Source: an uncultured Solirubrobacteraceae bacterium
GTDB taxonomy: Bacteria; Actinomycetota; Thermoleophilia; Solirubrobacterales; Solirubrobacteraceae
Assembly: GCA_963728465.1 (NCBI GenBank)
Contig: CAVSJY010000007.1
Coordinates: forward strand, 25,090 to 89,089
Direction: 5' to 3'
DNA: 64,000 bases
Positions 1 to 64,000 of the stretch are shown here, in pieces (positions within the stretch are counted from its first letter, which is position 1; every line of letters begins with the position of its first letter). The notes under the pieces were generated by a model. It was not told where the DNA came from, ran no database searches, and saw only the letters and a list, made by a program, of their open reading frames with translations. The position numbers and the translations under genes are program-made.

Positions 1-1201
1 GGACGACGAGCACGCCGCGCCGCGGGACGTAGCCGCCCTTCAGCCGCCCGCGGAACCGGACCCGCCCGCCGGGCCGCACGCGCCGCTGGGTCGCGCGCAT
101 GCGCACCCCGGCGCGGGTCCGCAGCCCGACGAGCTTCGTGACCGCCGGCTGCGAGTCCTCGGCGAACGGCGTGTAGCTGAAGCGGAACTGGCGCGAGGGC
201 CCGCGCCGCGCGCGGAACGCGAAGCCGCCGTCCTGGCCCGTGGAGATCGGCGGCCGCTCGCGGAACCCGCGGTTGCCGGTCATGATGCGGCTCGACACGC
301 GGATGACCGCGCCCGTGATCGGCGCGCCGGCCTCGTTCGTCAGCCGCCCGCGGACGTACGTCGCGCGGCCGAACGGGATCGTCTTGCGCGGCTTGCGGCG
401 CTTCTTGCCGAAGCCCGCGATCATCCGCGCGCCGCGCGACGCCCCGGCCCCGTTCGGGACCGGGTCGAGCGTGACCGCGCGCGCGACGGTGGTCGTCCGG
501 CCCGTCAGGTCGACCGCGCGGATCGCCAGCCGGTACCGGCCGCTCGGCATCCCGGACGTGTCCAGCGTCGCGCTGTACGGCCGCGTCCGGTCGCGCACCG
601 GCGCGCGCTGGCCGATCCGGAACTCGACCCGCGCGAGCCCGCGGTTGTCCGACGCGCTCGCCCGCACGGCGACCGGCGTGCCCTGCGGCACGCGGGCCGG
701 AGCGGACGCGAACGCGACCCGCGGCGCCTCGCCGGGGAGCACCGTGTACTGGAGGTAGACCCCGTTGGGCCACCAGTTCTCCGGGTTGTTCTCCATCCAG
801 CCGCGGTACTCGGCCACCGGCGCGAAGTACTCGTTGAAGACGGTGGTCGCGCTCACCGCGGGCGCCAGCACGGTGAAGGTGAAGCGCCCGACGTTGCCGG
901 GCTCGACGAACGGCTGGTCGAGCGGGGTCGGCCGCGAGACGTTGATCCACGACGCGTGCGCGAACGCGCTGCCGCGGTCGCGCGGGTTGGTGGTGCCGAG
1001 GCGGACGACGTCGTTGGTCCAGGTGGCGGAGCCGACGTTCTGCGCGTCGAACCACGAGGTCGCGGTCTCGCCGGACTCGAGCGTCAGGTAGGCGCTCTGC
1101 CCGATCCACTTCGCCTCGTAGCCGTTCTCGGCCGCCGCCGGCGCCGCGACGGCGAGCGTGACGGCCGCGGCGAGCAGTCCCGTCCCTGGTCCCCTCCGCA
1201 C
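1..1201 (-). CDS. secreted protein, C-terminus outside the window (beta-rich, Ig-like / carboxypeptidase-regulatory-like segments)
   Basis: It is missing from the ORF track because it runs off the window. My own reverse-strand translation from GTG at 1201 has no stop down to position 1 and has GC-rich third positions. The N-terminus VRRGPGTGLLAAAVTLAVAAPAAA looks like a signal peptide. Confidence 0.55.
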   Translation of the reverse strand, partial: MRRGPGTGLLAAAVTLAVAAPAAAENGYEAKWIGQSAYLTLESGETATSWFDAQNVGSATWTNDVVRLGTTNPRDRGSAFAHASWINVSRPTPLDQPFVEPGNVGRFTFTVLAPAVSATTVFNEYFAPVAEYRGWMENNPENWWPNGVYLQYTVLPGEAPRVAFASAPARVPQGTPVAVRASASDNRGLARVEFRIGQRAPVRDRTRPYSATLDTSGMPSGRYRLAIRAVDLTGRTTTVARAVTLDPVPNGAGASRGARMIAGFGKKRRKPRKTIPFGRATYVRGRLTNEAGAPITGAVIRVSSRIMTGNRGFRERPPISTGQDGGFAFRARRGPSRQFRFSYTPFAEDSQPAVTKLVGLRTRAGVRMRATQRRVRPGGRVRFRGRLKGGYVPRRGVLVV

Positions 1202-1217
1202 GGGCCGAAGGGTAGCG

Positions 1218-2209
<992 letters not shown>

Positions 2210-2222
<13 letters not shown>

Positions 2223-3118
2223 ACCACGGGGCCGGCGGTGAGCAGGTGCGAGCCGAGCGGCCGGCCGAGCACCTCCTGCGCCGCGCGCGACGCCTCGAGC
2301 AGCGCCTCGAGCGAGATGCCGGTGTCGATCCCCATCTCGTGCAGCATCGACACGACGTCCTCCGTCGCGACGTTGCCGGTCGCGCCCTTCGGGACCGGGC
2401 AGCCGCCGAGCTCGCCGAAGCTGGACTCGAACGAGGTCACGCCCGCGTCGTGCGCCGCGAGCACGTTGGCCAGGCCCTGCCCGCGCGTGTTGTGGAAGTG
2501 GGCCGTGAGCTGGACGTCCTCTCCGAGCGCCTCGCGGGCACGTGGGAAGAACTCGCGCACCTGCGCGGGGTTGGCCATGCCGGTGGTGTCGCCGAAGCCG
2601 ATCTCCTGCGCGCCGGCGGCGACGAGCCGCCGGGCGATCTCCAGCACCCGCTCCGGCGGGACGTGGCCCTCGTAGGGGCACCCGAAGGCGACGGAGATGA
2701 CGCCCTCGGCGCGCAGCCCGGCGTCGCGGGCGCGCGGGAGCAGCCGCTCGATCCCGGCCAGCGACTCCTCGATGCTCCGGTTGACGTTGCGGCGGTTGTG
2801 CTCCTCGCTGGCCGACAGGAAGACGTTGACCTCGTGGAAGCGCTCGCGCAGCTGGAGGGCGTTGTCGAGCCCGCGCTCGTTCGGGATCAGCACGGACAGG
2901 GCGACCTCGTCCGGCACGTCGATCGCCTCGAGCACCTCGCGGGCGTCGGACAGCTGCGGGATCACGTCGGCGCGCACGAAGCTCGTCACCTCGAGCCGGG
3001 TGAGGCCAGTGCGGGCGAGCATCTCGATCAGCCGGACCTTGTCGGAAGTGGCGATCACCTCCGGCTCGTTCTGGAAGCCGTCGCGCGGCCCGACCTCGCG
3101 GATGTCGACGTGCGGCAC
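2210..3118 (-). CDS. hydroxymethylglutaryl-CoA lyase family protein (HMGL-like aldolase)
   Basis: The 302-aa ORF has the HMGL signature (EVGPRDGFQNE, FGCPYEG, GDTTGMANP, HFHNTRGQGLANV, GGCP). It starts with GTG at 3118 and overlaps the murB start by 13 nt. Confidence 0.88.
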
Positions 3119-3182
3119 GCGCCTGAGTCTAGGTGCCAGTCCCCGGAAGTACGGCGCATCGGCCGGCGGCGTCCGGGTCGTG

Positions 3183-3246
3183 CCTGCCGGTGCCCGGCAT
3201 CCGTGAGCATGCTGGTGGCACGTGACGGATGCCGGGTGCCGGCAGG
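3183..3246. promoter_or_regulatory. 22-bp-arm inverted repeat in the divergent promoter region between the HMGL-like gene and npdG
   Basis: CCTGCCGGTGCCCGGCATCCGT (3183..3204) pairs with ACGGATGCCGGGTGCCGGCAGG (3225..3246), 20 of 22 complementary with a 20-nt spacer. It lies in a 187-bp non-coding gap. Confidence 0.45.
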
Positions 3247-3305
3247 TGCGGGCCGGGCCCGCCGGAATGCGTCGTAATTTCGGGGGCTGGTACTAGGCTC
3301 CGGGC

Positions 3306-3989
3306 ATGGCGGACTCCGTGACGGTGATCGGCGCCTCGGGCGCGCTGGGATACGGGCTGGCGCTGCGCCTGGGCATGGCCGGCGTGCCGGTCGTGATCGG
3401 CTCGCGCGACGCCGGGCGGGCCGAGGAGACGGCGGCGAAGCTGGCCGCGGACGTGCCGGACGGCAGCTTCGAGGGGCTGGAGAACGGCCCGGCGGCGGCG
3501 CGCAGCGAGATCGTGTTCCTGTCGGTCCCGTTCCGGTCGCAGTCCGAGACGCTGACGAACCTCAAGGAGCACCTGCGCGAGGGGCAGCTGGTGGTCGACG
3601 CGACGGTGCCGCTCGCCGCCGCCGTCTCCGGCAAGGCGACCCGCATGCTCGGCGTGTGGCAGGGCAGCGCGGCGCAGCAGGCGGCGGAGATGGTGCCCGA
3701 CGGCGTGCGGGTGGTCTCCGCGCTGCACACGGTCAACGCGCCGGCCCTGCGCGACCCGGACGCGACGCTCGACGAGGACGTGCTCGTGTGCGGCGACCGG
3801 AAGGCCGACAAGGCGCGCGCGGTGGCGCTGATCGAGCGCATCCCCGGGTTGCGCTGCGTCGACTGCGGGCGGCTCGAGACCTCGCGGACCACGGAGTCGC
3901 TCACCGCGCTGCTGATCGGCATCAACGCCCGCTACAAGACGCATGCCGGCGTGCGGATCACCGCGCTGCCGGATCGCCCGTGGTCGTAG
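3306..3989 (+). CDS. npdG: NADPH-dependent F420 reductase
   Basis: The 227-aa ORF has an N-terminal Rossmann motif (VIGASGALGYGLALRL). It resembles the NpdG/Fno family overall and sits directly upstream of cofD. Confidence 0.8.
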   Translation: MADSVTVIGASGALGYGLALRLGMAGVPVVIGSRDAGRAEETAAKLAADVPDGSFEGLENGPAAARSEIVFLSVPFRSQSETLTNLKEHLREGQLVVDATVPLAAAVSGKATRMLGVWQGSAAQQAAEMVPDGVRVVSALHTVNAPALRDPDATLDEDVLVCGDRKADKARAVALIERIPGLRCVDCGRLETSRTTESLTALLIGINARYKTHAGVRITALPDRPWS

Positions 3990-4886
3990 TCCTGGCCGGC
4001 GGAACCGGCGGCGCGAAGCTGGCGCGCGGGCTGGCCGAGGTCGCCGAGGACGTCGTGGTCGTCGCCAACACCGGCGACGACGTCGAGATCCACGGCGGCT
4101 ACGTCTCCCCCGACCCGGACCTCGTCACGTTCTGGCTCGCCGACCTGATCGACGAGCGCGGCTGGGGCCTGCGCGGGGACACGTTCGCGGTGATGGACGG
4201 GCTGCGGGCGCTCGGCGACGACGTCTGGTTCAGCCTCGGCGACCGCGACCTGGCGCTGTGCCTGCGGCGGGCGCGGCGGCTCGCCGAGGGCGCGTCCTTG
4301 ACGGAGGCGATCGACGAGGCGCGGCGCGCGCTCGGCGTCACGGCGCGGGTGCTCCCGATGGCCGACGACCCGGTCCGGACGTGGGTCGAGGCGGACGGCG
4401 AGTGGTGGCCGTTCCAGGACTTCATGATCCGCCGGCGGGGCGGCCGGGCCGGTGACGGGCGTGTCGTTCCGGGGCGTGGAGTCCGCGCGCGCCACCCCTG
4501 AGGTCCTCTCGGCCATCGAGGCGGCGCGGGCGGTGGTCATCGGGCCCTCCAACCCGGTCATCTCGATCGGCCCGATCCTGACCGTGCCGGGGATCCGCGA
4601 GGCGCTGGCCGCATGCCCGGCGCCGGTCGTCGCCGTCTCGCCGCTCGTGCGCGGCGAGGTCCTGAAGGGCCCGACGGCGGCGTTCATGGAGCACGCGGGG
4701 CTGCCGCTGACCTCCGACGGCGTGGTCGCCGCATACGAGGGGCTGATCGACGGGCTCGTGGCGGACGAGCGCGCGTCAGGGGTGCCGACGCTGGAGATCG
4801 ACGTCGAGCTCGGCACGGCGGAGGCGCGGGCGCGGGTGGCACGCGCGACGCTGGAGTTCGCCGCGGCCCTTGCCGGTCAGTCGTAG
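3980..4886 (+). CDS. cofD: 2-phospho-L-lactate (EPPG) transferase CofD/FbiA, with an apparent frameshift near 4440
   Basis: The N-terminal part (VVLAGGTGGAKLARGL ... WPFQDFMIR) is in the frame of ORF 3656..4501. The C-terminal part (VSFRGVESARATPEVL ... GPSNPVISIGPIL) is in ORF 4452..4886. The two halves join only with a 1-nt shift. Confidence 0.85.
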
Positions 4887-5620
4887 TCGGCGATCCAGAG
4901 CCGGAACCCGATGTCCAGGGCGTCGCGGTCGAGCAGGTCGGCGTGGCGGCGCTCCCACTCGCCCGACTCGAGGTCCGCGCGCAGCCGGTCGATCGCCTCG
5001 TCGACGTCCGCCTGGGGCAGCAGCCGACACAGCGAGATGCCGGCGCGCACCGCAGGGTCGAGGTACGCGTGCGGGCGGCGCCAGTACGCGCCGAGGAAGC
5101 CGTCGCGGCAGTCGTGCGGGATCGGCACCGCCTGGGTGCGGGTGAGCCCGAGGTGCTCCTCGACGTCTCCCAGCTTCCTGTCCTCCGGGCGCCATGTCAC
5201 GAGGTACTCGCGGGCCAGCCAGAAGTCGTTGAGCGCCTCGATCTCGAAGCCGAAGATCACCGCGCGCTTCCGGGCGACGCGGCGCATCTCGCGGAGGCCG
5301 GCCACGCGGTCCGGCCAGTGGTGATCGCTCAGCACCGCCATCGCGGCGTCGAAGTGGTCGTCGGGGAACGGGAGCGCCTCGGCGGTGGCCCGGACCACCG
5401 GCGCGGCGCCGGGCGGGCGCTGGGCGATCATCACGTCGGAGGGCTCGACCGCCACGACCTCGCGGTCGCGCGGCTCGTATGAGCCCGCGCCGGCGCCGAC
5501 GTTCACGACCGTGCGAGCGTCCCCCAGCGCCGCGTGGATGGCGGCGGCGATCCGCGGGTCCTCGCCCCGCACCCGCGTGTAGCCGACTCCGAGCGTGTCG
5601 TACAGCGCCACGTCCGACAT
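4877..5620 (-). CDS. class I SAM-dependent methyltransferase
   Basis: The 247 aa from MSDVALYD (ATG at 5620) carry the SAM-binding motif [12 protein letters not shown]. The upstream part of ORF 4877..6103 is Ser/Ala/Arg-rich shadow sequence. Confidence 0.8.
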
Positions 5621-5672
5621 CGTCGCAGCGCCCGGCCCCCGGCGCTCACCGCGCCCGGCTACGATCGGCTCG

Positions 5673-6332
5673 ATGCGGACGGTCGCGGTCCTGCCCATCA
5701 AGACGTTCTCGCGCGCGAAGCACCGCCTGAGCGAGGGCGTCGGCGCGCCGGACCGGCGCGAGCTGGCCGAGGCGATGGCGCGCGACGTGCTGGAGGCGCT
5801 CGCCGCCGTGGACGGCCTCGACGGGGTGGTGGTCGTCACGGCGGAGCCCGTGGCGACGGCGGCGGCGCGCGAGATCGGCGCCGAGGTCGTCCGCGACGAC
5901 CGCGAGGCCGGCCAGTCCGTCGCGGCCGCCATCGGCGTGCGGTCTGCCGTGTCGAGCGGCGCCGAGCGCGCGCTGCTCGTGCCCGGCGACTGCCCGGCGC
6001 TCGATCCGGGCGAGCTCGGCGCGCTGCTCGCCCGGCCCGTCATGCCGTCCGTCGTGATCGTGCCCGACCGCCACGGGTCCGGGACGAACGCGCTCCTGCT
6101 CACGCCGCCGGCCGTGATCGCCCCCTCGTTCGGGCCGGGCTCGTTCGCCCGTCACGCCTCCCGCGGGCGCGCCGCCGGGGTGCCGGTCAAGGTGGCCGGC
6201 GTGCCCTCGCTCGGCCTGGACGTGGACACGCCGCAGGACCTCGAGGCGCTCGCCGCCACGCTCGCGGGGCGCGCCGGCGGGGCGCGCCGGACGCGCGAGC
6301 TGATCGCACGGCTGGTCCCCGCTCCCGCGTGA
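5673..6332 (+). CDS. cofC: 2-phospho-L-lactate / phosphoenolpyruvate guanylyltransferase CofC/FbiD
   Basis: From [19 protein letters not shown], with PGDCPALD and [10 protein letters not shown] motifs typical of CofC. Its stop overlaps the cofE GTG (GTGA at 6329..6332). Confidence 0.85.
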
Positions 6333-7055
6333 CGCTGTCGGCGGAGCCGATCCCCGGGCTGCCGGAGGTGCGCCCGGGCGACGACCTCGCGGCGCTGCTG
6401 GCGCGCGCCGGCGCGCTGCGTCGCGGCGACGTGCTGGCCGTCGCGCACAAGGTCGTCTCCAAGGCCGAGGGCCGCGTCGTCCGGCTCGGCGACGTCACAC
6501 CGGGCAAGCGTGCCACGCGACCTCGCCGCCGAGCACCGCAAGGACCCGCGCCTGGTCGAGGTGATCCTCTCCGAGGCGGCCGAGCTGGTCCGCGCGGACG
6601 CGGGGCGCCTCATCTGCCGCACCCGCCACGGGTTCGTGTGCGCGAACGCGGGCGTCGACTCGTCCAACGCCGGCGAGCCGGACGCGGTCGTCCTGCTGCC
6701 CGAGGACCCCGACGCCTCCGCGCGGGCGCTGCGCGCCCGGCTCGGCGCCGCTGTGGTGATCACCGACTCGTTCGGCCGCGCGTGGCGCCACGGCCAGTGC
6801 GAGATCGCGATCGGCTGCGCCGGCCTCGCCCCGCTGGCCGACTGGCGCGGCCGGCCGGACAGCGACGGCCGCGAGCTCGCCGCGACCGTGATCGCGATCG
6901 CCGACGAGGTCGCCGCCGCCGCGGACCTCGTCCGCGGCAAGGACTCGCGCGAGCCCGCCGTGGTGATCCGCGGGCTCGAGCGCTACGTGTCCGACGAGGA
7001 CGGGCCGGGCGCCGCCGCACTGGTGCGCGCCCGAGAGGCCGACCTGTTCAGGTAA
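6329..7055 (+). CDS. cofE: F420-0:gamma-glutamyl ligase CofE (single domain), with an apparent frameshift near 6512
   Basis: The N-terminal 60 aa ([20 protein letters not shown] ... [11 protein letters not shown]) are in one frame. The rest ([50 protein letters not shown]) is in ORF 6510..7055. It ends at TAA 7053..7055 with no nitroreductase-like extension. Confidence 0.85.
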
Positions 7056-7064
7056 GCGTCCCCG

Positions 7065-7517
7065 CTACTTCATTTCGCTGCGCGGAGGGGTCAGACCCCT
7101 CAGCGCGGCGCGCTTGGCGCGGGCGGCGCGCGCGTCGAAGCGGTCGCGCGCCTCCTCGACCTGCTTGCCGTGCGCGAGCGACCATGAGCCGAGCGCCTTC
7201 AGCGGCGGGGCCATCGTCGCGCCGAGCGAGGTCAGCGCGTACTCGACGCGCGGCGGCACCTCGGCGTGCACGCGGCGTGCCACGAGGCCGTCGCGCTCCA
7301 TCGCGCGCAGCGTCTGCGTGAGCACCTTCTCCGAGATCGGCGAGAGCTCCTCGAGCAGCTCGTGGTAGCGCCGCGTCCCGTCGCCCAGCGCGAGCAGCAC
7401 GTCGACCGCCCACTTCGAGCTCAGCAGGCAGATCGAGTCTCGGATCAGCCGCGCGCTGCGACCGCGTTCGGCGACGCGGCGCTCCCGGGCGCGGGCGGGC
7501 AACGACGGTGCGGTCAT
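7065..7517 (-). CDS. HxlR-family winged-helix transcriptional regulator
   Basis: The 150-aa ORF has [39 protein letters not shown] and PPRVEYALT, as in HxlR proteins. There is a 4-nt overlap with the upstream sigma factor gene. Confidence 0.85.
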
Positions 7518-8107
7518 GCCTCAGCCCCTCTCATAGAAACGGTCAGGGCCCGCAGTGCGCGCGATACGCGCAGCCGCGCGGCGTTCTGGCTGCACCCGAG
7601 CGCACCTGCCACCTCGTCGTAGTCCAGTTGCTCGACCACCCGCAGCTCGACCGCCCGCCGCTGCTCGGCCGGCAGCGCGCGCATCGCCAGCCGCAGGGCC
7701 GGCCCCATCGCGTGCGCCGAGATGCGCTCGTCGACCCGCTCGTAGTCCTCGCACTCGGCGAAGGCCAGCGGCATGCCGAGCCGCTGGCGCGCCGCGGTCT
7801 CGATCCGGTTGTGCTTGTGGTACTGCCGCACGAGGTTGCGCGCGATGCCGAACAGCCACGGCGCGCCCGAGCCTTCGGCCATGTCCTTGAAGCGCTTCGA
7901 CGAGTGCCAGGCCTGGGCGAACGTCTCGGCGGTCAGGTCGAGTGCGGCGGTCTCGGAGCCGGTCTGGCGCAGCAGCCAGGACCGCATCCAGACCGCGTAG
8001 CGGTCGTAGAACTCGCGAAAAGCCATCGGGTCCTGCCGAGCCGCCAGCAGCAGCTCGGCGTCAGTCCTGTCCACTCGGTGCGTCGCCTCTCCAGAAGGTT
8101 CGCTCAC
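7514..8107 (-). CDS. ECF-type RNA polymerase sigma-70 factor
   Basis: The 197-aa ORF has region 2 (FREFYDRYAVWMRSWLLRQTG, APWLFGIARNLV) and region 4 (LPAEQRRAVELRVVEQLDYDEVAGALGCSQNAARLRVSRAL). Confidence 0.88.
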   Translation of the reverse strand: MSEPSGEATHRVDRTDAELLLAARQDPMAFREFYDRYAVWMRSWLLRQTGSETAALDLTAETFAQAWHSSKRFKDMAEGSGAPWLFGIARNLVRQYHKHNRIETAARQRLGMPLAFAECEDYERVDERISAHAMGPALRLAMRALPAEQRRAVELRVVEQLDYDEVAGALGCSQNAARLRVSRALRALTVSMRGAEA

Positions 8108-8161
8108 CTCGATGATGAACGGTGAGGCCGAACGATGTCTTAAGTTCGCGAGAAGACGCCG

Positions 8162-9853
8162 TTATCCCTGCGGGGTGAGATCGCGCTCGAACACCCGCTC
8201 GAGGCGCGAGCTCGCCGTCCGCGTGGTCGCTCCGCGCGGTCTTCTCGAGGATGAAGCTGAGCGCGGCGATCCTCGAGCACGAGGCTCGCGACCTGGTTGT
8301 CGAACCACGGCTCGTCGTGTACGTAGCGCCACCGGACCGGCGGCGGCTCGACACGCGCGCGCTGCGCCGCCAGCAGCCGCGACAGCGACGGTCCCGAACC
8401 GCGAGGCCGCGATCCGCAGCATGCGGCGCTCGCGCTGGTCGAGCGGGTTGCGGAACGGGGAGCAGACGGCCTGCCAGACCTGCGACTGCATGCCCGTCCC
8501 GCGCCGATACGCGACCTCCGCCAGGTAGGCGTGGTGCACGTCGCCCGACAGCGCGACGATCGTCGCCGGCGGCTCGCCGCGCGCGCCCGTCCCGATGTCG
8601 CGGATCAGGTTGCACATCCCGTCGAACGCGTCGTGGAACGCCGCCCAGTGCTCGAGGTCCAGCCCCTGGCGGATCTTCTCCCCCACCCACGACGCGAAGC
8701 GGCCCCAGGCGCCGTCGCAGACCGCCTCGTTCCAGGCCTCGAGGCCGTGCAGCGCCGGGGTGAGGAACAGCGGCAGCGACGTGCCGAGCAGCAGGTGGCG
8801 GACGTCTCCGGTGGCGTGCTCCTCGATCCAGCGCCACTCGCGCGGGTCGACCATCGAGCGCACGCCCGGCTGGAGCACGCGGCCGGCGCGCGAGTCCAGC
8901 ATCACCACGCGCGCGGGCCCGATGTCGCGGCAGAAGCTCCAGCGCGTGCCCTCCACCTCGCGATCCGCCCTGAAGGCGAAGTCGCGCAGCAGATCCGTGG
9001 CGTCGGCGCCGTTGTCGGTGACCCGCCGGAAGAGGCCGTCCTCCTTCAGGTCGCCCGGCGACAGGTTCCCCCAGTGCTGGTAGACGAGGTAGGACATGAA
9101 GCCGCCCTCGATGCGGCGGTCCCACCACCCCTTGGCCCGCATCTGGCGCACCCACGTGAGCGACGTGTTCCAGTCGTCGTGGACGTCGTGGTCGTCGAAG
9201 ATCATCGCCGACGGCACGGTGGACAGCAGCCAGCGGATCGTCGGCTGGCCCCACGACTCGCGGTAGAGCTGCGTGTACTCCTCGAAGTCGGCGACGGTCT
9301 CGCCCGGCGGCACCTCGGGGTCGCGCCGCCGGCGGATGAACTCGCGCACGCCGGGCGAGCACTCGTCCGCGTAGACCTGGTCGCCGAGCAGGAGCAGCGC
9401 GTGCGGCCACTCCTCGGCGGGGCGCTGCGCCATCCGCTGCGCGATCGCCACCAGCGCGTCGACCTCGCGGCCGCTGGGGTCCTCGTCCTTGGGCAGCGAG
9501 TACGGCGGCTCGTGCGGCGCCGCGACGCGGCAGGAGCCGAACAGGATGCGCGTCGTGTCGCCCTCGCGGCCGCTGTGGGTGCGGATCACGCTCCGCGGGA
9601 ACTTCGAGTCCACCTCGGGCCAGGCGCGCTCGCCGTCGAGCAGCACCTCGTACGGCGCCGCGGTGTCGGGCTCCAGGCCGTCGCAGTGCACGATCGCGTA
9701 GTGGTGGCCGGCGACGGAGAACGTGCGGCGCGAGCACTCTTCCGCGCCCTCGATCCGCACCGAGACCGTGCACGGGCCGTCGGTCTCGACCCAGATCGTC
9801 GCCTCGTCCGTGCCCGCGTAGCGCAGCAGCGGCCCGAGTACGAGTCCTGCCAT
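8162..9853 (-). CDS. PhoD-like alkaline phosphatase / metallophosphoesterase, with 2-3 apparent frameshifts in the last ~90 codons
   Basis: ORF 8162..9853 has LLLLGDQVYAD, IFDDHDVHDDWN and LSGDVHHAYL. After RIAASRFG the sensible sequence moves to other frames (PSLSRLLAAQRARVEPPPVRWRYVHDEPWFDNQVASLVLE, then LSFILEKTARSDHADGEL). It lies 1 nt downstream of fbiC. Confidence 0.8.
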   Translation of the reverse strand: MAGLVLGPLLRYAGTDEATIWVETDGPCTVSVRIEGAEECSRRTFSVAGHHYAIVHCDGLEPDTAAPYEVLLDGERAWPEVDSKFPRSVIRTHSGREGDTTRILFGSCRVAAPHEPPYSLPKDEDPSGREVDALVAIAQRMAQRPAEEWPHALLLLGDQVYADECSPGVREFIRRRRDPEVPPGETVADFEEYTQLYRESWGQPTIRWLLSTVPSAMIFDDHDVHDDWNTSLTWVRQMRAKGWWDRRIEGGFMSYLVYQHWGNLSPGDLKEDGLFRRVTDNGADATDLLRDFAFRADREVEGTRWSFCRDIGPARVVMLDSRAGRVLQPGVRSMVDPREWRWIEEHATGDVRHLLLGTSLPLFLTPALHGLEAWNEAVCDGAWGRFASWVGEKIRQGLDLEHWAAFHDAFDGMCNLIRDIGTGARGEPPATIVALSGDVHHAYLAEVAYRRGTGMQSQVWQAVCSPFRNPLDQRERRMLRIAASRFGTVAVAAAGGAARACRAAAGPVALRTRRAVVRQPGREPRARGSPRSASSSRRPRGATTRTASSRLERVFERDLTPQG

Positions 9854-9854
9854 G

Positions 9855-12049
9855 TCAGGCCGCGGCCTGGAGCTCGTGGCGGCGGCGGATGCCGTACAGC
9901 GTCGTGCGCTCCGCGGCGGGACGCCCGGCGCGATGGGCGGCGGCGACCAGGTCGTCGGGGTCCAGGCGCACGCCGTGGTAGGAGCCGGCCATCCGCGAGA
10001 TCGACTCCTCCATCAGCGTCCCGCCGAGGTCGTTGACGCCCCAGCGCAGCGCCTCGGTGGCGGCGTCGAGCCCCATCTTCACCCAGCTCGCCTGGAGGTT
10101 CACGATGCTGCGCCCGAGCGCGAGCCGGAAGGCCGCCGTGTGGCGCAGGTTGTCCTCGCGCGAGATCTCCGTGACCCCGTGGGTGCGGCCGAGCAGCGTG
10201 TGGAACGGGATGAAGGAGAGCGGGACGAACTCGGTGAAGCCGCCGGTGCGCTCCTGCACGGCCCGCACCACGCGCATGTGCTCCGCCAGCTCCTCCGGCT
10301 GCTCGATGTGGCCGAACATCACCGTCACGGTCGATCGGATGCCGGCCCGGTGCGACGCCTCGACGATCTCGACCCAGCGCGCGACCGGGAGCTTGTTCGG
10401 GCTGATCCGCTCGCGCACGCCGTCGTCGAGGACCTCGGCGGCGGTGCCCGGCGTGGAGTCCAGCCCGGCTTCGCCGAGCCGCGCGAACACCTCGGCCGGC
10501 GAGAGCCCGCTGACGTCGCACATGTGCGAGATCTCCATCGGGCTGTACGCGTGCAGGTGGATGTGCGGGGCCGTCTCCTTCGCCAGCCGCAGCCAGCCGA
10601 GGTAGTCCTCCAGTCCCCAGTCGGGATGGATCCCGGACTGCATGCAGATCTCCGTCGCGCCGAAGGCGATCGCCTCGTGGACGCGGCGGACGAACTCCTC
10701 GCGGTCGTGCTCGTACGCGTCCGGCGAGCGCTTGGAGACGCCGAACCCGCAGAACGAGCAGCCGACGATGCAGACGTTCGAGACGTTGATGTTGCGGTTG
10801 ACGACGTAGGTGACGGTCTCGCCGGCGAGCTCGGCGCGCAGGGCGTCGGCGGCCTGGCGCATGTCCTCGACGACCTCGGGCCGGGCGTCGGAGAAGAGGG
10901 CGGTGAGCTCCTCGGCGCCGAGCGCCTCGCCGGCGTGGGCGCGCGCGATCGTCTCCGGCGCCAGGTGGCCGCCGCGGCGGCGCGGCACGAACGACGGATG
11001 GTGCGCGCGGATCGCCTCCAGCACGCGCGGCGACTGCCACTCCGCGCTGATGAACCGCGGGTAGACGCACAGCCGCTCGGACAGCGCGACGCCGTCGGCC
11101 GCGAGCCGCTTGCGCACCTGGGCGGGCGAGGGGAACGGGTGCTCGGGCGAGATGTGGTCGCCGTTGGCGCTCAGGCCGCCGAGGTCGGTGGCGCCGGCGG
11201 CGACCAGCTCCGGCCACCAGTCCGCGAGGTTGGGCGGGACCTGGATGCCGACCCCGGGCATCAGCCGCCGCGTCTCCGCGATCAGCCGCTTCATGTCGGC
11301 GATCGTCACCTCGTTCGCCCACGCGGGCCGCTCATGTTCGGGCCCCGCGGTGGTTCGGGGGTGGGGGGCGGGATTCCTATCCCGGTGCGCCAGTAGGCCT
11401 CGGCGGCGTCCGTGGCGATGTCGGCGGGCTCCTCGCCGTAGTAGCGGCGGTGCGGGACGAAGTTCTGGAGGATCACCTCCTGGAGGTGGGAGAAGCCGGC
11501 GAGCGCCTCGAGCGAGGCCATCCGGTCCTCCTCCGACTCGCCGATGCCGACGAGGATGCCGCTGGTGAACGGGATCCTCAGCTCCTCGGCGGCGCGGATC
11601 GTCGCCAGGCGCTGCTCCGGGTGCTTGGTCGGCGAGCCCTGGTGGGCGACGAGGTCCGGGTTGACCGACTCCAGCATGAGGCCCTGCGAGGCGGTCACCT
11701 CGCGCAGACGGGCGAGGTCCTCGCGGCCGAGCACGCCGAGGTTGGTGTGCGGCAGCAGACCGCGCTCGAGCGCTCGCTCGCACGCCCACACGACGTAGCC
11801 CGTGAAGTCCTCGAACCCGAGCGCGTCGAGGCGCTCGCGGACGCCGGGATGGTGGTCGGGCGCCTCGCCCGTGAGCACCAGCAGCTCCTTGGCGCGGTGG
11901 CGGCGGGCGCCGTCGAGGATCCGCTCGACCTCGTCCGGCTCGTGGAGGTGCGGGCGGTGCGTGGCGAACGCGCAGTACTTGCAGTAGCAGCGGCACGTCC
12001 GGGAGAGCGACAGCGTCAGGTTGCGCGAGAAGGTGACGCGGCGGCGCAT
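9855..12049 (-). CDS. fbiC: FO synthase (7,8-didemethyl-8-hydroxy-5-deazariboflavin synthase, CofG-CofH fusion), with an apparent frameshift near 11340
   Basis: The CofG half is ORF 11306..12049, with the radical-SAM motif CRCYCKYCAF. The remainder is in the frame of ORF 9855..12203 (IQVPPNL, second motif CIVGCSFCGF, GGFTEFVPLSF). The junction lies in a run CCCCCCACCCCC. Confidence 0.88.
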
Positions 12050-12069
12050 CGCGCGGCACGATACCGGGG

Positions 12070-13047
12070 GTGCGCCGGCTGCTCGCCCTCGTTCTCATGA
12101 CCCTGGCGGCGGCCGGCTGCGGCGGCTCGTCGGGCGAGGGCAGCGCGGACGAGGGCGCGGTCCTGCTGCTCGACTTCACGCCCAACGCCGTCCACTCCGG
12201 CATCTACGTCGCCCGTGCGCGCGACTACGACCTCGGGGAGGGCGTCGAGCTGCGGATCCGCAAGCCCGGCGCCTCGACCGACGCGCTGAAGCTGCTCCAG
12301 TCCGGCCGCGCCGACTTCGCGATCCTCGACATCCACGACCTCGGGCTGGCGCGCCAGAACGGCGCGGACCTCGTCGGCGTGATGGCGATCGTCCAGCGCC
12401 CGCTGGCCGCCGTGCTCGCGCAGCCGGACGTGAAGCGCCCGCGCGACCTGGAGGGCCGCCGCGCCGGCGTCACCGGCCTGCCGTCGGACGATGCCGTGCT
12501 GCGCTCGGTGGTGGCCGGCGACGGCGGCGATCCCGACCGCGTGCGCGCGACCACGATCGGCTTCCAGGCCGTGCGGGCGATGCTGGCGCGGCGCGTGGAC
12601 GCGGCGACGGCGTTCTGGAACGTCGAGGGCGTGGCGCTGAAGCGGCGGCGGCCCGCCGTCCAGGAGTTCCGCGTCGACGACTTCGGCGCGCCCGCCTACC
12701 CCGAGCTGGTGCTGTGCGTGACGCGCGACACGCTCGAGGACCACCCGCAGCTGATCCGCTCGACGGTCCGCGCGCTCCAGCGCGGCTACGGCGAGGCGCA
12801 GATCGACCCGGAGAGCGCCGTGACCGCCGTCATGGACGCCCAGCGCGGCCTGGACCGCGAGGAGCTGAACGCGCAGATGGACGCCGTCGCCGCCGCGTTC
12901 ACCGCCGGGGCGCAGGTGTTCGGCGAGCTGCGCGAGGACGTCCTGCGCGAGTGGGCGGACTGGGACCTCGAGTTCGGGATCCTCGAGCAGCCGCTCGACG
13001 TCGAGCGCGCCTTCGACACCGGCTTCGTCGGGCCTAGCGAGCGATGA
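12070..13047 (+). CDS. ABC transporter substrate-binding lipoprotein (NMT1/THI5 / SsuA-like)
   Basis: The 325-aa ORF has the lipobox LAAAGC. It resembles NMT1-type periplasmic binding proteins overall. No cognate permease or ATPase lies next to it. Confidence 0.75.
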   Translation: MRRLLALVLMTLAAAGCGGSSGEGSADEGAVLLLDFTPNAVHSGIYVARARDYDLGEGVELRIRKPGASTDALKLLQSGRADFAILDIHDLGLARQNGADLVGVMAIVQRPLAAVLAQPDVKRPRDLEGRRAGVTGLPSDDAVLRSVVAGDGGDPDRVRATTIGFQAVRAMLARRVDAATAFWNVEGVALKRRRPAVQEFRVDDFGAPAYPELVLCVTRDTLEDHPQLIRSTVRALQRGYGEAQIDPESAVTAVMDAQRGLDREELNAQMDAVAAAFTAGAQVFGELREDVLREWADWDLEFGILEQPLDVERAFDTGFVGPSER

Positions 13048-13384
13048 GCCGCTCGACCAGCTGCGCGCCCTCGCGGGCCATCCGCGAGCGGGGCACCACG
13101 AGGTCGAAGCCGGCGGCGTCCGCGCGGCGCTTGGTGTCCGCGTCGACGTGCGAGTAGACGCCGAGCGTGCGGGTGTCGCCCAGCTCGCCCGCGCCGCGCA
13201 GGCGCTCGACGAGCGCGACGCCGTCGAAGCCGCCCGCCGCCAGGTCCACGATCAGCACGGCGGCGGCGTCCGGATGGACGTCCGCGCCGCCGGAGAGCTC
13301 CGCCTCATGGCCGGCCGCGCGCAGCATCCCGAGCACGTTCGAGCCGAGCAGCAGATCGTCGAAGACGGCGACGACGCGGGCCAC
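13034..13384 (-). CDS. stand-alone receiver (CheY-like) domain protein
   Basis: From VARVVAVFDD, with a candidate acceptor Asp in VLIVDL and a later VYSHV segment. There is no output domain. I chose the GTG start at 13384. Confidence 0.55.
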   Translation of the reverse strand: MARVVAVFDDLLLGSNVLGMLRAAGHEAELSGGADVHPDAAAVLIVDLAAGGFDGVALVERLRGAGELGDTRTLGVYSHVDADTKRRADAAGFDLVVPRSRMAREGAQLVERLIAR

Positions 13385-13743
13385 TACTGCGCGCGCATGC
13401 GGCGGAACTCCTGCCGCACGGACTCCGGGCGGCCCCACATCTGCGTCGTCTCGACCCGGCCGGTGCGCCACTCGCGCAGCACCAGCTCGCCCTCGATGCC
13501 CGCCTCGTCGAGCAGCCGCAGCGTGCCGTGGACGGCGGGCGCCGCGGCCGCGTGGCCGAACTGGTGGGCGACGAGGAGCTTCCAGTGCCAGTCGTGGTGC
13601 GAGTACGGCATCGGGTTGCAGGTGACGAGCAGCGTCGCGGCGTCGACGTAGCGGTCCTCCTGCACGCGCAGGTCCAGCTCCAGATCGGTCCAGTCCGACG
13701 GGAGCGAGTCGACGATCTGCTCGAAGGTCTCCATGAGCGCCAT
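13384..13743 (-). CDS. conserved hypothetical protein (119 aa)
   Basis: From MALMETFEQIVDSLPSDW (ATG at 13743). It has normal amino-acid composition and GC-rich third positions. The upstream part of ORF 13384..13935 looks non-coding. Confidence 0.55.
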   Translation of the reverse strand: MALMETFEQIVDSLPSDWTDLELDLRVQEDRYVDAATLLVTCNPMPYSHHDWHWKLLVAHQFGHAAAAPAVHGTLRLLDEAGIEGELVLREWRTGRVETTQMWGRPESVRQEFRRMRAQ

Positions 13744-13767
13744 GATTGGTCGGCAGAGCCTATCCAG

Positions 13768-13992
13768 ATGGCGACGTACGACCCCGACGACCCACTCGCC
13801 CCCGCCCGCGGGCAGAGCCTCGAGGGCCTGCTCGGGCTGCTGGAGCAGCTCGACGGCGCCGAGGAGGCGGCCGTCGTGCGCTCGGCGCTCGACGCGGGCG
13901 TGCCGGCGGAGCGCGTCCTCGACGAGCTCCAGCACGAGGTCGAGCGGCGGCTGATGCGGACCCGGCAGTTCTACGATGAGACGGAGTGGTGA
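13768..13992 (+). CDS. small hypothetical protein (74 aa)
   Basis: MATYDPDDPLAPARGQSLEGLL...RTRQFYDETEW. Third-position GC is strong, and it overlaps the ygfZ start by 7 nt, which suggests coupling. Confidence 0.45.
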   Translation: MATYDPDDPLAPARGQSLEGLLGLLEQLDGAEEAAVVRSALDAGVPAERVLDELQHEVERRLMRTRQFYDETEW

Positions 13993-14951
13993 GCACCGTC
14001 ACCGACACCCTGGCCGCGGACTACCGGACGCTCACGGAGGCGTGCGGGTTGGTCGACCGTGCGGGCCGCGGCCGGCTCGCGCTCACCGGCCCGGACGCGA
14101 AGACGTTCCTCCAGGGGCAGGTCACCCAGGACATCGAGGGCCTGGAGCCCGGCCGCGGGGCCTACGCCGCCTTCCTCACGCACAAGGGCAAGATGCTCGG
14201 CGACCTGCGGGTGCTGGACCTCGGCGACGAGCTGCTGCTGAGCTGCGAGCGGGTCTCGCTCCAGGAGCTGTTCAACATGATCCGGCGCTACAAGCTCGGC
14301 TCCGACGTCGAGCTGCACAAGCGGACGCTGGAGATGGGCGAGCTGTCGCTGATCGGGCCGGACGCGCGGCGGGTCGCCGGCGCGGACGCGCTGGGCGCCG
14401 AGGAGCACGACAACGTCCGCGCGGAGATCGGCGGGCATCCCGTGGTGCTCGTGGCCACCGACGCCGGCGTGGACGTGTTCTGCGCGGCCGAGCGGGTCGA
14501 GGGCGTGCGCGGCGCGCTGGTGGCGGCGGGCGCCGTCGAGGCCGGCGAGGCGGCTGCCGAGGTCGTGCGCGTGGAGCGCGGGCGGCCGCGCTACGGCATC
14601 GACCTCGACGACTCCGTGATCCCGCAGGAGGCCGGGCTCAACGAGCGCGCGGTCTCGTTCACCAAGGGCTGTTACGTCGGCCAGGAGACCGTCGCCCGGC
14701 TGCACTACCGCGGCAAGCCGAACCGGCACCTGCGCGGGCTGCGGCTGAGCGCGCCGGTCGAGCCGGGCACGCCGCTGCTGCTGGGCGAGAAGGAGGTCGG
14801 GCGGGTGCGCAGCTCGGTCGTCTCCCCCGCGAACGGGCCGATCGCGCTGGCGCTCGTGCGCCGCGAGGCCGGCCCGGGCGACACGCTCGCCGCGGGCGAG
14901 GCGACGGCCGAGGTGGCCGAGTTGCCGTTCGGCGGGTACATTCGATCATGA
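13986..14951 (+). CDS. ygfZ: folate-binding Fe-S cluster repair protein YgfZ (GcvT-like)
   Basis: The 321-aa ORF carries the YgfZ signature KGCYVGQE and has a GcvT-like N-terminal region. Confidence 0.85.
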   Translation: MVSTVTDTLAADYRTLTEACGLVDRAGRGRLALTGPDAKTFLQGQVTQDIEGLEPGRGAYAAFLTHKGKMLGDLRVLDLGDELLLSCERVSLQELFNMIRRYKLGSDVELHKRTLEMGELSLIGPDARRVAGADALGAEEHDNVRAEIGGHPVVLVATDAGVDVFCAAERVEGVRGALVAAGAVEAGEAAAEVVRVERGRPRYGIDLDDSVIPQEAGLNERAVSFTKGCYVGQETVARLHYRGKPNRHLRGLRLSAPVEPGTPLLLGEKEVGRVRSSVVSPANGPIALALVRREAGPGDTLAAGEATAEVAELPFGGYIRS

Positions 14952-14976
14952 CCCACCGTTTCCGGAGGAGCCGCAC

Positions 14977-15465
14977 ATGGCCGCTCACGTCCTCGTCGTC
15001 GCCAACGTCACCGCCACCTCGCAGGACCTGATCGACGCGATCAAGGCCCGGGCGGAGCGGAGCCCGATCGACGTGACGCTGCTCGTGCCCGGCCAGGGCC
15101 CGGGGCTGAGCGGTCGCGAGGCCGCCCGCCCGCGGCTGGACGAGGCGCTCGCCGCGTGGCGCGAGGCGGGCATCCGGGCCGAGGGCGTGTGCGGCGACGC
15201 CAACCCGTTCGACGCCGTCGCGGAGTTCTGGGACCCGCGCCACCACGACGAGATCATCGTGTCGACGCTGCCGGGCCAGAGCTCGAAGTGGATCCGCTCC
15301 GACCTCCCGGCCCGCCTCGCCCGCCACACGGGCGCGCCCGTCACCCACGTGGTGGCGATGGACATGCGCCCGGAGCCGCACACCGGCCCGCCGCCGGCGC
15401 ACGAGGCCTCACCGCTCGGGCCCCTCGCCCCCCTCGCCTGGGGCGGCCGCGGAACCGGCAAGTAG
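14977..15465 (+). CDS. hypothetical protein (alpha/beta, USP-like pattern)
   Basis: The 162-aa ORF starts MAAHVLVVANVTATSQDLIDAI. The Pro/Gly-rich tail overlaps the 3' end of the convergent nuclease gene, so one of the two ends is probably wrong. Confidence 0.5.
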   Translation: MAAHVLVVANVTATSQDLIDAIKARAERSPIDVTLLVPGQGPGLSGREAARPRLDEALAAWREAGIRAEGVCGDANPFDAVAEFWDPRHHDEIIVSTLPGQSSKWIRSDLPARLARHTGAPVTHVVAMDMRPEPHTGPPPAHEASPLGPLAPLAWGGRGTGK

Positions 15466-17156
15466 CTCGACCCGCTGCGCCGGCGGTGACGCCGGCGAAG
15501 CGCGCGATGCGGTCGGGAGGCGGCTCGGGGTCGAGCTCCATCACGCGCGCCTCGTCGTGGCCGGCCAGCCAGGCGCCGACGATCCGGGCCTCGTCGAGCT
15601 CGTCCGCGGGCAGCCAGCCGCCGAGGCCGGCGCCCGGGGTGGCGGAGAGCGCCGCGCGCGTGCGCCCGAGCAGCTCGTCGCGCGCCGCCGGGCGGGGACC
15701 CCAATCGACCACGCGGCCGCCGACGATCCAGAACGCGTCCGCGCGGGCGTCGTCGGTCGGGTGCGGGGCGAGCACGAGCCGGGCGCCGGCGTGGGCGGCG
15801 CGGAGCGCGCCGCCGAGGCGCCCGAGCAGCGAGTCCAGCCGCTTGCGGCGGCGCTGGAGCCACGCGGCGCGCTCGTACGCCCGCTCGGCCGAGGCGGCGC
15901 GGATCTTGGCGTCCACATGCGCGAGCAGGGCGCTGCCGCCGTCGGGCTCGGCCACGAACAGCCGCAGCGCCGCGTCGAGCCGCTCGCGATAGAGGTTCGG
16001 ATCCAGGTCGCCGAGGCACGGCGACAGGCAGCGCCCCATCTGCCCGTAGGCCGACGGCCACGGCCGCTTCGGCATCCCCCGCCCGCAGTGGCGCAGCCCG
16101 AACAGGGAGTTGAGCTGCTCGACCAGCTCGGCCGCCGCCGCCCGGCCGCGCACCGGGCCCGACGCAGACGGCGTGGCCGGCGGCCGGCTCGCGCGCGACC
16201 TCCAGGATCGGGTACGGGATGTCGAGCCGGCAGCGCAGGTAGACGTAGCCGTCGGCCTGCTTCTTGAGGTTCACGTTGCCCGGCGGGAGCAGCCGCTTGA
16301 TCAGCCGGTTCTCGAGCACGAGCGCGCCGAGCTCGGACTCGGTCGGCTGGTAGTCGACGTGCTCCGCCTGCCCGGTCCACGCGACCGGCTGGGTGAAGTG
16401 GGCGCGGGCGCGGGTGCGCAGGCAGACCGACTTGCCGACGTACAGCGGGCGGCCGTCGGCGTCGCGGAAGATGTAGACGCCCGGGTCCTTGGGGAGCTTG
16501 GACAGGTCCGGGCGCTGGTCGCGCGGGCGGACGGCGCCCGGGATGCGGCGGCGGCCGGGGCGGCGGGGCTTGAGCACGGCGAGCGCTTCGCCGACGGTCT
16601 CCGCCGCCGCGCACAGCCGCGGCAGCAGCGCGCACAGCACGCGCGCGCACGTCTCCGCGTCCGGCAGCGCGCGGTGGACGGCGCCGACGTCGATCCCGAG
16701 CGCGTCGGCGAGCGAGGCCAGCCCGCGGCGGCGCTGGAGCGGCGCGAACCGGCGCGCGAGCGCCACGGTGCAGATGACCGGCGGGTCCGGCCACGTCAGC
16801 GCCGCCCGGTCGAACGCCTGGCGCAGCACGCGCACGTCGAACTGCGCGTTGTGGGCGACCAGCAGCCGCCCGCGCAGCCGCCTGGAGAGCTCCGGCAGCA
16901 CCTGCTCGGGCGGCGGCGCGACGTCCACCATCGCCTGCGTGATCCCGGTGAACCGCTGGATGCCGCGGCCGAGCGGCGCGCTCACGCCCACCAGCGAGTC
17001 CCAGCGGTCGTGCAGCTCGCCGCCGCCCACCAGCACCGCGCCGACCTCGGTCAGCTCGCAGCGGTCGCGCGGCAGCCCGTTCGTCTCGGTGTCGAGGGCG
17101 AGGAACTCGGCGCCGGCGAGCGGCTGGGAGAGGAGGTCGGAGTCCGGCACGGGCAA
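15341..17156 (-). CDS. DEDD (DnaQ-like) 3'-5' exonuclease fused to a GIY-YIG / UvrC-like nuclease, with an apparent frameshift near 16155 and an uncertain 3' end
   Basis: The N-terminal part is ORF 14985..17156 (LDTETNG, VAHNAQFDVRVL, HRALPDAE, then GIY-YIG: GVYIFRD...PLYVGKS). The continuation is ORF 15341..16153 (ELVEQLNSLFGLRHCG...). This architecture is known from mycobacterial Rv2191-type proteins. Confidence 0.8.
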
Positions 17157-17245
17157 GAGGTCTTACGCCTCGGTCCGGACGGTTTGCAGGGCTTGTTGCG
17201 GGGACCCGGCGCATCGCGGCGAGCACTCGGCTAGATTCCGCGCCC

Positions 17246-17677
17246 GTGCCGATGCTCCGCTCCAGGACGGCGCTTGCGGCCGCGGCGCTCGCCTGCGGCG
17301 TGGTCGGTTGCGGCGGCAGCGACGACGACTACGCGAACCGCCCGCGGCCGGCGACCCCGATCAACGTCACCGCGGCGATCAGCGACAAGAAGGTGTCGGT
17401 CTCGCCCGCGACGTTCGGCGCCGGCCCGATCGTGATGATCGTGTCCAACCAGACGCCGTCGCAGCAGACGGTGACGATCGAGACGGAGGAGCTCGGCGGC
17501 AGCCAGCCCGGCATCCGCCGGTCGGCCCCCGTCGGGCCGAACGGCACCGCGACGCTGAAGGTGGACGTCCGCGAGGGCAGCTACGCGGTGAGCACGCGCG
17601 GGCGCGGGATCACGCCCGCCAACCTCGAGGTCGGCAAGCCGCGCAAGTCGGCCCAGGACGAGCTGCTCCAGCCATGA
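17246..17677 (+). CDS. lipoprotein, beta-sandwich (cupredoxin-like) hypothetical
   Basis: The 143-aa ORF has a signal peptide with the lipobox VVGCGG. Confidence 0.6.
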   Translation: MPMLRSRTALAAAALACGVVGCGGSDDDYANRPRPATPINVTAAISDKKVSVSPATFGAGPIVMIVSNQTPSQQTVTIETEELGGSQPGIRRSAPVGPNGTATLKVDVREGSYAVSTRGRGITPANLEVGKPRKSAQDELLQP

Positions 17678-18277
17678 CCCCGCGCCGCAGCTTCGCGGCG
17701 GCGCTGCTGGGCGGCGTCGCGCTGCTCCTGCCCGCGGCCCCCGCGCCCGCCGAGCAGACGACGACCCAGCGCTTCTTCGCCGAGCGCCTGCTCGAGGACG
17801 ACGGCACGAGCAGCGAGGTCCGCGACATGCTGCGCAGCGGCCACGGCTTCGTCGACCGCCGCGTGCGCTTCCGCGACCTCACGGGCGACGACAAGCGCGA
17901 CGCCGTCGTGCGCGTCCAGTCCGGCGGCGCGGCCGGCACGATCGCGATCTACGTCCTCTCCACGGACACCGGCCGGCGGCGCAGCGACCTCCAGGTCGTC
18001 TTCCGCAGCGCAGGAGCTGCTGATGGCGGAGACCCGGATCCGCGACGGCGTCCTGCGCTACCGCAGCGCCCGCCCGCAGCCCGCCGACGAGCTCTGCTGC
18101 CCCTCGCGCTTCGCCGAGACCCGCCTGCGCTGGCGCGACCGCCGCCACCGCCTCACCGTCGCCGAGCGCCGCGAGGTCGGCAGCGACGAGCCATGGGGCG
18201 ACGAGGCCGTCAGCGCGCGGCGAGCTCGCGCGGGGTCAGCAGCACCTCGCGCTCGGCCCCCTCGCGGACGATCGTGA
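17674..18277 (+). CDS. secreted hypothetical protein, with an apparent frameshift near 18010
   Basis: ATG at 17674 overlaps the preceding stop (ATGA). The signal peptide is MTPRRSFAAALLGGVALLLPAAPAPA. After VVFRS the sensible sequence continues in ORF 18023..18277 (QELLMAETRIRDGVLRY...). The 3' end is uncertain. Confidence 0.5.
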
Positions 18278-19173
18278 GCGTGCACGGGCGGTCGATGCGC
18301 TCGCCGCTCATCAGCCGGTGGAGGTCGTCGACGCCGGCAACCGGCGCGCCGTCGACGGCGAGGATGAGGTCCTCGGGATGGAGGCCGGCGCGGGCCGCGG
18401 GCGAGTCGTGCACGACCTCGACGACCTCGACCGCCCGGTCGCGGCCGAAGCGCGCGCGGACGCGCGGCGGCAGCGGCCGGCCGCCGACCGCGATCCCGAT
18501 CCAGGCGCGCCGGACCCGCCCGTCGCGCATCAGCTCGGAGACCACGCGGCGCGTCGTCTCGTTGATCGGGACCGCGAGCCCGAGGCCGACGCCCGCGACC
18601 GCGGTGTTGATGCCGACCACCCGGCCGCGCCCGTCGACCAGCGCGCCGCCCGAGTTGCCGGGGTTGAGCGCCGCGTCGGTCTGGATCACGTCGTCGATCA
18701 CGCGCTGCGCGCGCCCGTCGCGCACGGGCAGCGAGCGGCCGAGCGCGGACACCACGCCCGCGGTCACGGAGCCCGCGAACCCGTGCGGGTTGCCGATCGC
18801 CACGACGAGCTGGCCGACGCGCAGCGCCGCGGCGTCGCCCATCTCGGCGGGGACCAGCTCCGCGGGCTCGGTCCGCAGCAGCGCCAGGTCGGTCAGCGGG
18901 TCGCGTGCCGATGACCGACGCGCTCAGCTCGCGCCCGTCGGTGAACGACGCCCGCACGCGCGGCCGCCCCGAGCCGACCACGTGCGCCGAGGTCAGCAGG
19001 AAGCCGTCCGGCGTGACGACCACGCCCGAGCCGCTCCCGCCGCGCCCGACGCGCAGGTTCGCGACCGACGGGGCCAGCGTCTCGGCGACGTACGTCACCA
19101 CGCGCGAGTAGGCGTCGAGCGCCTCGGCGTCGGTGGGCTGAGCGCCTGGTCCGGACGGCGCGAGCGGGGTCAC
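18210..19173 (-). CDS. HtrA/DegP-family trypsin-like serine protease with a PDZ domain, with an apparent frameshift near 18900
   Basis: The N-terminal part is in ORF 18058..19173 (catalytic His in LLTSAHVV). The rest is in ORF 18210..18842 (Asp in DLALLR, Ser in GNSGGAL, PDZ around GLHPEDLILAVDG). Confidence 0.85.
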
Positions 19174-19210
19174 TTGCTGAATGATAGTGACCCCGCTCGG
19201 CCGCCGCCCC

Positions 19211-19986
19211 TCAGTTGGCGGTCACGCGCCGGTAGCGCGCCACGGCGAGCGGCGCGAAGATCGCGGTGAGCACGGCGCACCACATGAACGACACCCAGAC
19301 GTCCGTGTTCGCCGGCGTGTCGAGCCACAGCGACCGGATCGCGTCGGAGACCGTCGTGAACGGGTTGGCGTTGGCGAACTGCCGCAGCCCGTCCGGCATC
19401 GACTCGGCCGGCACGAACACCGACGAGGCGAACGTCAGCGGGAACAGCACCGTGAACCCGATCGAGTTGGCGGTCTCCGGCGTCGACGAGTACAGCCCGA
19501 CGAGCGCGAACACCCACGAGAACGCGTACCCCAGGAACAGCAGCAGCACGATCCCCAGGAACACCTCGCCGGCCGTCGCGCCGACGAAGTTGAACCCGGC
19601 GAGGAACCCGACCGCGAACAGCACGCCCAGCGAGAGGCAGTTGAGCGGCACGTCGGACGACGTCCGCCCGAGCAGCACCGCCGCGCGCGACATCGGCAGC
19701 GAGCGGAAGCGGTCGATCAGGCCCTTCTTGACGTCCTCGGAGAGCCCGAGCGCCGTGACGAAGCCGCCGAACGCGATCGACTGGACGATGATGCCGGGCA
19801 TCAGGAAGTCGACGTAGTCGAAGCCCGGCGTCTGGATCGCGCCGCCGAAGACGTAGACGAACAGCAGCACGAACATGACCGGCTGGATCGTGTAGGCGAC
19901 CAGCAGGTCGGGCTGGCGCGGGATCCGCATCAGATTGCGACGCGCCAGCACCAGCGTGTCGGAGACGGTCAGCGCGAGCGAGCTCA
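19211..19986 (-). CDS. ABC-2 type exporter permease (DrrB-like)
   Basis: 258 aa from MSSLALTVSDTLVLARRNL, with six hydrophobic segments. It overlaps the upstream ATPase gene (ATGA). Confidence 0.85.
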
Positions 19987-20967
19987 TGCCGCGACCTCCT
20001 CGCGCTCGGCGCCCTCTTCGGCGGGCTCCTCCTCGGCGGCGTGGCCCGTCAACGCGATGAACACGTCGTCGAGCGTCGGGCGCCGGAGGGCGATGTCGGC
20101 GATCGCGATGCCGGCGTCGTCGAGCCGGCGGACCGCCGCCGTGATCGCGCCCTTGCGCTCCCGCAGCGGCACGCGCACCGTGTGGTCGTGCAGCGACGGG
20201 CGCTCGGATGCGAGCTCGGTCAGCGCCGAGATCGCCCGCTCGCAGTCCGCGGCGTCCTCGAGCACGACCTCGAGCCGCTCGCCGCCCACGCGGTCCTTGA
20301 GCTCGTCCGACGTGCCCTCGGCGATCACGCGGCCGTGGTCGATCACGACGATCCGGTCGGCCAGCCGGTCGGCCTCGTCGAGGTACTGCGTGGTGAGCAG
20401 CACGGTCGTGCCCGCCGCGGTGCGCGACTCGATCGTCTCCCACATCGAGATCCGCGCGCGCGGGTCCAGACCCGTGGTGGGCTCGTCGAGGAACAGCACG
20501 GGCGGGCTGCCGACCAGCGCGGCGGCGAGGTCCAGCCGCCGGCGCATGCCGCCCGAGTAGGTCTTGGCGGGCCGCTTCGCCGCCTCCACCAGGTCGAATC
20601 GCTCGAGCAGCTCGTTCGCGCGGGCGCGCGCGTCGGGCTTGCGCATGTGGTACAGCCGGCCGACCATCTCGAGGTTCTCGAACCCGGTGAGGTTCTCGTC
20701 CACCGCCGCGTACTGGCCGGCGAGCCCGATCTTCGCCCGCAGCGCCGCCGCCTCCCGGACGACGTCGTGGCCGGCGATGCGGGCGTGCCCCGCGTCGGGC
20801 TTCAGCAGCGTGGCGAGGATACGCACCGCCGTGGTCTTGCCGGCCCCGTTGGGGCCGAGCAGGCCGAGGACGCTCCCCTGCCGCGCAGCGAAGTCCACGC
20901 CACACAGGGCGCGCACCGAGCCGTACGACTTCTCGAGTCCCTCGACGAAGATCGCATCATCCGTCAT
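19984..20967 (-). CDS. ABC transporter ATP-binding protein (DrrA-like)
   Basis: 327 aa from MTDDAIFVEGL. Walker A is GPNGAGKTT, the signature motif is YSGGMRRRL and Walker B is LFLDEPTTGLD. Confidence 0.9.
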   Translation of the reverse strand: MTDDAIFVEGLEKSYGSVRALCGVDFAARQGSVLGLLGPNGAGKTTAVRILATLLKPDAGHARIAGHDVVREAAALRAKIGLAGQYAAVDENLTGFENLEMVGRLYHMRKPDARARANELLERFDLVEAAKRPAKTYSGGMRRRLDLAAALVGSPPVLFLDEPTTGLDPRARISMWETIESRTAAGTTVLLTTQYLDEADRLADRIVVIDHGRVIAEGTSDELKDRVGGERLEVVLEDAADCERAISALTELASERPSLHDHTVRVPLRERKGAITAAVRRLDDAGIAIADIALRRPTLDDVFIALTGHAAEEEPAEEGAEREEVAA

Positions 20968-21027
20968 GTGACCCGACGCTAGGGGACTGGCAGGCGTCTT
21001 TCGATACGGTTTGGCACACCTTCGGCG

Positions 21028-21975
21028 ATGCAAGTCCTCACGGCCTCCGACGAGCCCCGCATCGCCGCCCTGCTGGAGCGCGACGAGTTCTTCTGGCTCG
21101 ACCTGCACTCGCCCGCCGCGGCGGAGCTGGACCGCGTCGGCGGCATGCTCGGGCTGCACCCGATGGCGATGGAGGACACGCGCGAGTTCGGCCAGCGGCC
21201 GAAGGCCGACGTCTACGAGAGCCACGTCCTCGTCGTCTTCTACACCGCCCAGATCACCGACGGCGACGACGCCGTCGTCCGCCCGATCGAGGTCCACGTG
21301 TACGTCTCCGGCGACTTCGTCCTCACCGTCCGGCGGGACTCGTGCGTGCTGCTCGACCGCCTGCGCGACGAGGTCGTCCCGCAGGACGCCGCCGAGGAGG
21401 AGTACCTCGTCTACCGCATCTTCGACACGCTGACGGACGCCTGGTATCCGGCCATCACGGCGATCGAGAGCCACATCGACGCGCTCGAGGCCGAGGTCCT
21501 CGCCCGCGCGCGCCGCGAGCAGCTGTCGCGCATCTACCGGCTGCGCCAGGAGGTCCGGGAGCACCACCGCCTGATGGGCGACCAGCGCGACCACTTCCGC
21601 CCCGCCTCCGAGGCGATCCGCAACCTCGCCGGCCTGCGCCAGGGCGCGCGCGCGTACCTGCGCGACGTCGGCGACCACCTCGCCCAGATCGCGGGCGAGA
21701 TCCAGCGCCAGTACGACGACCTGCTGGCGCTCGCCCAGACCTACTTCAACGCCAACGCCGACCGCCTGAACGCCGTCGCCACGCGGCTGACCGTGTTCGG
21801 CACGCTGTTCCTGACCTGGACGCTGGTCACCGGCTTCTTCGGCCAGAACTTCGCCTACCTCGTCGACGGCATCGACTCCAAGCGGGACTTCCTGGTCTAC
21901 GGCGTCGGCGGGCTGGTCATCCCGACGGTCGTGCTCGGCGTCGTCTTCTGGCGGAAGCGGCGCGACTGGTTCTAG
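21028..21975 (+). CDS. corA: CorA-family divalent cation transporter (GQN variant of the GMN motif)
   Basis: The 315-aa ORF has the CorA cytoplasmic domain layout and two C-terminal TM helices. The loop motif is FFGQNF (GQN at 21841..21849). Confidence 0.8.
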   Translation: MQVLTASDEPRIAALLERDEFFWLDLHSPAAAELDRVGGMLGLHPMAMEDTREFGQRPKADVYESHVLVVFYTAQITDGDDAVVRPIEVHVYVSGDFVLTVRRDSCVLLDRLRDEVVPQDAAEEEYLVYRIFDTLTDAWYPAITAIESHIDALEAEVLARARREQLSRIYRLRQEVREHHRLMGDQRDHFRPASEAIRNLAGLRQGARAYLRDVGDHLAQIAGEIQRQYDDLLALAQTYFNANADRLNAVATRLTVFGTLFLTWTLVTGFFGQNFAYLVDGIDSKRDFLVYGVGGLVIPTVVLGVVFWRKRRDWF

Positions 21976-21993
21976 GTAGCATCCCGCAACCTA

Positions 21994-22009
21994 TTGACTC
22001 GCCAGTCAA
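21994..22009. promoter_or_regulatory. perfect palindrome TTGACTCGCCAGTCAA upstream of ccr (candidate operator / -35 region)
   Basis: It is seen directly at 21994..22009, 24 nt upstream of the ccr ATG. An RBS-like GAGAGGAAG follows at 22012..22020. Confidence 0.4.
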
Positions 22010-22032
22010 CCGAGAGGAAGTGACGCGCGCCG

Positions 22033-23280
22033 ATGGCCGTTGACGCCAGCCAGGTCTCCCAGCTCGACGCCGCCCCCGGCGAGCTCCCGCCGACGATGGC
22101 CGCGTGGGTCATCCGCCGCGAGCGCGAGGGCAAGCCGATCGACGCGTTCCAGCTCGAGGAGATGGAGACGCCGGAGCCCGGCGCCTTCGAGGTGACGGTA
22201 CGCGTGATGGCGGCGGGCGTGAACTACAACAACGTCTGGGCCGCGCTCGGCAAGCCCGTGTCGGTGTTCGGCTACCACGCGGAGGACCACCACATCGGCG
22301 GCTCGGACGCGTCCGGGATCGTGTGGAAGGTCGGCGAGGGCGTGACGCGGTGGAAGCCGGGCGACGAGGTGATCGTCCACTGCAACCAGGCCTCCTACGA
22401 GGATCCGGAGGTGCACGGCCTCGATCCGCTCGCCGCCCCCTCGCAGAAGATCTGGGGCTACGAGACGACCTGGGGCTCGTTCGCGCAGTTCTGCAAGGTG
22501 CAGGCCCAGCAGCTGATCCCCAAGCCGAAGGCGCTGACCTGGGAGGAGTCCGCCTCGTACGGGCTGACGTACTTCACCGCCTACCGCATGCTCGTCACCC
22601 AGTGCGAGCTCCAGGCCGGCCACCGCGTGCTCGTGTGGGGCGCCGCCGGCGGCCTGGGCGTCTTCGCGCTCCAGCTGTGCAAGCTCGCGGGCGCCGACGC
22701 CATCGGCGTCGTCTCCTCGCCGGAGAAGGGCGAGCTCGTCGAGCAGCTCGGCGGCCGGGCGTACATCGACCGCAACGAGTTCGCCGGCATGATGCGGCGC
22801 GGCGGTGAGACGACGGAGGAGGAGCTCGCCCGCGTGAAGGAGATGAAGCGCTTCACGCGAGCCGTCGCCGAGAAGCTCGGCGACCGCCCGGACATCGTCT
22901 TCGAGCACGTCGGCAAGGCCACGTTCCCGACCAGCGTCTTCTGCGTGAAGCCGTTCGGCTCGGTCGTGATCTGCGCGGGGACCTCCGGCTACCAGCTCGA
23001 CTTCGACGTGCGGCACCTGTGGATGCGCCAGAAGCGCATCGTCGGCTCGCACTTCGCCAACGCCTACGAGTGCACCAAGGCGAACGAGCTGATCGAGCAG
23101 GGCAAGATCCGACCCGTCCTGTGGCGTACCCTGCGGTTCGACGGTGTGGCAGAGGCCCACCAGCTCATGTACAAGAACGAGCACCTCGGCAAGATCGCGA
23201 TCCTGGTCGGTGCGGAAGCCGAGGGGCAGGGCAAGACTGCGGACGGCCCGGGCGCGATCCGGGCGGAGGTGGGAGCCTGA
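22033..23280 (+). CDS. ccr: crotonyl-CoA carboxylase/reductase
   Basis: The 415-aa ORF aligns along its length with Ccr proteins as I recall them (VNYNNVW, IWGYETTWGSFAQF, VLVWGAAGGLG, IVFEHVG, ICAGTSGY, RIVGSHFAN). Confidence 0.85.
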   Translation: MAVDASQVSQLDAAPGELPPTMAAWVIRREREGKPIDAFQLEEMETPEPGAFEVTVRVMAAGVNYNNVWAALGKPVSVFGYHAEDHHIGGSDASGIVWKVGEGVTRWKPGDEVIVHCNQASYEDPEVHGLDPLAAPSQKIWGYETTWGSFAQFCKVQAQQLIPKPKALTWEESASYGLTYFTAYRMLVTQCELQAGHRVLVWGAAGGLGVFALQLCKLAGADAIGVVSSPEKGELVEQLGGRAYIDRNEFAGMMRRGGETTEEELARVKEMKRFTRAVAEKLGDRPDIVFEHVGKATFPTSVFCVKPFGSVVICAGTSGYQLDFDVRHLWMRQKRIVGSHFANAYECTKANELIEQGKIRPVLWRTLRFDGVAEAHQLMYKNEHLGKIAILVGAEAEGQGKTADGPGAIRAEVGA

Positions 23281-23618
23281 TGGCAGGAGTCGTGCAAATC
23301 CCCTGGTACGCCACGGTCTTCCGCGGCGACAAGCTCGAGGCGGCGCTCGACGAGATCGCGCCGCTGGCGCTGCGCTACGGGGCGATCGACTACGCGGTCT
23401 ACCGCTCCCGCGACGACCGCTACAAGTTCGTCCAGACCGCGACGTTCCCGGACCACCTCGACTTCGAGCGCTACTGGTACGGCGAGGAGTTCGGCCAGTG
23501 GCGTGCGGACCGCGCCGGCTGGTACCAGGTGCCGGTGCTCTACGGCTGGTGGGACCGCACGTCGTCCGGCGGGCTCGAGCAGGTGGGCGGCGGCGTGGCG
23601 GAGGGCCACGAGGTCTGA
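23280..23618 (+). CDS. small hypothetical protein (112 aa)
   Basis: MAGVVQIPWYATVFRGDKLEAAL... The ATG overlaps the ccr stop by 1 nt. It is aromatic-rich with normal composition. Confidence 0.55.
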   Translation: MAGVVQIPWYATVFRGDKLEAALDEIAPLALRYGAIDYAVYRSRDDRYKFVQTATFPDHLDFERYWYGEEFGQWRADRAGWYQVPVLYGWWDRTSSGGLEQVGGGVAEGHEV

Positions 23619-25159
23619 CCACCCTGGCCTCCTACGACGAGGTCTTCTCGACGGCCGGCACGGCGCGGCCGCACACCGAGGCGCTGGCCGACGCCCTGGA
23701 CGCGCTCGGGCAGGAGGAGCTCGCGGCCGCCGGGCGCCGGCGCGACGCGATCTTCATGCAGCAGGGCATCACGTTCGACGCCGGCGGGCCGGACGTCGAC
23801 GGGCCGGTGCGCGACCGGCCGTTCCCGCTCGACCTCGTCCCGCGCGTCATCCCCGCCGGCGAGTGGCGCACGATCAAGCGCGGGCTGGCGCAGCGCATCC
23901 GCGCGCTCGACCGCTTCGTCGACGACGTCTACCACGGGCGCGAGATCGTCCACGACGGCGTCGTGCCGTGGGAGCTGATCGTCTCCCGCTCCGCGTTCTC
24001 GCGGCAGGCGCACGGGATCCGCCCGCCCGGCGGCGTCTACTGCCACGTCTCCGGCTGCGACCTCGTGCGCGACGCCGACGGCACCTGGAAGGTGCTCGAG
24101 GACAACGTCCGCACGCCGAGCGGCATCTCGTACGTGCTCGAGAACCGGGTCGCGATGCTGCGGCTGCTGCCGCGGCTGTTCTCCGGCTACCGCGTCCGGC
24201 CGGTCGACCACTACCCGGCGCTGCTGGCCAACGCGCTGCGGCAGGTCGCCCCCACCGAGGGCGAGGAGGAGCCGACGGTGGTCGTCTGGACGCCCGGCCC
24301 GTTCAACTCGGCCTACTTCGAGCACGCGTTCCTGGCCCGGCAGATGGGCGTCGAGCTCGTCGAGGCGTCCGACCTCGTGGTCCGCGACGCCGCCTGCTAC
24401 ATCCGCACCACCGACGGCCTCCAGCGCGTCCACGCGATCTACCGCCGCATCGACGACGACTTCATGGACCCGCTCGAGTTCCGGCCGGACTCGCTGCTCG
24501 GCGTCCCGGGGCTCATGCGCGCCTACCGCGCCGGCACGGTGGCGATCGTCAACGCGGTCGGCACGGGGGTCGCCGACGACAAGGCGATCTACCACTACGT
24601 GCCGGAGATGATCCGCTACTACCTCTCCGAGGAGCCGATCCTCTCCAACGTGCGGACCTACCTGATGGCCGACGCGGACCAGCGCAGGCACGTGCTCGAC
24701 CGGCTGGGCGAGATGGTGGTCAAGCCGACGAGCGAGTCGGGCGGCAAGGGCGTCTTCATCGGGCCGACGGCGACCGACGAGGAGATCGCGCGCCAGGCCG
24801 ACGTCGTCCGGCGCGAGCCGGAGCGCTGGATCGCCCAGGAGCTCGTGCGGCTCTCGACCTGCCCGACGGCGTCGCCGGACGGCTCGCTGGCGCCGCGCCA
24901 CGTCGACCTGCGGCCGTTCGCGGTGTTCGGCGACGACATCCACATCGTGCCGGGCGGGCTCACCCGCGTGGCGCTGCGCGAGGGCTCGATGATCGTCAAC
25001 TCCTCGCAGGGCGGCGGCTCCAAGGACACGTGGGTGCTGGAGGACGACGGCGACGGGACGGGCGACACGTCGACCCGCGCCGCGGTCTGGGCGCGGCCGC
25101 GGATGCCGGACCTGCGCCGCGGCGACTGGACGGACCAGCAGCAGATCCAGCAGCAGTAA
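23615..25159 (+). CDS. circularly permuted ATP-grasp type 2 protein (DUF404/DUF407-like amidoligase)
   Basis: The region from LTTLASYDEVF to the stop at 25159 in ORF 23144..25159 shows family features (ENRVAMLRL, NSAYFEHAFLARQMG, VKPTSESGGKGV). No ATG or GTG lies near the expected N-terminus, and a CTG at 23615 overlaps the previous stop. Confidence 0.8.
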   Translation: MTTLASYDEVFSTAGTARPHTEALADALDALGQEELAAAGRRRDAIFMQQGITFDAGGPDVDGPVRDRPFPLDLVPRVIPAGEWRTIKRGLAQRIRALDRFVDDVYHGREIVHDGVVPWELIVSRSAFSRQAHGIRPPGGVYCHVSGCDLVRDADGTWKVLEDNVRTPSGISYVLENRVAMLRLLPRLFSGYRVRPVDHYPALLANALRQVAPTEGEEEPTVVVWTPGPFNSAYFEHAFLARQMGVELVEASDLVVRDAACYIRTTDGLQRVHAIYRRIDDDFMDPLEFRPDSLLGVPGLMRAYRAGTVAIVNAVGTGVADDKAIYHYVPEMIRYYLSEEPILSNVRTYLMADADQRRHVLDRLGEMVVKPTSESGGKGVFIGPTATDEEIARQADVVRREPERWIAQELVRLSTCPTASPDGSLAPRHVDLRPFAVFGDDIHIVPGGLTRVALREGSMIVNSSQGGGSKDTWVLEDDGDGTGDTSTRAAVWARPRMPDLRRGDWTDQQQIQQQ

Positions 25160-26127
25160 TGCTGGCCCGGATCGCGCACGAGCTGTACTGGATCGGCCGC
25201 TGCCTGTCGCGGGCCGAGCACACGGCGCGGCTGCTCGACGGCGTGTTCCACGCGGACCTCCAGGGACGGCCCGCCGACTCCGGCGAGGCGCGGCTGTCGT
25301 GGGAGGCGACGCTGGCGATCATGGGCGCCGAGGCGGGCGACGGGGCGGCGACGCGCGACGAGGTCGTGTCGCTGCTCACGCTGGACCCGCAGGACCCCGC
25401 CTCGGTGCTGTCGTGCGTGAGCGCGGCGCGCGAGGGCGCGCGGCGCGTGCGCGACGTCTTCTCGGCCGAGATGTGGGAGGCGATCAACACGTTCCACCTC
25501 GGGCTGCTGCGGCGCGACATGTCCGCCGCCCTGCGCTCCGGCCCGTACTCGCTGTACGCGTACGTGCGCGAGCGCTGCGCCCTGTTCTGGGGCGTGACCG
25601 CGCGCACGATGCTGCGCGACGAGGCGCGCGCGTTCCTGGAGGCGGGCGCCGCGATCGAGGCGGGCGACATGGTGCTGCGGATGCTGCGGGTCGCGCTGCC
25701 GGAGGCGGACGTGAGCGCGGACCCGGCGGACGCCGACCCGCGCGACGGGCAGGCGCTCGCGCTGCTCCAGGCGGTCGGCGGCTTCCAGGCGTTCCGGCGC
25801 TCGATCCCCGCGCCGCCGAAGGCCGCGGCCGTCGGCGCGTTCCTGCTGTACGAGCGCGCGTACCCGGACTCCGTGTCGCACTCGGTGGAGGCGCTGCACG
25901 AGGCGCTGAAGGCGGCGGACTCCAGCTACCGGTCCTCGGCGCCGGTGCTGCGGCTGGGGCGGCTGATGGCGGACCTCGACTTCCGCTCGCGCGCGGAGGA
26001 GGGCGCCGGGCCGCTCGCGGAGTCGCTCGCGCCGGTGCAGCGCGAGCTGGCGCTGGTCGACGCCGACATCGCCCAGCGCTACTTCGGCGGCACCGCCGCC
26101 CCCGTTGCCAGACTGGCGACCGCCTGA
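25159..26127 (+). CDS. alpha-E domain protein (DUF403)
   Basis: 322 aa from MLARIAHELYWIGRCLSRAEHTARLLD, the typical alpha-E N-terminus. The ATG overlaps the preceding TAA. Confidence 0.82.
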   Translation: MLARIAHELYWIGRCLSRAEHTARLLDGVFHADLQGRPADSGEARLSWEATLAIMGAEAGDGAATRDEVVSLLTLDPQDPASVLSCVSAAREGARRVRDVFSAEMWEAINTFHLGLLRRDMSAALRSGPYSLYAYVRERCALFWGVTARTMLRDEARAFLEAGAAIEAGDMVLRMLRVALPEADVSADPADADPRDGQALALLQAVGGFQAFRRSIPAPPKAAAVGAFLLYERAYPDSVSHSVEALHEALKAADSSYRSSAPVLRLGRLMADLDFRSRAEEGAGPLAESLAPVQRELALVDADIAQRYFGGTAAPVARLATA

Positions 26128-27000
26128 TGCACTTCGCGATCCGCTACCTGACCGAGTACCGCTACGACGGCCCGGTCACCGACAACCTCAACGCGCTGCG
26201 GGTGAAGCCGGCCACGACGGCCACGCAGCGGGTGGACGACTTCGGCGTGCGCGTGGAGCCGCAGGCGCGGCTGCACCAGCACCTGGACTACTTCGGCACG
26301 ACGGTGATCGAGTTCGGGGTCTCCAAGCCGCACGAGGGGCTGTCGATCGACGTGCGCGCGCGGGTGGCGACGGCACCGCCGCCCGAGCCCCCGCCGGGCT
26401 CGTGGACTGAGGTGGAGGGGCCCGCGTACCGGGCCGCCGGCGGCGAGTTCGTGCTCCCGTCGGTGCCCGAGCCCGACGACCTGCGGATCGACGAGCTGGT
26501 CGGGCTCGTGCGCGCCGACACGCCGCTGGCCGCCCTGGAGCGGGTGGCGAACGTGATCCCGGACCGGTTCGAGTACCGCGCGGGGGTCACCTACGTGGGC
26601 TCGACCGTCGAGGACCTCCTGGAGGCGGGCGCCGGCGTCTGCCAGGACTTCGCGCACCTCGGGCTCGTGCTCCTGCGGCGCAACGGGATCGCGGCGCGCT
26701 ACGTGTCCGGCTACCTGTTCGCGCCGCCCAACGGCGACGAGGGGGCCGACTCCGCCGAGGTCGACACGCACGCCTGGCTGGAGGCGTTGCTGCCGGGCGG
26801 GGACGGGCGCGAGCCGCTGTGGGTGGGCGTCGATCCCACCAACCGCTGCCTGCTCGACCGAGACCTACGTGAAGATCGGCCACGGCCGCCACTACGCGGA
26901 CGTCCCGCCGGTGAAGGGCGTCTACCGCGGAGTCGTGAACGCGAAGCTCGACGCGTCCGTGCGCATGCAGCGGACCGACGTCGCCGGCTTCCGGGCGTAG
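26127..27000 (+). CDS. transglutaminase-like cysteine protease family protein, with an apparent frameshift near 26860
   Basis: MHFAIRYLTEYRY..., with Cys in GVCQDFAH, His in DTHAWLE and Asp in VDPTN. After DPTNR the sequence continues in another frame (TYVKIGHGRHYADVPPVKGVYRG...FRA, stop TAG 26998..27000). Confidence 0.82.
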
Positions 27001-27035
27001 TGGTCACGGACCGGCTGGCCTGGCGGCGGCGCGGG

Positions 27036-27323
27036 TCAGAACTCCTCGAGCGGGGCCATCGTGAGGCCCGCGTCGCGGAGCTGCTCCCAGTAGTGCTCCG
27101 CGACCTCCTTCATGCCGGTCCAGACGATGGCCTGGCCGGTGTTGTGGATCGTGTCCGCGACGGCGTAGCCGTTCGCGAGCGAGATGCCGGGGATGAAGCG
27201 GCTGAGCGTGCGCGCCACGTGATCGAACGTGTTGTGGTCGTCGTTGCGGACGATCACGCGCCAGTTGCCGCCGAGCTGCGAGCCCGGGCCGCTGGTGCGC
27301 GGCTTCTCGATCGTCTGGCTCAT
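27036..27323 (-). CDS. clpS: ATP-dependent Clp protease adaptor ClpS
   Basis: The 95-aa ORF has WRVIVRNDDHNTFDHV and the typical ClpS length. Confidence 0.85.
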   Translation of the reverse strand: MSQTIEKPRTSGPGSQLGGNWRVIVRNDDHNTFDHVARTLSRFIPGISLANGYAVADTIHNTGQAIVWTGMKEVAEHYWEQLRDAGLTMAPLEEF

Positions 27324-27339
27324 GCGGTCAGGGTACCCG

Positions 27340-28181
27340 TCACCGGAGCTTGTCCGACCAGCGTTTGAGCCCCAGGAAGAGGTGGTCGGGCGGCGCGGCC
27401 TGGAGGATCGGCTCGGCGGCCTGGCCCGCGTGCTCGCGGGTGCGGCGCTGGATCCCCTCGATGAACTTCTGCTGGTCGCCGCCGCTCTCGTCGAGCAGCC
27501 CGATCTGCGCGTGCAGCGCCTCGCGCACCGCCGCGAGCTGGGCGGGCGCGTCCTCGGCGCCGCCGAAGTGGGTCAGGCCGAGGCCGGCGGGCTCCCAGCC
27601 CGCGAGCACGTCGAGCGACGCGCTCCCACGCCTCGACGTCGATGTCCGGCGGCGGCGTGGGCGCCAGCGTGAAGCCGTCGGGCGGCACCGCGACGCCGGC
27701 CATGTCGCCGACGAACGCCCAGCCCGAGTCCTCGTGGAAGTAGCAGACGTGGTGGGAGGCGTGGCCGGGCGTGTACTCGACGTGGAACGCGCCGTCCAGC
27801 ACGGTCTCGCCCGCCGCTGAGCACGTGCAGGTTGCCCTCCGGGACCGGCACCACGTCGCCCCACAGGCGCTTCAGCCCCTCCTCGCCGCCGTACAGCCGG
27901 CCGGCGCTGCTCACCAGCTTCGACGGGTCGACCAGGTGCGGCGCGCCGCGCTCGTGCACGTAGACGTCCAGGTCGGGCCAGCGCCGCACGAGCGAACCGG
28001 TCGCGCCCGCGTGGTCGAAGTGGATGTGCGTGAGCAGCAGCGCACGGGGCTGCTCGCCGCCGAGCGCCTCCAGCAGCGTCTCCTCGGTGCTCTGCGGCCC
28101 GGGATCGACCAGCACGCCGTCGACCTCCCAGCAGCAGATCACCTTCTCCCGCCCCATGTGATGAACGTCGATCGCCCGCAT
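27340..28181 (-). CDS. MBL-fold metallo-hydrolase, with two apparent frameshifts (near 27815 and 27622)
   Basis: Three consecutive frames carry MRAIDVHHMG...LLLTHIHFDHAG (HxHxDH), then LDGAFHVEYTPGHASHH, then SLDVLAGWEPAGLGLTHFG... Confidence 0.8.
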
Positions 28182-28205
28182 CGGGCGCGCCACCCTAGCG
28201 AGGCC

Positions 28206-28249
28206 GTGGGCTGCTTTGTGGGGTGCTATGCCCTCGGAAAACCGCCCAC
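28206..28249 (+). repeat. left arm of a 44-bp imperfect inverted repeat
   Basis: GTGGGCTGCTTTGTGGGGTGCTATGCCCTCGGAAAACCGCCCAC matches the reverse complement of 29107..29150 at 39 of 44 positions (hand alignment). Confidence 0.7.
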
Positions 28250-29140
28250 ACCGAGACGGCGCAGGGTGTCGACGACGTGGTCGGGGTCGCGAACGACGTC
28301 CTCGTACGTGAAGCGGACCACGGTCCAGCCGGCGATGGTCAGCGTCGCCGCGCGCCGCCGGTCGCGAGAGAACGCCGCCCGCGTGCCGTGGTAGGCCCAG
28401 CCGTCGGTCTCGACGATCAGCCGCCGCTCCGGCCACGCAGAAGTCGACCTCCATCCCCTCGATGACGACATTGCCCGCGGCGCGGGAGTCCGGCCTCGCG
28501 GCAGAGCTCCAAGAAGCGCATCTCCAGCTCCGACCGCGTGAACTGCACGACCGGCGTGTGGGCGAGCAACGCCCGGCGCAGCCGGCCCGCGCCGCGACGC
28601 CCCGGGATCGGCACGGGCGCCGCGTCCAGGCGCAGGATCTCCGCCTGCTCGAGCAGCCGCTGCAGGATTCGGGGCCGCACGACGTCGGCGAGATCGACGA
28701 GCGTCCGGGCGACGGTCGTCACCGGGATGCCGACAGGACGGTCCGGTCCTCCTCGGGCAGCCGTCGCGGGCGGTGCACGATGATGCCCGGCCGGCCGCTC
28801 AGCGTGCGGGCGCCGCTGACCTCCAGCAGAGCGCGCCACTCCGGCCGCAGCGCCCACAGCGCCGCCGGCCGGCGCGGTGGCTCAGTGCGGCGCCGTCGCC
28901 GCAGGCCAGGACCGCCCCAGCCACGTCCTTCGGCGGTCAGCGCGGGATGCCCGGCGGCGTAGACGCCACGGTGGACCGGGCAGAGCCTGCCGTCGGCAAC
29001 GCGGCGCGCGATGGCATCCGCGCTGACGCCGAGCGCGAGCAGCTGGCGCCGCGCCACGACGCCGTGCTGGCGGCGGCGAGCACGGCGATCACGGCGTCCG
29101 GCGACCGTGGGCGGCTTTCCGAGGGCATGGCACCCCATAG
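28226..29140 (-). pseudogene. DUF559 (Vsr-like endonuclease fold) protein with an AbiEi-like N-terminal region, broken by several frameshifts
   Basis: The pieces lie in three frames. They are [51 protein letters not shown]; [17 protein letters not shown]...TRSELEMRFLELCREAGLP; and ERRLIVETDGWAYHGTRAAFSRDRRRAATLTIAGWTVVRFTYEDV. This is a typical multicopy actinobacterial DUF559 family layout. Confidence 0.75.
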
Positions 29141-29150
29141 AGCCGCCCAC
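29107..29150 (-). repeat. right arm of the 44-bp imperfect inverted repeat
   Basis: It is the reverse complement of 28206..28249 (39 of 44). It contains the first 11 codons of the DUF559 gene. Confidence 0.7.
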
Positions 29151-29207
29151 GCTCGAAGTTCGCCCCCGCCGCGCCGGGTTTGTCGTACCTCGGCCATAAT
29201 CCGGCGC

Positions 29208-31254
29208 ATGGATCACCGCCTGGAGGAGCCCGACCAGCCCTGGATGATGCGCACGTACGCGGGGCATTCGACCGCGCGCGAGTCCAACGAGCTGTACCGC
29301 CGCAACCTCGCCAAGGGCCAGACCGGGCTCAGCATCGCCTTCGACCTCCCGACCCAGACCGGCTACGACGCCGACCACGAGCTCGCGCGCGGCGAGGTCG
29401 GCAAGGTCGGCGTGCCCGGTGGCGCACAAGGGCGACATGCACGCGCTGCTCGACGGGATCCCGCTGGACCAGATGAACACGTCGATGACGATCAACGCGA
29501 CGGCGGCGTGGCTGCTGGCGCTCTACATCGTCGCCGCCGAGGAGAACGGGATCGACGCAGGACGTCCTCCAGGGCACGACCCAGAACGACATCATCAAGG
29601 AGTACCTGAGCCGGGGCACGTACGCGTTCCCGCCCGGCCCGAGCCTGCGCCTGATCGCGGACATGGTCGCCTACACGGTCGAGCACGTCCCGAAGTGGAA
29701 CCCGATCAACATCTGCTCCTACCACCTGCAGGAGGCCGGGGCGACGCCGATGCAGGAGATCGCGTACGCGCTCTCCACCGCGATCGCCGTGCTCGACGAG
29801 GTGCAGGCGCGCGTCCCGCAGGACCGCATGGGCGCGGTGTTCGGGCGCATCTCGTTCTTCGTCAACGCCGGCGTCCGCTTCGTCGAGGAGCACGCCAAGC
29901 TGCGCGCGATGGGCGAGCTGTGGGACGAGCTCGGCCGCGAGCGCTACGGCGTCGAGGACCCCAAGCACCGCCGCTTCCGCTACGGCGTGCAGGTCAACTC
30001 GCTCGGGCTGACCGAGTCCCAGCCGGAGAACAACGTCCAGCGGATCGTGCTCGAGGCGCTGGCCGTCACGCTCGGCCGCAACGCCCGCGCCCGCGCGATC
30101 CAGCTCCCCGCCTGGAACGAGGCGCTCGGCCTCCCCCGCCCGTGGGACCAGCAGTGGTCGCTGCGCATCCAGCAGGTGCTCGCCTACGAGACCGACCTGC
30201 TCGAGTACCCCGACATCTTCGAGGGCTCGACGGTCATGGAGGGCCTCGTCGCAGGAGCTCAAGGACGAGCGCCCGCGACGAGATGGCGCGCGTGGCCGAG
30301 CACGGCGGCGCCGTCGAGGCCGTCCCGTACATGAAGGCCGCGCTGGTCGACTCGCACCGCGAGCGGCTCGGCCGGATCGAGGCCGGCGAGCAGGTCCTGG
30401 TCGGCGTCAACCGCTACCAGGAGACCGAGCCGTCGCCGCTGACCGCCGACGCCGAGGGCGGGATCATCGATCGTCGACCCCGCGCGTCGAGGAGCGAGGC
30501 GCACGCCGCGCTGGAGGAGTGGCGCGGCGCAGCGCGACGCAGGCGGCCGTCGACCAGGCGCTCGGGCGAGCTCGCGGCGCGTCGCCGCGACGCGACGAGA
30601 ACATCATGCCGGCGACGATCGCCGCCGCCCGCGCCGGCGCGACCACCGGCGAGTGGGCGCAGGCGCTGCGCGACGCCTTCGGCTCCTACCGCGCGCCGAC
30701 CGGCGTCGGCGAGGCCGCCGCGCCCGCCGCCGACCACCGAGGTCGCCGACCTGCGCGACGAGGTCGCCCGCGTCGGCGAGGCGATCGGCCGCACGCCGAA
30801 GATCCTCGTCGGCAAGCCCGGGCTCGACGGCCACTCCAACGGCGCCGAGCAGATCGCCGTCCGCGCCCGCGACATCGGCATGGACGTCGTCTACGAGGGC
30901 ATCCGCCTCACGCCCGCGCAGATCGCCCGCTCCGCCGTCGACGAGGGCGTCCACGTGATCGGCCTGTCGATCCTCTCCGGCTCCCACCGCGAGCCTGATC
31001 CCCGACGTGATCGAGGCGCTGCGCGAGGCCGGCGGCGAGGACATCCCGGTCGTCGTCGGCGGCATCATCCCCGACGCCGACGTCGAGCCGCTGAAGGCCG
31101 CCGGCGTCGCCGCCGTCTACACGCCGAAGGACTTCGAGCTGACGCGCATCATGCGCGACGTCGTGGCCTCGTCGCCGAGCGCAACGGGGTCTCGCGCGGC
31201 GGCGGCGCTGAAGCGGCGCCGAGCTCGGCGCCCGGCTGCGCGAGCGCGACCTGA
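29208..31254 (+). pseudogene. ecm: ethylmalonyl-CoA mutase (MeaA/Ecm-type B12-dependent acyl-CoA mutase), with at least 7 apparent frameshifts as sequenced
   Basis: The fragments match Ecm/MeaA almost residue for residue as I recall it. Examples are [137 protein letters not shown] and [20 protein letters not shown]. One junction needs GTGGGC where the sequence has GTGGC. Confidence 0.85.
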
Positions 31255-32163
31255 CCGCCGCGCCCGCGGCGCTGAACCTGGTCGAGAACCGCTCGCCGCC
31301 GGCGCGCGAGGAGGTCGCCGCGCTGCTCGCCGAGGTCTCGCCCGCCCGCCTCGGCGGCGAGGCGCCCGCCCACGTGGTCGGCGTGACCGGCCCGCCCGGC
31401 GCCGGCAAGTCGACGCTGCTCAGCGCGCTCGCCGCGCGCCTGGCGCGAGCGCGGCCGCACCGTCGCCGTGCTCGCCGTCGACCCCACCTCCAAGCGCTCC
31501 GGCGGCGCGCTGCTCGGCGACCGCGCGCGGATCGACGCCGACCCGGCCGACCGCGGGCTGTTCATCCGCTCCACCGCCGCCGGCGAGCGGCTCGGCGGCC
31601 TCGCCCCCGCCACCCGCGCCGCCGCCCAGGCGCTCGCCGCCGCCTTCGACGTCGTCGTGATCGAGACCGTCGGCGTCGGCCAGTCGGAGACCGAGGTCGC
31701 CGAGGCGGCCGACACCGTCGCCGTCGTCGTGCAGCCCGGGCGCGGCGACGCGCTGCAGTTCCTCAAGGCCGGGATCATGGAGATCCCCGACGTGCTGGTG
31801 GTCACCAAGGCCGACCTCGGCGAGGTCGCGCTCGCGCTCCCGCGCGACCTGCACGCCGCGCTGCGCTCGCTCGGCGAGCGCGGCACCGCGGTCGTCGCGG
31901 TGACTCGTCGCTGCCGCCGACGGCGGGCATCGAGCGACCTGGTCGACGCGCTCGACGAGCCACCGCGCCGGCGCTCGACCTCGCCGCCTCGCGCACCCGC
32001 ACCCGCCGCCTCGGCGCGCTGGCCGACTTCGTGGCCGAGCACGGCGAGCGCGGCCTGCGCGCGCTCGGCGGGCCGCCGCGCCGCCGAGCGCTGGCTGGCC
32101 GAGCAGGACCCCGCGCTCGAGCAGCCCGCGCTGCTCGAGGCGCTCGAGGCGCGCGCGGCGCTG
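31221..32163 (+). pseudogene. meaB: methylmalonyl-CoA-mutase-associated GTPase MeaB (ArgK family); at least 3 apparent frameshifts, both ends uncertain
   Basis: The motifs are [19 protein letters not shown]-loop GVTGPPGAGKST, LAVDPTSKRSGGALLGDR, IETVGVGQSE and VVTKADL. They are spread over the frames of ORFs 31374.. and 31468... Confidence 0.8.
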
Positions 32164-33628
32164 AGCGCCGAGGTCGTCATCGGCGTCGACATCGGCACCA
32201 CGAGCACGAAGGCGGTCGCCTTCACGCCCGACGGCACCGCCCGCGCCGCCGCCCAGGGACCGCGCATCCGATCGAGACGTCCGGCGGCCGGGCGGAGCAG
32301 GACGCGAACGCCGTCGCGGACGCGGCGATCGCCACGACCCGCCAGGCGATCGCCAGCGCCCGTGCGGCCGGGCTCGACGTCGCCGCGATCGCGTTCGGCG
32401 CCGCGATGCACAGCCTGGTCGGGCCTCGACGCCCACGGCGCGCCGCTCACGCCGCTGCTCACCTGGGCCGACGCCCGCGCCGCGCCGCAGGCGGCGGCGC
32501 TGCGGGCGAGCGGGGAGGCGCTCGAGCTCCATCGCCGCACGGGCACGCCCGTGCACCCCATGTCACCGCTGTTGAAGTTGCGCTGGTTCGCCGAGGAGGA
32601 GCCGGAGACCGCGGCCGCCGCGGCGCACTGGGCGGGGATCAAGGAGCTGGTGCTGCTCCGCCTCACCGGCGAGCTGGTCTGCGACCCCGGCATCGCGTCC
32701 GGCACCGGGTTGTTCTCGCTCGCGGCGGAGGACTGGGACGCGCGAGGCGCTCGACATCGCGCGCGTCGACCGCGAGCGGCTCCCGCGCCTGGTCCCCGCC
32801 GGCGAGCCGGCTGCGCGCGACCTCCGGGCTGCTCGACGAGACGCCGCTGATCGCCGGCGGCGGCGACGGCGCGCTCGCCAACCTCGGCCTCGGCGCGATC
32901 CGGCCCGGCGCCGCCGCCTGCTCGATCGGCACCAGCGGCGCGCTGCGGGTGGTCGCCGAGACGCCCGCGGTCGACGAGCGCGGCCGCGTCTTCTGCTACG
33001 TCCTCGCGCCCGGCCGCTACGTGGTCGGCGGGGCCGTCAACAACGGCGGGATCGTCCTCGACTGGCTGGGCGAGGCGGTCGCGCCCGACCTCGACGACGA
33101 GCGAGCTGCTCGCGCTCGCCGCCGAGGCCCCGCCCGGCAGCGGCGGCCTGCTCTTCCTGCCCTACCTGCTCGGCGAGCGCGCGCCGCTGTGGGACGGGCG
33201 AGCCGCGCGCCGTCTACCTCGGGCTCACGCGCGAGCACCGCCGCGAGCACCTGCTGCGCGCCGGGCTCGAGGGCGTCTGCCTCCAGCTCGCGGTCGTGCT
33301 CGCCGCGCTCGGCGACGCCGGCGTCGACATCCGCGAGATCCGCGCCACCGGCGGCTTCTCGCGCAGCGACCTGTGGCGCGCGATCCTCGCCGCCGCGCTC
33401 GGCCGGCCGATCGGGTTCGCCGCCTCGCCGGAGGCGTCCAGCCTCGGCGCGGCCCTGCTGGGCATGCCCGCGATCGGGATGCTCGACTCGCTCGACCGGG
33501 CGGCGGAGATCGTCGCGGTCACCGACGAGGAGCGGCCGGACCCGGCCGCCGCCGAGACGTACGCACGCGCGCGGCCGGTGTTCGAGGCCGCCGCCGGCGC
33601 GCTCGCGGACGTGTTCCCCCGGCTGTGA
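32161..33628 (+). pseudogene. FGGY-family carbohydrate kinase (gluconokinase-like), with at least 5 apparent frameshifts and no clear start codon
   Basis: The fragments are VVIGVDIGTTSTKAVAFTPDG, LTWADARAAPQAAAL, HPMSPLLKLRWF, LIAGGGDGALANLGLGA, GGAVNNGGIVLDWL, LPYLLGERAP and IRATGGFSRSDLWRAILAAALGRPI. The stop is TGA 33626..33628. Confidence 0.75.
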
Positions 33629-34004
33629 TCAGCCGGCCAGCGCGGAGATGCGCCACTCGTCGTCGACCCGCTGCGAGCTCGACGACGTCCTGCGACGGCT
33701 CCTGCCCGGCCGCCGACGTGCGCACCTCGGCCTTCGCCCGCTCGCCGTCGACGGTGATCTTGCCGATCGTCAGCCGCGGGTCCTGACGTCCCGAGCGCCT
33801 GCTGCAGCGCGACCTCGCACGGGCAGGCCGACCTGCTTGAGCTGTCGGGATCAGGCTGGGGCGAGGATGCGGTCGCACAGCGCCTGGTAGTCCTTGGCCT
33901 CGGTCGCGCGACCGAGGTCGGTCACCGTCGTCGCGGACCTGCTCCTCGTCGCTCGGCCCGGAGCCGCCGCAGCCGGCCAGCGCAGCGCAGCGGCGAGCGC
34001 GCAC
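33629..34004 (-). pseudogene. small lipoprotein (NTF2/DUF4878-like), frameshifted
   Basis: GTG at 34004 gives MRARRCAALAGCGGSGPSDEEQV (lipobox). Later pieces in other frames are TTVTDLGRATEAKDYQALCDRILAP and LTIGKITVDGERAKAEVRTSAAGQEPSQDVVELQRVDDEWRISALAG. Confidence 0.5.
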
Positions 34005-34017
34005 GCAGCGCGCCGCC

Positions 34018-34853
34018 TCACCGCGGCTCCTGCCCGTAGTCGCCGAACGGCGCGTCGCGGGCGGCCACCGCGGCGCGGACGTCGTCGGCCGCCGCGCGCG
34101 TGAAGGCGAGGCCCTCGGGCGTGTGCCGGGCGGCGCCGTCGAGCAGCGTGCCGATCAGCTGCGGTCGTGTCGAGCCCCATCTGCTCGTAGGCCTGGTTGA
34201 CGAGCAGCTTCATCATCTGCAGCTGGTTGGCGGGCAGCTGCGCCACGCGCCGCGCCAGCGCGCAGCGCCGCGCCGTCAAGCTCGGCCTCCGGGTGAGCCT
34301 CGGAGGCGAGGCCCCACGCGACGGCGGTCGCGCCCGTCGAGCGCGTCGCCGGTGAGCAGCAGCCGCTTGGCGCGCTCGAGCCCGAGCCGGTAGACCCACA
34401 TCGCGGTCGTCGGCGATCCCCACACGCGCGCCGGCGGGTAGCCGATCCGGCAGTCCTCGGCGCACACGATCAGGTCCGAGCACAGCGCGAAGTCGGTGCC
34501 GCCGCCGACGCAGTGCCCGTGCACCTGGGCGATCACCGGCTTGGGCGAGCGCCACAGCCGCATGTAGGCGCGCACGAAGCGCGACATCATGCGCTGGTCG
34601 GCCATCGGGTCCCACGGCCTCGCCCTCGGCCTCCATCGCGCCCGCGCCCCACTCGATGTCGTAGCCGGCGCAGAAGGCGCGGCCGGCCCCGCGCAGGCGG
34701 ACGGCGCGCACCGCGTCGTCGGCCTCGGCGCGGTCGAGCGCGGCCTCGAGGTCGTCGACCAGCTCCGGCACGATCGCGTTGAGGCGCTCCGGGCCGATCC
34801 AGCGTGAGCGTCGCGACGGCCCCGTCGAGGTCGTAGCGAACCGTGGCGCTCAC
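34018..34853 (-). pseudogene. enoyl-CoA hydratase/isomerase (crotonase) family protein, with at least 3 apparent frameshifts
   Basis: The pieces are VSATVRYDLDGAVATLTLDRP, LRGAGRAFCAGYDI, PVIAQVHGHCVGGGTDFALCSDLIV, ERAKRLLLTGDALDG and QLPANQLQMMKLLVNQAYEQMGL, found in three frames. Confidence 0.75.
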
Positions 34854-34869
34854 GAGCGCGGAGCATAGA

Positions 34870-35455
34870 ATGAGCTCGCATGGAGGGGTCGAACCGACAA
34901 CGATCGGTTCCTGGCTGCGCTGCTACCGCTGCTGGTCGCAGGAGCTGGAGGTCCAGGTCCACTACGAGGGCATCCACCGGATCGACGCGGTGACGGGGGA
35001 GCGCGCCGAGGTCGTCGACGAGATCCAGGAGGCCGTCGTGCAGTGCCTGGACTGCATGCACGACCAGCCGCACCTGGGCTTCCACAACGGCCGCATCGAG
35101 CCGATCGAGGACCGCTGGGAGCGGATGGTCGCCGGCACGCCGTGGGTCGCGTCCTGCACCGTGACGGTCGACGCCGACTCCGTCGAGACCTGCTCGGGCC
35201 CCGAGGCGGCCGACTCGCTGGCCTACGCCGCCTTCGGCGACCACGGGACGCGCGAGTTCTTCACCCACGTGCGCTTCCACAAGCACGACGAGGACCAGAT
35301 CGTCGTCCACCTGCTCGTCGAGCTCTACGCGCGCTCGGCCGAGGAGGCCACCGGCGTGCTCGAGGAGGCCGCCCGCGGCAACCTCAGCGATCACCTCGCT
35401 CGCCGAGGAGTCCCGCCCGCCCGCCGCCACCGGCGGCGGCGAGCACCCGCACTGA
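34870..35455 (+). CDS. hypothetical protein with a CxxC...CxxC zinc-ribbon-like N-terminus; probable frameshift near 35390
   Basis: MSSHGGVEPTTIGSWLRCYRCWSQ...VVQCLDCMH. Composition is normal up to GNLS. The alternative frame then ends AEESRPPAATGGGEHPH with TGA at 35453..35455. Confidence 0.5.
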
Positions 35456-35479
35456 GGCGGGCGCCCGCCCCGGCGCGGC

Positions 35480-36415
35480 CTACCGGAGGTCGAAGCGGCC
35501 GATGCGGCCCTCGTCGCCCGACGCGTACCAGAGGTCGCCGCCTGGCCCGATCGTGATCGAGTCCGGCGCGCTCTTCGTGCGGACGTCGGGCCCGAACACG
35601 CCGCCGGGCGCCATCGAGCCCAGCGTGCCGGCCGAGTGCTGGCCGATCCACAGCGTGTCGCCCGCGAACGCGAGGCCGAGCGGGTCGGCGTTCGCGGTCG
35701 GCAGCGCGTAGCGCGCCGTCACGATGCCCTGAGTCGTCATCCGCGCGATCGCGTTGGTGTCGCGCTCGCCGACGTACAGCGCGCCGTCGCGGCCGGCGAC
35801 GATCGGACCGGGGAGCGTCCCGGCCGGCAGCGCGTACTCGGTGATGGCGCCGTCGGTCGTGATGCGGCCGACCTTGTCGCCGAGCGCCTCGCTGAACCAG
35901 AGCGCACCATCGGGGCCGACGGTGATGTCGGAGGCGAACGCGTCGCTCGTCGGCAGCGGGTACTCCGTGACGTCGCCCGCCGTGGTGATCCGGCCGATGC
36001 GGTCGCCGTGCGCCTCGACGAACCACAGCGCGCCGTCGGGACCGGAGACGATGTCGGTCGGGAACGAGCCGGGGTTGTGCAGCGCGTAGGCGGTCACACG
36101 GCCGCCGGCCGTGACGCGCAGGATGCGGTCGTCACGGTCGGTGACCCACAGCGCGCCGTCCTGGCCGGTCGTGACACCGGCCGGGGTGCCGCCGAGCTGC
36201 ACGAACGAGACGTTGCCCTTGGCCGAGACGCGCCACAGCCGGCCGAGGCTGCCGTCGGGCGCGTACACGGCGTCATCCGGGCCGGCGGCGATGTCGCTGG
36301 GCACCGCGAGCTGGTCGAGCTTGTACTCCTTCGCGCCTGCGACGCCGCTCGACGCGAGCGTGGCCGCGGCGACCATCGCCAGAACGGCGAGGACCCTGCG
36401 TGGGGTGAGCTTCAT
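35480..36415 (-). CDS. secreted beta-propeller protein, streptogramin-lyase (Vgb)-like repeats
   Basis: The 311-aa intact ORF has a signal peptide. It also has about 6 repeats of the pattern GPDGALWF.E...D.IGRIT..G.VTEY.LP. Confidence 0.75.
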   Translation of the reverse strand: MKLTPRRVLAVLAMVAAATLASSGVAGAKEYKLDQLAVPSDIAAGPDDAVYAPDGSLGRLWRVSAKGNVSFVQLGGTPAGVTTGQDGALWVTDRDDRILRVTAGGRVTAYALHNPGSFPTDIVSGPDGALWFVEAHGDRIGRITTAGDVTEYPLPTSDAFASDITVGPDGALWFSEALGDKVGRITTDGAITEYALPAGTLPGPIVAGRDGALYVGERDTNAIARMTTQGIVTARYALPTANADPLGLAFAGDTLWIGQHSAGTLGSMAPGGVFGPDVRTKSAPDSITIGPGGDLWYASGDEGRIGRFDLR

Positions 36416-36476
36416 GAAATGGGGGCTCCGGGGGGATCGGGGAGGATCGTTGAGGCTGCAACCAATCGGCTACTTT

Positions 36477-36506
36477 GCCGAGCCGCGCGGGCCCGCGTGG
36501 GTCGGC
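36477..36506 (-). terminator. GC-rich hairpin downstream of the STAND-CHASE2 gene
   Basis: GCCGAGCCGCGCGGG pairs with CCCGCGTGGGTCGGC (13 of 15), starting 23 nt past the stop. There is no U-tract. Confidence 0.3.
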
Positions 36507-36528
36507 CAGCGCCCGGTGCGGCGTACGG

Positions 36529-38838
36529 CTAGCTCCCCAGGCGACGGAACAGCAGGTAGGCGACCGCCGCCAGGCCCGCGGCGATCAGCGCCACCAGCGG
36601 ATACACGACCGGCACCAGCGTGCCGCCCAGCGCGGCGAGGCCCGCGGCGACTACGTAGGCGGCGCCCGCGGCGACCACGGTGAGCGCCGCGACCCAGGGA
36701 CGAGCCCCCGCGAACGCGAGTCCGCCGGGGACGAGCGCCAGCATCAGGATGAGCGCCACGTCCAGGGCCGTAGGCGACTGCTTCACGGGCAGCCCGCGCC
36801 GCAGCGTCGAGATGGCGTTGGCGTGGACCTCGACCCCCGGCATCACGCGGCCGCCGTCGCCCCGCGTCGGGTGGAGATCGCCCTGCGCGCGTGCCGACGT
36901 GCCCACGACGACGATCTTGTCGGCGAGGTCGGGCACCGCGCCGTCGAGCACGTCGGTGAAGCGGACGGTCCGGAACGTGCGGGCCGGACCGGCGTAGTCG
37001 ATCACCGCGCTCTCGAAGTCGACCGCCTCGTCGCCCGCGATCTCGGAGGCGACGACGGGCAGGGTCGCGAGCCGGCTCGACTCGGGCTCCAGGCGCGCCA
37101 GGCCGGACTGTCCGACCGAACGGTCGAACTTCAGGTACGCGCCGTCGGGGTACCGCGGGAAGCCCGCGAACGCCGCGTCGGGCGCCTTCACGCCGTCGCC
37201 GAGGACAAGGCCCCTGCCCTGGTCGTCGACGAGCGTCGCGGCGAGCACCAGCCACCCGTGCGCCTCGCGGATCGCCTCCCGGAGCTGCCGATCCCCCGCC
37301 CCGGGCTCCCGGAACTCGAAGTCGTAGACGATCGCGGCCGGCGCGGCGTTCAGCAGCGAGCGGATCAGCTGCGCGTGACGGTCGCGCGGGATCACGTCGC
37401 GGCCGCCGCCGAGCTGCGCCAGCCCCTCGTCGTCGAGATCGACGACCACGATGTCCGGGTCGGCGGCCGGCGTCCCGCGGAGGTCGAAGCGGGCGTCGAC
37501 GGTCCGCAGCTCGCCGCGCTGGAGCCATTCCGGCTCGGCGGCGCGGAGCCCCAAGCCGAGGACGAACGCCGCCAGGACGCCGGCGAGGATCGCGACCCTC
37601 GTGAGCTTCGCCCGCTGGCGGTCGGCGTGCCAGCGCGCCTGCCAGTCGAGCACGGGCTGGCAGAGCACGTCGTGGAACACCTCGTAGCTCGGCGCGTCGT
37701 CGACCGGGCGCAGGATCCGCGCGTCGTCCTCGGACAGCGCCTCCAGCGGCGGCCCGATCTGCTCCTCCGTGGCCCCGGTGACCTTGGCCAGGTCCGTCCG
37801 GCGCTGGGCGACCTTGGCGCCCGACGGCGTCACGAGGTAGTGGAACGCCCCGGCCATCAGGCGCTGCTCGCTCGCGCCGAGGCGGTCCATGTTCTCGCGC
37901 AGGTGCTCGGCGACGATCTCGCGCACGCCGCCCATCTCGCGCAGCGTCGCGATGCGCAGCGTCGCCGACCCCTGCGCCGCCTCGCGGTCCCACAGGCGGC
38001 GCATCACGAGCTGGAGGTACGCCGGCTCGATGCCGTCCTGGGCCGCCGCGCCGCCGCGCGCACGGCCGGCGAACGGCTCGGGCGCGTGGAGCAGGTCCAG
38101 GACGTGCTCCGCCAGCCCGTCCTCGGCCTCGACCTGGCGCTCCGGGTGCAGCTCCCGGTAGAGGCGGATCGGACCCTCGATCGCCTCCTCGGCGTGCTCG
38201 TCGGTCATCGGCCCGACGCGCAGCAGGTTGTCGAACGGCCGCGCGGCGGCGCCCTGGAAGCGGTCGAGCTGCGCGAGCGCGTCCTCGCGCAGCGAGATCA
38301 CGACGCGCGCCCGCACATGCGGGTCGGACAGCGCGACCGGCAGCTCGCGGGCGAGCGCGTCGGCGGCGCCCGGGTGGTAGAGGAAGTGCTCCTCGAACTG
38401 GTCGAGGACGAGCATCAGCAGCGCGTCCATGCGCTCGCCGTACGCCTGGAGGGCGTCGGCCAGCGGCAGGTCGGCCGGCACGGGGTCGGCGCTGCCGCCG
38501 TTCGCGCGCGCCGCCAGCTCGCGGTCGAGCGCCCCGCGGATGGCCGTCAGCGACTCCTCCTTCCAGCTGTCGACCAGCACCACGACCCGCTCGCTGCCGC
38601 CGGGGGCCACCGGCGCCCGGTCGCGGACCTCGGGCACCACGCCGGCCCGCAGCAGCGAGCTCTTGCCGACCCCGCTCGGGCCGTAGACGACCGTCAGGCG
38701 GGAGCTCAGCAGGTTCGCGACGATCAGGTCCCGCTCGGGCTCGCGGCCGAAGAAGAACGGCGCGTCGCCCTCCTTGTACGGCGCGAGGCCGGGGAACGGC
38801 CGCGCCGCGCCGGCGGCTTCAGCGGGCGGGGCGGCCAT
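36529..38838 (-). CDS. STAND-type P-loop NTPase (nSTAND-like) fused through a TM helix to an extracytoplasmic CHASE2 domain and three C-terminal TM helices
   Basis: This is an intact 769-aa ORF. The N-terminus is PFPGLAPYKEGDAPFFFGRE, Walker A is GPSGVGKSSLL (Lys codon 38662..38664) and Walker B is LMLVLDQFEE. The first TM helix is VAILAGVLAAFVLGLGL (aa 414-432). CHASE2 hallmarks are IVVVDLDDEGL...IPRDRHAQLI...IVYDFEFREP...MPGVEVHANAISTL (about 36784..37506). Three hydrophobic helices follow to the end. Confidence 0.85.
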   Translation of the reverse strand: MAAPPAEAAGAARPFPGLAPYKEGDAPFFFGREPERDLIVANLLSSRLTVVYGPSGVGKSSLLRAGVVPEVRDRAPVAPGGSERVVVLVDSWKEESLTAIRGALDRELAARANGGSADPVPADLPLADALQAYGERMDALLMLVLDQFEEHFLYHPGAADALARELPVALSDPHVRARVVISLREDALAQLDRFQGAAARPFDNLLRVGPMTDEHAEEAIEGPIRLYRELHPERQVEAEDGLAEHVLDLLHAPEPFAGRARGGAAAQDGIEPAYLQLVMRRLWDREAAQGSATLRIATLREMGGVREIVAEHLRENMDRLGASEQRLMAGAFHYLVTPSGAKVAQRRTDLAKVTGATEEQIGPPLEALSEDDARILRPVDDAPSYEVFHDVLCQPVLDWQARWHADRQRAKLTRVAILAGVLAAFVLGLGLRAAEPEWLQRGELRTVDARFDLRGTPAADPDIVVVDLDDEGLAQLGGGRDVIPRDRHAQLIRSLLNAAPAAIVYDFEFREPGAGDRQLREAIREAHGWLVLAATLVDDQGRGLVLGDGVKAPDAAFAGFPRYPDGAYLKFDRSVGQSGLARLEPESSRLATLPVVASEIAGDEAVDFESAVIDYAGPARTFRTVRFTDVLDGAVPDLADKIVVVGTSARAQGDLHPTRGDGGRVMPGVEVHANAISTLRRGLPVKQSPTALDVALILMLALVPGGLAFAGARPWVAALTVVAAGAAYVVAAGLAALGGTLVPVVYPLVALIAAGLAAVAYLLFRRLGS

Positions 38839-39777
38839 TGCCGAGCCGCTCCTCCAGCTGGGCGACGTACGCGGCCAGCGGCTGCTCGAAGATGTCGACC
38901 TGGCGGTGGTCCCAGACCTGCCGGTCCAGCGGGTCGACCTGGAGCTGGATCGCCCACGCCGGGTAGGCGACGTCGCGCCGCGACCAGAGGTCGCGCAGCA
39001 GGACGCGCAGGTTCCAGTCGACGAGGCTGTAGCCGAGGAACAGCATCGCGCTGTTGACCAGGTGCACCAGCAGCTTCTTCGGCACGAGGCTCTCGAGGTC
39101 CGTGGTGGCGAGGAAGTCGATGTAGTGGTCCTCGCTGATCACGTAGTAGTCGTTGAACGCGCGGCGCTGCGCGCGGTCGACCGCGCCGTGGACCTTCAGG
39201 ATCACGGACTGCTCGTCGAGCCAGGATCGCGTGTCCTCGCCGGGCTTCTCGATCAGCTCCGGGTCGCCGGTCCCGCCCCGCGCACCCAGCAGCGCCCTTC
39301 GCGCGTGGCGCGGTAGTAGATCGTCGAGAACGGCTCGCCGGCCGCGTCGTAGGCCTGCTCGAGCGCGTCGTCGTAGTTCGTCGTCAGGACGAGCTGGTGC
39401 TGCCCCGTCCGCGCCGGCAGGGCGGCGAGGAAGCGGTGCACCGTGGTCGGGCCGTATTCGGCGCCGAACACGTCGTGCAGCGAGTCGCGCAGGAACGCCT
39501 CGTCCTTGAGCTGCGCGAACTGCGCGACGCGCAGCAGGTCGCCGCGGTCCCGCGGCCCTCGGGGTAGTGGTGCTCGTCCGCGAGCAGCTCGGCCAGCTCC
39601 GCGCCGTTGGGGAGGTTGTGCCCGCGGACGTACGTCTCGTCCTCCGCGCGGTCGGACAGGTTGGCGCCCGCGCCGAGCAGCGTGACCAGCCCGCCGCGCT
39701 CGAGGTTGCGCAGCACCTGCCTGTAGTGGTCCTCGGTCGGGCTGGAGCGCCTGGACGCTCATCGCGGCGCGCCTCAT
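38819..39777 (-). CDS. SIR2-like (SIR2_2, defence-type NADase fold) protein, with at least 2 apparent frameshifts (near 39735, 39560 and 39290)
   Basis: The pieces are LVTLLGAGANLS, QLVLTTNYDDALEQAY, ILKVHGAVDR (His codon 39188..39190) and MLFLGYSLVDWNLR. The ATG at 39777 overlaps the upstream stop (ATGA). The 3' end overlaps the STAND gene by 20 nt. Confidence 0.75.
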
Positions 39778-40327
39778 CGGCGGACAGGCCCGCTGCGGCC
39801 GGCGGCGGAGCGTCGCGCCGGGCTCTTGCGGCGAGGTAGCAGCGGCCGGCGCGGACGTCGACGGTCCGGCCGCCGCCGGTCCGTCACGACGACGAGCCCC
39901 TCCTTGACTTTGAAGATCGTGCCGTCGCAGCGGTCGCGCACCGTCCAGACCGTGCCGCGGCCGGACCCGCGCCCGTAGCCGCCGGCGCCGCGAAAGCCGC
40001 CCGCGCGAGCGGATCCGCATGGACGCCTCGTAGGGCAGCCGCGACGCCCGCGCCCTCTTGCAGCTCTGCGGGCCGCTGTCCAGGCGCAGCGTCGGCAGGG
40101 CGGCCGCCCCGTCGCCCTGCTCGACGGTGAACACGCCGCCGCGAACGAAGCCTGGCCGATGGTGCCCGGGCCGTCGGGCGTCGTCGTCACCGACTCGATC
40201 TCCACGGTCCCGCGCGTCGCGTCGATCGCCGTGTGCACGGGGACCTCGACCGCGGTCCGCAGGCGCGTCTGGAGCGCCGGCGGTCGACGGGGTCCTCCGC
40301 CGTGCCCGGGGCGACGAGTACGGGTCA
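39774..40327 (-). pseudogene. beta-rich secreted-protein module, either a separate ORF or the frameshifted C-terminal extension of the TolB-like protein
   Basis: The fragments are VLVAPGTAEDPVD, EVPVHTAIDATRGTVEIESV, FRGGVFTVEQGDGAAALPTLRLDSGPQSC and RGTVWTVRDRCDGTIFKVKEGLVVVTD, in at least 2 frames. I recall this pattern from C-termini of secreted proteins in related high-GC actinobacteria. Confidence 0.45.
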
Positions 40328-41242
40328 CCCGCCGGGCGCGATCGTGATGGTCTCGCCACGCTCCGGCGGCGCGACGGCGGGCGGGAGCGGCGCCCACGAG
40401 GGATCGCTGCCGGGCGCGACGGGCACGGTCCCGCCCTGGGCGCCGTCCGCGGGCATGACGTACAGGTAGTCGAACGGGACCGTGGCTGCGTATGCGATGC
40501 GCGTCCCGTCCGGCGACCAGGCGGGGAAGTGGTCGAACCCGAGCGAGTCGGCCAGCACGCGGCGGTTGCCGCCGGCGGCGTCGATGGCGTAGATGTCGAG
40601 GTCGCCGTCGTCCTCGTGCGTGTAGGCGAGCTGCGCGCCGTCGGGCGACCACGACGGGTCGGCGTCGAGACCCGGCTCCGTGGTCAGGCGCCGCAGCCCG
40701 CCGCCGGCCGGGTCGATCAGCCACAGGTCCATGTCGCCCGCCGCACGGCCGCTGGCGAACGCGATCGCGTCCCTGGATGACCACGCGGGCTGCTGGTCGA
40801 TCGCGGGGTCGAACGTGATGCGGGTCGGCAAGCCACCCGCCGCCGGCATGACGTAGAGCTCGGAGTTGCCGTCGCGCTCGCTCGCGAACGCGATCCGCGA
40901 GCCGTCCGGCGAGAACGCCGGGTCGTGGTCGCGGGCGGGGTCGGACGTGAGCCGGGTCTGGGCGCCCGTCTCCACGTCGAGCACGTAGATCTCCTCGTTG
41001 CCGTCGCGCGTGCTCGTGAACGCGAGCCGCTTCCCGTCCTGCGACCAGGCGGGGTCGCGGTCGGCGGGCCCGACCGCCACGAGGTCCGTGAGCGCGCCGG
41101 TGCCGTCCGCGTTGATCGTGGCGATCGCGGCGCCGGAGCGCTCGAAGGCGATCGGGCCGTTCGTCCCGGGGAACGCGGCCGAAGCGGGCGCCGCCGCGAC
41201 CGCGGCCACGAGCGCCGCCAGTGGGAGCGCCGCCGCCTTCAC
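40325..41242 (-). CDS. periplasmic TolB-like (PD40 / WD40-like) beta-propeller protein
   Basis: It comprises the last 305 aa of ORF 40325..44713. The GTG start at 41242 overlaps the upstream stop (GTGA). The signal peptide is VKAAALPLAALVAAVAAAPASA. It has repeated P.WSPDG..IAF.S.RDG..ELY motifs. Confidence 0.82.
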   Translation of the reverse strand: MKAAALPLAALVAAVAAAPASAAFPGTNGPIAFERSGAAIATINADGTGALTDLVAVGPADRDPAWSQDGKRLAFTSTRDGNEEIYVLDVETGAQTRLTSDPARDHDPAFSPDGSRIAFASERDGNSELYVMPAAGGLPTRITFDPAIDQQPAWSSRDAIAFASGRAAGDMDLWLIDPAGGGLRRLTTEPGLDADPSWSPDGAQLAYTHEDDGDLDIYAIDAAGGNRRVLADSLGFDHFPAWSPDGTRIAYAATVPFDYLYVMPADGAQGGTVPVAPGSDPSWAPLPPAVAPPERGETITIAPGG

Positions 41243-44200
41243 CGGCCGACCGTAGCCTGCGTCGAGAAGAGCCGGAACAGCGGATCCCCGTAGTGCTGGT
41301 ACGCGCCCCACGACCGCGCGCCGCCGCCGCTCGCGCCGGCGACCTCCTCGCGCGCGCCGCTCATCGCCTTGAACATCGGCTGCGGCTCGTCGGATTGTCC
41401 GAGCAGTGACCGGTAGAGCGTCGTCGCGAACAGGCGCGCCCCGTGGTCGTCGACCGGCCACGCCGTGCAGACGAAGTTGCCGACGCCGCGCGCGAAGAAC
41501 GACTCGGCGAAGCTCGGCGCCAGCGCTGCCGACCGCCGGCCCGAGCGGTCCGGCGTGATGCCGGACTCGCACGCGTTGGAGAACACGAACTCCGGCACCC
41601 GGTCGATCCGGCGCAGCTCGCGTGCCGCGATCGTCTGGCCGCCGGTGAAGATCCAGCCGGACCCCGCCGGGTCCTTGGCGTCGTAGAAGCAGTGGCCGGC
41701 GAAGTGCAGGACGTGGAAGCGCTTGAGGATGAGCTGCTCCAGGACGGCGGTCCGCGTCGCCTCGCGCGGGCCGAGCAGCGCCACGACCTCCACCCGCGGC
41801 GGCTCGCCGGCGCGGTTGGCCTTCTCGAACAGCTCCGCGACCTTGATCCCCTCCTCCTCGGCGCCGGGCAGGTGGGCGTCCTCGGCCGGGTCGGCGATGA
41901 CGAGCACGCGCAGCAGGCGCTCGGGCGGGGGCGGCGGCTCCGGCGGCGGCGCGAACGCGGTGCGCAGCTGCCGCGTCACCGCCGCGCCGATGCCGAGGTG
42001 CGAGTTCAGCCAGTCGGGGCTGTCCTCGGGCGTGGTGCTCGGCATCGCGTCCGCGCGCGTGACGAGCTCCCAGTGGATCCGCGCCGTCGTCGAGTCGAGC
42101 ATCAGGATCACCGGCGAGCCGCTGAGCTGCGGGCCGAGGTCTCCGGGGAACAGCAGCCGCGACAGGTAGCGGCCGTGCTCGCGGCGCCGGGTCGCGTCCG
42201 GCTCGGCCGCGAGCTGGTCGTTGGCCTCCTTCACGAGGTTCGGGTCGAGCGGGACCTCGCGCTCCGGGATCGCCGCCTTGGCGGTGATCGCGCCGAAGCG
42301 ATACGTCGCCCCCTCGCGGGTGATCGTGATGCGGGCGGGGGCCTGCTGCGTCTTGTGGTCGCGCTCGGCGCCCTCGCGCCAGCGCCGCCTGGCGGCCTCG
42401 AGGTCGGTGGCCAGCGCGCGCCGGCGCCACTTCTCCTTCGTCGCCGCGTCGGCGGGCGTGTAGCGGGCGATCAGCCGCTGCTCCTCGGCCATCCGGCGCT
42501 GCGCCACCCCCAGCGCCTCGTCGATCTCGTGCAGCCGGCGCGCGTCGAACTCCACGAACGTCACCGCCCGCACGGCCGAGTCGGCGATCTGCCCGTTGAG
42601 CGCCTGCGCGATGCCCCGCATCCAGGCCGTGATCGCGTCGGCCGGCGGCAGGTTGCCGGTGCCCGCGCCGATCAGCACCGCGGCGACGTGGCGGCGCCCG
42701 ATGCGGCCCGCCGCCCAGCACAGCTCGCGGGCCACCAGCGTCAGCTCGCCCGTGCCGAAGCGCCCGGGCACGCCCATGCCGGCGAGCATGATCAGCCTTC
42801 CGCCCGCGCGGCGGCGGGGGTCGGGCAGGACGAACGGCTGCCCGAGCTGGCCGGTGATCGTGCCGCGCAGCGACAGGTGCGCGATCAGTCCCTCGTGCGG
42901 CAGGCCGGCCGGCGCGCCCCGCGGCGCCGCCTCGCTGAGCGCGAAGTCGAGCGCGGCCTCGGCGGCCTGCGGCTGGACGCCCTCGTAGTGGCCGACGGCG
43001 ATCACGTCGGGCTTGAAGCCCGCGAGCGCCGGAGCCGTGTGCGCCTGGCCGACGTTGCCGTTCCAGAGCCCGATCTCGATCGCGGGCGGCTTCGCCTTGC
43101 GCACGGGCCGGCCGCCGCCGGGCTCGGTCTCGCCCGCGGCGGGCCGGAGGCCGAGCCAGTCGCGGACCACGAGGTCCTCCACGTGGCGCTCCTGCTCGCT
43201 GACCGCCACGGGCGCGGAGGCCGGCGGGTCGCCGCGGCCGAGCGTGCCGTCGTCGCGCGACCCGAGCCGCCGCATCGACTCGCGCATGCGGGCCTCGTCC
43301 TCCGCCGCCTCGCGCTCCGCGGTCGCGCGCAGCGACGCCGGATCGCCGCCGCCGCGGCTCGCGGGCGGCTTGGTCTTCAGGCGCTTGGTCCGGCCTCCGA
43401 GCAGCAGGTCGCCGACCGCGTCGAGGACGGCGGCGTCGCTCGTCAGCGCCCCGTGCGAGACCGGCGCGAAGTAGCGGGTGACGCCGGGCAGGTCGCCGAG
43501 CGCGTGTGGGACGCGGCCGTCGCCGTCGGTGCCGTACTGGTAGGCGGAGGGATCGCCGACGCCGGCCGTGTCGAGGCCCACCACCGTCCGCTGGCCGCTG
43601 CCCGCGACGGCCACCATGCGGGCCGGGTCGGCGACCGGCGCCAGCAGCTCGTGCACCGCCTTCGCCGCGTCGAGGTGGCGCTGGGACACGGCGGCGCCGT
43701 CGTACGTGTCCGCCAGGTACAGCGGCTCGGCGCCCGGCACGGCGGGCGAGGGCAGCATCTGGAACGTGCCGGGGAAGGTGTTGAGCACCTCGCGGACCTC
43801 CGCGAGCCCGAGCCGCAGGTCGGCCAGCGCCAGCAGCCGGACGTGCTCCTCCAGGCCGGCGATGCCGCGCGGCACGTCGTAGGAGCCCTGGTTCGGGACG
43901 CCGAGCATGATCAGCCGGCCGCCGCGCGGGCCGGGCTTGTCGGGCGACCCGTCGCACATCGCGGCCCACTGCTCGGGGTGGGCGGCGACGAACGCGCGCG
44001 CGACGAGCCCGCCCATCGAGTGCGCGACCAGGTGGACCGGCTCGGCGGGGAACCAGCGCTCGATCGCGGCGGCCAGCTCGTCCGCGCTCGTGCGCAGGTC
44101 CTTGCGCCAGTCGTAGGCGAACGCCTGCACGCGCCAGCGCTGGGAGAGGTGCATCAGCAGCTCGCCGTAGTAGCGCTTGAGGATGCCGGCCGTCTGCACG

Positions 44201-44614
44201 CGGCAGCCGGGGTCGCGCTCGCGCTCGCCGGTCGGGTCGAGCGCGAGGTTCGCCACGCCGCCGGAGATGAGCGGGAGCGCCTGGAGCCAGATCAGCGACG
44301 GGCGGTCGCCCTCCTTCTCCGCCGCGCGCGCCAGCGCGGCGCCCATCGAGCCGTGCAGCACCACGACGTTGCCGGCCGGCTCGGCCTCGCCGCGGGTGAG
44401 GTTGCGGTCCAGCGCCCGCTGGTGCATGCGCTGGTAGCGGTCTGCGCCCGAAGTACGCGATCAGGGCCTCCTGCTCGCGCACGCTCGGGCGCGCGAGCAG
44501 GCGGGCGAGCTCCTCCGGCCCGGCCGCCTCGACGGAGGCGATGAACTGCCGCTCATCCAGCTGCGCAGACAATGGTTCCGCCTCACCCGTTCGGTGTCCG
44601 GCCGACCCTGCCAT
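41239..44614 (-). CDS. multidomain protein: helical N-terminus, LCAT/PGAP1-like alpha/beta hydrolase, Macro/LAP-N-like middle domain, C-terminal CHAT protease; one apparent frameshift near 44440
   Basis: ORF 41239..44427 (1062 aa) is intact. The lipase part has FAYDWRKDL and the nucleophile elbow AHSMGG (Ser codon 44017..44019). CHAT has His in HFAGH and Cys in SNACESG (Cys codon 41569..41571). About 60 further N-terminal residues (MAGSAGH...QEALIAYFG) lie in the frame of ORF 40325..44713, from ATG 44614. Confidence 0.82.
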
Positions 44615-44699
44615 AGAAGTGGGCGGGGGTGCAACTTGACCCACGGACGCCGCCGCGGGGAGGATCGCCGGGACGGCTACGCCGGCGAGCGCCTCCGAC

Positions 44700-47600
44700 A
44701 TGGCGGAACACACGAGTGCAACCGACGTCCGGGACTTCGTCGTACCGGCGCCGGCTCAGGCGGAGATCCGCGACTTCGACTGCTGGGCGGTCGTGGTGGG
44801 CATCTCCAAGCACGCCGCCCCGGAGATCGACCTCCGCTACGCCGCACGAGACGCCCAGTCGTTCAGCGACGTGCTCCGCTCGCCGGACGCGGGCGGTTTC
44901 CGCGACGAGCGCCTGCACGTCCTCCTGGACCACGAGGCGACGACCTCGGGGCTCACCCACGCGTTCCGCACCGTCCTCAAGAAGCCGGCCCGCGAAGACC
45001 TCGTGGTGATCTACCTCGCCTGCCACGCGGTTCCGGATCCCGACCGCCCGGACAACCTCTACATCGTCACCCACGACACCCGGCCGGACGACATCTCGGG
45101 CACGGCGCTGCCCATGCTCGAGGTCCAGAACGCCATCAGGCGCACGCTGCACGCACGGCGCGTCGTCCTCCTCGCCGACATGTGCCACAGCGGCGCCATC
45201 GGCGACCGCTACGGGGCGCGGGCGGCCGCGGACCGGACGCACGTGGTCAACGCCTTCCTGCGCGGCGTCAGCGACGCGGGCGAGGGCATCGCGATGCTGA
45301 GCGCCGCCGAGGCCAACGAGGTCGCTCGCGAAGACAGGGAGCACGACAAGAAATGGGACGGGCACGGCGTCTTCACGCACTTCCTCCTGCGCGGGCTGGC
45401 CGGCGAGGCCGACCGCTCGCCGCGCGACGGAACCGTGACCGTCGGCGAGCTGTTCGACTACGTCCGCGAGCAGGTCCCCCTGGCCACCGAGAACCTCCAG
45501 CATCCCGCCATCGGCCCCGCGCGGTTCGATCGCGACCTCACGCTGGCGATCACCGCGTCGAAGCTCGCGATCGCCGAGCTCTCGCTGGGACGCGGTCTCC
45601 GGCACCTGGCTCAGCGCTGGGACGACGACGGCGTCTTCGCAGCCGCCGCTCGGCACCTCGCCGAGTCCGTCCGGATGTCCGAGCGCGTCGGCGGCGCCTC
45701 GGCCGACGTGTACGTCGAGCTCGCGCTCGCGCACCTCGCCACGAGTCAGCGATCACGGACCGACACGAACGCCGCGGGCAGGCTGCTTGCCGGCGACGAG
45801 CGCGACTCGGGCGGCTCGGCGGCTCGGCGGCGCCTCGCACGACGACTTCAGCGAGGCGCTGCGAACGCTCGCGGCGGCTGCCGCCAAGACGTCGGATCCG
45901 GCGGCGGCGGACGCCCGCTTCCATCTCGGGCTCGCATTCGCGAAGGGCGGCGACCGGGCGCAGGCCCGTCGAGCTCCTCGAGCAGTTCGCGGCGTCGTTC
46001 CCGGACGATGCTCGGGCGGAATGGGCGGGCTGGGCGGCGCGCGAGCTCCTCGCGCGAGCGGACGGCACCTCCGAGCTCGATCCCGTATGGCTGTACGAGT
46101 TCGCGGAGTTGAGGCCCGCGGCCGAGATCGCGCCAGCCGAGCTCGCGCGCCGACACGACCTGGTCGTCGAGCGCTGCCCGCCCTACCCGCAGCTCCAGCT
46201 CGCGTTCGGAAGGGCGCTCCAGCGGACGGCCGCGGAGACGCTCGCCGCGCCGCTTCGCGATCTCGTCGAGGAGCTCGACCGCCGCCTGGACGGCCCGGCG
46301 GGCTCGGGCGAGGACCTCTTCCATCGCGGCCTGGCCCGCGAGCTGCTCGGCGAACGCGACGCGGCCCTGGACGACCTCGAGCGGGCGAGCAGCTCCCAGG
46401 ACGGCAAGCGCCTGGCGAACGTGCACTACCAATACGCCCGCGCGCTGCGGGACAGCGGCGGCAACCTGCATCGCGCCCGGTCCGAGCTGGACATCGCGAT
46501 CGAGCTTGCGCCCGGGCACAAAGGCGCGCAACGACTGGGGCCGTTGATCGACGGAGCGCTCAGGGCCGCCGATAGAGCGCGCGAACGGGATGCCGCGCCC
46601 GGTCGCGAGCCGGGCTACGTCGCGGAGGACTCCGACGACATCCTCGGCTCGCTTGGCGGCTCGATCGTCCACGAGGAGCTGAAGGGCTGCCCCAGCCGCG
46701 CGGCCGCGCGTTCGGGGCCCGCGCTGGCGCGGGCGCGCGACGCTGGCGACGCCGCGGCCGTCGCGACGGCGCTCGCCGACCACGGCTCGCGCTCCTGCTC
46801 TGGGGCTTTCCCAGCGCCGCGCGCGAGCACCTGCTGGAGGCGATGCGAGTGGGTCCGCCCGCGACGGCGCTGAGGGCCGGCCTGTACGAGCGCCTCGCGA
46901 GCGCTGCCCGCTTCAACGCGTTCCCCGACGGGCAGGGCGCCGGCGCGGCGGAGATCAACGCCCGCTGGAACGCGATCGCCGACGAGAGCGCCGCCGCCGG
47001 GCGGCTCGAGCGCCTCGCGCAGGAGGCGGAGGGCTCACCGGTCCTCCAGCTCCGCCGCTGGACGAGGATCCTCGGGCTGCTGCCGCCGATTCGCAACACG
47101 CTCGAGCTGATGCGGACGATGCCCGACCCGCCGGCGCGATTCGTGGAGATGGCGCTGGCCGAGCTGCTCTCGCTGGAGGGCGACGACGACCGCGTCCCTG
47201 CGGCATGGACCGCCTACGCGCAGCTCGCGGCCGCCGACCTGTGCCGGCGCGGCGGCGAGCAGGAGCGCGGGCTCGCGCTGCTCGATCGCGCTCGCGACAC
47301 CTACGGCGCGGCGGGCGACCGCACAGGCGTGGGCGCCTGCCACCTGGCTCGCGGCGACTGGCAGGCCGCGCCGTTCAGCTCTCCGCTCAGCCTCAATCTC
47401 GCACTGCGCGAGAGCGCGTCGGAGGGCAGCGACCTCGACTGGCAGGTCGAGGAGGCGGAGTTCAGCCTGGCCGGCGCCGACCTGGATGCGGCGCGGGCCG
47501 CCTACGACGCGGCCGAGGAGGCCTTCGCGGGCGCGGGCGCGGGCCGCGGCCTCGCCGCGGTCGAGCTGCGGCGCGGCTATCTCGACGTGCTCGCCGACGA

Positions 47601-50307
47601 CCATGCCGCGGCCCGCCGGCGCTGCCGGACGGCGATGTTCGCGTTCCTCGCCGAGGGCGATCACGTCGGCTTCCAGCTCGCCTCCATCCACGCGGCGCTC
47701 GCCGCGATCGGCGCCGGGGCGTTGAACGAGGATCGTACCGCGGCCGCCGGCGCGGGCGGCTGGGGCGCCGGCGACGGCAGCTTCAGCCTCGCGCTCGGCC
47801 TCGGCCTGCTGTGCGGGCGGGCCGGCCGGCACTGGCGGCTCCGGCGCGGCGACGCCGAGCGGGCGCTTGCCTGTCACCGCCTCGCGGGATCGCTGTACGA
47901 AGCGCTCGGCGCGCGGCTGAACCTCGCCCAGAGCCTGGTCGACCAGTCGGACGTGCTGCGCTGGGTCGGCGACGCCGCCGGGGCGACCGTCGCCTACGAG
48001 CGCGCGGTCGCCGCGACGGCGGAGTCGTCCGGCGCCGTCGCGCGCAAGCGCGGGCTGCTGCTCGCGACCGAGGTCGCGCAGCTCCACCACGCGCGCCAGG
48101 ACGCCGACGGCATGGAGCGGGCCGCGGCGCAGCTGCGGGAGCGGCTCGAGGCGTTCGACCCCGGTTCGGAGCCCGACGGGCAGGCGATCGCGACGCTCGC
48201 GGCCGACCAGCTGTCCGGGCTCCCGGCGGCGATCCCGCTGGCGCGCGCCATGGCGCTCCGCGAGGCGGGCCGGATGGAGGAGGCGGCGCCGCACTTCGCC
48301 GAGGCGCTGGCGGCTACGCGCGAGTCCACCACCGAGCAGCGTCCGCTCCTCGAGGCGTCCGTGCTCGGCTCGCAGGAGCGCTATGCGGAGGCGCTCGAGG
48401 CGTATCGGCGCTACGCCGCGCTGCGCGACGGGGACGCCGGCACCGCCGCGACGCTGGCGCGCGTCCTCGGTCCGGCGCAGGTCGCACGCTTCCGGCGCCA
48501 GGCGCTCGAGCAGAACCTGGCGTTCTTCACGCGCGTGAAGGCGTGGGAAGGGGCGCGAGAGGCGGCGAACGAGCTCGAGGAGCTCGGCGGCGCCGAGTGG
48601 TGGCAGGACGACGAGCGCCCGTGGGCGATGCTCTCCGACCTCGGCGAGGTGGCCGAGGGGCTCGGCGAGCTGGAGCGCGCGCTCGACCGCTACGAGCAGG
48701 CGTTCGACGCGTACGAGGCGCGGCGCGGGCTGCTCGGCCGGCGAGGGGCTGCGGACGGCCCTCGGCGCGTCCAAGGACGTCCAGTGGCTCGGCGTCCTCT
48801 CGGCGCGCTGCGCGCTGCGGCTGGCCGATGCCGGCGATCCGACGGGGCTCCTGCGCGCGTTCGCGCTCGCCGAGCGTGGCAAGGCGCGCGTGCTGCTGGA
48901 CCTGATGGCGCGGAGCGCCGCGCGCAGCAGCGGGCGGCTCGGCGAGCCGCCCGCCCGCCGCCGCTGGCGCGAGCTCGGCGCGCGCGGCGGACGTCTCCGC
49001 CCAGCTGCTGAGCCGCCACCGCGCGACGGGCGCCGAGGAGGTCTCCGCCCTCGAGCAGCGGCTGCGCGCCGACCAGGCCGCCCTGCGCGACGCGGAGGAG
49101 GAGCTAGCGCGCTCGGACCCGGCGTGGCTCGGCGGCATGCGCGCGACCGGCGAGGTCGCCCCGCTGGAGGAGGTCGCGGCGGCCGTGCCCGCGGGCGCGG
49201 CGCTGCTCCAGTGGGTGTTCCTCGGTCACGACCTGCTGGCGTGGGCGATCACGCGCGACGGGATGGTCGCGCACGCCCGCCGCGAGCTCGACGCGCGCGC
49301 GCTGGGCCGCGCGATCCGCGAGCTGCGCACCGCCTGCGAGTCCCGCGCCGGCGACTGGGAGCGGCGCGCCGCCGAGCTCGCGGACCCGCTGCTCGCGCCG
49401 TTCGCCGGCGTGCTCGCCGACCACGAGCGCGCTGATCTTCGTGCCCTACGGCGTCGCCCACGAGCTGCCGCTGCACGTGCTGCCGTTCGAGGGCGTGCCG
49501 CTCGCGGCCACGCACACCGTCTCGACGCTCCCGAGCGCGAGCGTGCTGCCGCACCTGCGCGGCGGCGGCGCGCGACCGTGGCGGGTGCTCGCGGTCGGCA
49601 ACCCGGCACGGATGAGCCACCGGCCGCCGGGCGCCGCGCGCGCGGCGCCCGCGGCGCCGCTGCGCGGGGCGGAGCTGGAGGCCGAGCTGGCGGCCGCCGC
49701 GTTCCCCGGCGGCGTCGCGCTCACCGGTGAGGCGGCGACCGAGCCGGCGGTGCGCGAGCGGCTCGGAGAGTTCTCGATCCTGCACCTCGCCACCCACGGC
49801 ATCCTCGACCAGGAGGCGCCCGGCATGTCCGCCGTCCTGCTCGCCGACGGCGAGGCGCTCAGCGTCTACGAGCTCGCCGGCCTCGAGCTCGACGTCGACC
49901 TCGCGGTGCTGAGCGCGTGCCGTACGGGCCAGGGCGAAACGACGCGCGGCGACGACGTCGTCGGGCTCGCCCGCGGGCTGCTCGGCGCGGGCTGCCGCGC
50001 CGCGGTGGTCAGCCTGTGGCCCGTCGACGACGCCTCGACGACGCTGCTCATGGCGGCGTTCTATCGCGAGCTCCAGGGCGGCGCCGGGCCGGCGGACGCC
50101 CTGCGGGCGAGCGCGCTGCACGTGCGCGGGCTCAGCCGGGCTGACTCCGCGGCCGAGCTCGTGGAGCTGCGCCCGGGCGTGGCAGAGGGCGCGCGCGACA
50201 TCCTCGGCCTGCGGAGCGCGGACGCCGCCGCGGGCTATGACCACCCGTACCACTGGGCGCCGTTCGCGCTCGTCGGCACGGGCCTGACACGAAGGGACAC
50301 CCCATGA
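44700..50307 (+). CDS. caspase-like peptidase C14 + long TPR/helical-repeat array + C-terminal CHAT domain. Reads as one ~1870-aa protein if ~6 apparent frameshifts are bridged; alternatively two genes split near 46843
   Basis: C14 has His in VIYLACHA (45024..45026) and Cys in ADMCHSGA (45183..45185). The helical repeats run through the frames of ORFs 45787.., 44594.. and 46843..49011. CHAT is in ORF 49441..50307, with His in LHLATHG (49795..49797) and Cys in LSACRTG (49918..49920). At 46790 the text reads through (ATALADHG|LALLLWGFPSAARAHLLEAM). Confidence 0.7.
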
Positions 50308-52250
50308 GCGGACGCCGCCTGGCGCTGCTCGTCGGCATCGACGAGTACCCGAACCTTGCGCCCCGCGCAGCAGCTCCAGGGGCTGCGTCAACGACGCGGA
50401 GCTGATGGCCGGACGTGCTCACGAGCCGGTTCGGCTTCCACGAGGCGGACATCACGCTGCTGCGCAACGCCGAGGCGTCGCGCGACGGCGATCCTGGCCG
50501 CCTTCGACGAGCTCGTCGACGACGTCGACGCCGGACGACGTGGTGCGTCGTGCACTACAGCGGCCACGGCTCGCAGATGACCGACCGCGAGGGCGACGAG
50601 GCGGACGGGCTCGACGAGACGATCGTGCCCGTCGGACTCCGGTCGCGCGCACGGCGCCCGAACCGCGACATCACCGACGACGAGATCTACGACTGGCTGA
50701 CGCGGCTGACCGCCAAGACGCAGCTGGTCACGCTCGTCTTCGACTGCTGCCACTCGGGCACGGTCACGCGCGACGTCGTGCGCGGCGCGCACGTGCGGCG
50801 GATCGAGCCGGACCTGCGCCCGCCGGAGGAGCTGCCGCCGTCGCCGGTCGCCTCGCGCGCGGCGACGCGCGGCGCCGGGCCGAGCGGCTGGCTGCCGCCC
50901 GGGCGGCGCTACACGCTGATCGCCGGCTGCCGCGACGAGGAGCTCTCGCACGAGCACGACACGCCCGACGGCGCCGACGCACGGCGCGCTGACGTGGTTC
51001 CTCACGCGCGCGCTCAGCGACCGCGCGCGCCGGGCGCGACCTACCGCGACGTGTTCGAGCCGGCCGCGCTCGGCGTCACGACGGCTGTACCCGAGCCAGC
51101 ATCCGCAGATCGAGGGCGCGATCGACCGCGAGGTGTTCGGGGTCGCGGAGCGCGAGCCGGAGCGCGTTCGTGCCGGTCTGGACGCGCGCGCGGCGACGGC
51201 GTGACGCTCGGCGGCGGCGCCGCGCAGGGCGTGGCAGGTCGGGTCGCGCTGGGGCGTGTCGGCGACGGCGACGAGGCGCCGGTCGGCATCGCTGCGCGTC
51301 ACCGCGGCGCGGGCGACGACGGCGACGGCGAGGTCGTCGAGGAGATCGCGGCCGAGCGATCGCGGCGCCGGCGCGCGCGGCGTTCGCGGACGGGCGGCAC
51401 CCGGCGGCGCCGCGGCTGCGCGTCGCCGCTCGCCGGACGAGCTGGCCGAGCTGGCCGAGCTCGATCGACGCGCACGTCGCTCGAGCTGCGTCGAGCGCGG
51501 ACGACGGGCCGACGCGCGCGTGCTGGTCCTCGGGCCGCGCGACGCGGTCGGCGGCGGACGACCCGGTGCCGCAGCTCGGGCCGCTGACCGAGCCGACGGT
51601 CGCGGTCGTCGGCGCGCGACGGGCGCCTGCTGCTGCCCCGGCGCAGGCCGGCGAGCCGGCGCGCGCTCGCAGCAGGTGCGCGACGACCTCGAGACGTCGC
51701 GCGCTACCGGCGGCGTGCTCGCGCTCGAGAACCCGGGCGGGCCGCTCGCCGGCGCAGGTCGAGCTGACGCTGCTGCGCCGCGCCGCCGACGGCAGCGTGG
51801 GTCGGCGCGAGCCGGAGGCGGCGGGCGGCGAGGTCGTCTACGAGGCCGGCGAGCCGATCGGCATGCGGATCACAGAGCCTGCACGACGCGCTCGCTCTAC
51901 CCGGCGGTGCTCGACCTCGGGCTCGCCTACGCGCGTCGAGCATCGCCGCAGCCGTACGCGGGCAAGGAGGAGCTCGAGCCGCGGGCCGCGGTCGAGATCG
52001 GCACCCGGCCGGGCGAGGAGCTGCCGCTCGGCTTCCCGGACGCGTTCCCGTTCGGCGGCGACGCCGACGACGACCGACAGCGGCATCGAGACGGTCAAGC
52101 TGCTCGTCGACGACGCGAGCCGGCCGACTACACCGTCGCTGCTGCAGGCGGGCGTGACGCGCGACTTCGCGCGCCGGCGCCGCAAGCCGGCGGCGACTGG
52201 GGCGCGGTGACGCGCAGCTTCCGGCTGCGCAAGCCGACGACGGCGGTGCC
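50304..52250 (+). pseudogene. second caspase-like peptidase C14 protein with a beta-rich (DUF4384-like) C-terminal region; at least 8 apparent frameshifts, 3' boundary uncertain
   Basis: The ATG overlaps the preceding stop (ATGA 50304..50307). The pieces are LALLVGIDEYPN, GCVNDAELMA, VVHYSGHGS (His 50565..50567), DGLDETIVP, NRDITDDEIYDWL and VFDCCHSGT (Cys-Cys 50745..50750). Later pieces are VELTLLRRAADGS..GEVVYEAGEPIGMRIT and GGDWGAVTRSFRLRK. Confidence 0.7.
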
Positions 52251-53725
52251 GCTCGGCCGAGACCGGCGAGGCGGTGGCAGGCGGGCGGCGTCGAGCTGTC
52301 GACGCCGGGCCTGTCCGGGCGGCGCGACGGCGCTCGGCGAGCGGCGGCGGGCGGACGCGATCGCCGCTCGGCTGCGCCAGCCGCGCGCTCGAGGGCGTGC
52401 TGGCGCTCGGAGGGCCTCGACGTCGCAGGCGGCGGTCGAGCTCGACGGTCGCGGCGGCGCGGACGCGCGCGCGTCGGCGACGGGGCCGCCGGCGGCGATC
52501 GAGCTGCGCCCGCCGGCGCCCGCGGCCGGCGAGGGCCAGATGGTGCTCGCCGAGGACGAGGCGGGCGTGCTCACGCTGGCACTTCGCGGCCGCCGTCACG
52601 CGCAGCGCTCGACGACGGCGGCGCGCGCCGACGTACCGCATCGACCGCGCGCGTGCTCGTCGACGCGGTGGCCGAGCCGGGGACGCGCGGCCTCGTCGGC
52701 GCGATCGGCAAGAAGGTGCTCAAGGTGCTCGTCTTCCCGCTGATCGAGCCGGCGATCGGCGAGGTCGCGGACTACTTCGCGGGCAAGTGGGAGGCGAAGA
52801 AGCGGCCGTACCGGCTGCGCTGCTCGCACCCCGGACGACTTCGCGACGCCGGGCGGCGCGCGACGTCGAGGCGCGCCGACTGGGACACGCTGTCCGGGAA
52901 GCGGGCGCTGCTGCTCGTGCACGGCACGTTCAGCCGCTCGCACTCGGGCTTCGGCGCGCTGCCGCCGCGACGCGTTCGAGGAGCTCTACCGCCGGTACGA
53001 GGGCCGCGTGATCGCGCTCGACCACTTCACGCTCTCGCACACGCCGCGGCAGAACGTCGAGTGGCTGCGCGGGCCGCGTCCCGGACGGCGCGGACCTCGA
53101 CGTCGACATCGTCTGCCACTCGCGCGGCGGGCTCGTCTCGCGCACGCTGGCCGAGCACCAGAGCGAGCTCTCGCTCGGCGGCAAGCAGGTGACGGTGCAA
53201 CGCGTCGATCTTCGTCGCCACGCCGAACGCCGGCACCACGCTCGCCGACGCCGACCACATCGGCGACATGATCGACACGTACACGAACGTGTTCAACTTC
53301 TTCCCGGACAACGGCGTCACCGAGGTGCTCGAGGGCATCGTCACGGTCGCCAAGATGATCGCCGTCGGGCGCCGTGAAGGGGCTGGACGGCCTCACCTCG
53401 ATGGTGCCGGGCGGCGAGTTCCAGAGGCTGGCTGAACACGGGCGCCGGCGCCGCAGGGGACGACGCTACTTCGCGCTCGCGGCCGACTACGAGCCGACCG
53501 CGCCCGGGCTCGCCGGCTTCGCCAAGGACTGGCTGATGGACAAGGTGTTCGCGCACGCCAACGACCTCGTCGTCCCGACCGACGGCGTGTTCGCCAAGAA
53601 CGGCGCGAGCCTGTTCCCGATCGAGCAGCGCCACGTCTTCGCGAGCGGCGACGGCGTCGTCGCACACGACGTTCTTCGCCCACCCCAAGACCCGCGAGAA
53701 GCTTCTGGCATGGTTGGGCTCGTGA
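52250..53725 (+). pseudogene. alpha/beta hydrolase (lipase-like, HSRGG nucleophile elbow) with an N-terminal extension; at least 5 apparent frameshifts, 5' boundary uncertain (could be fused to the preceding caspase)
   Basis: The pieces are GQMVLAEDEAGVLT, GLVGAIGKKVLKVLVFPLIEPAIGEVADYFAGKWEAKKRPYRLR, ALLLVHGTFS, GRVIALDHFTLSHTPRQNVEWL and DVDIVCHSRGGLVSR (Ser codon 53120..53122). Later pieces are FVATPNAGT, YFALAADYEP and NDLVVPTDG. The stop is TGA 53723..53725. Confidence 0.65.
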
Positions 53726-54330
53726 GCCCGGAGTTCCTGCTGACCACGCTGATCGTCGTCGTCACGCCCGGGACCGGGGTGCTCTACACGGTGGCCGCGG
53801 GGCTGTCGCGCGGCGGGCGGGCGAGCGCGGTCGCGGCGCTCGGGTGCACGCTCGGGATCGTGCCGCACATGGCGGCCGCGATCACGGGGCTGGCCGCGCT
53901 GCTGCACGCCAGCGCGGTGGCGTTCCAGGCGATCAAGTACGCCGGCGTGGCGTACCTGCTCTACATGGCGTGGAGCACGCTGCGCGAGCGCGGCGCGCTG
54001 ACCGTGGAGGAGGAGACGACGCCGCGGTCGGCGCGCCAGGTGATCGTCTCCGGCGTCCTGGTGAACATCCTCAACCCGAAGCTCTCGATCTTCTTCTTCG
54101 CGTTCCTCCCCCAGTTCGTCAGCGACCGGCAGGCCGCGCTGCCGCAGATGCTCGCGCTCAGCGCCGTGTTCATGCTGGTCACGCTCGTCGTCTTCGTCGG
54201 CTACGGCCTGTTCGCGGCGGCGATCCGCAGCCACGTCATCTCGCGCCCGCGGGTCCTGACCTGGATGCGCCGGACCTTCGCCGGCGCCTTCGTCGCCCTC
54301 GGCGCCCGGCTCGCCCTGACTGACCGGTGA
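53710..54330 (+). CDS. LysE/RhtB-family amino-acid exporter
   Basis: This is the second half of ORF 53374..54330 (VSPEFLLTTLIVVVTPGTGVLYTVAAG..., NILNPKLSIFFFAFLPQF). A GTG at 53722 overlaps the hydrolase stop (GTGA), and an in-frame ATG lies at 53710. Confidence 0.82.
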   Translation: MVGLVSPEFLLTTLIVVVTPGTGVLYTVAAGLSRGGRASAVAALGCTLGIVPHMAAAITGLAALLHASAVAFQAIKYAGVAYLLYMAWSTLRERGALTVEEETTPRSARQVIVSGVLVNILNPKLSIFFFAFLPQFVSDRQAALPQMLALSAVFMLVTLVVFVGYGLFAAAIRSHVISRPRVLTWMRRTFAGAFVALGARLALTDR

Positions 54331-54710
54331 GCGAGCGCAAGCGCGTCGTCGAGCGCTACATCCAGGGCTTCCGGGACGTCGACCACGAGGCGATCCTGGG
54401 CTGCCTGACCGACGACGTCACCTGGTCGATGCCGCCGTACTTCGAGCTGAGCGGCAGGGAGGCGTTCGACGGCGCGATCGAGAACGACGCCTCGCCCGGG
54501 CCACCCGACATCCGGCTGACCAGGCTCGTCGAGGAGGGCGACGTCGTCATGGCCGAGGGCGAGGTGCGCGCCGCGCTCGCGGACGGCGGCCGGATCGACG
54601 CGCTGTTCTGCGAGGTCTTCCACTTCCGCGGCGACCGGATCTCCAGACTGGTCACCTACCAGGTCGACCGGCATCCGGGTGACCGGACGCGCCGCGCATT
54701 CGGCGCGTGA
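54327..54710 (+). CDS. SnoaL-like / NTF2-fold protein
   Basis: The 127-aa ORF begins RVVERYIQGFRDVDHEAILGCLTDDVTW. Its GTG overlaps the LysE stop. Confidence 0.7.
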   Translation: MSERKRVVERYIQGFRDVDHEAILGCLTDDVTWSMPPYFELSGREAFDGAIENDASPGPPDIRLTRLVEEGDVVMAEGEVRAALADGGRIDALFCEVFHFRGDRISRLVTYQVDRHPGDRTRRAFGA

Positions 54711-55041
54711 CCGTCGTCACAACGCGGCTCGCAACGCCGGACGACGTGCCTGCGATCGCGCGGCTGCATGCGGAGGGCTGGGAGTCGTTCCGGGCGTTCC
54801 TTCCCGAGGCGGTGTGGGGGCCGCGGACGGAGGAGCGGCGGCGGCGCGAGTGGCCGGCGGCCCTGCGCGAGCGCGAGGTGATCCTGGCCGAGGAGGACGG
54901 CCGCGCGCTCGGGTTCGTGAGCGTGTGGGTGGAGCGCGGCGCCGGTGAGCTGTCGACGTTCTTCGTGGCCGAGGAGGCGCGCGGGCCGCTGGGCGCGCGG
55001 AGGCGCTCGCGCGCGCGGCGCGAGCTGCCGCAGCGTCATAG
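54707..55041 (+). CDS. GNAT-family N-acetyltransferase, with a frameshifted and uncertain C-terminus
   Basis: TRLATPDDVPAIARLHAEGW...ILAEEDGRALGFVSVW...LSTFFVAEEARG. The acetyl-CoA loop (R/Q-x-x-G-x-G/A) region is out of frame. A possible TAG lies at 55039..55041. Confidence 0.6.
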
Positions 55042-55086
55042 CCCGATGCTATGGGGGCGGCGACAGGGCCGTCGCCGCCCTATGTC

Positions 55087-56382
55087 TCAGAACGTGGCCA
55101 GCGCCTTCTCGATGTCCGACTGCGCCTGCTTCATCGCGTCCTCCGCGGACTTCTGGCCGGCGAGGGCGGCGTTGACGTTCTTGTAGATCGCCTGCGAGAT
55201 CTGCGGATAGACGGGCGAGACGGGCCGCGAGCGGGCCTGCTCGATCGCCTGGCGCAACTCGGCGTGGAACGGGATCGCCTTCTGGACCTCGGGTCGGTCC
55301 CAGGTCGCCTTCAGCGGCGACGCCTGCGAGAACTCGGCGGTCAGCGTCGCCTGCCAGTCCTCCGTGGCGAGGAAGTCGACGACCGCCAGCGCGCCGCCCG
55401 GGTTGTCCGAGTAGACGGAGATGACGCTGTTGCCGCCGCCGAGGATCGCCGCCTTGCCCTTGCCCTCGTACTCGGGCAGCGGGACGACGTCGAACTTGCC
55501 CTTGAGCTTGTCCGTGTCCTGGCTGAGCCCGTAGGCGTACGGCCAGTTGCGCATGTAGCCGGGCTTGCCGGTCTGCCACGCGGCGAGCGACTCCGGCTCC
55601 ATGTAGGTCGTCACCGCCCGCGGGGCCGCGCGATCCTTGATCGCGTCGATCATCAGCTGCGTCGCCTCGACGTTCTCCGGCGAGTCGATCACGGCCTTCT
55701 TGCCGTCCTCGGAGAGCACCTCGCCGCCGGCCGCGAACGCCAGCTCGAGCCAGTCGCAGGTCAGCCCCTCGTACGGGGCGGCCTGGAAGACGATGCCGCC
55801 CGCGTCGGCCGCGCTCTGGTACAGGTCCTGCCAGGTGGTCGGCGGCGAGTCGACCCTGTCGTTGCGGTAGTAGAGCAGCGCCGCGTTCGTGTAGGACGGG
55901 ACGCCCCAGATCTTGCCGTCGTAGGTCGCCGTCTCCAGCGAGGAGTCGAAGAAGCGGTCCTTGTTCTGGTCCATGTACGGCGTCAGGTCGTACAGCCAGC
56001 CCTGCGAGGCGAACTCGGCCGTCCAGATCACGTCGGCGCGGAAGACGTCGCAGTCGCCGGCCTTGGCCTCCTGGCGCTGGACGAACTGCGTGCGCTGCTC
56101 GTCCGCCGACGCCGGGAACTCGAAGATCTTCACCGACAGGCCCTGCGACTCGTACTTCGCGTTGAACTGCTTCGACCACTCCTTGGTCTCGCCGGTCGTG
56201 TCCTTGCCGGTGCAGTAGGTGACCTCGCCCTTGGCGCCCTCCATGGAGCCGACGTCGATCGCCTTGGCGCCCTTGGTCGCTCCGGTCTCGCCGGTTCCGG
56301 CGGTCTCGCCGCCTTCGTCGTCGCCGCCGCAGCCCGCCAGCAACGCAAGCGTGAACATCGAGATGATCGCGAGTCGTCGCAC
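55087..56382 (-). CDS. ABC sugar transporter substrate-binding lipoprotein (family 1 SBP)
   Basis: The intact 431-aa ORF has the lipobox LLAGCGG. It shows typical family-1 extracellular solute-binding features. No permease genes are adjacent. Confidence 0.85.
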   Translation of the reverse strand: MRRLAIISMFTLALLAGCGGDDEGGETAGTGETGATKGAKAIDVGSMEGAKGEVTYCTGKDTTGETKEWSKQFNAKYESQGLSVKIFEFPASADEQRTQFVQRQEAKAGDCDVFRADVIWTAEFASQGWLYDLTPYMDQNKDRFFDSSLETATYDGKIWGVPSYTNAALLYYRNDRVDSPPTTWQDLYQSAADAGGIVFQAAPYEGLTCDWLELAFAAGGEVLSEDGKKAVIDSPENVEATQLMIDAIKDRAAPRAVTTYMEPESLAAWQTGKPGYMRNWPYAYGLSQDTDKLKGKFDVVPLPEYEGKGKAAILGGGNSVISVYSDNPGGALAVVDFLATEDWQATLTAEFSQASPLKATWDRPEVQKAIPFHAELRQAIEQARSRPVSPVYPQISQAIYKNVNAALAGQKSAEDAMKQAQSDIEKALATF

Positions 56383-56450
56383 CCCTGCTCCTCCCTGGAT
56401 CTACGTCGCGGGGATTCCTACCCCCGCCCCCCTCATAGCATCCACATCCG

Positions 56451-59389
56451 GTGCTCCCCCATCGCGACTACGCGCGTGAGCGGATCGCCCAGGCGGCGGG
56501 GCGGGTCGGCGCGCGCGTCCACGCCGAGCGGGCCGCGGTCGAGGGCCTGGAGATCGCCGGGCCGGTCGGCCGCATCGGCCACGACGAGGCGCAGCGGCTG
56601 ACGTACCGGCCGGCCGAGATCGGCGAGCCGCTCGGGCCGCTGTTCGCCACCTACTGGCTGCGCGGGACCGCCGCGATTCCCGGCGGCTGGGCGGGCGCGC
56701 GGTCGATCTGCTGCTCGGCACGGGCGGCGAGGCGACGCTGTGGCTCGGACGGCCGGCCCGCGGCCGGGGCTGAACTCCGGCGCCGCGCCAGGTGCGGCCG
56801 GACGCGACGCTCGCTGGACCGCGCGGCGGGCGGCGAGCGCGTGCCGTTCGAGCTCGAGCTCGCGTGCAACGACCCGTTCGGCTTCGGCGAGGCCGGGCAG
56901 GGCGCGGCGGCCACGTTCGCGGCTGCGTGCGCTGCGAGGTCGCGCGCTTCGACGCGGAGGCGTGGGCGCTCTGGAACGACCTCGAGGTGCTGCGCCGCGC
57001 TCGAGCTCGACGCCGGGCGTCGAGCCGGCGTGGGCCGGGCCGCCTCCTGGCCGAGCTGCACGCGTTCACGCTCGACGGCGACCGCGCGCGGCTCGCGCGG
57101 CTGCTCGAGCGGCCGTCGGGCGAGCTGCACCGCATGTCGGCGATCGGGCACGCGCACCTCGACACGGCGTGGCTGTGGCCGCTCGAGGAGACGTGGCGCA
57201 AGCTCGTCCGCACGGTCACCGCGCAGCTGCGGCTGCTCGACGAGTATCCCGAGCATCGCTTCGCCCACTCGCAGGCGCAGCACTACGAGTGGCTGCGCGA
57301 GCGGGCGCCGGAGCTGTTCGCCCGCGTGCGGGAGGCGGTCGGGCGCGGGCAGTGGATCCCGGTCGGCGGGACGTGGGTGGAGCCCGACTGCAACCTCCCT
57401 CCGGCGAGTCGCTGGCGCGCCAGCTCCTCTACGGCCAGCGCTGGTTCGAGCAGCACCTCGGGCGGCCGCTGCACGGAGCTGTGGCAGCCCGACGTGTTCG
57501 GCTACACGGCGCAGCTGCCCGCAGCTGATGCGGCTCGCCGGCATCTCGCGGTTCCTCACGCAGAAGCTGTCGTGGAACCGCTTCACGTCGCCGGAGCACC
57601 ACACGTTCACCTGGCAGGGCCTCGACGGCAGCGAGGTGCTCACGCACTTCCCGCCCGCCGACACCTACAACGCGGAGGCGACCGATCCCCGAGATCCGGC
57701 GCGCCGGCGGCGAGCTACAAGGACCATCCGCGCTCGGGCGCGCTCGCTGCTCGTGTTCGGCCACGGCGACGGCGGCGGCGGGCCGACGCGCGGAGATGCT
57801 CGAGCGGCTGCGGCGGGTGCGCGACCTGGCGGGGATGCCGCGCGGCCGAGCTGCGCTCGCCGCGAGGCGTTCTTCGACGAGCTGCGAGGCGGGCGCGCGC
57901 GACCTGCGGACGGTCGTCGGCGAGCTGTACTTCGAGTACCACCGCGGGACGTACACGTCGCAGGCGGCGCTGAAGCGCGGCAACCGGCGCGGCGAGCGGC
58001 GCGCTGCACGACGCCGAGCTGCTCGACGCGCTCGCCGGCGACGGGTCGGCCCGCGACGGAGCTCGACCGGCTGTGGCGCGTGCTGCTGCTCAACCAGTTC
58101 CACGACATCCTGCCGGGGACGAGCATCACCGAGGTCAACGCGCGCGCCCGGGCCGACCTCGACGGCGTGATCGACGGCGCCGAGGCGGCCTGCGCGGGCG
58201 TTCTGGGCCGCCGGCGAGGTGCCGGTGAGCACGCGCGGGCCGGACGCGGACCGAGGTCGTCGCGGCGCCCGGCGGGCGCGCTCGCGATGGTCGTCCGTGC
58301 CGGGCTGCGGCGCCGGCCGGGTCGTGGAGGCGGCCGGACGAGGTCGTCGTGACGGAGCGCGGCGACGGCGCCGTGGTGCTCGCGAACGCGCACCTGCGCG
58401 CGGTCGTGGGCGGCGACGGCTCGCTGCTGAGCCTGGTGGCCGGCGACGGGCGCGAGGCGCTCGCCGCGCCCGGCAACCGGCTGGAGCTCTACGAGGACGA
58501 CCCGGTGCGCGTGGGAGGCGTGGGACGTCGACCCGGCGCACCTCGAGACGCGGCGCGACTGCCCGCCGGCGGCCGGCGTGGCCGAGTTGCGCTCCGAGCC
58601 CGCTGCGGGCCGAGGTCGTGTTCGAGCGGCAGGTCGGCGAGCGCTCGCGGGCGCGGCAGGCCGTGCGGCTGGACGCCGGCGCGCGGCGGCTCGAGTTCCA
58701 CACGGAGGTGGACTGGCAGGAGGACCGCCGGTTCCTGAAGGTCGCGTTCCCGCTCGCGGTGCGGGCGACCGAGGCGACCTACGAGGTGGCGTTCGGCGCC
58801 GTCCGGCGGCCCGACGCACTACTCCACGCGCGCCGACCTCGCCCGCTACGAGGTGCCCGGCCACCGCTGGGCGGACATGGGCGAGCACGGCTTCGGCGTG
58901 GCGCTGCTGAGCGACTCGACGTACGGCTGGAGCGCGTTCGGCGACACGCTGCGGCTGTCGCTCCTGCGCGCGCCGCGGCTGCCCGATCCCGAGGCCGACC
59001 GCGGCCGCCACGCGTTCGCCTACGCGGTCATGCCGCACGCCGGCGGCTGGGAGGACGCGGCGGTGGTGGCCGAGGCGGCGGCGTTCAACTCGCGCGTGCG
59101 CTGGGCGTCGGGCGCCGTGCCGGCCGGGCCGTGGGTGTCGGTCGAGGACGCGCCGGGACTCGTCCTCGACACCGTGAAGCGCGCGGAGGACGGCGACGCG
59201 CTGGTGCTGCGGCTCTACGAGGCGCACGGCGGCCGCGGCACCGCCCGCGTGCGCCTGCCGCGGCGGCCCGTCGCGTCCGCCGCGCGGGCGAGCCTGCTCG
59301 AGGAGCCGCTCGCGGACGCGCTGGTGGAGGACGGCGCGGTGGTCGTGCCGTTCCGGCCGTGGGAGATCGTCACACTGGTGGTCCGATGA
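56451..59389 (+). pseudogene. GH38 alpha-mannosidase, with at least 10 apparent frameshifts as sequenced
   Basis: The fragments are [122 protein letters not shown] and RFLKVAFPL. The last 178 aa are intact (ORF 58853..59389). Confidence 0.8.
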
Positions 59390-59718
59390 GCCGGCGGACG
59401 GACCTCGCGCGCGCGTCCTACGAGGCCTTTGCCTCGGGCGACCGGCAGGCCGTCGAGGAGCTGCTGTCCGACGACTTCGTCTTCTCCAGCCCCGCCGACG
59501 TGGGCATCGACCGCGAGCGCTACTTCGAGCGCTGCTGGCCGAACAGCGCCAACCTGCGCGCGTTCTCGTTCGAGCGGCTGCACGAGATCGGCGACGAGGT
59601 CGTCGTCACGTACGTCGCCGAGCGCGCTGACGGCAGCCGCTTCCGCAACACGGAGGTGCTCGGCTTCGACGGCGACAAGATCCGCTCGGCCGAGGTCTAC
59701 TTCGGCTGGGACCTGTGA
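59386..59718 (+). CDS. SnoaL-like / NTF2-fold protein
   Basis: 110 aa from MSRRTDLARASYEAFASGDRQAVEELLSDDFVF. The ATG overlaps the mannosidase stop (ATGA). Confidence 0.7.
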   Translation: MSRRTDLARASYEAFASGDRQAVEELLSDDFVFSSPADVGIDRERYFERCWPNSANLRAFSFERLHEIGDEVVVTYVAERADGSRFRNTEVLGFDGDKIRSAEVYFGWDL

Positions 59719-60356
59719 GGGAGCTGCTGCTCGCCGTCGACGCGCTCGAAGACGTCGTCTACAGGGCGCGCCAAGTGCCGCTCACCGACTCGGTGCGCGT
59801 CGGCAGGGACGTGCTGGACGCGGCGGTGGCGCGGGTCCAGGCCGCCGCCGCGGCGGAGGTCGGGCTGGTGCCCGGGCCCGAGTTGCGGGCGGCGATCGAG
59901 GAGCTCGAGACGGTGAGGAAGTCGGCGCGAGCGATCCCGCTGACATCGACGGTGGCGGTGCCGAAGCGCCGGGTGCACGACGCGCTCGACCGCATCCGCC
60001 TGTCGCTGCCGCCCGGCGCTGCCGGCGACGCGTCCCGCTGGGAGCCGCTGGTGGCGGCGATCGACGAGCTCGACGAGCGCCTGCGCGGCGCGCGGGTGGT
60101 CCCGCTCACGCCCCAGGTCCGGCTCGAGGGACCGGAGCTGCGCGAGGCGATCTCGTTCGTGCGCTCCCGCGCCGGCGAGCTGTTCGCCGCCGACACGCCG
60201 GGCGCCGCCCCGGTCTCGGCGGTGATCGGCGAGCTGGAGCGGCTGGTGGACGCCGGCACGCCGGTCCCGCTCACGAGTCAGATCCGCGTCGAGCCGCAGC
60301 CCTTCCACCGCCAGCTCGACCGCCTCCGGGCGATCGTGCGGGCGGCCGCCGCCTAG
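59715..60356 (+). CDS. hypothetical helical protein made of four ~48-aa tandem repeats, each with a [VI]PLT motif
   Basis: The intact 213-aa ORF has repeats centred on ARQVPLTDSVRV, ARAIPLTSTVAV, ARVVPLTPQVRL and GTPVPLTSQIRV. Each is preceded by an acidic helix (L.ELE/LDE). Confidence 0.7.
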   Translation: MRELLLAVDALEDVVYRARQVPLTDSVRVGRDVLDAAVARVQAAAAAEVGLVPGPELRAAIEELETVRKSARAIPLTSTVAVPKRRVHDALDRIRLSLPPGAAGDASRWEPLVAAIDELDERLRGARVVPLTPQVRLEGPELREAISFVRSRAGELFAADTPGAAPVSAVIGELERLVDAGTPVPLTSQIRVEPQPFHRQLDRLRAIVRAAAA

Positions 60357-61270
60357 AGGCAGCTCCCGCGCAGCTGCCAACGGCGCAGCGCCCAGTAGGC
60401 CGGGCGCACGCGGCCGCGGGGGCCGAGCAGCGCCGAGTCCCAGTTCGTCACCCGCGCCGGCGCCTGCCAGTGGTAGAGGTAGATGCGGCGGATGCGGCGG
60501 CTCAGGCAGGAGAGCCGGAGCACGTGGCGGGTCGCCTCGGCGGCGTGCTTGAGGGAGTAGCGGTAGGTGTTGAGCACGCGAGCGCCGCGGTACCGGCGCC
60601 TGAGCACGACGCCGCCGGTCTCGGTGAACCAGATCCGGCCGCGGGTGATGGCGAGCAGGGTGCGGGTGCCGCTCGTGGTGAGGCCGTTGGCGTCGCCGTA
60701 GTTGTGCAGGCCCCAGATCCGCGGGCGGTGGCGGGCGGCGCGCTGGAACCGCCGGACCCAGGCGGCCATGTTGGGGACGTCGAGGACGTCCGCCGCCACG
60801 ATCTGGCAGCCGTCGCAGTGGTTGGCGACGACGTCGAAGAACTGCGCGGCACGTCCCGGCCGCTTCCAGGTCAGCGCGCCCGGGTGGTTCGCCTCGCTCC
60901 AGGCGATGAACGCGCGGACGTCCGGGTAGCGCGCGCGGATGCGCCGGAACTCGCGCCGGAACCGCCGCCGCGTGGGCAGCGTCCGCGCGAGCCGCTCCGA
61001 GCGCAGCGAGTGCGCGAAGCCGAGCAGGACGTGCGCCCGGTGGCGGCGGGCGGCCGCCATCCAGGTGTCCAGCCGCTCGAGCGCGACGGGATCGTGCAGC
61101 GTGTCCCACGGCGTGATGTAGCGGACGTGCCGCAGACCGAGGCGCGCGAACCGCTGGTCGCCGAACATCCCGGGCTTCTGCTCGCCGATGCCCAGGATCG
61201 GCTTCGCCTCGGCCGCGCGCACCGGCGCCGCGAGCAGCAGCACCGGCGCGCACAACGCCACCAACAGCAT
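60353..61270 (-). CDS. secreted TIM-barrel glycoside-hydrolase-like protein (clan GH-A pattern)
   Basis: 305 aa from MLLVALCAPVLLLAAPVRA (signal peptide). The candidate acid/base residue is in AWSEANH and the nucleophile in WFTETGG. The N-terminal part of ORF 60353..61801 is shadow sequence. Confidence 0.6.
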   Translation of the reverse strand: MLLVALCAPVLLLAAPVRAAEAKPILGIGEQKPGMFGDQRFARLGLRHVRYITPWDTLHDPVALERLDTWMAAARRHRAHVLLGFAHSLRSERLARTLPTRRRFRREFRRIRARYPDVRAFIAWSEANHPGALTWKRPGRAAQFFDVVANHCDGCQIVAADVLDVPNMAAWVRRFQRAARHRPRIWGLHNYGDANGLTTSGTRTLLAITRGRIWFTETGGVVLRRRYRGARVLNTYRYSLKHAAEATRHVLRLSCLSRRIRRIYLYHWQAPARVTNWDSALLGPRGRVRPAYWALRRWQLRGSCL

Positions 61271-61412
61271 CCTTGCCCCGGCGATCCTCGCCACGGGGGT
61301 CAGAACGGCCCGGATCGCTGAGAGTTCCGCGCGAGCGCTCCGCCGACGTTCGCCAGAGCAACTCCCCCGGCTTGACCTTGACCGCCGGGCAGACGAGCGG
61401 CAGGCTCGGCGC

Positions 61413-62206
61413 ATGGGCGACGCGCCGGGAGCGGCGACGTTCCGGACCCCGGCCGAGGCGTACGACCGCCACATCGGCCGGTACGGCGCGCCGCTGGCGC
61501 GGGCGCTGATCGGCGCCGCCGGGCTCGAGGCGGGCGCGAGCGCGGTCGACGTCGGCTGCGGGCCCGGGGCGCTGACGCGGGAGCTGGCCGCCGTCCTCGG
61601 AGCCGAGAAGGTGGCGGCGGTGGACCCCTCGCCGCCGTTCGTGGAGGCATGCGCCCAGCGGGTGCCGGGCGCGCGGGTGGAGCGGGCCTCGGCCGAGGCG
61701 CTGCCGTTCGGCGACGACGCGTTCGACCACGCGTTCGCGCAGCTCGTCGTGAACTTCATGACCGACGCGCTCGCCGGCGTCAGGGAGATGCGGCGTGTCA
61801 CGCGGCCCGGCGGCGTCGTGGCCGCCGCCGTGTGGGACTACGCCGGCGAGATGACGATCCTGCGCCGGTTCTGGGACGCGGCCGTCGCGCTCGACCCGGC
61901 CGCCGACGCGCTCGACGAGCGGCACATGCCCTACGCCACGCCGCGAGGAGCTCGGCGAGCTGTGGCGCGCCGCCGGCCTCGGCGGCGTCGAGGTCGGGCC
62001 GGTCGTCGTGAGCGCCGCGTACGACGGCTTCGAGGACCTGTGGAGCCCGCTGGAGCGCGGCGTCGCGCCCTCCGGCGCGTACGTGGGCTCCCTCCAAGAC
62101 GACCGCCGCGCGCGCGCTCAAGGACGAGCTGAAACAGCGTCTCGGGGCCGGCGACGAGCCGTTCGAGCTCACGGCGCGCGCCTGGGTCGCCACCGGCCGC
62201 GCCTAG
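61413..62206 (+). CDS. class I SAM-dependent methyltransferase, with 2 apparent frameshifts (near 61945 and 62105)
   Basis: VDVGCGPGALTRELA, FDHAFAQLVVNFM and VTRPGGVVAAAVWD are in one frame. The continuation ELGELWRAAGLGGVEV.VVVSAAYDGFEDLWSPL... and ALKDELKQRLGAGDEPFELTARAWVATGRA are in others. The stop is TAG 62204..62206. Confidence 0.75.
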
Positions 62207-62240
62207 GGAACCCGCTCGAGACGAGCGGTGTAACCGCGGC

Positions 62241-63736
<1,496 letters not shown>

Positions 63737-63745
63737 GGGCGCCGG

Positions 63746-64000
63746 TCAGGCGTCGGGCCAGGGCGCGTCGGTGGTGACGCCGTCCCCGCCCTCGGGCTTC
63801 GGGCCGCCGATGGCGATCAGCTCGAGCCCGTCGGGCCCGGCCTCGAACGCCCGCACGACCTCCGGCGCGACGCGCACCACGTCCCACTGGCGCACGTCGC
63901 GCACCTCGTCGTCGAGCCGCACGCGGCCGGAGCCCGCCACGACCACGTACGCCTCCTCCTGCTCGCGATGGCTGTGGCCGACCGGATTGCGCGTGCCCGG
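63746..64000 (-). CDS. cupin-domain protein, N-terminus outside the window
   Basis: The reverse-strand translation is open from the window edge: GTRNPVGHSHREQEEAYVVVAGSGRVRLDDEV...IAIGGP. The stop is at 63746..63748. Confidence 0.6.
   Translation of the reverse strand, partial: PGTRNPVGHSHREQEEAYVVVAGSGRVRLDDEVRDVRQWDVVRVAPEVVRAFEAGPDGLELIAIGGPKPEGGDGVTTDAPWPDA

Follow-up and report, generated by a model that had tools for sequence, protein, structure and literature searches.

In the antiviral protein Avs5 (AVAST type 5; for example EfAvs5, PMC11897194, PDB 9nc9), one polypeptide combines a SIR2 effector of the NADase type, a STAND NTPase and a C-terminal sensor. A second group of described systems, the nSTAND1-centred conflict systems (Kaur, Iyer, Burroughs and Aravind, eLife 2021, PMC8195603), combines an NTPase of the PF20703 clade with variable effector and sensor modules; in the searched text of that article, effectors are coupled via Death-like or EAD adaptor domains, and CHASE2 is a variable extracellular C-terminal module of another conflict system, EACC2-caspase. 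Defence SIR2 NADases further include ThsA of Thoeris, which has a SLOG or Macro ligand-binding domain fused to SIR2, DSR2, which has a long sensor arm, and KomC of Kongming, which has KomB as its partner. SIR2-fold enzymes also include deacylases and ADP-ribosyltransferases. To our knowledge, the bacterial STAND/NLR-like immune proteins known so far sense phage proteins in the cytoplasm, and their effector is usually part of the same polypeptide.

The DNA analysed here (the window) is a stretch of 64,000 nucleotides from an uncultured Solirubrobacteraceae bacterium (assembly GCA_963728465.1, contig CAVSJY010000007.1, positions 25,090 to 89,089). The reading that we consider probable is that it encodes an intact defence-type SIR2 of ~314 aa, which would act as an NAD+-depleting effector together with an obligate, membrane-spanning nSTAND1 partner, and that the frame breaks seen in the SIR2 gene are assembly indels. 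The features of the locus are as follows.

36529..38838, minus strand: nSTAND1 NTPase of 769 aa with one transmembrane (TM) segment, CHASE2 and three further TM segments; intact, with an unbroken frame (Pfam and TM prediction)
38819..38838, minus strand: 20-nt overlap of the SIR2 stop with the nSTAND1-CHASE2 start, kept in most CHASE2-type loci
38819..39777, minus strand: stand-alone SIR2_2 gene (defence-type SIR2, predicted NADase), ~314 aa when read through; Pfam SIR2_2, colinear with the homologue P0039
39674..39654, minus strand: GAGANLS motif (three-frame translation)
39384..39367, minus strand: TTNYDD motif (three-frame translation)
39376..39378, minus strand: codon of the TTNYDD Asn (N129), predicted catalytic, invariant among 97 homologues
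39196..39185, minus strand: KVHG motif (three-frame translation)
39188..39190, minus strand: codon of the KVHG His (H192), invariant among 97 sequences
39040..39011, minus strand: FLGYSLVDWN motif (three-frame translation)
39774..41242, minus strand: gene for an exported PD40 (TolB-like) beta-propeller with a C-terminal beta-rich module, ~489 aa, five frame changes; colinear with the L031 protein

The SIR2 gene and its relatives

The read-through protein belongs to the Pfam family SIR2_2 (PF13289; 72.1 bits, E 6.4e-20, against a gathering cut-off of 24.5 bits), and at least 120 SIR2 homologues were found among the matches listed, with PF13289 present in 120 of 120. The four motifs and the His codon that an earlier sequence-only reading had named were all located on the minus strand, the His codon in agreement with the three-frame translation. 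The SIR2 fold, of Rossmann type, fills the whole 314 aa and other Pfam domains are absent, which leaves a bare SIR2 domain. A profile search of the PDB with this protein matched antiphage SIR2 NADases only (ThsA, DSR2 and KomC) and placed a His at the offset of the catalytic His, so that H192 matches H171 of DSR2, H146 of KomC and H152 of BcThsA. The structural comparison points the same way: an AlphaFold2 model of P0039, an 85%-identical homologue and not the window protein itself, has a pLDDT of 91.8, and the top 50 Foldseek matches of this model comprise KomC, ThsA, DSR2 and Avs5, the last as its filament structure, with probability 1.0 and TM scores of 0.6-0.7. The SIR2_2-type fold is thus common to the window protein and to ThsA, DSR2 and KomC, and the GAGxS motif, the TNYD Asn and the HG His are kept, at an identity to these proven NADases of only ~20%. 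This is a real gene for a defence-type SIR2 enzyme of the NAD-cleaving type, with predicted NADase activity. It differs from the three NADases in that it has neither the SLOG or Macro domain of ThsA, nor the sensor arm of DSR2, nor KomB, and its predicted activating partner is, unlike theirs, a STAND NTPase. For the SIR2, PADLOC gave only partial ThsA/PDC matches and for the NTPase none of note, and it is without a model for a pair of SIR2 and nSTAND1 NTPase.

Two starts come into question for the gene, ATG 39777 (MRRAAMSVQ...) and a second ATG at 39762 (MSVQ..., as in P0039), each of which forms an ATGA-type junction in the assembly; the latter appears more likely because of the homology to P0039. 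At the former, the ATGA at 39777..39774 overlaps the stop of the upstream gene.

The nSTAND1 partner and the conserved neighbourhood

The gene downstream encodes an NTPase that matches nSTAND1 (PF20703; 1.1e-47, 164 bits) and CHASE2 (5.2e-35), begins directly with the nSTAND1 motif and carries GPSGVGKS and LDQFEE, the Walker motifs of a conflict-system NTPase. Its TM segments lie at residues 415-433, 694-712, 716-734 and 741-759, and the layout is a predicted cytoplasmic P-loop module followed by one TM segment, CHASE2 and three TM segments. The SIR2 stop at 38819 lies 20 nt beyond the NTPase ATG at 38838, which is preceded at ~11 nt by a Shine-Dalgarno-like GGAGGAG run. Both overlaps described in the earlier reading, that of the SIR2 start with the upstream stop and that of its 3' end with the NTPase start, were found again.

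The same reading had tied the SIR2 to the STAND-CHASE2 NTPase and had made this dependent on the co-occurrence of the two genes in relatives, and here the comparison is firm. An nSTAND1 (PF20703) gene lies directly downstream of SIR2 in 80 of 80 representative loci, mostly with a 4-nt or 20-nt overlap at the junction, and all four SIR2 paralogues in the genome of the window have an nSTAND1 partner in the same arrangement; together with the conserved 20-nt overlap, these counts bear out a dedicated pairing. That the SIR2 is of the defence type and is the dedicated, obligate partner of the downstream nSTAND1 NTPase is therefore strongly supported. A hydrophobic segment follows directly after the NTPase in 66 of 69 long partner proteins, and the partners nearly always have a TM segment and then a variable tail, which is WD40 in most cases and CHASE2 in Solirubrobacterales. 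The family is common in soil bacteria, across ~10 phyla. A literature search found no paper describing a SIR2 + nSTAND1 NTPase pair, and the combination of SIR2 with nSTAND1-TM-CHASE2/WD40 is not described in the searched text of PMC8195603.

Upstream, the product of the PD40 gene, when read as one gene, is colinear with the 494-aa protein of L031, and relatives match Pfam PD40. All CHASE2-type loci have this gene ahead of SIR2 in the same orientation, joined to it by ATGA, which makes it a conserved partner there. CHAT and caspase proteases are encoded next door in the window. A homologue of the CHAT-lipase gene was found in none of the 88 other loci examined, and because of this absence the CHAT-lipase was rejected, from the side of the SIR2, as a member of the conserved module.

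Proposed mechanism

In its effector, NTPase and C-terminal sensor the window pair resembles Avs5, but SIR2 and NTPase are here two genes separated by a stop codon, as in all 80 loci. The NTPase differs from that of Avs5 in belonging to the nSTAND1 clade, shared with the conflict systems of PMC8195603, and in its predicted topology, which crosses the membrane and places CHASE2 (WD40 elsewhere) outside the cytoplasm; the exported PD40 protein adds a third conserved partner in the CHASE2-type loci. No adaptor domain of the kind that couples effectors in the searched text of PMC8195603 is visible in the pair.

We propose that an envelope cue would be sensed by CHASE2, perhaps jointly with the PD40 protein, and would lead to nucleotide-dependent oligomerisation of the NTPase at the cytoplasmic face. 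The oligomer would activate the bound SIR2, which would then hydrolyse NAD+, and the loss of NAD+ may arrest the growth of the affected cell or kill it, by analogy with the SIR2-STAND protein Avs5, DSR2, ThsA and KomC. More tentatively, and as a possibility that we rate below even, the trio of PD40, SIR2 and nSTAND1-TM-CHASE2 may be a receptor for innate immunity or cell death that signals from the outside in: the propeller and CHASE2 would detect an envelope event (candidates are phage adsorption, a foreign cell or a small molecule), the STAND NTPase would relay it across the membrane and the cytoplasmic SIR2 NADase would be switched on. In the SIR2/nSTAND1 family the effector is split from the NTPase and the sensor lies beyond a TM segment; if the proposal is true, the trio would represent NLR-like immunity in the form of a membrane receptor, for which there is as yet no experimental description.

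The gene might be intact without its product being a death effector that depletes NAD+. The SIR2 could instead produce a signal derived from ADP-ribose, modify a target by ADP-ribosylation or deacylation, or regulate either the NTPase or a neighbouring protease. The deacylases and ADP-ribosyltransferases among SIR2-fold enzymes, the adjoining CHAT and caspase proteases and the low identity to proven NADases speak for this. We nevertheless regard this as rather unlikely: the closest neighbours in sequence and structure are all NAD+-hydrolysing defence effectors, the protein has no domain beyond SIR2, and the CHAT-lipase lies outside the conserved module.

Frame breaks in the SIR2 gene

Frameshift-aware alignment to P0039 (314 aa), the closest intact homologue, placed exactly three frame changes in the SIR2 gene, and DNA alignment to L037, the contig of P0039, gave the identical three single-base gaps, so that the number of frame changes claimed earlier holds at both the protein and the DNA level.

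39739..39743 (~39741), minus strand: frame change 1, one extra base, CAGCCCGACC where L037 has GAGGCCGACC
39548..39552 (~39550), minus strand: frame change 2, where the assembly lacks one base (GCCGCG-GGACC)
39276..39280 (~39278), minus strand: frame change 3, where the assembly lacks one base (GTGCGCG-GGGCGGG)
39278..40293, no strand assigned: 1016-nt patch across the PD40/SIR2 boundary with eight single-base indels (40293, 40147, 39996, 39869, 39808, 39741, 39550 and 39278) and with clean flanks on both sides

These breaks are most likely assembly indels, that is, consensus errors of an error-prone long-read metagenome assembly, and in the organism the SIR2 gene is most likely intact. We read them in this way because indels occur genome-wide, because the patch also hits the PD40 gene, and because the pattern is reversed in a sister assembly. 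The genome assembly is 73.9% complete in 15 contigs, and 36 of 106 conserved orthologues (34%), rpoC included, are split between frames, with at least 0.40 changes per kb. In the same-genus sister assembly G005, the SIR2 gene has no frame change, whereas the PD40 gene has nine and the NTPase gene two.

The sequence-only reading had suggested that the shifts, if genuine, could reflect selection against a toxic effector whose sensor was kept intact, in which case the SIR2 would be a recently inactivated pseudogene, for example of a toxic NADase. The distribution of the breaks lends this some weight, as three fall in the 0.94 kb of SIR2 (~8-fold the mean rate with a Poisson p of 0.007, though errors clearly cluster) and none in the adjoining 2.3 kb of the NTPase, and the patch, with four missing and four extra bases, is unlike the genome-wide error sample, with seven missing and 44 extra (Fisher p = 0.03). 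Against it stand the genome-wide indels, the patch of which the SIR2 breaks are a part and which also breaks PD40, and the opposite pattern in G005, where the SIR2 is intact and the sensor broken. Breaks are about as dense locally in essential and housekeeping genes, and two methylmalonyl-CoA-mutase genes have four and five shifts in ~1.5 kb each. The read-through SIR2 is colinear with P0039 at 85% identity, keeps every family-invariant residue and has no in-frame stop, and dN/dS stays at 0.2-0.3 downstream of each break (0.26, 0.20 and 0.32 for the segments in the three frames; 0.27 for all segments). We therefore judge inactivation to be quite improbable. A near-identical intact copy was absent from the protein collection searched with the read-through query (the best match was P0039), and an exact-pattern scan of metagenome contigs over junction 3, with variable run length, gave no match. 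Base composition was rejected as the cause of the patch, in which GC content and the density of G/C runs equal those of the clean flanks. Under the assembly-error reading, the broken state of the SIR2 gene carries no biological message, and pseudogenisation should not be concluded from frame breaks, whether in this assembly or in sister long-read MAGs.

A programmed origin of the shifts, by translational frameshifting or by phase-variable homopolymer switches holding a toxic gene off, would fit the position of all three sites within short G or C runs, but is effectively refuted because intact relatives (L037, G005 and ~1000 homologues) read through the three sites in a single frame, and also by the need for shifts in both directions, by runs of just 3-4 nt and by the occurrence of like breaks throughout the assembly.

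The SIR2 gene and its frame changes

On the minus strand of the window, three reading frames jointly spell a SIR2_2-type protein, whose read-through translation scores 72 bits against Pfam SIR2_2 and contains all four motifs named by the sequence-only reading. The two gene overlaps that it described are likewise present: the ATGA junction at 39777..39774 joins the SIR2 start to the preceding gene, and the SIR2 stop at 38819 lies 20 nt inside the nSTAND1-CHASE2 ORF. Homology suggests that translation starts at ATG 39762 rather than at 39777. In a hydropathy scan the nSTAND1-CHASE2 protein had four hydrophobic segments, the first following the NTPase and the other three at the C terminus.

Features of the module (motifs from the three-frame translation)
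41242..39774, minus: PD40 gene, one gene of ~489 aa, colinear with the 494-aa protein of the related locus L031
39674..39654, minus: GAGANLS motif
39384..39367, minus: TTNYDD motif
39196..39185, minus: KVHG motif, His codon 39190..39188
39040..39011, minus: FLGYSLVDWN motif
38838..36529, minus: nSTAND1-CHASE2 ORF, 769 aa, intact (Pfam nSTAND1 E 1.1e-47, CHASE2 E 5.2e-35)

Frameshift-aware protein-to-DNA alignment against P0039, the closest intact homologue (314 aa, 85% identical, encoded on the short JGI metagenome contig L037), gave exactly three frame changes, as the sequence-only reading had counted. The nucleotide alignment with L037 (84.5% identity) showed the identical three single-base gaps and no further indel in the SIR2 coding region.

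Frame changes in the SIR2 gene
Near 39741, minus: one extra base
Near 39550, minus: one base missing
Near 39278, minus: one base missing

The read-through protein is colinear with P0039, residue for residue, and retains 63/63 invariant columns of an 18-sequence alignment. Against L037, the overall dN/dS is 0.27 and the values for the three frame segments are 0.26, 0.20 and 0.32, with no relaxed selection downstream of any break.

Origin of the frame changes

The breaks in the SIR2 gene are very probably artefacts, and the evidence for this is indirect but strong. Frameshift-aware alignment placed eight single-base indels in a 1016-nt patch (39278..40293): the three SIR2 breaks make up its lower half, and the other five lie in the upstream PD40 gene. 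Kilobases of clean sequence flank the patch, and no frame change was found in the NTPase gene (2.3 kb) or in the 5' part of PD40. Unusual composition was ruled out as a cause, GC content and G/C-run density being the same as in the flanks. The patch looks like locally poor consensus, e.g. from low coverage or strain mixture.

The genome that holds the window (4.8 Mb, only 15 contigs, yet 73.9% complete) resembles others of its genus, and many of the relatives are long-read soil MAGs. Its essential rpoC is split over two frames near 297340 (G000:C13:297043-300874) beside an intact rpoB, which proves directly that the assembly contains indel errors. When 178 high-GC3 ORFs, drawn from a 400-kb portion of a complete genome in the same family, were searched against it, 36/106 orthologues (34%) had at least one frame change, with 51 changes in 126 kb giving a lower bound of 0.40 per kb. 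At this mean rate the Poisson probability of at least three shifts in 0.94 kb is 0.007; therefore, even if the shifts were not clustered, the genome should contain ~30 such genes. The errors are in fact clustered: two methylmalonyl-CoA-mutase-family genes (window 29232-30683 and G000:C5:216285-217831) have 4 and 5 shifts in ~1.5 kb each and are read in 5 and 6 frame pieces, whilst a third, on C15, has no shift and is intact.

The proposal that a toxic effector was broken by counter-selection whilst its sensor stayed intact is unsupported, since the patch crosses into PD40 and rpoC is split too. At the syntenic locus of a same-genus assembly (G005), moreover, SIR2 is in one frame whilst the NTPase has two changes and PD40 nine. 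One detail of the artefact reading is left unexplained: the patch has 4 missing and 4 extra bases, whereas the genome-wide sample, with its strong insertion bias, has 44 of 51 changes as one extra base and 7 missing (Fisher p = 0.03). In the long-read MAG MFD03346 (L044, 6911-9751), the nSTAND1-CHASE2 gene is also frame-split, the CHASE2 part lying in another frame; this is the same artefact class in sister assemblies.

SIR2 family and predicted function

The family is large: of 8000 candidates scored, at least 1066 clusters matched at E ≤ 0.001, and almost all are stand-alone SIR2_2 proteins of 305-330 aa. The whole protein is a single SIR2 domain, with no adaptor domain present. In the PDB, the family profile matches only antiphage SIR2 NADases (ThsA, DSR2, KomC); by alignment offset, the conserved His coincides with DSR2 H171, KomC H146 and BcThsA H152, and all 97 sequences compared have Asn129 and His192. 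AlphaFold2 modelled P0039 with high confidence (pLDDT 91.8, pTM 0.91), and the top 50 Foldseek hits to this model all come from KomC, ThsA, DSR2 and the Avs5 filament.

The nSTAND1 partner and the PD40 gene

The order SIR2 then nSTAND1 recurs on three contigs with homologues of 45-58% identity; where the tail is CHASE2 the two genes overlap by 20 nt, and where it is WD40 by 4 nt. Co-occurrence of the two genes in relatives, on which the sequence-only reading had made its effector assignment depend, held throughout. Among the best 80 loci of GTDB species representatives (~10 phyla by record titles, including cultured Actinoplanes and Humibacillus), nearly every locus has a large ORF whose start precedes the SIR2 stop by 4 nt or 20 nt, and the ORF downstream of SIR2 matches Pfam nSTAND1 in 80/80. 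A hydrophobic 19-mer directly follows the NTPase, at residues ~424-478, in 66/69 long ORFs. The tails are WD40 propellers in 47/71 and CHASE2 in 6, all Solirubrobacterales. In the window's own genome, 4/4 SIR2 paralogues lie directly upstream of nSTAND1, whose tail is CHASE2 in one case, WD40 in two and unassigned in the fourth. Several genes of the three pairs outside the window are likewise frame-split.

Further SIR2-nSTAND1 pairs in the genome (two WD40, one unassigned tail)
C8:603491-605708
C14:76446-78136 (nSTAND1 match only; WD40 tail extends to about 79500)
C15:448886-450786

In every CHASE2-type locus (window, G005, L031, L033/34, L040, L044, L045, L049, L051 and L078), a PD40 propeller gene in the same orientation runs up to the SIR2 start; signal-peptide-like sequences open the PD40 proteins of L031 and the window.

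Proposed mechanism and relation to known systems

From the domain content, topology signals, invariant pairing and coupling by overlapping codons observed here, together with what is established for STAND NTPases and SIR2 effectors (Avs5, PMC11897194; structures of DSR2, ThsA and KomC), we propose a series of steps. An extracytoplasmic cue would reach CHASE2, possibly via the PD40 protein, and promote oligomerisation of the nSTAND1 module in the cytoplasm, in an NTP-dependent manner. This oligomer would assemble and activate the SIR2 partner, whose hydrolysis of NAD+ would arrest or kill the cell. The module would work like Avs5, a SIR2-STAND system, but it does not belong to Avs5, since its effector and its NTPase are encoded by two genes and the latter is an nSTAND1 of membrane-spanning design. 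Kaur et al. 2021 (PMC8195603) named nSTAND1 and mentioned CHASE2 in another system, where it is a variable extracellular module. We found no description of a SIR2 and nSTAND1-TM-CHASE2/WD40 pair in the papers searched, and PADLOC has no model for the SIR2-nSTAND1 pair.

Other neighbouring genes

The upstream lipase-CHAT gene (44427..41239) has no homologue in 88 other loci and is therefore considered a neighbour in a conflict island, outside the conserved module. A beta-propeller gene of the Vgb_lyase family (Pfam E 9e-112) follows the NTPase gene after 113 nt (35480-36415, minus); its product has a signal-peptide-like N-terminus, and no such gene was seen in related loci. A ~268-aa protein with an N-terminal hydrophobic segment and no Pfam hit is absent from the window but is repeatedly found next to the SIR2-nSTAND1 pair elsewhere, immediately downstream or, in some cases, upstream (L033:12470-13276; homologues in L040, L044, L045, L049, L051, L063, L088, L112 and others); it may be a facultative fourth component.

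Follow-up and report, generated by a model that had tools for sequence, protein, structure and literature searches.

A gene in the 64,000-nucleotide stretch analysed here (the window) encodes a single polypeptide in which a lipase-like hydrolase precedes a Macro-fold domain and a CHAT caspase-like protease; the product probably serves a bacterial immune or cell-death system as a regulated effector that kills the cell. The main open reading frame of the gene (41239..44427, minus strand, as for all features of this gene; P0001 in the public-record annotation) comprises 1,062 codons from an ATG start, the end coordinate counting the stop codon, with a codon-position GC content of 0.76/0.54/0.98 (GC3 0.98) and one uniform frame over its entire length. 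More than 1,000 homologues were found at E <= 1e-5, the best 120 of them near full-length at 44-60% identity, and given these homologues the ORF is judged to be a genuine gene and not a chance reading frame. Upstream, the coding sequence continues in a different frame to an ATG at 44614, from which it reads MAGSAGHRTGEAEPLSAQLDERQFIASVEAAGPEELARLLARPSVREQEALIAYFG and then breaks at a GGG run (44447..44449) carrying one extra G, with ttc ggg c gca gac in place of the expected ttc ggc gca gac (F G A D). Removal of one G from this run gives ...YFGADRYQRMHQRAL..., in agreement with the homologue consensus DERAFI..VEAA..ELA.LLSRPT..EE.L..YFGEDRY.RMH, and homologues read YFG[EGA]DRY at the frameshift site itself. 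The first 56 codons from ATG 44614 (44447..44614) specify a conserved helical mini-domain that is in frame in homologues and has no match among Pfam families, and this 56-residue extension is, by comparison with the homologues, real. The extra G is likely an assembly indel, since switches of frame recur throughout the window. The original prediction of a fusion of about 1120 residues, intact save for one shift near the N-terminus, agrees with the reconstructed protein of 56 + 1,068 = 1,124 amino acids, and the motifs on which it relied (FAYDWRKDL, AHSMGG, IEIGLWNGNVGQAHT, RLIMLAGMGVPGRFGTGELTLVARELCWAAGRIG, VAAVLIGAG, HFAGH and SNACESG) are all present in the translation.

Residues 1-350 (43378..44427) form an LCAT/Tle4-like alpha/beta-hydrolase by Pfam, Foldseek and conservation, as anticipated from its LCAT/PGAP1-type motifs. 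Pfam LCAT passes its cutoff (24.6 bits against 21), DUF7379 is weak (16 bits against 33), and the best structural matches are Tle4 (4r1d_A, E 2e-7) and LCAT (6mvd_A, E 2.4e-6, TMt 0.61). The DWR motif and the nucleophile elbow AHSMGG are present, and the predicted catalytic triad of Ser137 (44017..44019), Asp303 (43519..43521) and His325 (43453..43455) is retained in 51, 53 and 53, respectively, of 53 full-length homologues; this serine hydrolase is a probable membrane-lipid esterase. The fold, the (F/Y)DWR motif, the GxSxG elbow and the Ser-Asp-His triad are shared with the LCAT/LPLA2 family and the PGAP1-like T6SS phospholipase Tle4; unlike these, the protein described here is predicted to be cytoplasmic and is fused to a protease, and no T6SS genes lie near its locus. 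The hydrolase is followed by a poorly conserved linker (residues 351-444, 43096..43377), in which a long helix is combined with two disordered stretches, residues 393-407 and 431-444, where the AF2 pLDDT drops below 50; residues 411-421 form a small conserved ER..E helix.

The middle domain (residues 445-660, 42448..43095) has a Macro fold of the leucine-aminopeptidase (LAP) N-terminal type, as indicated by Pfam, PDB and Foldseek comparisons. Pfam Peptidase_M17_N matches 7 of 24 family members (best E 2.5e-5), the best PDB sequence match is an M17 aminopeptidase N-domain, and Foldseek with the AF2 model (pLDDT 89) retrieves PepA/LAP N-domains best (E 1e-7), followed by macroH2A and PARP14, with E values of 1e-7 to 1e-6 and a probability of 1.0 across LAP N-domains and bona fide macrodomains. 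The Macro/LAP-N assignment, put forward as the weakest call of the original prediction, is borne out by these agreeing comparisons, none of which assigned an unrelated fold. The nearest relative in both fold and sequence is the M17 LAP N-terminal domain (PF02789; PepA 1gyt, PA14 LAP 8pz0), and in LAPs, as here, a long helix leads from the Macro-like domain to the peptidase domain, which is an M17 metallopeptidase there and a cysteine protease of CHAT fold here. A glycine-rich IGAGxGNL loop also sets the middle domain apart from that of LAPs. This loop and a second one, AGMGxPGRFG, accompany four invariant arginines, the full set of invariants being G479, Y481, R521, D536, R538, R544, R567, E568, W571, G587, G589 and E626. 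With a mean column identity of 55%, against 49% overall, the Macro-like domain is conserved no less than the catalytic domains, and it is specific to this family, its profile retrieving only 725 proteins, and no LAPs, among 1.84 billion representatives. The domain falls below the Pfam Macro threshold and is devoid of the canonical ADP-ribose motif N-x6-GGG; together with the LAP N-domain as the strongest resemblance, these features would speak against ligand binding. Oligomer contacts and DNA binding are the known roles of the LAP N-domain; ADP-ribose binding is not among them.

The C-terminal CHAT domain (residues 696-1062, 41242..42342) was predicted from its motifs and is recovered by Pfam CHAT (E 1.6e-25), by Foldseek, with Csx29 as the best match (E 1.4e-9) along with separase and gingipain, and by conservation. 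Its predicted catalytic pair, His912 (41692..41694, in HFAGH) and Cys953 (41569..41571, in SNACESG), is invariant in 53/53 full-length homologues, as is a poly-proline loop (41923..41958) within the family. The codons originally given for Ser137 and Cys953 are correct, and the lipase and protease catalytic sets are both kept in the orthologues (51-53 of 53). Inter-domain geometry in the full-length AF2 model is uncertain (pTM 0.55), and neither sequence nor model has an apparent signal peptide or transmembrane segment.

The family occurs in 176 of 185,579 species representatives from about ten phyla, at 41-49% identity and with a patchy distribution. It has no PADLOC model, and no description of it was found in the literature searched; the lipase-Macro-CHAT family is widespread but undescribed, its members being annotated at source as pimeloyl-ACP methyl ester carboxylesterase. 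Most carry the LCAT/Tle4-like hydrolase and a small helical domain fused N-terminally through a flexible linker. Complete genes for Macro-CHAT proteins without the hydrolase also exist (P0126, P0139), so that Macro-CHAT is the conserved core and the lipase an optional N-terminal module; the full predicted architecture is thus not shared by every member. Other members carry an additional PLD domain (P0194) or LysM and SLT domains (P0054). In other CHAT proteases, SAVED or TPR sensor domains directly precede CHAT, at the position taken here by the Macro-like domain.

The genomic neighbourhood links the family to NADases, STAND NTPases and caspases. In the window, caspase, CHAT, STAND and SIR2 genes cluster in an island, which includes a putative partner gene of SIR2_2 NADase type (38819..39716, minus strand), which matches Pfam SIR2_2 on two pieces, is spread over three frames (two switches) and has visible GAG, TTNYD and KVHG motifs. 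Its stop is overlapped by the start of a putative sensor partner, an nSTAND1 NTPase with a CHASE2 sensor domain in the same protein (36529..38838, minus strand; Pfam E 1.1e-47 and 5.2e-35, respectively). Between SIR2 and the target lie about 600 bp and the gene for a secreted PD40 beta-propeller. On the other side, 85 bp from the target start, lies a divergent caspase (Peptidase_C14) gene (44700..46112, plus strand; Pfam E 1.9e-8, PADLOC caspase E 3.4e-9), a possible proteolytic partner. A separate caspase (50415-51587) and a DUF7379 hydrolase (about 52.6-53.7 kb) give the window a further example of a caspase paired with an alpha/beta-hydrolase. Across the family, 15 of 84 loci have a SIR2_2 and nSTAND1 pair next to the family gene and on its strand. 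They come from Verrucomicrobiota, Acidobacteriota, Rhodothermales and the window (actinobacterial-type); the pair is directly downstream in 13 (gaps of 67-265 bp), counted among the 63 loci whose downstream flank is 2.5 kb or longer, upstream in one, and set off by the interposed PD40 gene in the window. Two further SIR2_2 neighbours were seen beyond these. The partners are 40-47% identical to those of the window, about as conserved as the target; the SIR2 proteins retain the GAG, TTNYD and HG catalytic motifs, and the nSTAND1 orthologues following SIR2 carry WD40 or TPR sensors. The hydrolase-less P0139 is likewise followed by SIR2_2 and nSTAND1, and a Rhizobium leguminosarum plasmid relative of the same architecture (30% identity) precedes a SIR2 gene. 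In P0138, nSTAND1 is fused to a catalytically dead copy of the target protein with altered Macro invariants (R521W, E568N) and a retained fold, at a locus where a SIR2 gene and an active copy are also present. In 8 loci, including ones in other phyla, a small caspase gene directly precedes the family gene on the same strand, and in 16 one lies within 6 kb. About three quarters of the loci have no adjacent SIR2, many with housekeeping neighbours only, so the genomic link to SIR2 holds for a recurrent subset of loci and not for the family at large. Taken as a whole, the original prediction is partly supported: it was right on the domains and the catalytic residues, the genomic link to SIR2 is stronger than the sequence alone could indicate, and its Macro module, a putative nucleotide or ADP-ribose binder, is LAP-N-like and without N-x6-GGG.

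No description of the arrangement of SIR2, nSTAND1 and Macro-CHAT genes was found in the literature searched, and its parts resemble several known systems. SAVED-CHAT of type III-B CRISPR and TPR-CHAT/Csx29 (Craspase) also have CHAT with a regulatory domain fused directly N-terminal, and SAVED-CHAT activates an adjacent caspase, PCaspase (10.1101/2024.10.24.620036, discussion; 10.1101/2023.06.23.546230), much as small caspases adjoin this family in 8-16 loci; here, however, the regulatory domain is a LAP-N-type Macro fold, a CRISPR context is absent and a lipase-like hydrolase is fused in cis. In conflict systems, caspases come together with an alpha/beta-hydrolase (Kaur et al. 2020, PMC7159879), and a hydrolase of this kind is a zymogen that becomes active once a caspase has cut it twice (Evans et al. 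2025, 10.1101/2025.11.14.688446). Those STAND-type modules also pair a caspase-superfamily protease with a lipase-like hydrolase, whereas here both occupy one polypeptide with the Macro domain in between, the hydrolase is LCAT-like and only weakly DUF7379, and its cleavage is hypothetical. His-ADPR is the signal that the Macro domain of type II Thoeris effectors recognises, and a caspase-like protease is switched on by an ADPR derivative that TIR makes (10.1101/2024.10.24.620036). The present family has in common with type II a Macro-fold domain as putative reader of an NAD+-derived molecule, and with type IV (TIR, N7-cADPR, caspase-like protease) an NAD+-consuming enzyme encoded beside a caspase-family effector, but the enzyme is SIR2_2 instead of TIR, the effector domains differ, and the Macro domain is LAP-N-like without canonical ADP-ribose motifs. 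SIR2-STAND defence systems, such as Avs5 and other SIR2 NADase systems, also combine a SIR2 NADase with a STAND NTPase and variable sensors; here SIR2 and nSTAND1 are separate proteins, and Macro-CHAT is attached as a third gene.

On balance, we lean towards a cytoplasmic, single-chain protease-lipase executioner that is regulated by a SIR2-product signal through its Macro-like domain. With its variable sensor (CHASE2 here, WD40 or TPR elsewhere), the nSTAND1 ATPase would perceive an invader or a stress signal and then turn on the SIR2 NADase, whose activity the Macro-like domain would register, most likely through a bound ligand derived from NAD+, for example ADP-ribose. This would free the CHAT protease to cut cellular targets, the adjacent caspase and/or its own linker, and linker cleavage would license the lipase, as for the caspase-associated hydrolase zymogens. 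What we infer here is which ligand the Macro domain binds, in what order the steps occur and which substrates are acted on. Because the Macro invariants are the same in all members, with or without an adjacent SIR2, a SIR2 product cannot, by this comparison, be the sole trigger of Macro-CHAT.

A tentative alternative keeps the effector role and makes the Macro-like domain an assembly domain instead of a small-molecule sensor, oligomerising as in M17 aminopeptidase hexamers, with CHAT activated by induced proximity on an nSTAND1 oligomer in the style of the apoptosome and SIR2 acting as a parallel effector and not as the signal source. The LAP N-domains as best structural and sequence matches and the missing ADP-ribose motifs favour assembly, as does the classical activation of caspase-family proteases by dimerisation. 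So does the nSTAND1 fusion, in which a dead whole copy occupies the usual sensor site and could nucleate active copies, a role likened to that of a dead caspase paralogue paired with a live one. The same dead copy, however, lost R521 and E568 yet keeps its fold, which would tie these residues to activity and not to assembly; moreover, the invariant arginine and glycine-loop set resembles a ligand site more than an interface, stand-alone copies without a STAND neighbour predominate, and the target and nSTAND1 have no adaptor domain in common.

Decay of the gene into a pseudogene in the source genome, with a real frameshift and a locus no longer functional, is unlikely, although it would also account for the broken genes for SIR2 (two shifts), TPR-CHAT (one or more) and the DUF7379 hydrolase (four or more), besides the single shift of the target. 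Frame switches are frequent window-wide, including beyond the island at 26-34 kb, every fragment keeps a GC3 of at least 0.9 and the shift of the target falls within a homopolymer, all of which is consistent with assembly indels; the 1,062-residue product from ATG 44427 also still has all three domains. The switches in the target and SIR2 genes nevertheless leave function in the source genome not assured. It is very improbable that the protein is an ordinary non-conflict enzyme, for example in envelope lipid or protein processing, with incidental neighbours. The LpxA-type acyltransferases, ABC transporters and Sua5 at many loci, the carboxylesterase annotation and the LysM and SLT domains of P0054 fit such a role, but the absence of an apparent signal peptide or transmembrane segment and the patchy spread do not, nor do the island in the window and the repeated tight same-strand linkage to SIR2_2, nSTAND1 or caspases, which extends to gene fusion.

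The gene for the lipase-Macro-CHAT protein lies on the minus strand as an unbroken open reading frame of 1,062 codons (41239..44427), in a window with a G+C content of ~75%. Its codon-position GC values of 0.76/0.54/0.98 are typical of genuine genes in such genomes, and the frame is uniform from end to end. 5′ of the ATG at 44427 the coding signal shifts to a different frame, and that frame, opening at the ATG at 44614, reads MAGSAGHRTGEAEPLSAQLDERQFIASVEAAGPEELARLLARPSVREQEALIAYFG; the N-terminal segment is in frame in 52 full-length homologues, with the consensus DERAFI..VEAA..ELA.LLSRPT..EE.L..YFGEDRY.RMH. The break is accounted for by one surplus G in the run at 44447-44449, removal of which gives a 1,124-aa protein. 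The original prediction of an essentially intact ORF with one shift near its N-terminus is borne out by this ORF and by the homologue-matched upstream frame; the motifs it quoted are all present in the translation, and the codons it proposed for mutagenesis are indeed those of Ser137 (44017..44019) and Cys953 (41569..41571), with residues counted from ATG 44427. An assembly indel is the likelier source of the frameshift at 44447-44449, judging from the sequence, since such frame switches are frequent across the whole window. Strong coding signal changes frame on the same strand throughout the window, chiefly at 26000-34700, at 68 candidate junctions that include some ordinary overlaps between genes. 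These widespread jumps suggest an indel-prone assembly rather than decay limited to the island in which the gene lies.

The C-terminal part of the protein is a CHAT domain, a protease of clan CD (caspase/separase-like). Pfam CHAT (PF12770) scored 90.6 bits (cutoff 24; E 1.6e-25), with residues 752-1048 spanning the whole model, and Foldseek with this domain returned Csx29 (E 1.4e-9) as well as separase and gingipain R, which share the caspase-hemoglobinase fold. The catalytic dyad, His912 in HFAGH and Cys953 in SNACESG, was present in 53 of 53 homologues. A poly-proline loop, FAPPPEPPPPP (residues 825-835; 41923-41958), stands directly ahead of the first CHAT core strand; it is ~90% conserved and predicted to be disordered (pLDDT <50).

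The N-terminal domain was compared with hydrolase families by profile and by structure. Pfam LCAT (PF02450) gave 24.6 bits (cutoff 21), aligned over model positions 87-148 only, and 27-31 bits in homologues over model positions 83-203. The other Pfam matches, to generic alpha/beta-hydrolase families, PGAP1 and DUF7379, were weak and centered on the AHSMGG elbow: PGAP1 (PF07819) reached 18 bits, below its cutoff of 24.3, with 21 residues around the elbow aligned, and DUF7379 (PF24096) reached 16.2 bits (22.9 in the best homologue), below its cutoff of 33. The AF2 model of the whole protein has a mean pLDDT of 84, with the hydrolase domain above 90, and Foldseek matched this domain (residues 1-350) to the T6SS phospholipase Tle4 (E 2e-7), human LCAT (6mvd_A, E 2.4e-6, TMt 0.61) and the bacterial lipases LipA and LipC12. 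Ser137 of the GxSxG elbow is kept in 51 of 53 homologues, the other two having Ala, and none of the 53 departs from Asp303 or His325; from their positions in the AF2 secondary structure, these two residues probably form the triad with Ser137. The protein can thus be assigned, more weakly than for CHAT, to the LCAT-like hydrolases with a putative activity on (phospho)lipid esters, and the expectation that lipase and protease catalytic residues would both be conserved in orthologues was confirmed. Membership of DUF7379 was rejected, as BLASTP against the reconstructed DUF7379 hydrolase of the window found similarity at the elbow only (E 0.006). The likeness to Tle4 also prompted the idea of a T6SS effector, which was rejected because T6SS genes are absent and the family extends to phyla that lack this system. 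The linker that follows the hydrolase (residues 351-444) has low conservation and is partly disordered. One homologue of 1,399 aa (P0054) carries peptidoglycan-related LysM and SLT domains ahead of the hydrolase, a combination unexpected in a cytoplasmic effector that may stem from fused gene calls.

Residues 445-660 are predicted to adopt a three-layer alpha/beta/alpha Macro fold of the LAP-N type, based on a Pfam scan, a profile search of the PDB and Foldseek. Peptidase_M17_N (PF02789) matched 7 of 24 family members (best E 2.5e-5), the protein studied here scoring 13.5 bits against a cutoff of 23.4, and the top match of the family profile among PDB sequences was 3jru, the N-domain of an M17 aminopeptidase, at E 0.033. 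The AF2 model of these residues alone (pLDDT 89, pTM 0.88) matched, at a Foldseek probability of 1.0, PepA and other leucine aminopeptidases at the top (E 1.3e-7, TM up to 0.64), followed by macroH2A, PARP14, Af1521-derived, viral and bacterial macrodomains; against isolated macrodomains, TM normalized by the target was 0.6-0.78. The domain reading made originally is therefore supported, including the Macro/LAP-N call that had been rated its weakest part. Pfam Macro (PF01661) matched none of the 24 members, even at E <= 10. Macrodomains have the consensus N-A-A-N...G-G-G, and at the strand-loop where it would be expected we read, by eye, D-x-I-A-V-G-H-Y, so that the domain appears, by reading rather than by formal test, to be without the N-x6-GGG motif. 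Glycine-rich loops are present, however, AGMGxPGRFG and IGAGxGNL, which from the secondary structure, rather than from superposition, would fall at the two places in the topology that grip the diphosphate in macrodomains. Conservation of this domain is at least equal to that of the enzyme domains (mean column identity of 55% vs 49% overall), and its invariant residues include R521, D536, R538, R544, R567, E568, W571, G587, G589 and E626. The pointers to putative binding of ADP-ribose or a nucleotide are the invariant arginines and the glycine-loop residues only. When the middle-domain profile was run against 1.84 billion representatives, just 725 proteins were retrieved (E <= 1e-3), indicating that this domain type is private to the family, with ordinary aminopeptidases not retrieved.

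Homologues number more than 1,000 proteins, of which the best 120 are near full-length with 44-60% identity, and their source names are only ‘CHAT domain-containing protein’ and ‘pimeloyl-ACP methyl ester carboxylesterase’. Relatives are encoded in 176 of 185,579 species representatives, scattered over Acidobacteriota, Verrucomicrobiota, Gemmatimonadota, Chloroflexota, Actinomycetota (Rubrobacteraceae, Solirubrobacterales), Myxococcota, Planctomycetota, Binatia, Nitrospinota and Gammaproteobacteria; the phage collection gave no match. About 20 of the best 150 matches to the Macro-domain profile are proteins of 600-740 aa that start at the first Macro strand, and two of these, P0126 (locus L085, 1157-3142) and P0139, are complete genes within their contigs that encode Macro and CHAT alone. 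Because such hydrolase-less members occur, Macro-CHAT is the conserved unit and the lipase a common yet optional N-terminal module. Extended members also exist, one with a C-terminal PLD domain after hydrolase-Macro-CHAT (P0194) and one variant with ~500 additional C-terminal residues (P0168). The family has three folds, two conserved and intact catalytic centers and a Macro-CHAT core. The P0139 contig also encodes a patatin protein of 1,083 aa a few genes upstream.

In the window, the gene is part of an island of caspase, CHAT, STAND and SIR2 genes, as seen from its flanking genes. It is followed on the minus strand by a secreted PD40/TolB-like beta-propeller gene (40325-41260) with a signal-peptide-like N-terminus, then by ~600 bp of ambiguous coding signal (39716-40325), and then by SIR2_2, an NADase-type gene (38819-39716, minus strand); the PD40 gene thus intervenes between two genes that are adjacent in other genomes. 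SIR2_2 can be read only by changing between three frames, near 39205-39270 and 39510-39570, and none of its catalytic motifs (GAG, TTNYD, KVHG) is missing. Its stop is overlapped by an nSTAND1-CHASE2 gene (36529-38838, minus strand), encoding a STAND NTPase whose sensor is a membrane CHASE2 domain rather than the usual WD40 propeller, and directly downstream lies a beta-propeller gene of the virginiamycin B lyase family (35480-36469, minus strand; Pfam E 1.4e-111). On the other side, a caspase gene begins at 44700, divergent from the start of the target. Farther along on the plus strand, a TPR-rich ORF (46843-49011) and a CHAT ORF (49441-50307, Pfam E 2.6e-55) apparently belong to a single TPR-CHAT gene interrupted by one or more frame switches, whose CHAT half is the only paralogue of the three domains found in the window. 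A second caspase (Peptidase_C14, 50415-51587, plus strand) is followed by a DUF7379 alpha/beta-hydrolase (~52600-53700, plus strand) pieced together from at least 4-5 frames (Pfam E 1.6e-53, 182 bits), and these two form a caspase-hydrolase pair in their own right, like those already published.

Flanking ORFs of 84 homologue loci were clustered without prior labels, and the largest neighbor families were nSTAND1 (16 loci), a ~275-aa Peptidase_C14 caspase (16 loci) and SIR2_2 (15 loci). SIR2_2 directly downstream on the same strand, at gaps of 67-265 bp and followed by nSTAND1, was found in 13 of the 63 loci with >=2.5 kb of downstream flank. The pair lies upstream in one further locus, the window has the pair with an inserted gene, and a Pfam scan of the remaining neighbors added two more SIR2_2 genes. 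These loci belong to Chthoniobacterales, Pyrinomonadaceae and other Acidobacteriota, Rhodothermales and the window. Examples with all three genes, of Chthoniobacter or Pyrinomonadaceae type, are L072 and L041. The SIR2 partners keep their catalytic motifs, and the nSTAND1 sensors vary (WD40, TPR, CHASE2), as expected of STAND receptors. Elsewhere the two partners are 40-47% identical to those of the window, similar to the conservation of the target itself, which indicates that the three genes travel together. In eight loci the caspase is directly upstream on the same strand (Rubrobacteraceae, Thermomicrobiales, Binatia, Chloroflexia, Solibacteraceae, Caldilineaceae), and, the window aside, the loci with a caspase and those with SIR2 are separate sets. 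The suggested coupling to SIR2 is supported, by comparative genomics, in a subset of loci. The remaining loci have no recurrent partner. A search for a third universal partner among 47 other same-strand neighbors found no dominant family, only lineage synteny, e.g., LpxA-like genes. A divergent gene for a radical-SAM protein of ~655 aa with a zinc ribbon was seen 400-830 bp upstream of the family member in 10 loci (L001, L015, L017-L019, L022, L030, L041, L042 and L065); being divergent and largely restricted to Pyrinomonadaceae/Blastocatellia-type contigs, it probably reflects synteny.

Three independent findings strengthen the SIR2/nSTAND1 link. SIR2_2 and nSTAND1 lie downstream of the hydrolase-less P0139. 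A relative on plasmid p1 of Rhizobium leguminosarum GLR17 (locus L086, NZ_CP071627.1, 5788-11250), a 1,028-aa ‘CHAT domain-containing protein’ with 30% identity to the target and the order mini-domain, hydrolase, Macro-like (E 1.3e-9 against the family HMM) and CHAT, has genes for a SIR2 family protein and a non-specific endonuclease after it. At locus L084, an active family member (3-3188) is followed by SIR2_2 (3240-4256) and by P0138 (4253-9154), the single example observed of a protein with nSTAND1 in front fused to a whole second hydrolase-Macro-CHAT copy. That copy is catalytically dead (Ser137 to Glu, His325 to Asn, Cys953 to Val) and has lost Macro invariants (R521W, E568N). The family is thus tied to SIR2-STAND pairs by recurrent gene order and by gene fusion, and to caspases by recurrent gene order. 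An EAD-type adaptor domain common to the target and its nSTAND1/SIR2 partners was considered and rejected, as the N-termini of the partners open directly with NTPase/Rossmann motifs.

Several published systems provide precedents for how these parts could work together. CHAT proteases are under the control of N-terminal sensor domains, and SAVED-CHAT activates a neighboring caspase (10.1101/2023.06.23.546230). Macro domains of type II Thoeris read His-ADPR, and in type IV Thoeris an ADPR derivative activates a caspase-like protease (10.1101/2024.10.24.620036). Caspases of conflict systems are accompanied by an alpha/beta-hydrolase (PMC7159879), which is a zymogen made toxic by two caspase cuts (10.1101/2025.11.14.688446). 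By analogy, nSTAND1 would sense a threat and switch on SIR2, an NAD+-derived product would be registered by the Macro-like domain, and the CHAT protease thus freed would license either or both of the fused lipase and the adjacent caspase, with cell death or arrest as the outcome. That Macro-CHAT forms a new protease class activated by a SIR2 NADase product (such as ADP-ribose or one of the O-acyl-ADPR type) is a speculative proposal that we regard as rather improbable as it stands. The main rival to the proposed sequence of events keeps the same effector role and takes the Macro-like domain as an assembly module (cf. LAP hexamers), with activation by induced proximity on a STAND oligomer; it is the less likely of these two models, and the fusion of nSTAND1 to a dead copy in P0138 fits it at least as well as it fits a sensor. 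The invariant arginines and glycine loops of the middle domain are what points to ligand sensing. For either model, the many stand-alone copies indicate that a neighboring SIR2 is not the sole trigger.

If the sensor reading is true, what is generally taken for plain NAD+ depletion by SIR2 would become second-messenger signaling that triggers an executioner with both protease and lipase. SIR2 defense would then gain a signaling output beyond NAD+ depletion, and LAP-N-type Macro domains a role in ligand sensing. The nSTAND1 variant with a dead copy in the sensor position would be an integrated decoy or docking platform; integrated decoys occur in plant NLRs.

The domain results, together with a gap in PADLOC-DB v2, where no family matched at E <= 0.01, place the protein outside SAVED-CHAT, Craspase, Thoeris and the caspase-hydrolase pairs described so far, although its mode of action probably combines theirs. 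Thoeris (II/IV) encodes a TIR-domain signal generator, and here the conserved neighbor is SIR2_2, with TIR genes sporadic (only at loci L001 and L002). NCBIfam contained nothing useful for the protein, and the literature searched gave no description of the lipase-Macro-CHAT architecture or of the three-gene arrangement with SIR2_2 and nSTAND1. Sensor-fused CHAT proteases, protease-licensed hydrolase toxins and Macro readers of NAD+-derived signals became known only recently and separately from one another, and this family unites the three features in one chain. It is also open to experiment, with S137, C953, R521, R538 and R567 as targets for point mutants and with a relative in a cultured organism, on plasmid p1 of R. 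leguminosarum GLR17, where the protein pair is WP_168302769.1 plus WP_246764484.1. The hydrolase type of this relative was also seen in a 1,789-aa CHAT protein on Paracoccus yeei plasmids and, on a Qingshengfaniella plasmid, in a gene annotated as a trypsin-like peptidase.

Follow-up and report, generated by a model that had tools for sequence, protein, structure and literature searches.

The plus strand of the window (the whole 64,000-nucleotide stretch of DNA analysed) carries a Peptidase_C14 domain at 44.7-45.8 kb and a CHAT domain at 49.4-50.3 kb, which share one stop-free frame of 1868 codons (44700-50307) in an indel-repaired hybrid sequence. We lean towards a lineage-specific read-through fusion of two genes, CaspA' and CHAT1; the frame itself points either to a fusion of very recent origin or to a further sequencing error. 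Both domains and their catalytic dyads, proposed in the original prediction, proved real, with Pfam matches above cut-off for PF00656 within 44700-45800 (35.6 bits against 21.4, E = 1e-8) and for CHAT at 49414-50304 (194.8 bits against 24, E = 2.7e-57). The caspase dyad is intact, with His in YLACHAVPD (45024-45026) and Cys in LADMCHSGA (45183-45185), as is the CHAT dyad, with His in HLATHG (49795-49797) and Cys in LSACRTG (49918-49920). The suggested polishing and re-calling of ORFs gave the expected 1868-aa ORF, free of stops between the domains.

At 75% GC, an open frame alone is no evidence in this window, and we used codon position bias and homology instead. Stops are scarce in the locus, only ~10 per 2100 codons in any frame, and ORFs longer than 1000 aa occur off frame in the window. 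The locus divides as follows:

44700-46523, plus strand: CaspA' module, a C14 domain (about 44784-45512) followed by helical, TPR-like remnants (Pfam, family profile)
46524-46618, plus strand: joint of ~95 nt between the CaspA' and CHAT1 modules (homology limits, codon usage)
46619-50307, plus strand: CHAT1 module, with an N-terminal motif, helical repeats and a C-terminal CHAT domain (Pfam, orthologues)

Between the catalytic domains lie two unrelated modules and the joint, not the single continuous array of ~1100 aa of TPR-like repeats first described; this region is helical, but its sequence resembles TPR only marginally (E 0.003-0.005).

Origin of the frame switches

GC3 and a frame HMM gave a coding frame order of mod0, mod1, mod2, mod1, mod2, mod0 and mod1. 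As the reference for placing indels we used a second contig, L003, which is 99.6% identical to the window and repairs all six switches. The six indels placed in this way each fall within ~60 nt of the positions where frame switches had been called for, and those switches are artefacts; a seventh site shows the reverse disagreement:

45808, plus strand: indel 1, window lacks GG present in L003; mod0 to mod1
45970, plus strand: indel 2, extra C in window; mod1 to mod2; the caspase-family profile alignment crosses this site
46783, plus strand: indel 3, window lacks one G present in L003; mod2 to mod1; inside CHAT1
48735, plus strand: indel 4, extra C in window; mod1 to mod2
48985, plus strand: indel 5, extra C in window; mod2 to mod0
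49433, plus strand: indel 6, extra T in window; mod0 to mod1
46074, plus strand: reverse disagreement, L003 lacks an A; the sole site with the opposite direction between the assemblies

The four CHAT-gene switches (46783-49433) are spanned by orthologue HSPs in the predicted frames. Those of P0122 run from 46652 to 46726 in mod2 and from 46786 to 48747 in mod1, across indel 3, and with the added G of L003 the junction placed at 46790 reads through, as had been expected. At indel 6 the repaired reading, ADHERAIFVPYG, agrees with the orthologues; L003 and GC3 are the only basis for the repair at 45808. Frame breaks of this kind recur in the window, where 17 frame segments make up the 29.2-33.7 kb stretch and the downstream caspase gene CaspB carries at least eight switches. 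On these sequence comparisons, the six switches are indel errors in the consensus of a noisy metagenome-assembled genome, probably of a member of the Solirubrobacterales, and not biology.

L003 differs from the window by 14 coding substitutions, 9 of them at codon position 3, and represents a distinct strain because 8 of the 14 are synonymous. Both assemblies are error-rich. Private deletions of L003 at 50223 and 50271 are errors, since they break conserved CHAT sequence; its in-frame +GCG at 49778 is not classifiable as error or variant.

Boundary between the modules

The joint (46524-46618) showed no homology to the caspase or the CHAT family. Codon-usage log-odds for mod2 stay below zero over 46500-46590 and turn positive again at ~46596. 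In mod2 the joint holds a TTG at 46544 and no stop; off-frame stops occur at TGA 46545 and TAG 46573. Window and L003 are base-for-base identical over 46075-46782 save for one substitution, and the joint itself is identical. It resembles a stretch that was once intergenic and has come to be read through. By these sequence criteria the true module boundary lies at the joint, within 46524-46650, and the 46790-46850 interval first put forward to distinguish one gene from two falls inside the CHAT gene. A joint-spanning peptide of a single chain would cover DAAPGREPGYVAEDSDDILGSLGGSIVHEELK.

Nor is ATG 46843 the only internal start, as had been supposed: TTG 46108 and TTG 46544 are also in frame (mod2), and the public annotation uses GTG 46849. 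Such candidates, ATG 46843 and GTG 46849 included, are irrelevant because the CHAT module begins upstream, at ~46620-46652.

Relatives of the two modules

On sequence grounds, CaspA' is a shortened member of a bacterial caspase-TPR family of ~1100-1250 aa. A profile of 20 family members aligns with it collinearly, nodes 1-412 matching aa 1-450 (511 bits), nodes 644-699 aa 455-515 and nodes 1011-1110 aa 512-608; nodes 413-643, nodes 700-1010 and the last 55 nodes are missing. The remnants are thus collinear with the middle and C-terminal TPR blocks of the family. The N-terminal ~450 aa of family proteins such as P0001, P0002 and P0017 of Ornithinimicrobium pekingense are 47-55% identical to CaspA' (55% for P0002 over 44700-45743), and the dyad motifs are common to both. 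The C-terminal profile match stops at 46523; the family's conserved last ~55 residues (YLGQAIR...GAPLG...EV..FL) are absent and CaspA' has no stop of its own. These relatives are annotated 'caspase family protein' or 'uncharacterized caspase-like protein'. A real CHAT domain was found in none of ~90 caspase homologues.

CHAT1 opens with a conserved motif, LGGSIVHEELKGCP, at 46652-46693 (LGGSIVxEELKG), continues through ~900 aa of helical repeats and ends with the CHAT domain (~49432-50295) and a TGA stop at 50305-50307. Its five orthologues are stand-alone proteins of ~1220-1240 aa with 54-60% identity: P0122 (54% to the stitched protein over aa 648-1860), L007_chat1 (59%), L008 (60%) and L009 (57%) among them. 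They start 12-14 codons ahead of the 46652 motif. Four of the five (L002, L008, L009 and L010) have in-frame stops upstream of that start; the remaining one, L007, was called as a gene of 1238 aa that begins outside the DNA retrieved. No caspase was found upstream of the orthologues in the available 10 kb (L008), 5.3 kb (L010), 0.7 kb (L002) or 0.4 kb (L009), and searches of 5.8 billion and 1.84 billion proteins returned no fused caspase-CHAT relative.

Fusion or two genes

CaspA' and CHAT1 are independent genes in every relative found, and here share one frame once the indels are repaired. Because the ~95-nt joint has no stop, the locus would encode a single 1868-aa polypeptide, carrying the caspase dyad at its N-terminus and the CHAT dyad at its C-terminus. 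The locus lacks the last ~55 residues and stop of the caspase family, together with the start codon of CHAT1. Most likely, therefore, the fusion is recent and confined to this lineage; it would have arisen by deletion or stop loss and is probably not a selected architecture. The expectation that orthologues might join both domains was not borne out: 5 of 5 CHAT1 orthologues and ~90 caspase homologues encode separate proteins. This counts against a fusion, and a single chain, if real, is therefore a lineage-specific accident rather than an architecture. The disagreement with L003 at 46074 and the weakness of an open frame as evidence at 75% GC also count against it.

A lesser possibility is that these are two ordinary adjacent genes, the stop being hidden by a seventh residual consensus error common to both assemblies. 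The caspase would end in the joint, for example at a miscalled stop or at TGA 46545 after a one-base difference, and CHAT1 would be translated separately, for example from a TTG 46544 start overlapping the caspase stop. Removal of one base from the GGGGCC run at 46537-46542 would end the caspase gene at TGA 46545, and the resulting TTGA (46544-46547) resembles ATGA/TTGA overlaps elsewhere in the cluster. The separation of the genes in every relative fits this arrangement, as do the non-coding look of the joint, where mod0 scores above mod2 over 46500-46545, and a window with at least six indel errors in 5.6 kb. However, the joint is the same to the base in two assemblies of different strains, whose other indel errors never coincide; a shared error there is therefore unlikely unless systematic. 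An extra base would be required in both, whereas the judgeable private indels of L003 are deletions (50223, 50271 and probably 46074), and TTG 46544 is preceded three bases upstream by only a weak GGGG.

It is improbable that the split in L003 is real. Without the A at 46074, a 470-aa caspase ends at TGA 46110 and the next gene starts at TTG 46108; the gene caller accordingly gives the 470-aa P0123, overlapped through a TTGA by a following gene of >1102 aa. The two catalytic domains would sit on different chains, and a fusion would persist, the second gene joining the caspase C-terminal TPR remnant to CHAT1. The site lies just past the family-level deletion breakpoint (profile nodes 412 to 644). 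But the L003 tail, GSIPYGCTSSRS, has rare codons (TAT, TGT, AGT), whereas the window reading has the better GC3 (11/13) and preserves the order of segments that the family keeps on one polypeptide; L003 is also the assembly whose private deletions break conserved CHAT sequence. A decaying pseudogene, with frameshifts as real mutations and neither protease made, is scarcely credible: the caspase module lacks two internal blocks and the tail of its family, and six switches fall within 5.6 kb, but switches are equally dense in housekeeping genes (for example, the mutase region at 29-34 kb), the nearly identical L003 strain has none of the six, neither dyad nor any family motif is damaged, and CHAT1 substitutions are skewed to synonymous sites.

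Genomic context and proposed function

The two modules likely form part of a caspase/CHAT protease cluster in a conflict island, with these neighbours (Pfam E values in brackets):

50304-53716, plus strand: CaspB, second caspase gene, Peptidase_C14 (5e-10) ... DUF7379 (3e-52)
40325-44565, minus strand: divergent neighbour, alpha/beta-hydrolase (LCAT-like; LCAT/Hydrolase_4, 2e-5), CHAT (4e-25) and PD40 beta-propeller (1e-41)
36529-40324, minus strand, start imprecise: SIR2_2 (6e-19), nSTAND1 NTPase (2e-47) and CHASE2 (1e-34) membrane protein

The conserved partner of CHAT1 is the downstream CaspB, not the upstream caspase. The CaspB ATG overlaps the CHAT1 stop (ATGA), an overlap type also seen in L002 and L007, and tblastn matches CaspB both to L007_casp1131, with 62% identity at the start, and to the gene that follows CHAT1 in L002. 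Gene order in L007 is chat1-caspB-chat2-caspA; in L004-L006 a CHAT gene is convergent with a C14 gene.

CHAT1 is a CHAT-domain protease built on helical repeats, and structural modelling assigns it to the separase/Csx29 fold type. In Foldseek, a model of its homologue P0005 (pLDDT 82) matched separase and Csx29 at E ~1e-11 to 1e-10. Separase, the eukaryotic clan CD cohesin protease, was the top match (9hma, 9hn0_B, E ~1e-11) and likewise places a caspase-like/CHAT catalytic domain after a long helical arm, but identity is 11%, TM-score ~0.2-0.35 and genomic context unrelated. Csx29 of the type III-E Craspase shares the N-terminal helical-repeat arm and C-terminal CHAT protease; its chains 8d9g_A, 8eey_B and 7y84_C matched at E ~1e-10 with TM-scores of only 0.3-0.46, and span ~650-735 residues against ~1220 aa in CHAT1. 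The type III-E analogy originally drawn thus stands at the fold level only: CHAT1 has no sequence-level match to Csx29, and the window contains no CRISPR array, Cas7-11/gRAMP, Csx30/31, Cas10, CD-NTase or SAVED.

For STAND-NTPase conflict systems, the study that defined nSTAND1 (Kaur et al., eLife 2021; PMC8195603) lists caspase-like peptidases and SIR2 as effectors. The present cluster similarly groups a SIR2-nSTAND1 gene with repeat proteins and several caspase-superfamily peptidases; unlike in those systems, the proteases and the NTPase gene are on opposite strands. We identified no effector-associated adaptor domain linking genes of the cluster.

By analogy, the CHAT1-CaspB pair, and perhaps CaspA' as well, is at present best modelled on SAVED-CHAT/PCaspase, a cascade demonstrated experimentally: in the type III-B CRISPR-CBASS of Haliangium ochraceum, the activated CHAT protease activates the caspase by cleavage and the caspase cleaves many targets (doi 10.1101/2023.06.23.546230). 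There too a CHAT gene adjoins a C14 caspase gene with both His/Cys dyads intact. Unlike that system, the window has no SAVED, Cas10, CD-NTase or CRISPR, the CHAT1 sensor arm consists of ~900 aa of helical repeats, the caspases bear TPR or DUF7379 extensions and one of them may be fused to the CHAT protein; beyond Pfam domains, no sequence relation was detectable. With this precedent, the two-step protease cascade first envisaged is still reasonable. Gene neighbourhood and analogy suggest that the locus likely functions as a proteolytic cascade running from CHAT to caspase within a conflict island. The long helical arm of CHAT1 would serve as sensor or scaffold, and its CHAT domain, once activated, would cut and switch on a caspase, the translationally coupled CaspB or possibly the caspase tethered in cis here, which would then degrade cellular targets.

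Frame switches across the caspase-CHAT locus

The window has a GC content of 71-79%, at which long open frames arise in non-coding frames; across the 44.7-50.3 kb region, for instance, the ORF listing has off-frame entries of 1033 aa and 615 aa. Coding was therefore judged by codon-position GC and homology. A six-state frame HMM, together with GC3, placed the coding strand on + from 44.7 to 50.3 kb and gave six changes of reading frame, near 45.8, 45.96, 46.8, 48.7, 48.95 and 49.4 kb, in the order mod0, mod1, mod2, mod1, mod2, mod0, mod1. The region divides as follows.

44700-46523 (+): CaspA', the N-terminal caspase module
46524-46618 (+): joint between the two modules
~46620-50307 (+): CHAT1, the C-terminal module

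The original prediction, of a C14 and a CHAT domain with intact His/Cys dyads separated by frame switches, describes a real observation. Pfam assigned Peptidase C14 (PF00656) to 44700-45800 (aa 29-271; 35.6 bits against a gathering cut-off of 21.4) and CHAT (PF12770) to 49414-50304 (194.8 bits against 24), both sets of catalytic motifs are present and the frame changes were recovered.

These frame switches are assembly errors. Relative to the window, L003 (ENA ERZ25039586 contig_22134, 99.6% identical) carries +GG at 45808, -C at 45970, +G at 46783, -C at 48735, -C at 48985 and -T at 49433, and these indels coincide exactly with the window's frame switches. Putting the six L003 edits into the window yields an uninterrupted 1868-codon ORF, from ATG 44700 to TGA 50305-50307, that is a hybrid of two error-prone assemblies. 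Similar damage is seen in the methylmalonyl-CoA mutase/MeaB region (29.2-33.7 kb, 17 frame segments) and in the downstream caspase gene CaspB (at least 8 frame changes relative to its orthologue).

Frameshift density in the window is very uneven, with 17 segments in the mutase/MeaB/sugar-kinase stretch at 29206-33675 (+) and none of this in a clean 21-27 kb stretch that holds an intact ccr (22033-23280, 415 aa). Local coverage may be the cause, or a consensus drawn from mixed strains of the metagenome. The closest named relatives of the contig's ccr are in Solirubrobacteraceae MAGs, at 82% identity. Public gene calls split the caspase-CHAT locus at its errors, into P0125 (TTG 46108-46873, 254 aa) and P0121 (GTG 46849-49011, 720 aa, the final ~100 residues being an Arg-rich off-frame tail).

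L003 represents a second strain

L003 and the window differ by 14 coding substitutions, of which 8 are synonymous and 9 affect the third base of a codon. Genuine strain differences filtered by purifying selection leave this pattern, so L003 is not the window's read set polished a second time. All 14 fall in CHAT1 (46640-50010), the first of them (46640) right where the modules meet, and the 1.9 kb of the caspase module have none, a distribution with P about 0.002 under uniform placement. This points to a separate and more recent history of the caspase module, for example recombination or a sweep.

The order of L003 also differs, window 49419-50289 being directly joined to window 44695-49417, with the two contig ends at adjacent unit positions. 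L003 is thereby a circular permutation or collapsed tandem duplication of a unit matching the fused ORF almost exactly, with the junction GGGCCT/ACATGGCGG and GACA/CCT microhomology. Divergence from the window is ~3x higher in its 870-nt CHAT 3' part than elsewhere in the contig, and this part has an in-frame +GCG at 49778. The strain may carry a tandem duplication or a circle here, or the assembler may have produced the arrangement.

The two modules belong to separate protein families

The N-terminal ~450 residues of CaspA' are 47-55% identical to a large bacterial caspase-TPR family with members of 1100-1250 aa, whose profile scored 511 bits. Its catalytic motifs, ACH (45024-45026) and DMCHSG (45183-45185), align with the family consensus ACHG and DtCHSG. 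A profile of 20 caspase-TPR proteins was collinear with the repaired protein.

Table. Profile segments of the caspase-TPR family matched in the repaired protein
Profile nodes 1-412: aa 1-450
Profile nodes 644-699: aa 455-515
Profile nodes 1011-1110: aa 512-608

Caspase-family homology stops at 46523 ('...ELAPGHK'), and the conserved tail (the last 55 profile nodes) has no counterpart in any frame of the locus. A MAFFT alignment hinted at a diverged family tail in 46524-46650; this was rejected, as the family C-terminal profile matched nothing beyond 46523 in any frame.

CHAT1 has its own set of orthologues, which align from 'LGGSIVHEELKGCP' (46652) to the CHAT1 stop. The dyad is invariant in the six-sequence alignment A3 (His of ATHG, 49795-49797; Cys of SACRTG, 49918-49920).

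Table. CHAT1 orthologues and their identity to CHAT1
P0122 (Logan): 1223 aa, 54% identical
L007_chat1: 1238 aa, 59%
Orthologue in L008: 60%
Orthologue in L009: 57%
Orthologue in L010: partial locus

Orthologue start codons precede the 46652 motif by 12-14 codons in four loci; upstream of them come an in-frame stop and DNA that is non-coding or unrelated. Proposed boundaries at the 46790 junction or ATG 46843 fall away on this comparison: L003 has +G at 46783, the orthologues read through, and 46790 lies 45 codons inside CHAT1, as the orthologue starts and the alignment from 46652 place it, which makes ATG 46843 irrelevant.

No relative was found to carry C14 and CHAT in one polypeptide. CHAT1 orthologues are stand-alone in all five loci (L002, L007, L008, L009 and L010), and the available upstream sequence, 10 kb in L008, 5.3 kb in L010, 0.7 kb in L002 and 0.4 kb in L009, showed no caspase. 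Protein searches returned no hit covering both halves of the stitched protein (best coverage 55%), and no fused relative was found in 5.8 billion word-indexed proteins or 1.84 billion HMMER-scanned proteins. An in-frame fusion of both protease types would thus possibly be unique. P0005, a CHAT1 homologue from a Frankia MAG, ends at a contig end and is unusable as a fusion test. Scans of the genome contigs collection turned up neither the same species nor an isolate genome with CHAT1, and so no cultured relative or clean reference there.

An AlphaFold (AF2) model of P0005 (pLDDT 82, pTM 0.77) has ~680 residues of helix hairpins followed by a CHAT fold and matched separase, Csx29 and DdvA in Foldseek (E about 1e-11 to 1e-10). 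At the sequence level the TPR similarity of the CHAT1 profile is marginal. Neither phmmer with P0122 nor the CHAT1-orthologue profile matched any solved structure across all PDB chains, and single-protein sequence searches of the PDB returned no matches. Generic TPR proteins dominated with the profile from A2, a broad CHAT alignment; this profile was uninformative for CHAT1.

One gene or two at the joint

Between 46524 and ~46618 lie about 95 nt without homology to either family. Codon-usage log-odds fall below zero in the reading frame here and reach at most about zero in the other frames, and several rare codons occur, namely AAA, CAA, CGA, GGA and AGA. The other two frames contain stops (TGA 46545 and TAG 46573) and mod2 has none; coding-like usage in mod2 returns at ~46596, the expected position of orthologue start codons. 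The joint looks like a read-through intergenic spacer, the caspase tail with its stop and the CHAT1 start codon being gone. A scan for promoters and terminators in 44300-47000 found none and is uninformative for a high-GC actinobacterium.

We lean towards the continuous 1868-aa ORF being real. The joint bases are identical in the window and L003, and none of the other indel errors of the two assemblies coincide, so an independent shared error at the joint is improbable (roughly 0.1%); a systematic error common to both assemblies may have occurred. With about 10 stops per 2100 codons in every frame of this region, a stop-free run of ~32 codons is only weak evidence, and the fusion is built on two noisy assemblies with a joint of accidental appearance. 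The predicted tryptic peptide DAAPGREPGYVAEDSDDILGSLGGSIVHEELK spans the module boundary, and LGPLIDGALR lies within the joint.

A less probable reading is that there are two genes with a hidden stop, for example at TGA 46545 with a start at TTG 46544. One base fewer in GGGGCC (46537-46542) would give '...QRLGR-TGA' overlapping TTG 46544, a TTGA overlap like the ATGA overlaps elsewhere in the cluster, but the two strains share the assembled bases at this site. It is doubtful, and more so than the hidden stop, that the continuous ORF makes a natural single polypeptide in the full sense: an active N-terminal C14, an active C-terminal CHAT and ~1200 residues of helical scaffold between, forming a cis-tethered cascade in which a sensor-activated CHAT would release or activate its own caspase, and arising as a very recent read-through fusion in soil Thermoleophilia, within a CHAT/caspase conflict cluster that lacks CRISPR.

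We consider it quite unlikely that the genes divide as in L003, where -A at 46074, private to that contig, ends a 470-aa caspase protein (P0123) at TGA 46110 and the next gene runs from TTG 46108. The tail thus created uses rare codons, the caspase family keeps the segments around 46074 on one chain, and other private L003 deletions (50223 and 50271) break conserved CHAT sequence; on these grounds we judged the deletion an L003 error. That the locus is a true pseudogene is very improbable.

CHAT and caspase genes recur as neighbours

Beyond the joint, with the continuous ORF as our preferred reading, the locus is flanked by further proteases and a STAND gene.

50304-53716 (+): CaspB, Peptidase_C14 ... 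DUF7379 (alpha/beta-hydrolase-like)
40325-44565 (-): LCAT-like alpha/beta-hydrolase, CHAT (HFAGHC / SNACESG) and PD40 beta-propeller; divergent gene, the third clan-CD protease of the island
~36529-40324 (-): SIR2_2, nSTAND1 (PF20703, E = 2e-47) and CHASE2 membrane protein

ATG 50304 of CaspB overlaps the CHAT1 stop (ATGA), and CaspB is orthologous to genes downstream of CHAT1 in L002 and L007; the window, L002 and L007 share the ATGA overlap of these adjacent CHAT and C14 protease genes. In L008 CaspB-like genes lie nearby, and in L009 they are convergent. An intact four-gene array with 4-nt overlaps or 3-nt gaps spans positions 1-13336 of L007, from contig Ga0679480_0001872, and serves best, among the loci available, as a template of the ancestral cluster.

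Table. Genes of the L007 array, in order
chat1: 1238 aa
caspB: 1131 aa
chat2: 1021 aa, TPR_12-rich
caspA (P0002): 1111 aa, one of the nearest homologues of CaspA'

In L004-L006 (~10001-20343 in L004), a C14 gene of 695 aa and that of P0124, a distant CHAT relative, converge. Genes for a cNMP-binding protein and a guanylate-cyclase/AAA ATPase border this pair, a hint that nucleotide signalling may take part in this version of the system.

With its STAND gene and proteases, the 36-54 kb stretch looks like a conflict or defence island. PADLOC matched nothing beyond its generic 'caspase' model and, weakly, BovA, and the locus is therefore not a catalogued defence system. Two sets of DNA repeats accompany the island: the PD40 repeats of the hydrolase-CHAT-PD40 gene are encoded by 132-nt repeats at 40481-41063, and a 126-nt tandem repeat (2.3 copies, 35776-36066, -) lies in a secreted beta-propeller-like repeat protein (GPDGALWF... 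units) adjoining the STAND gene.

Comparison with known protease systems

The suggested likeness to type III-E TPR-CHAT holds for architecture, a helical/TPR arm plus a C-terminal CHAT, with the P0005 model matching Csx29 chains at E about 1e-10 (Foldseek); it fails for Cas7-11/gRAMP, a CRISPR array and sequence. TRF found no CRISPR array in the window and Rfam gave no match; frame-corrected translations of the whole 64 kb (the first 27 kb judged by eye only) showed no Cas-like proteins, their content being housekeeping genes and the protease/STAND island; and phmmer with P0122 and the CHAT1-orthologue profile, against all PDB chains, revealed no sequence similarity to Csx29. On association and sequence, the locus is not type III-E.

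Nor is it a SAVED-CHAT system. Adjacent CHAT and C14 genes are shared with SAVED-CHAT/PCaspase, whereas the SAVED sensor and the cyclic-oligonucleotide synthase are absent here: Pfam gave CHAT1 only CHAT and weak TPR matches, with no SAVED domain, and the window translations contained no Cas10 or CD-NTase. An nSTAND1 NTPase gene (~36.5-40.3 kb, -) is shared with nSTAND1 conflict systems, and SIR2-nSTAND1 and CHAT/hydrolase-type components are typical of STAND-type conflict systems (Kaur et al., PMC8195603). The two protease domains of the locus are ordinary Pfam C14 and CHAT members.

Discussion

A SAVED-CHAT to PCaspase proteolytic cascade has been demonstrated, so far only downstream of CRISPR/CBASS signalling (doi 10.1101/2023.06.23.546230). 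From this precedent and the neighbourhood, we infer that a CHAT-to-caspase cascade would be the best mechanistic model. The helical arm of CHAT1 would sense a ligand or partner, sensing would activate the CHAT protease, and the active protease would cleave and activate a partner caspase, CaspB or, in this lineage, perhaps the cis-tethered caspase; the activated caspase would then degrade cellular proteins.

The locus also carries a caution: most of its apparent oddity, the six frameshifts and the '46790 junction', is assembly noise, and public annotation of the contig cuts it into meaningless fragments (P0121 and P0125). What appears to be new, though modest, is a recurrent CHAT/caspase pairing independent of CRISPR in uncultured soil Actinomycetota. 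The pairing recurs without a CRISPR or cyclic-nucleotide module in the window, L002, L007, L008, L009 and L004-L006, and the CHAT protein here has a long separase/Csx29-like helical arm. This points to a wider family of sensor-protease to executioner-caspase systems, and the fusion, if true, would supply one in a single chain, ready for the study of activation in cis.
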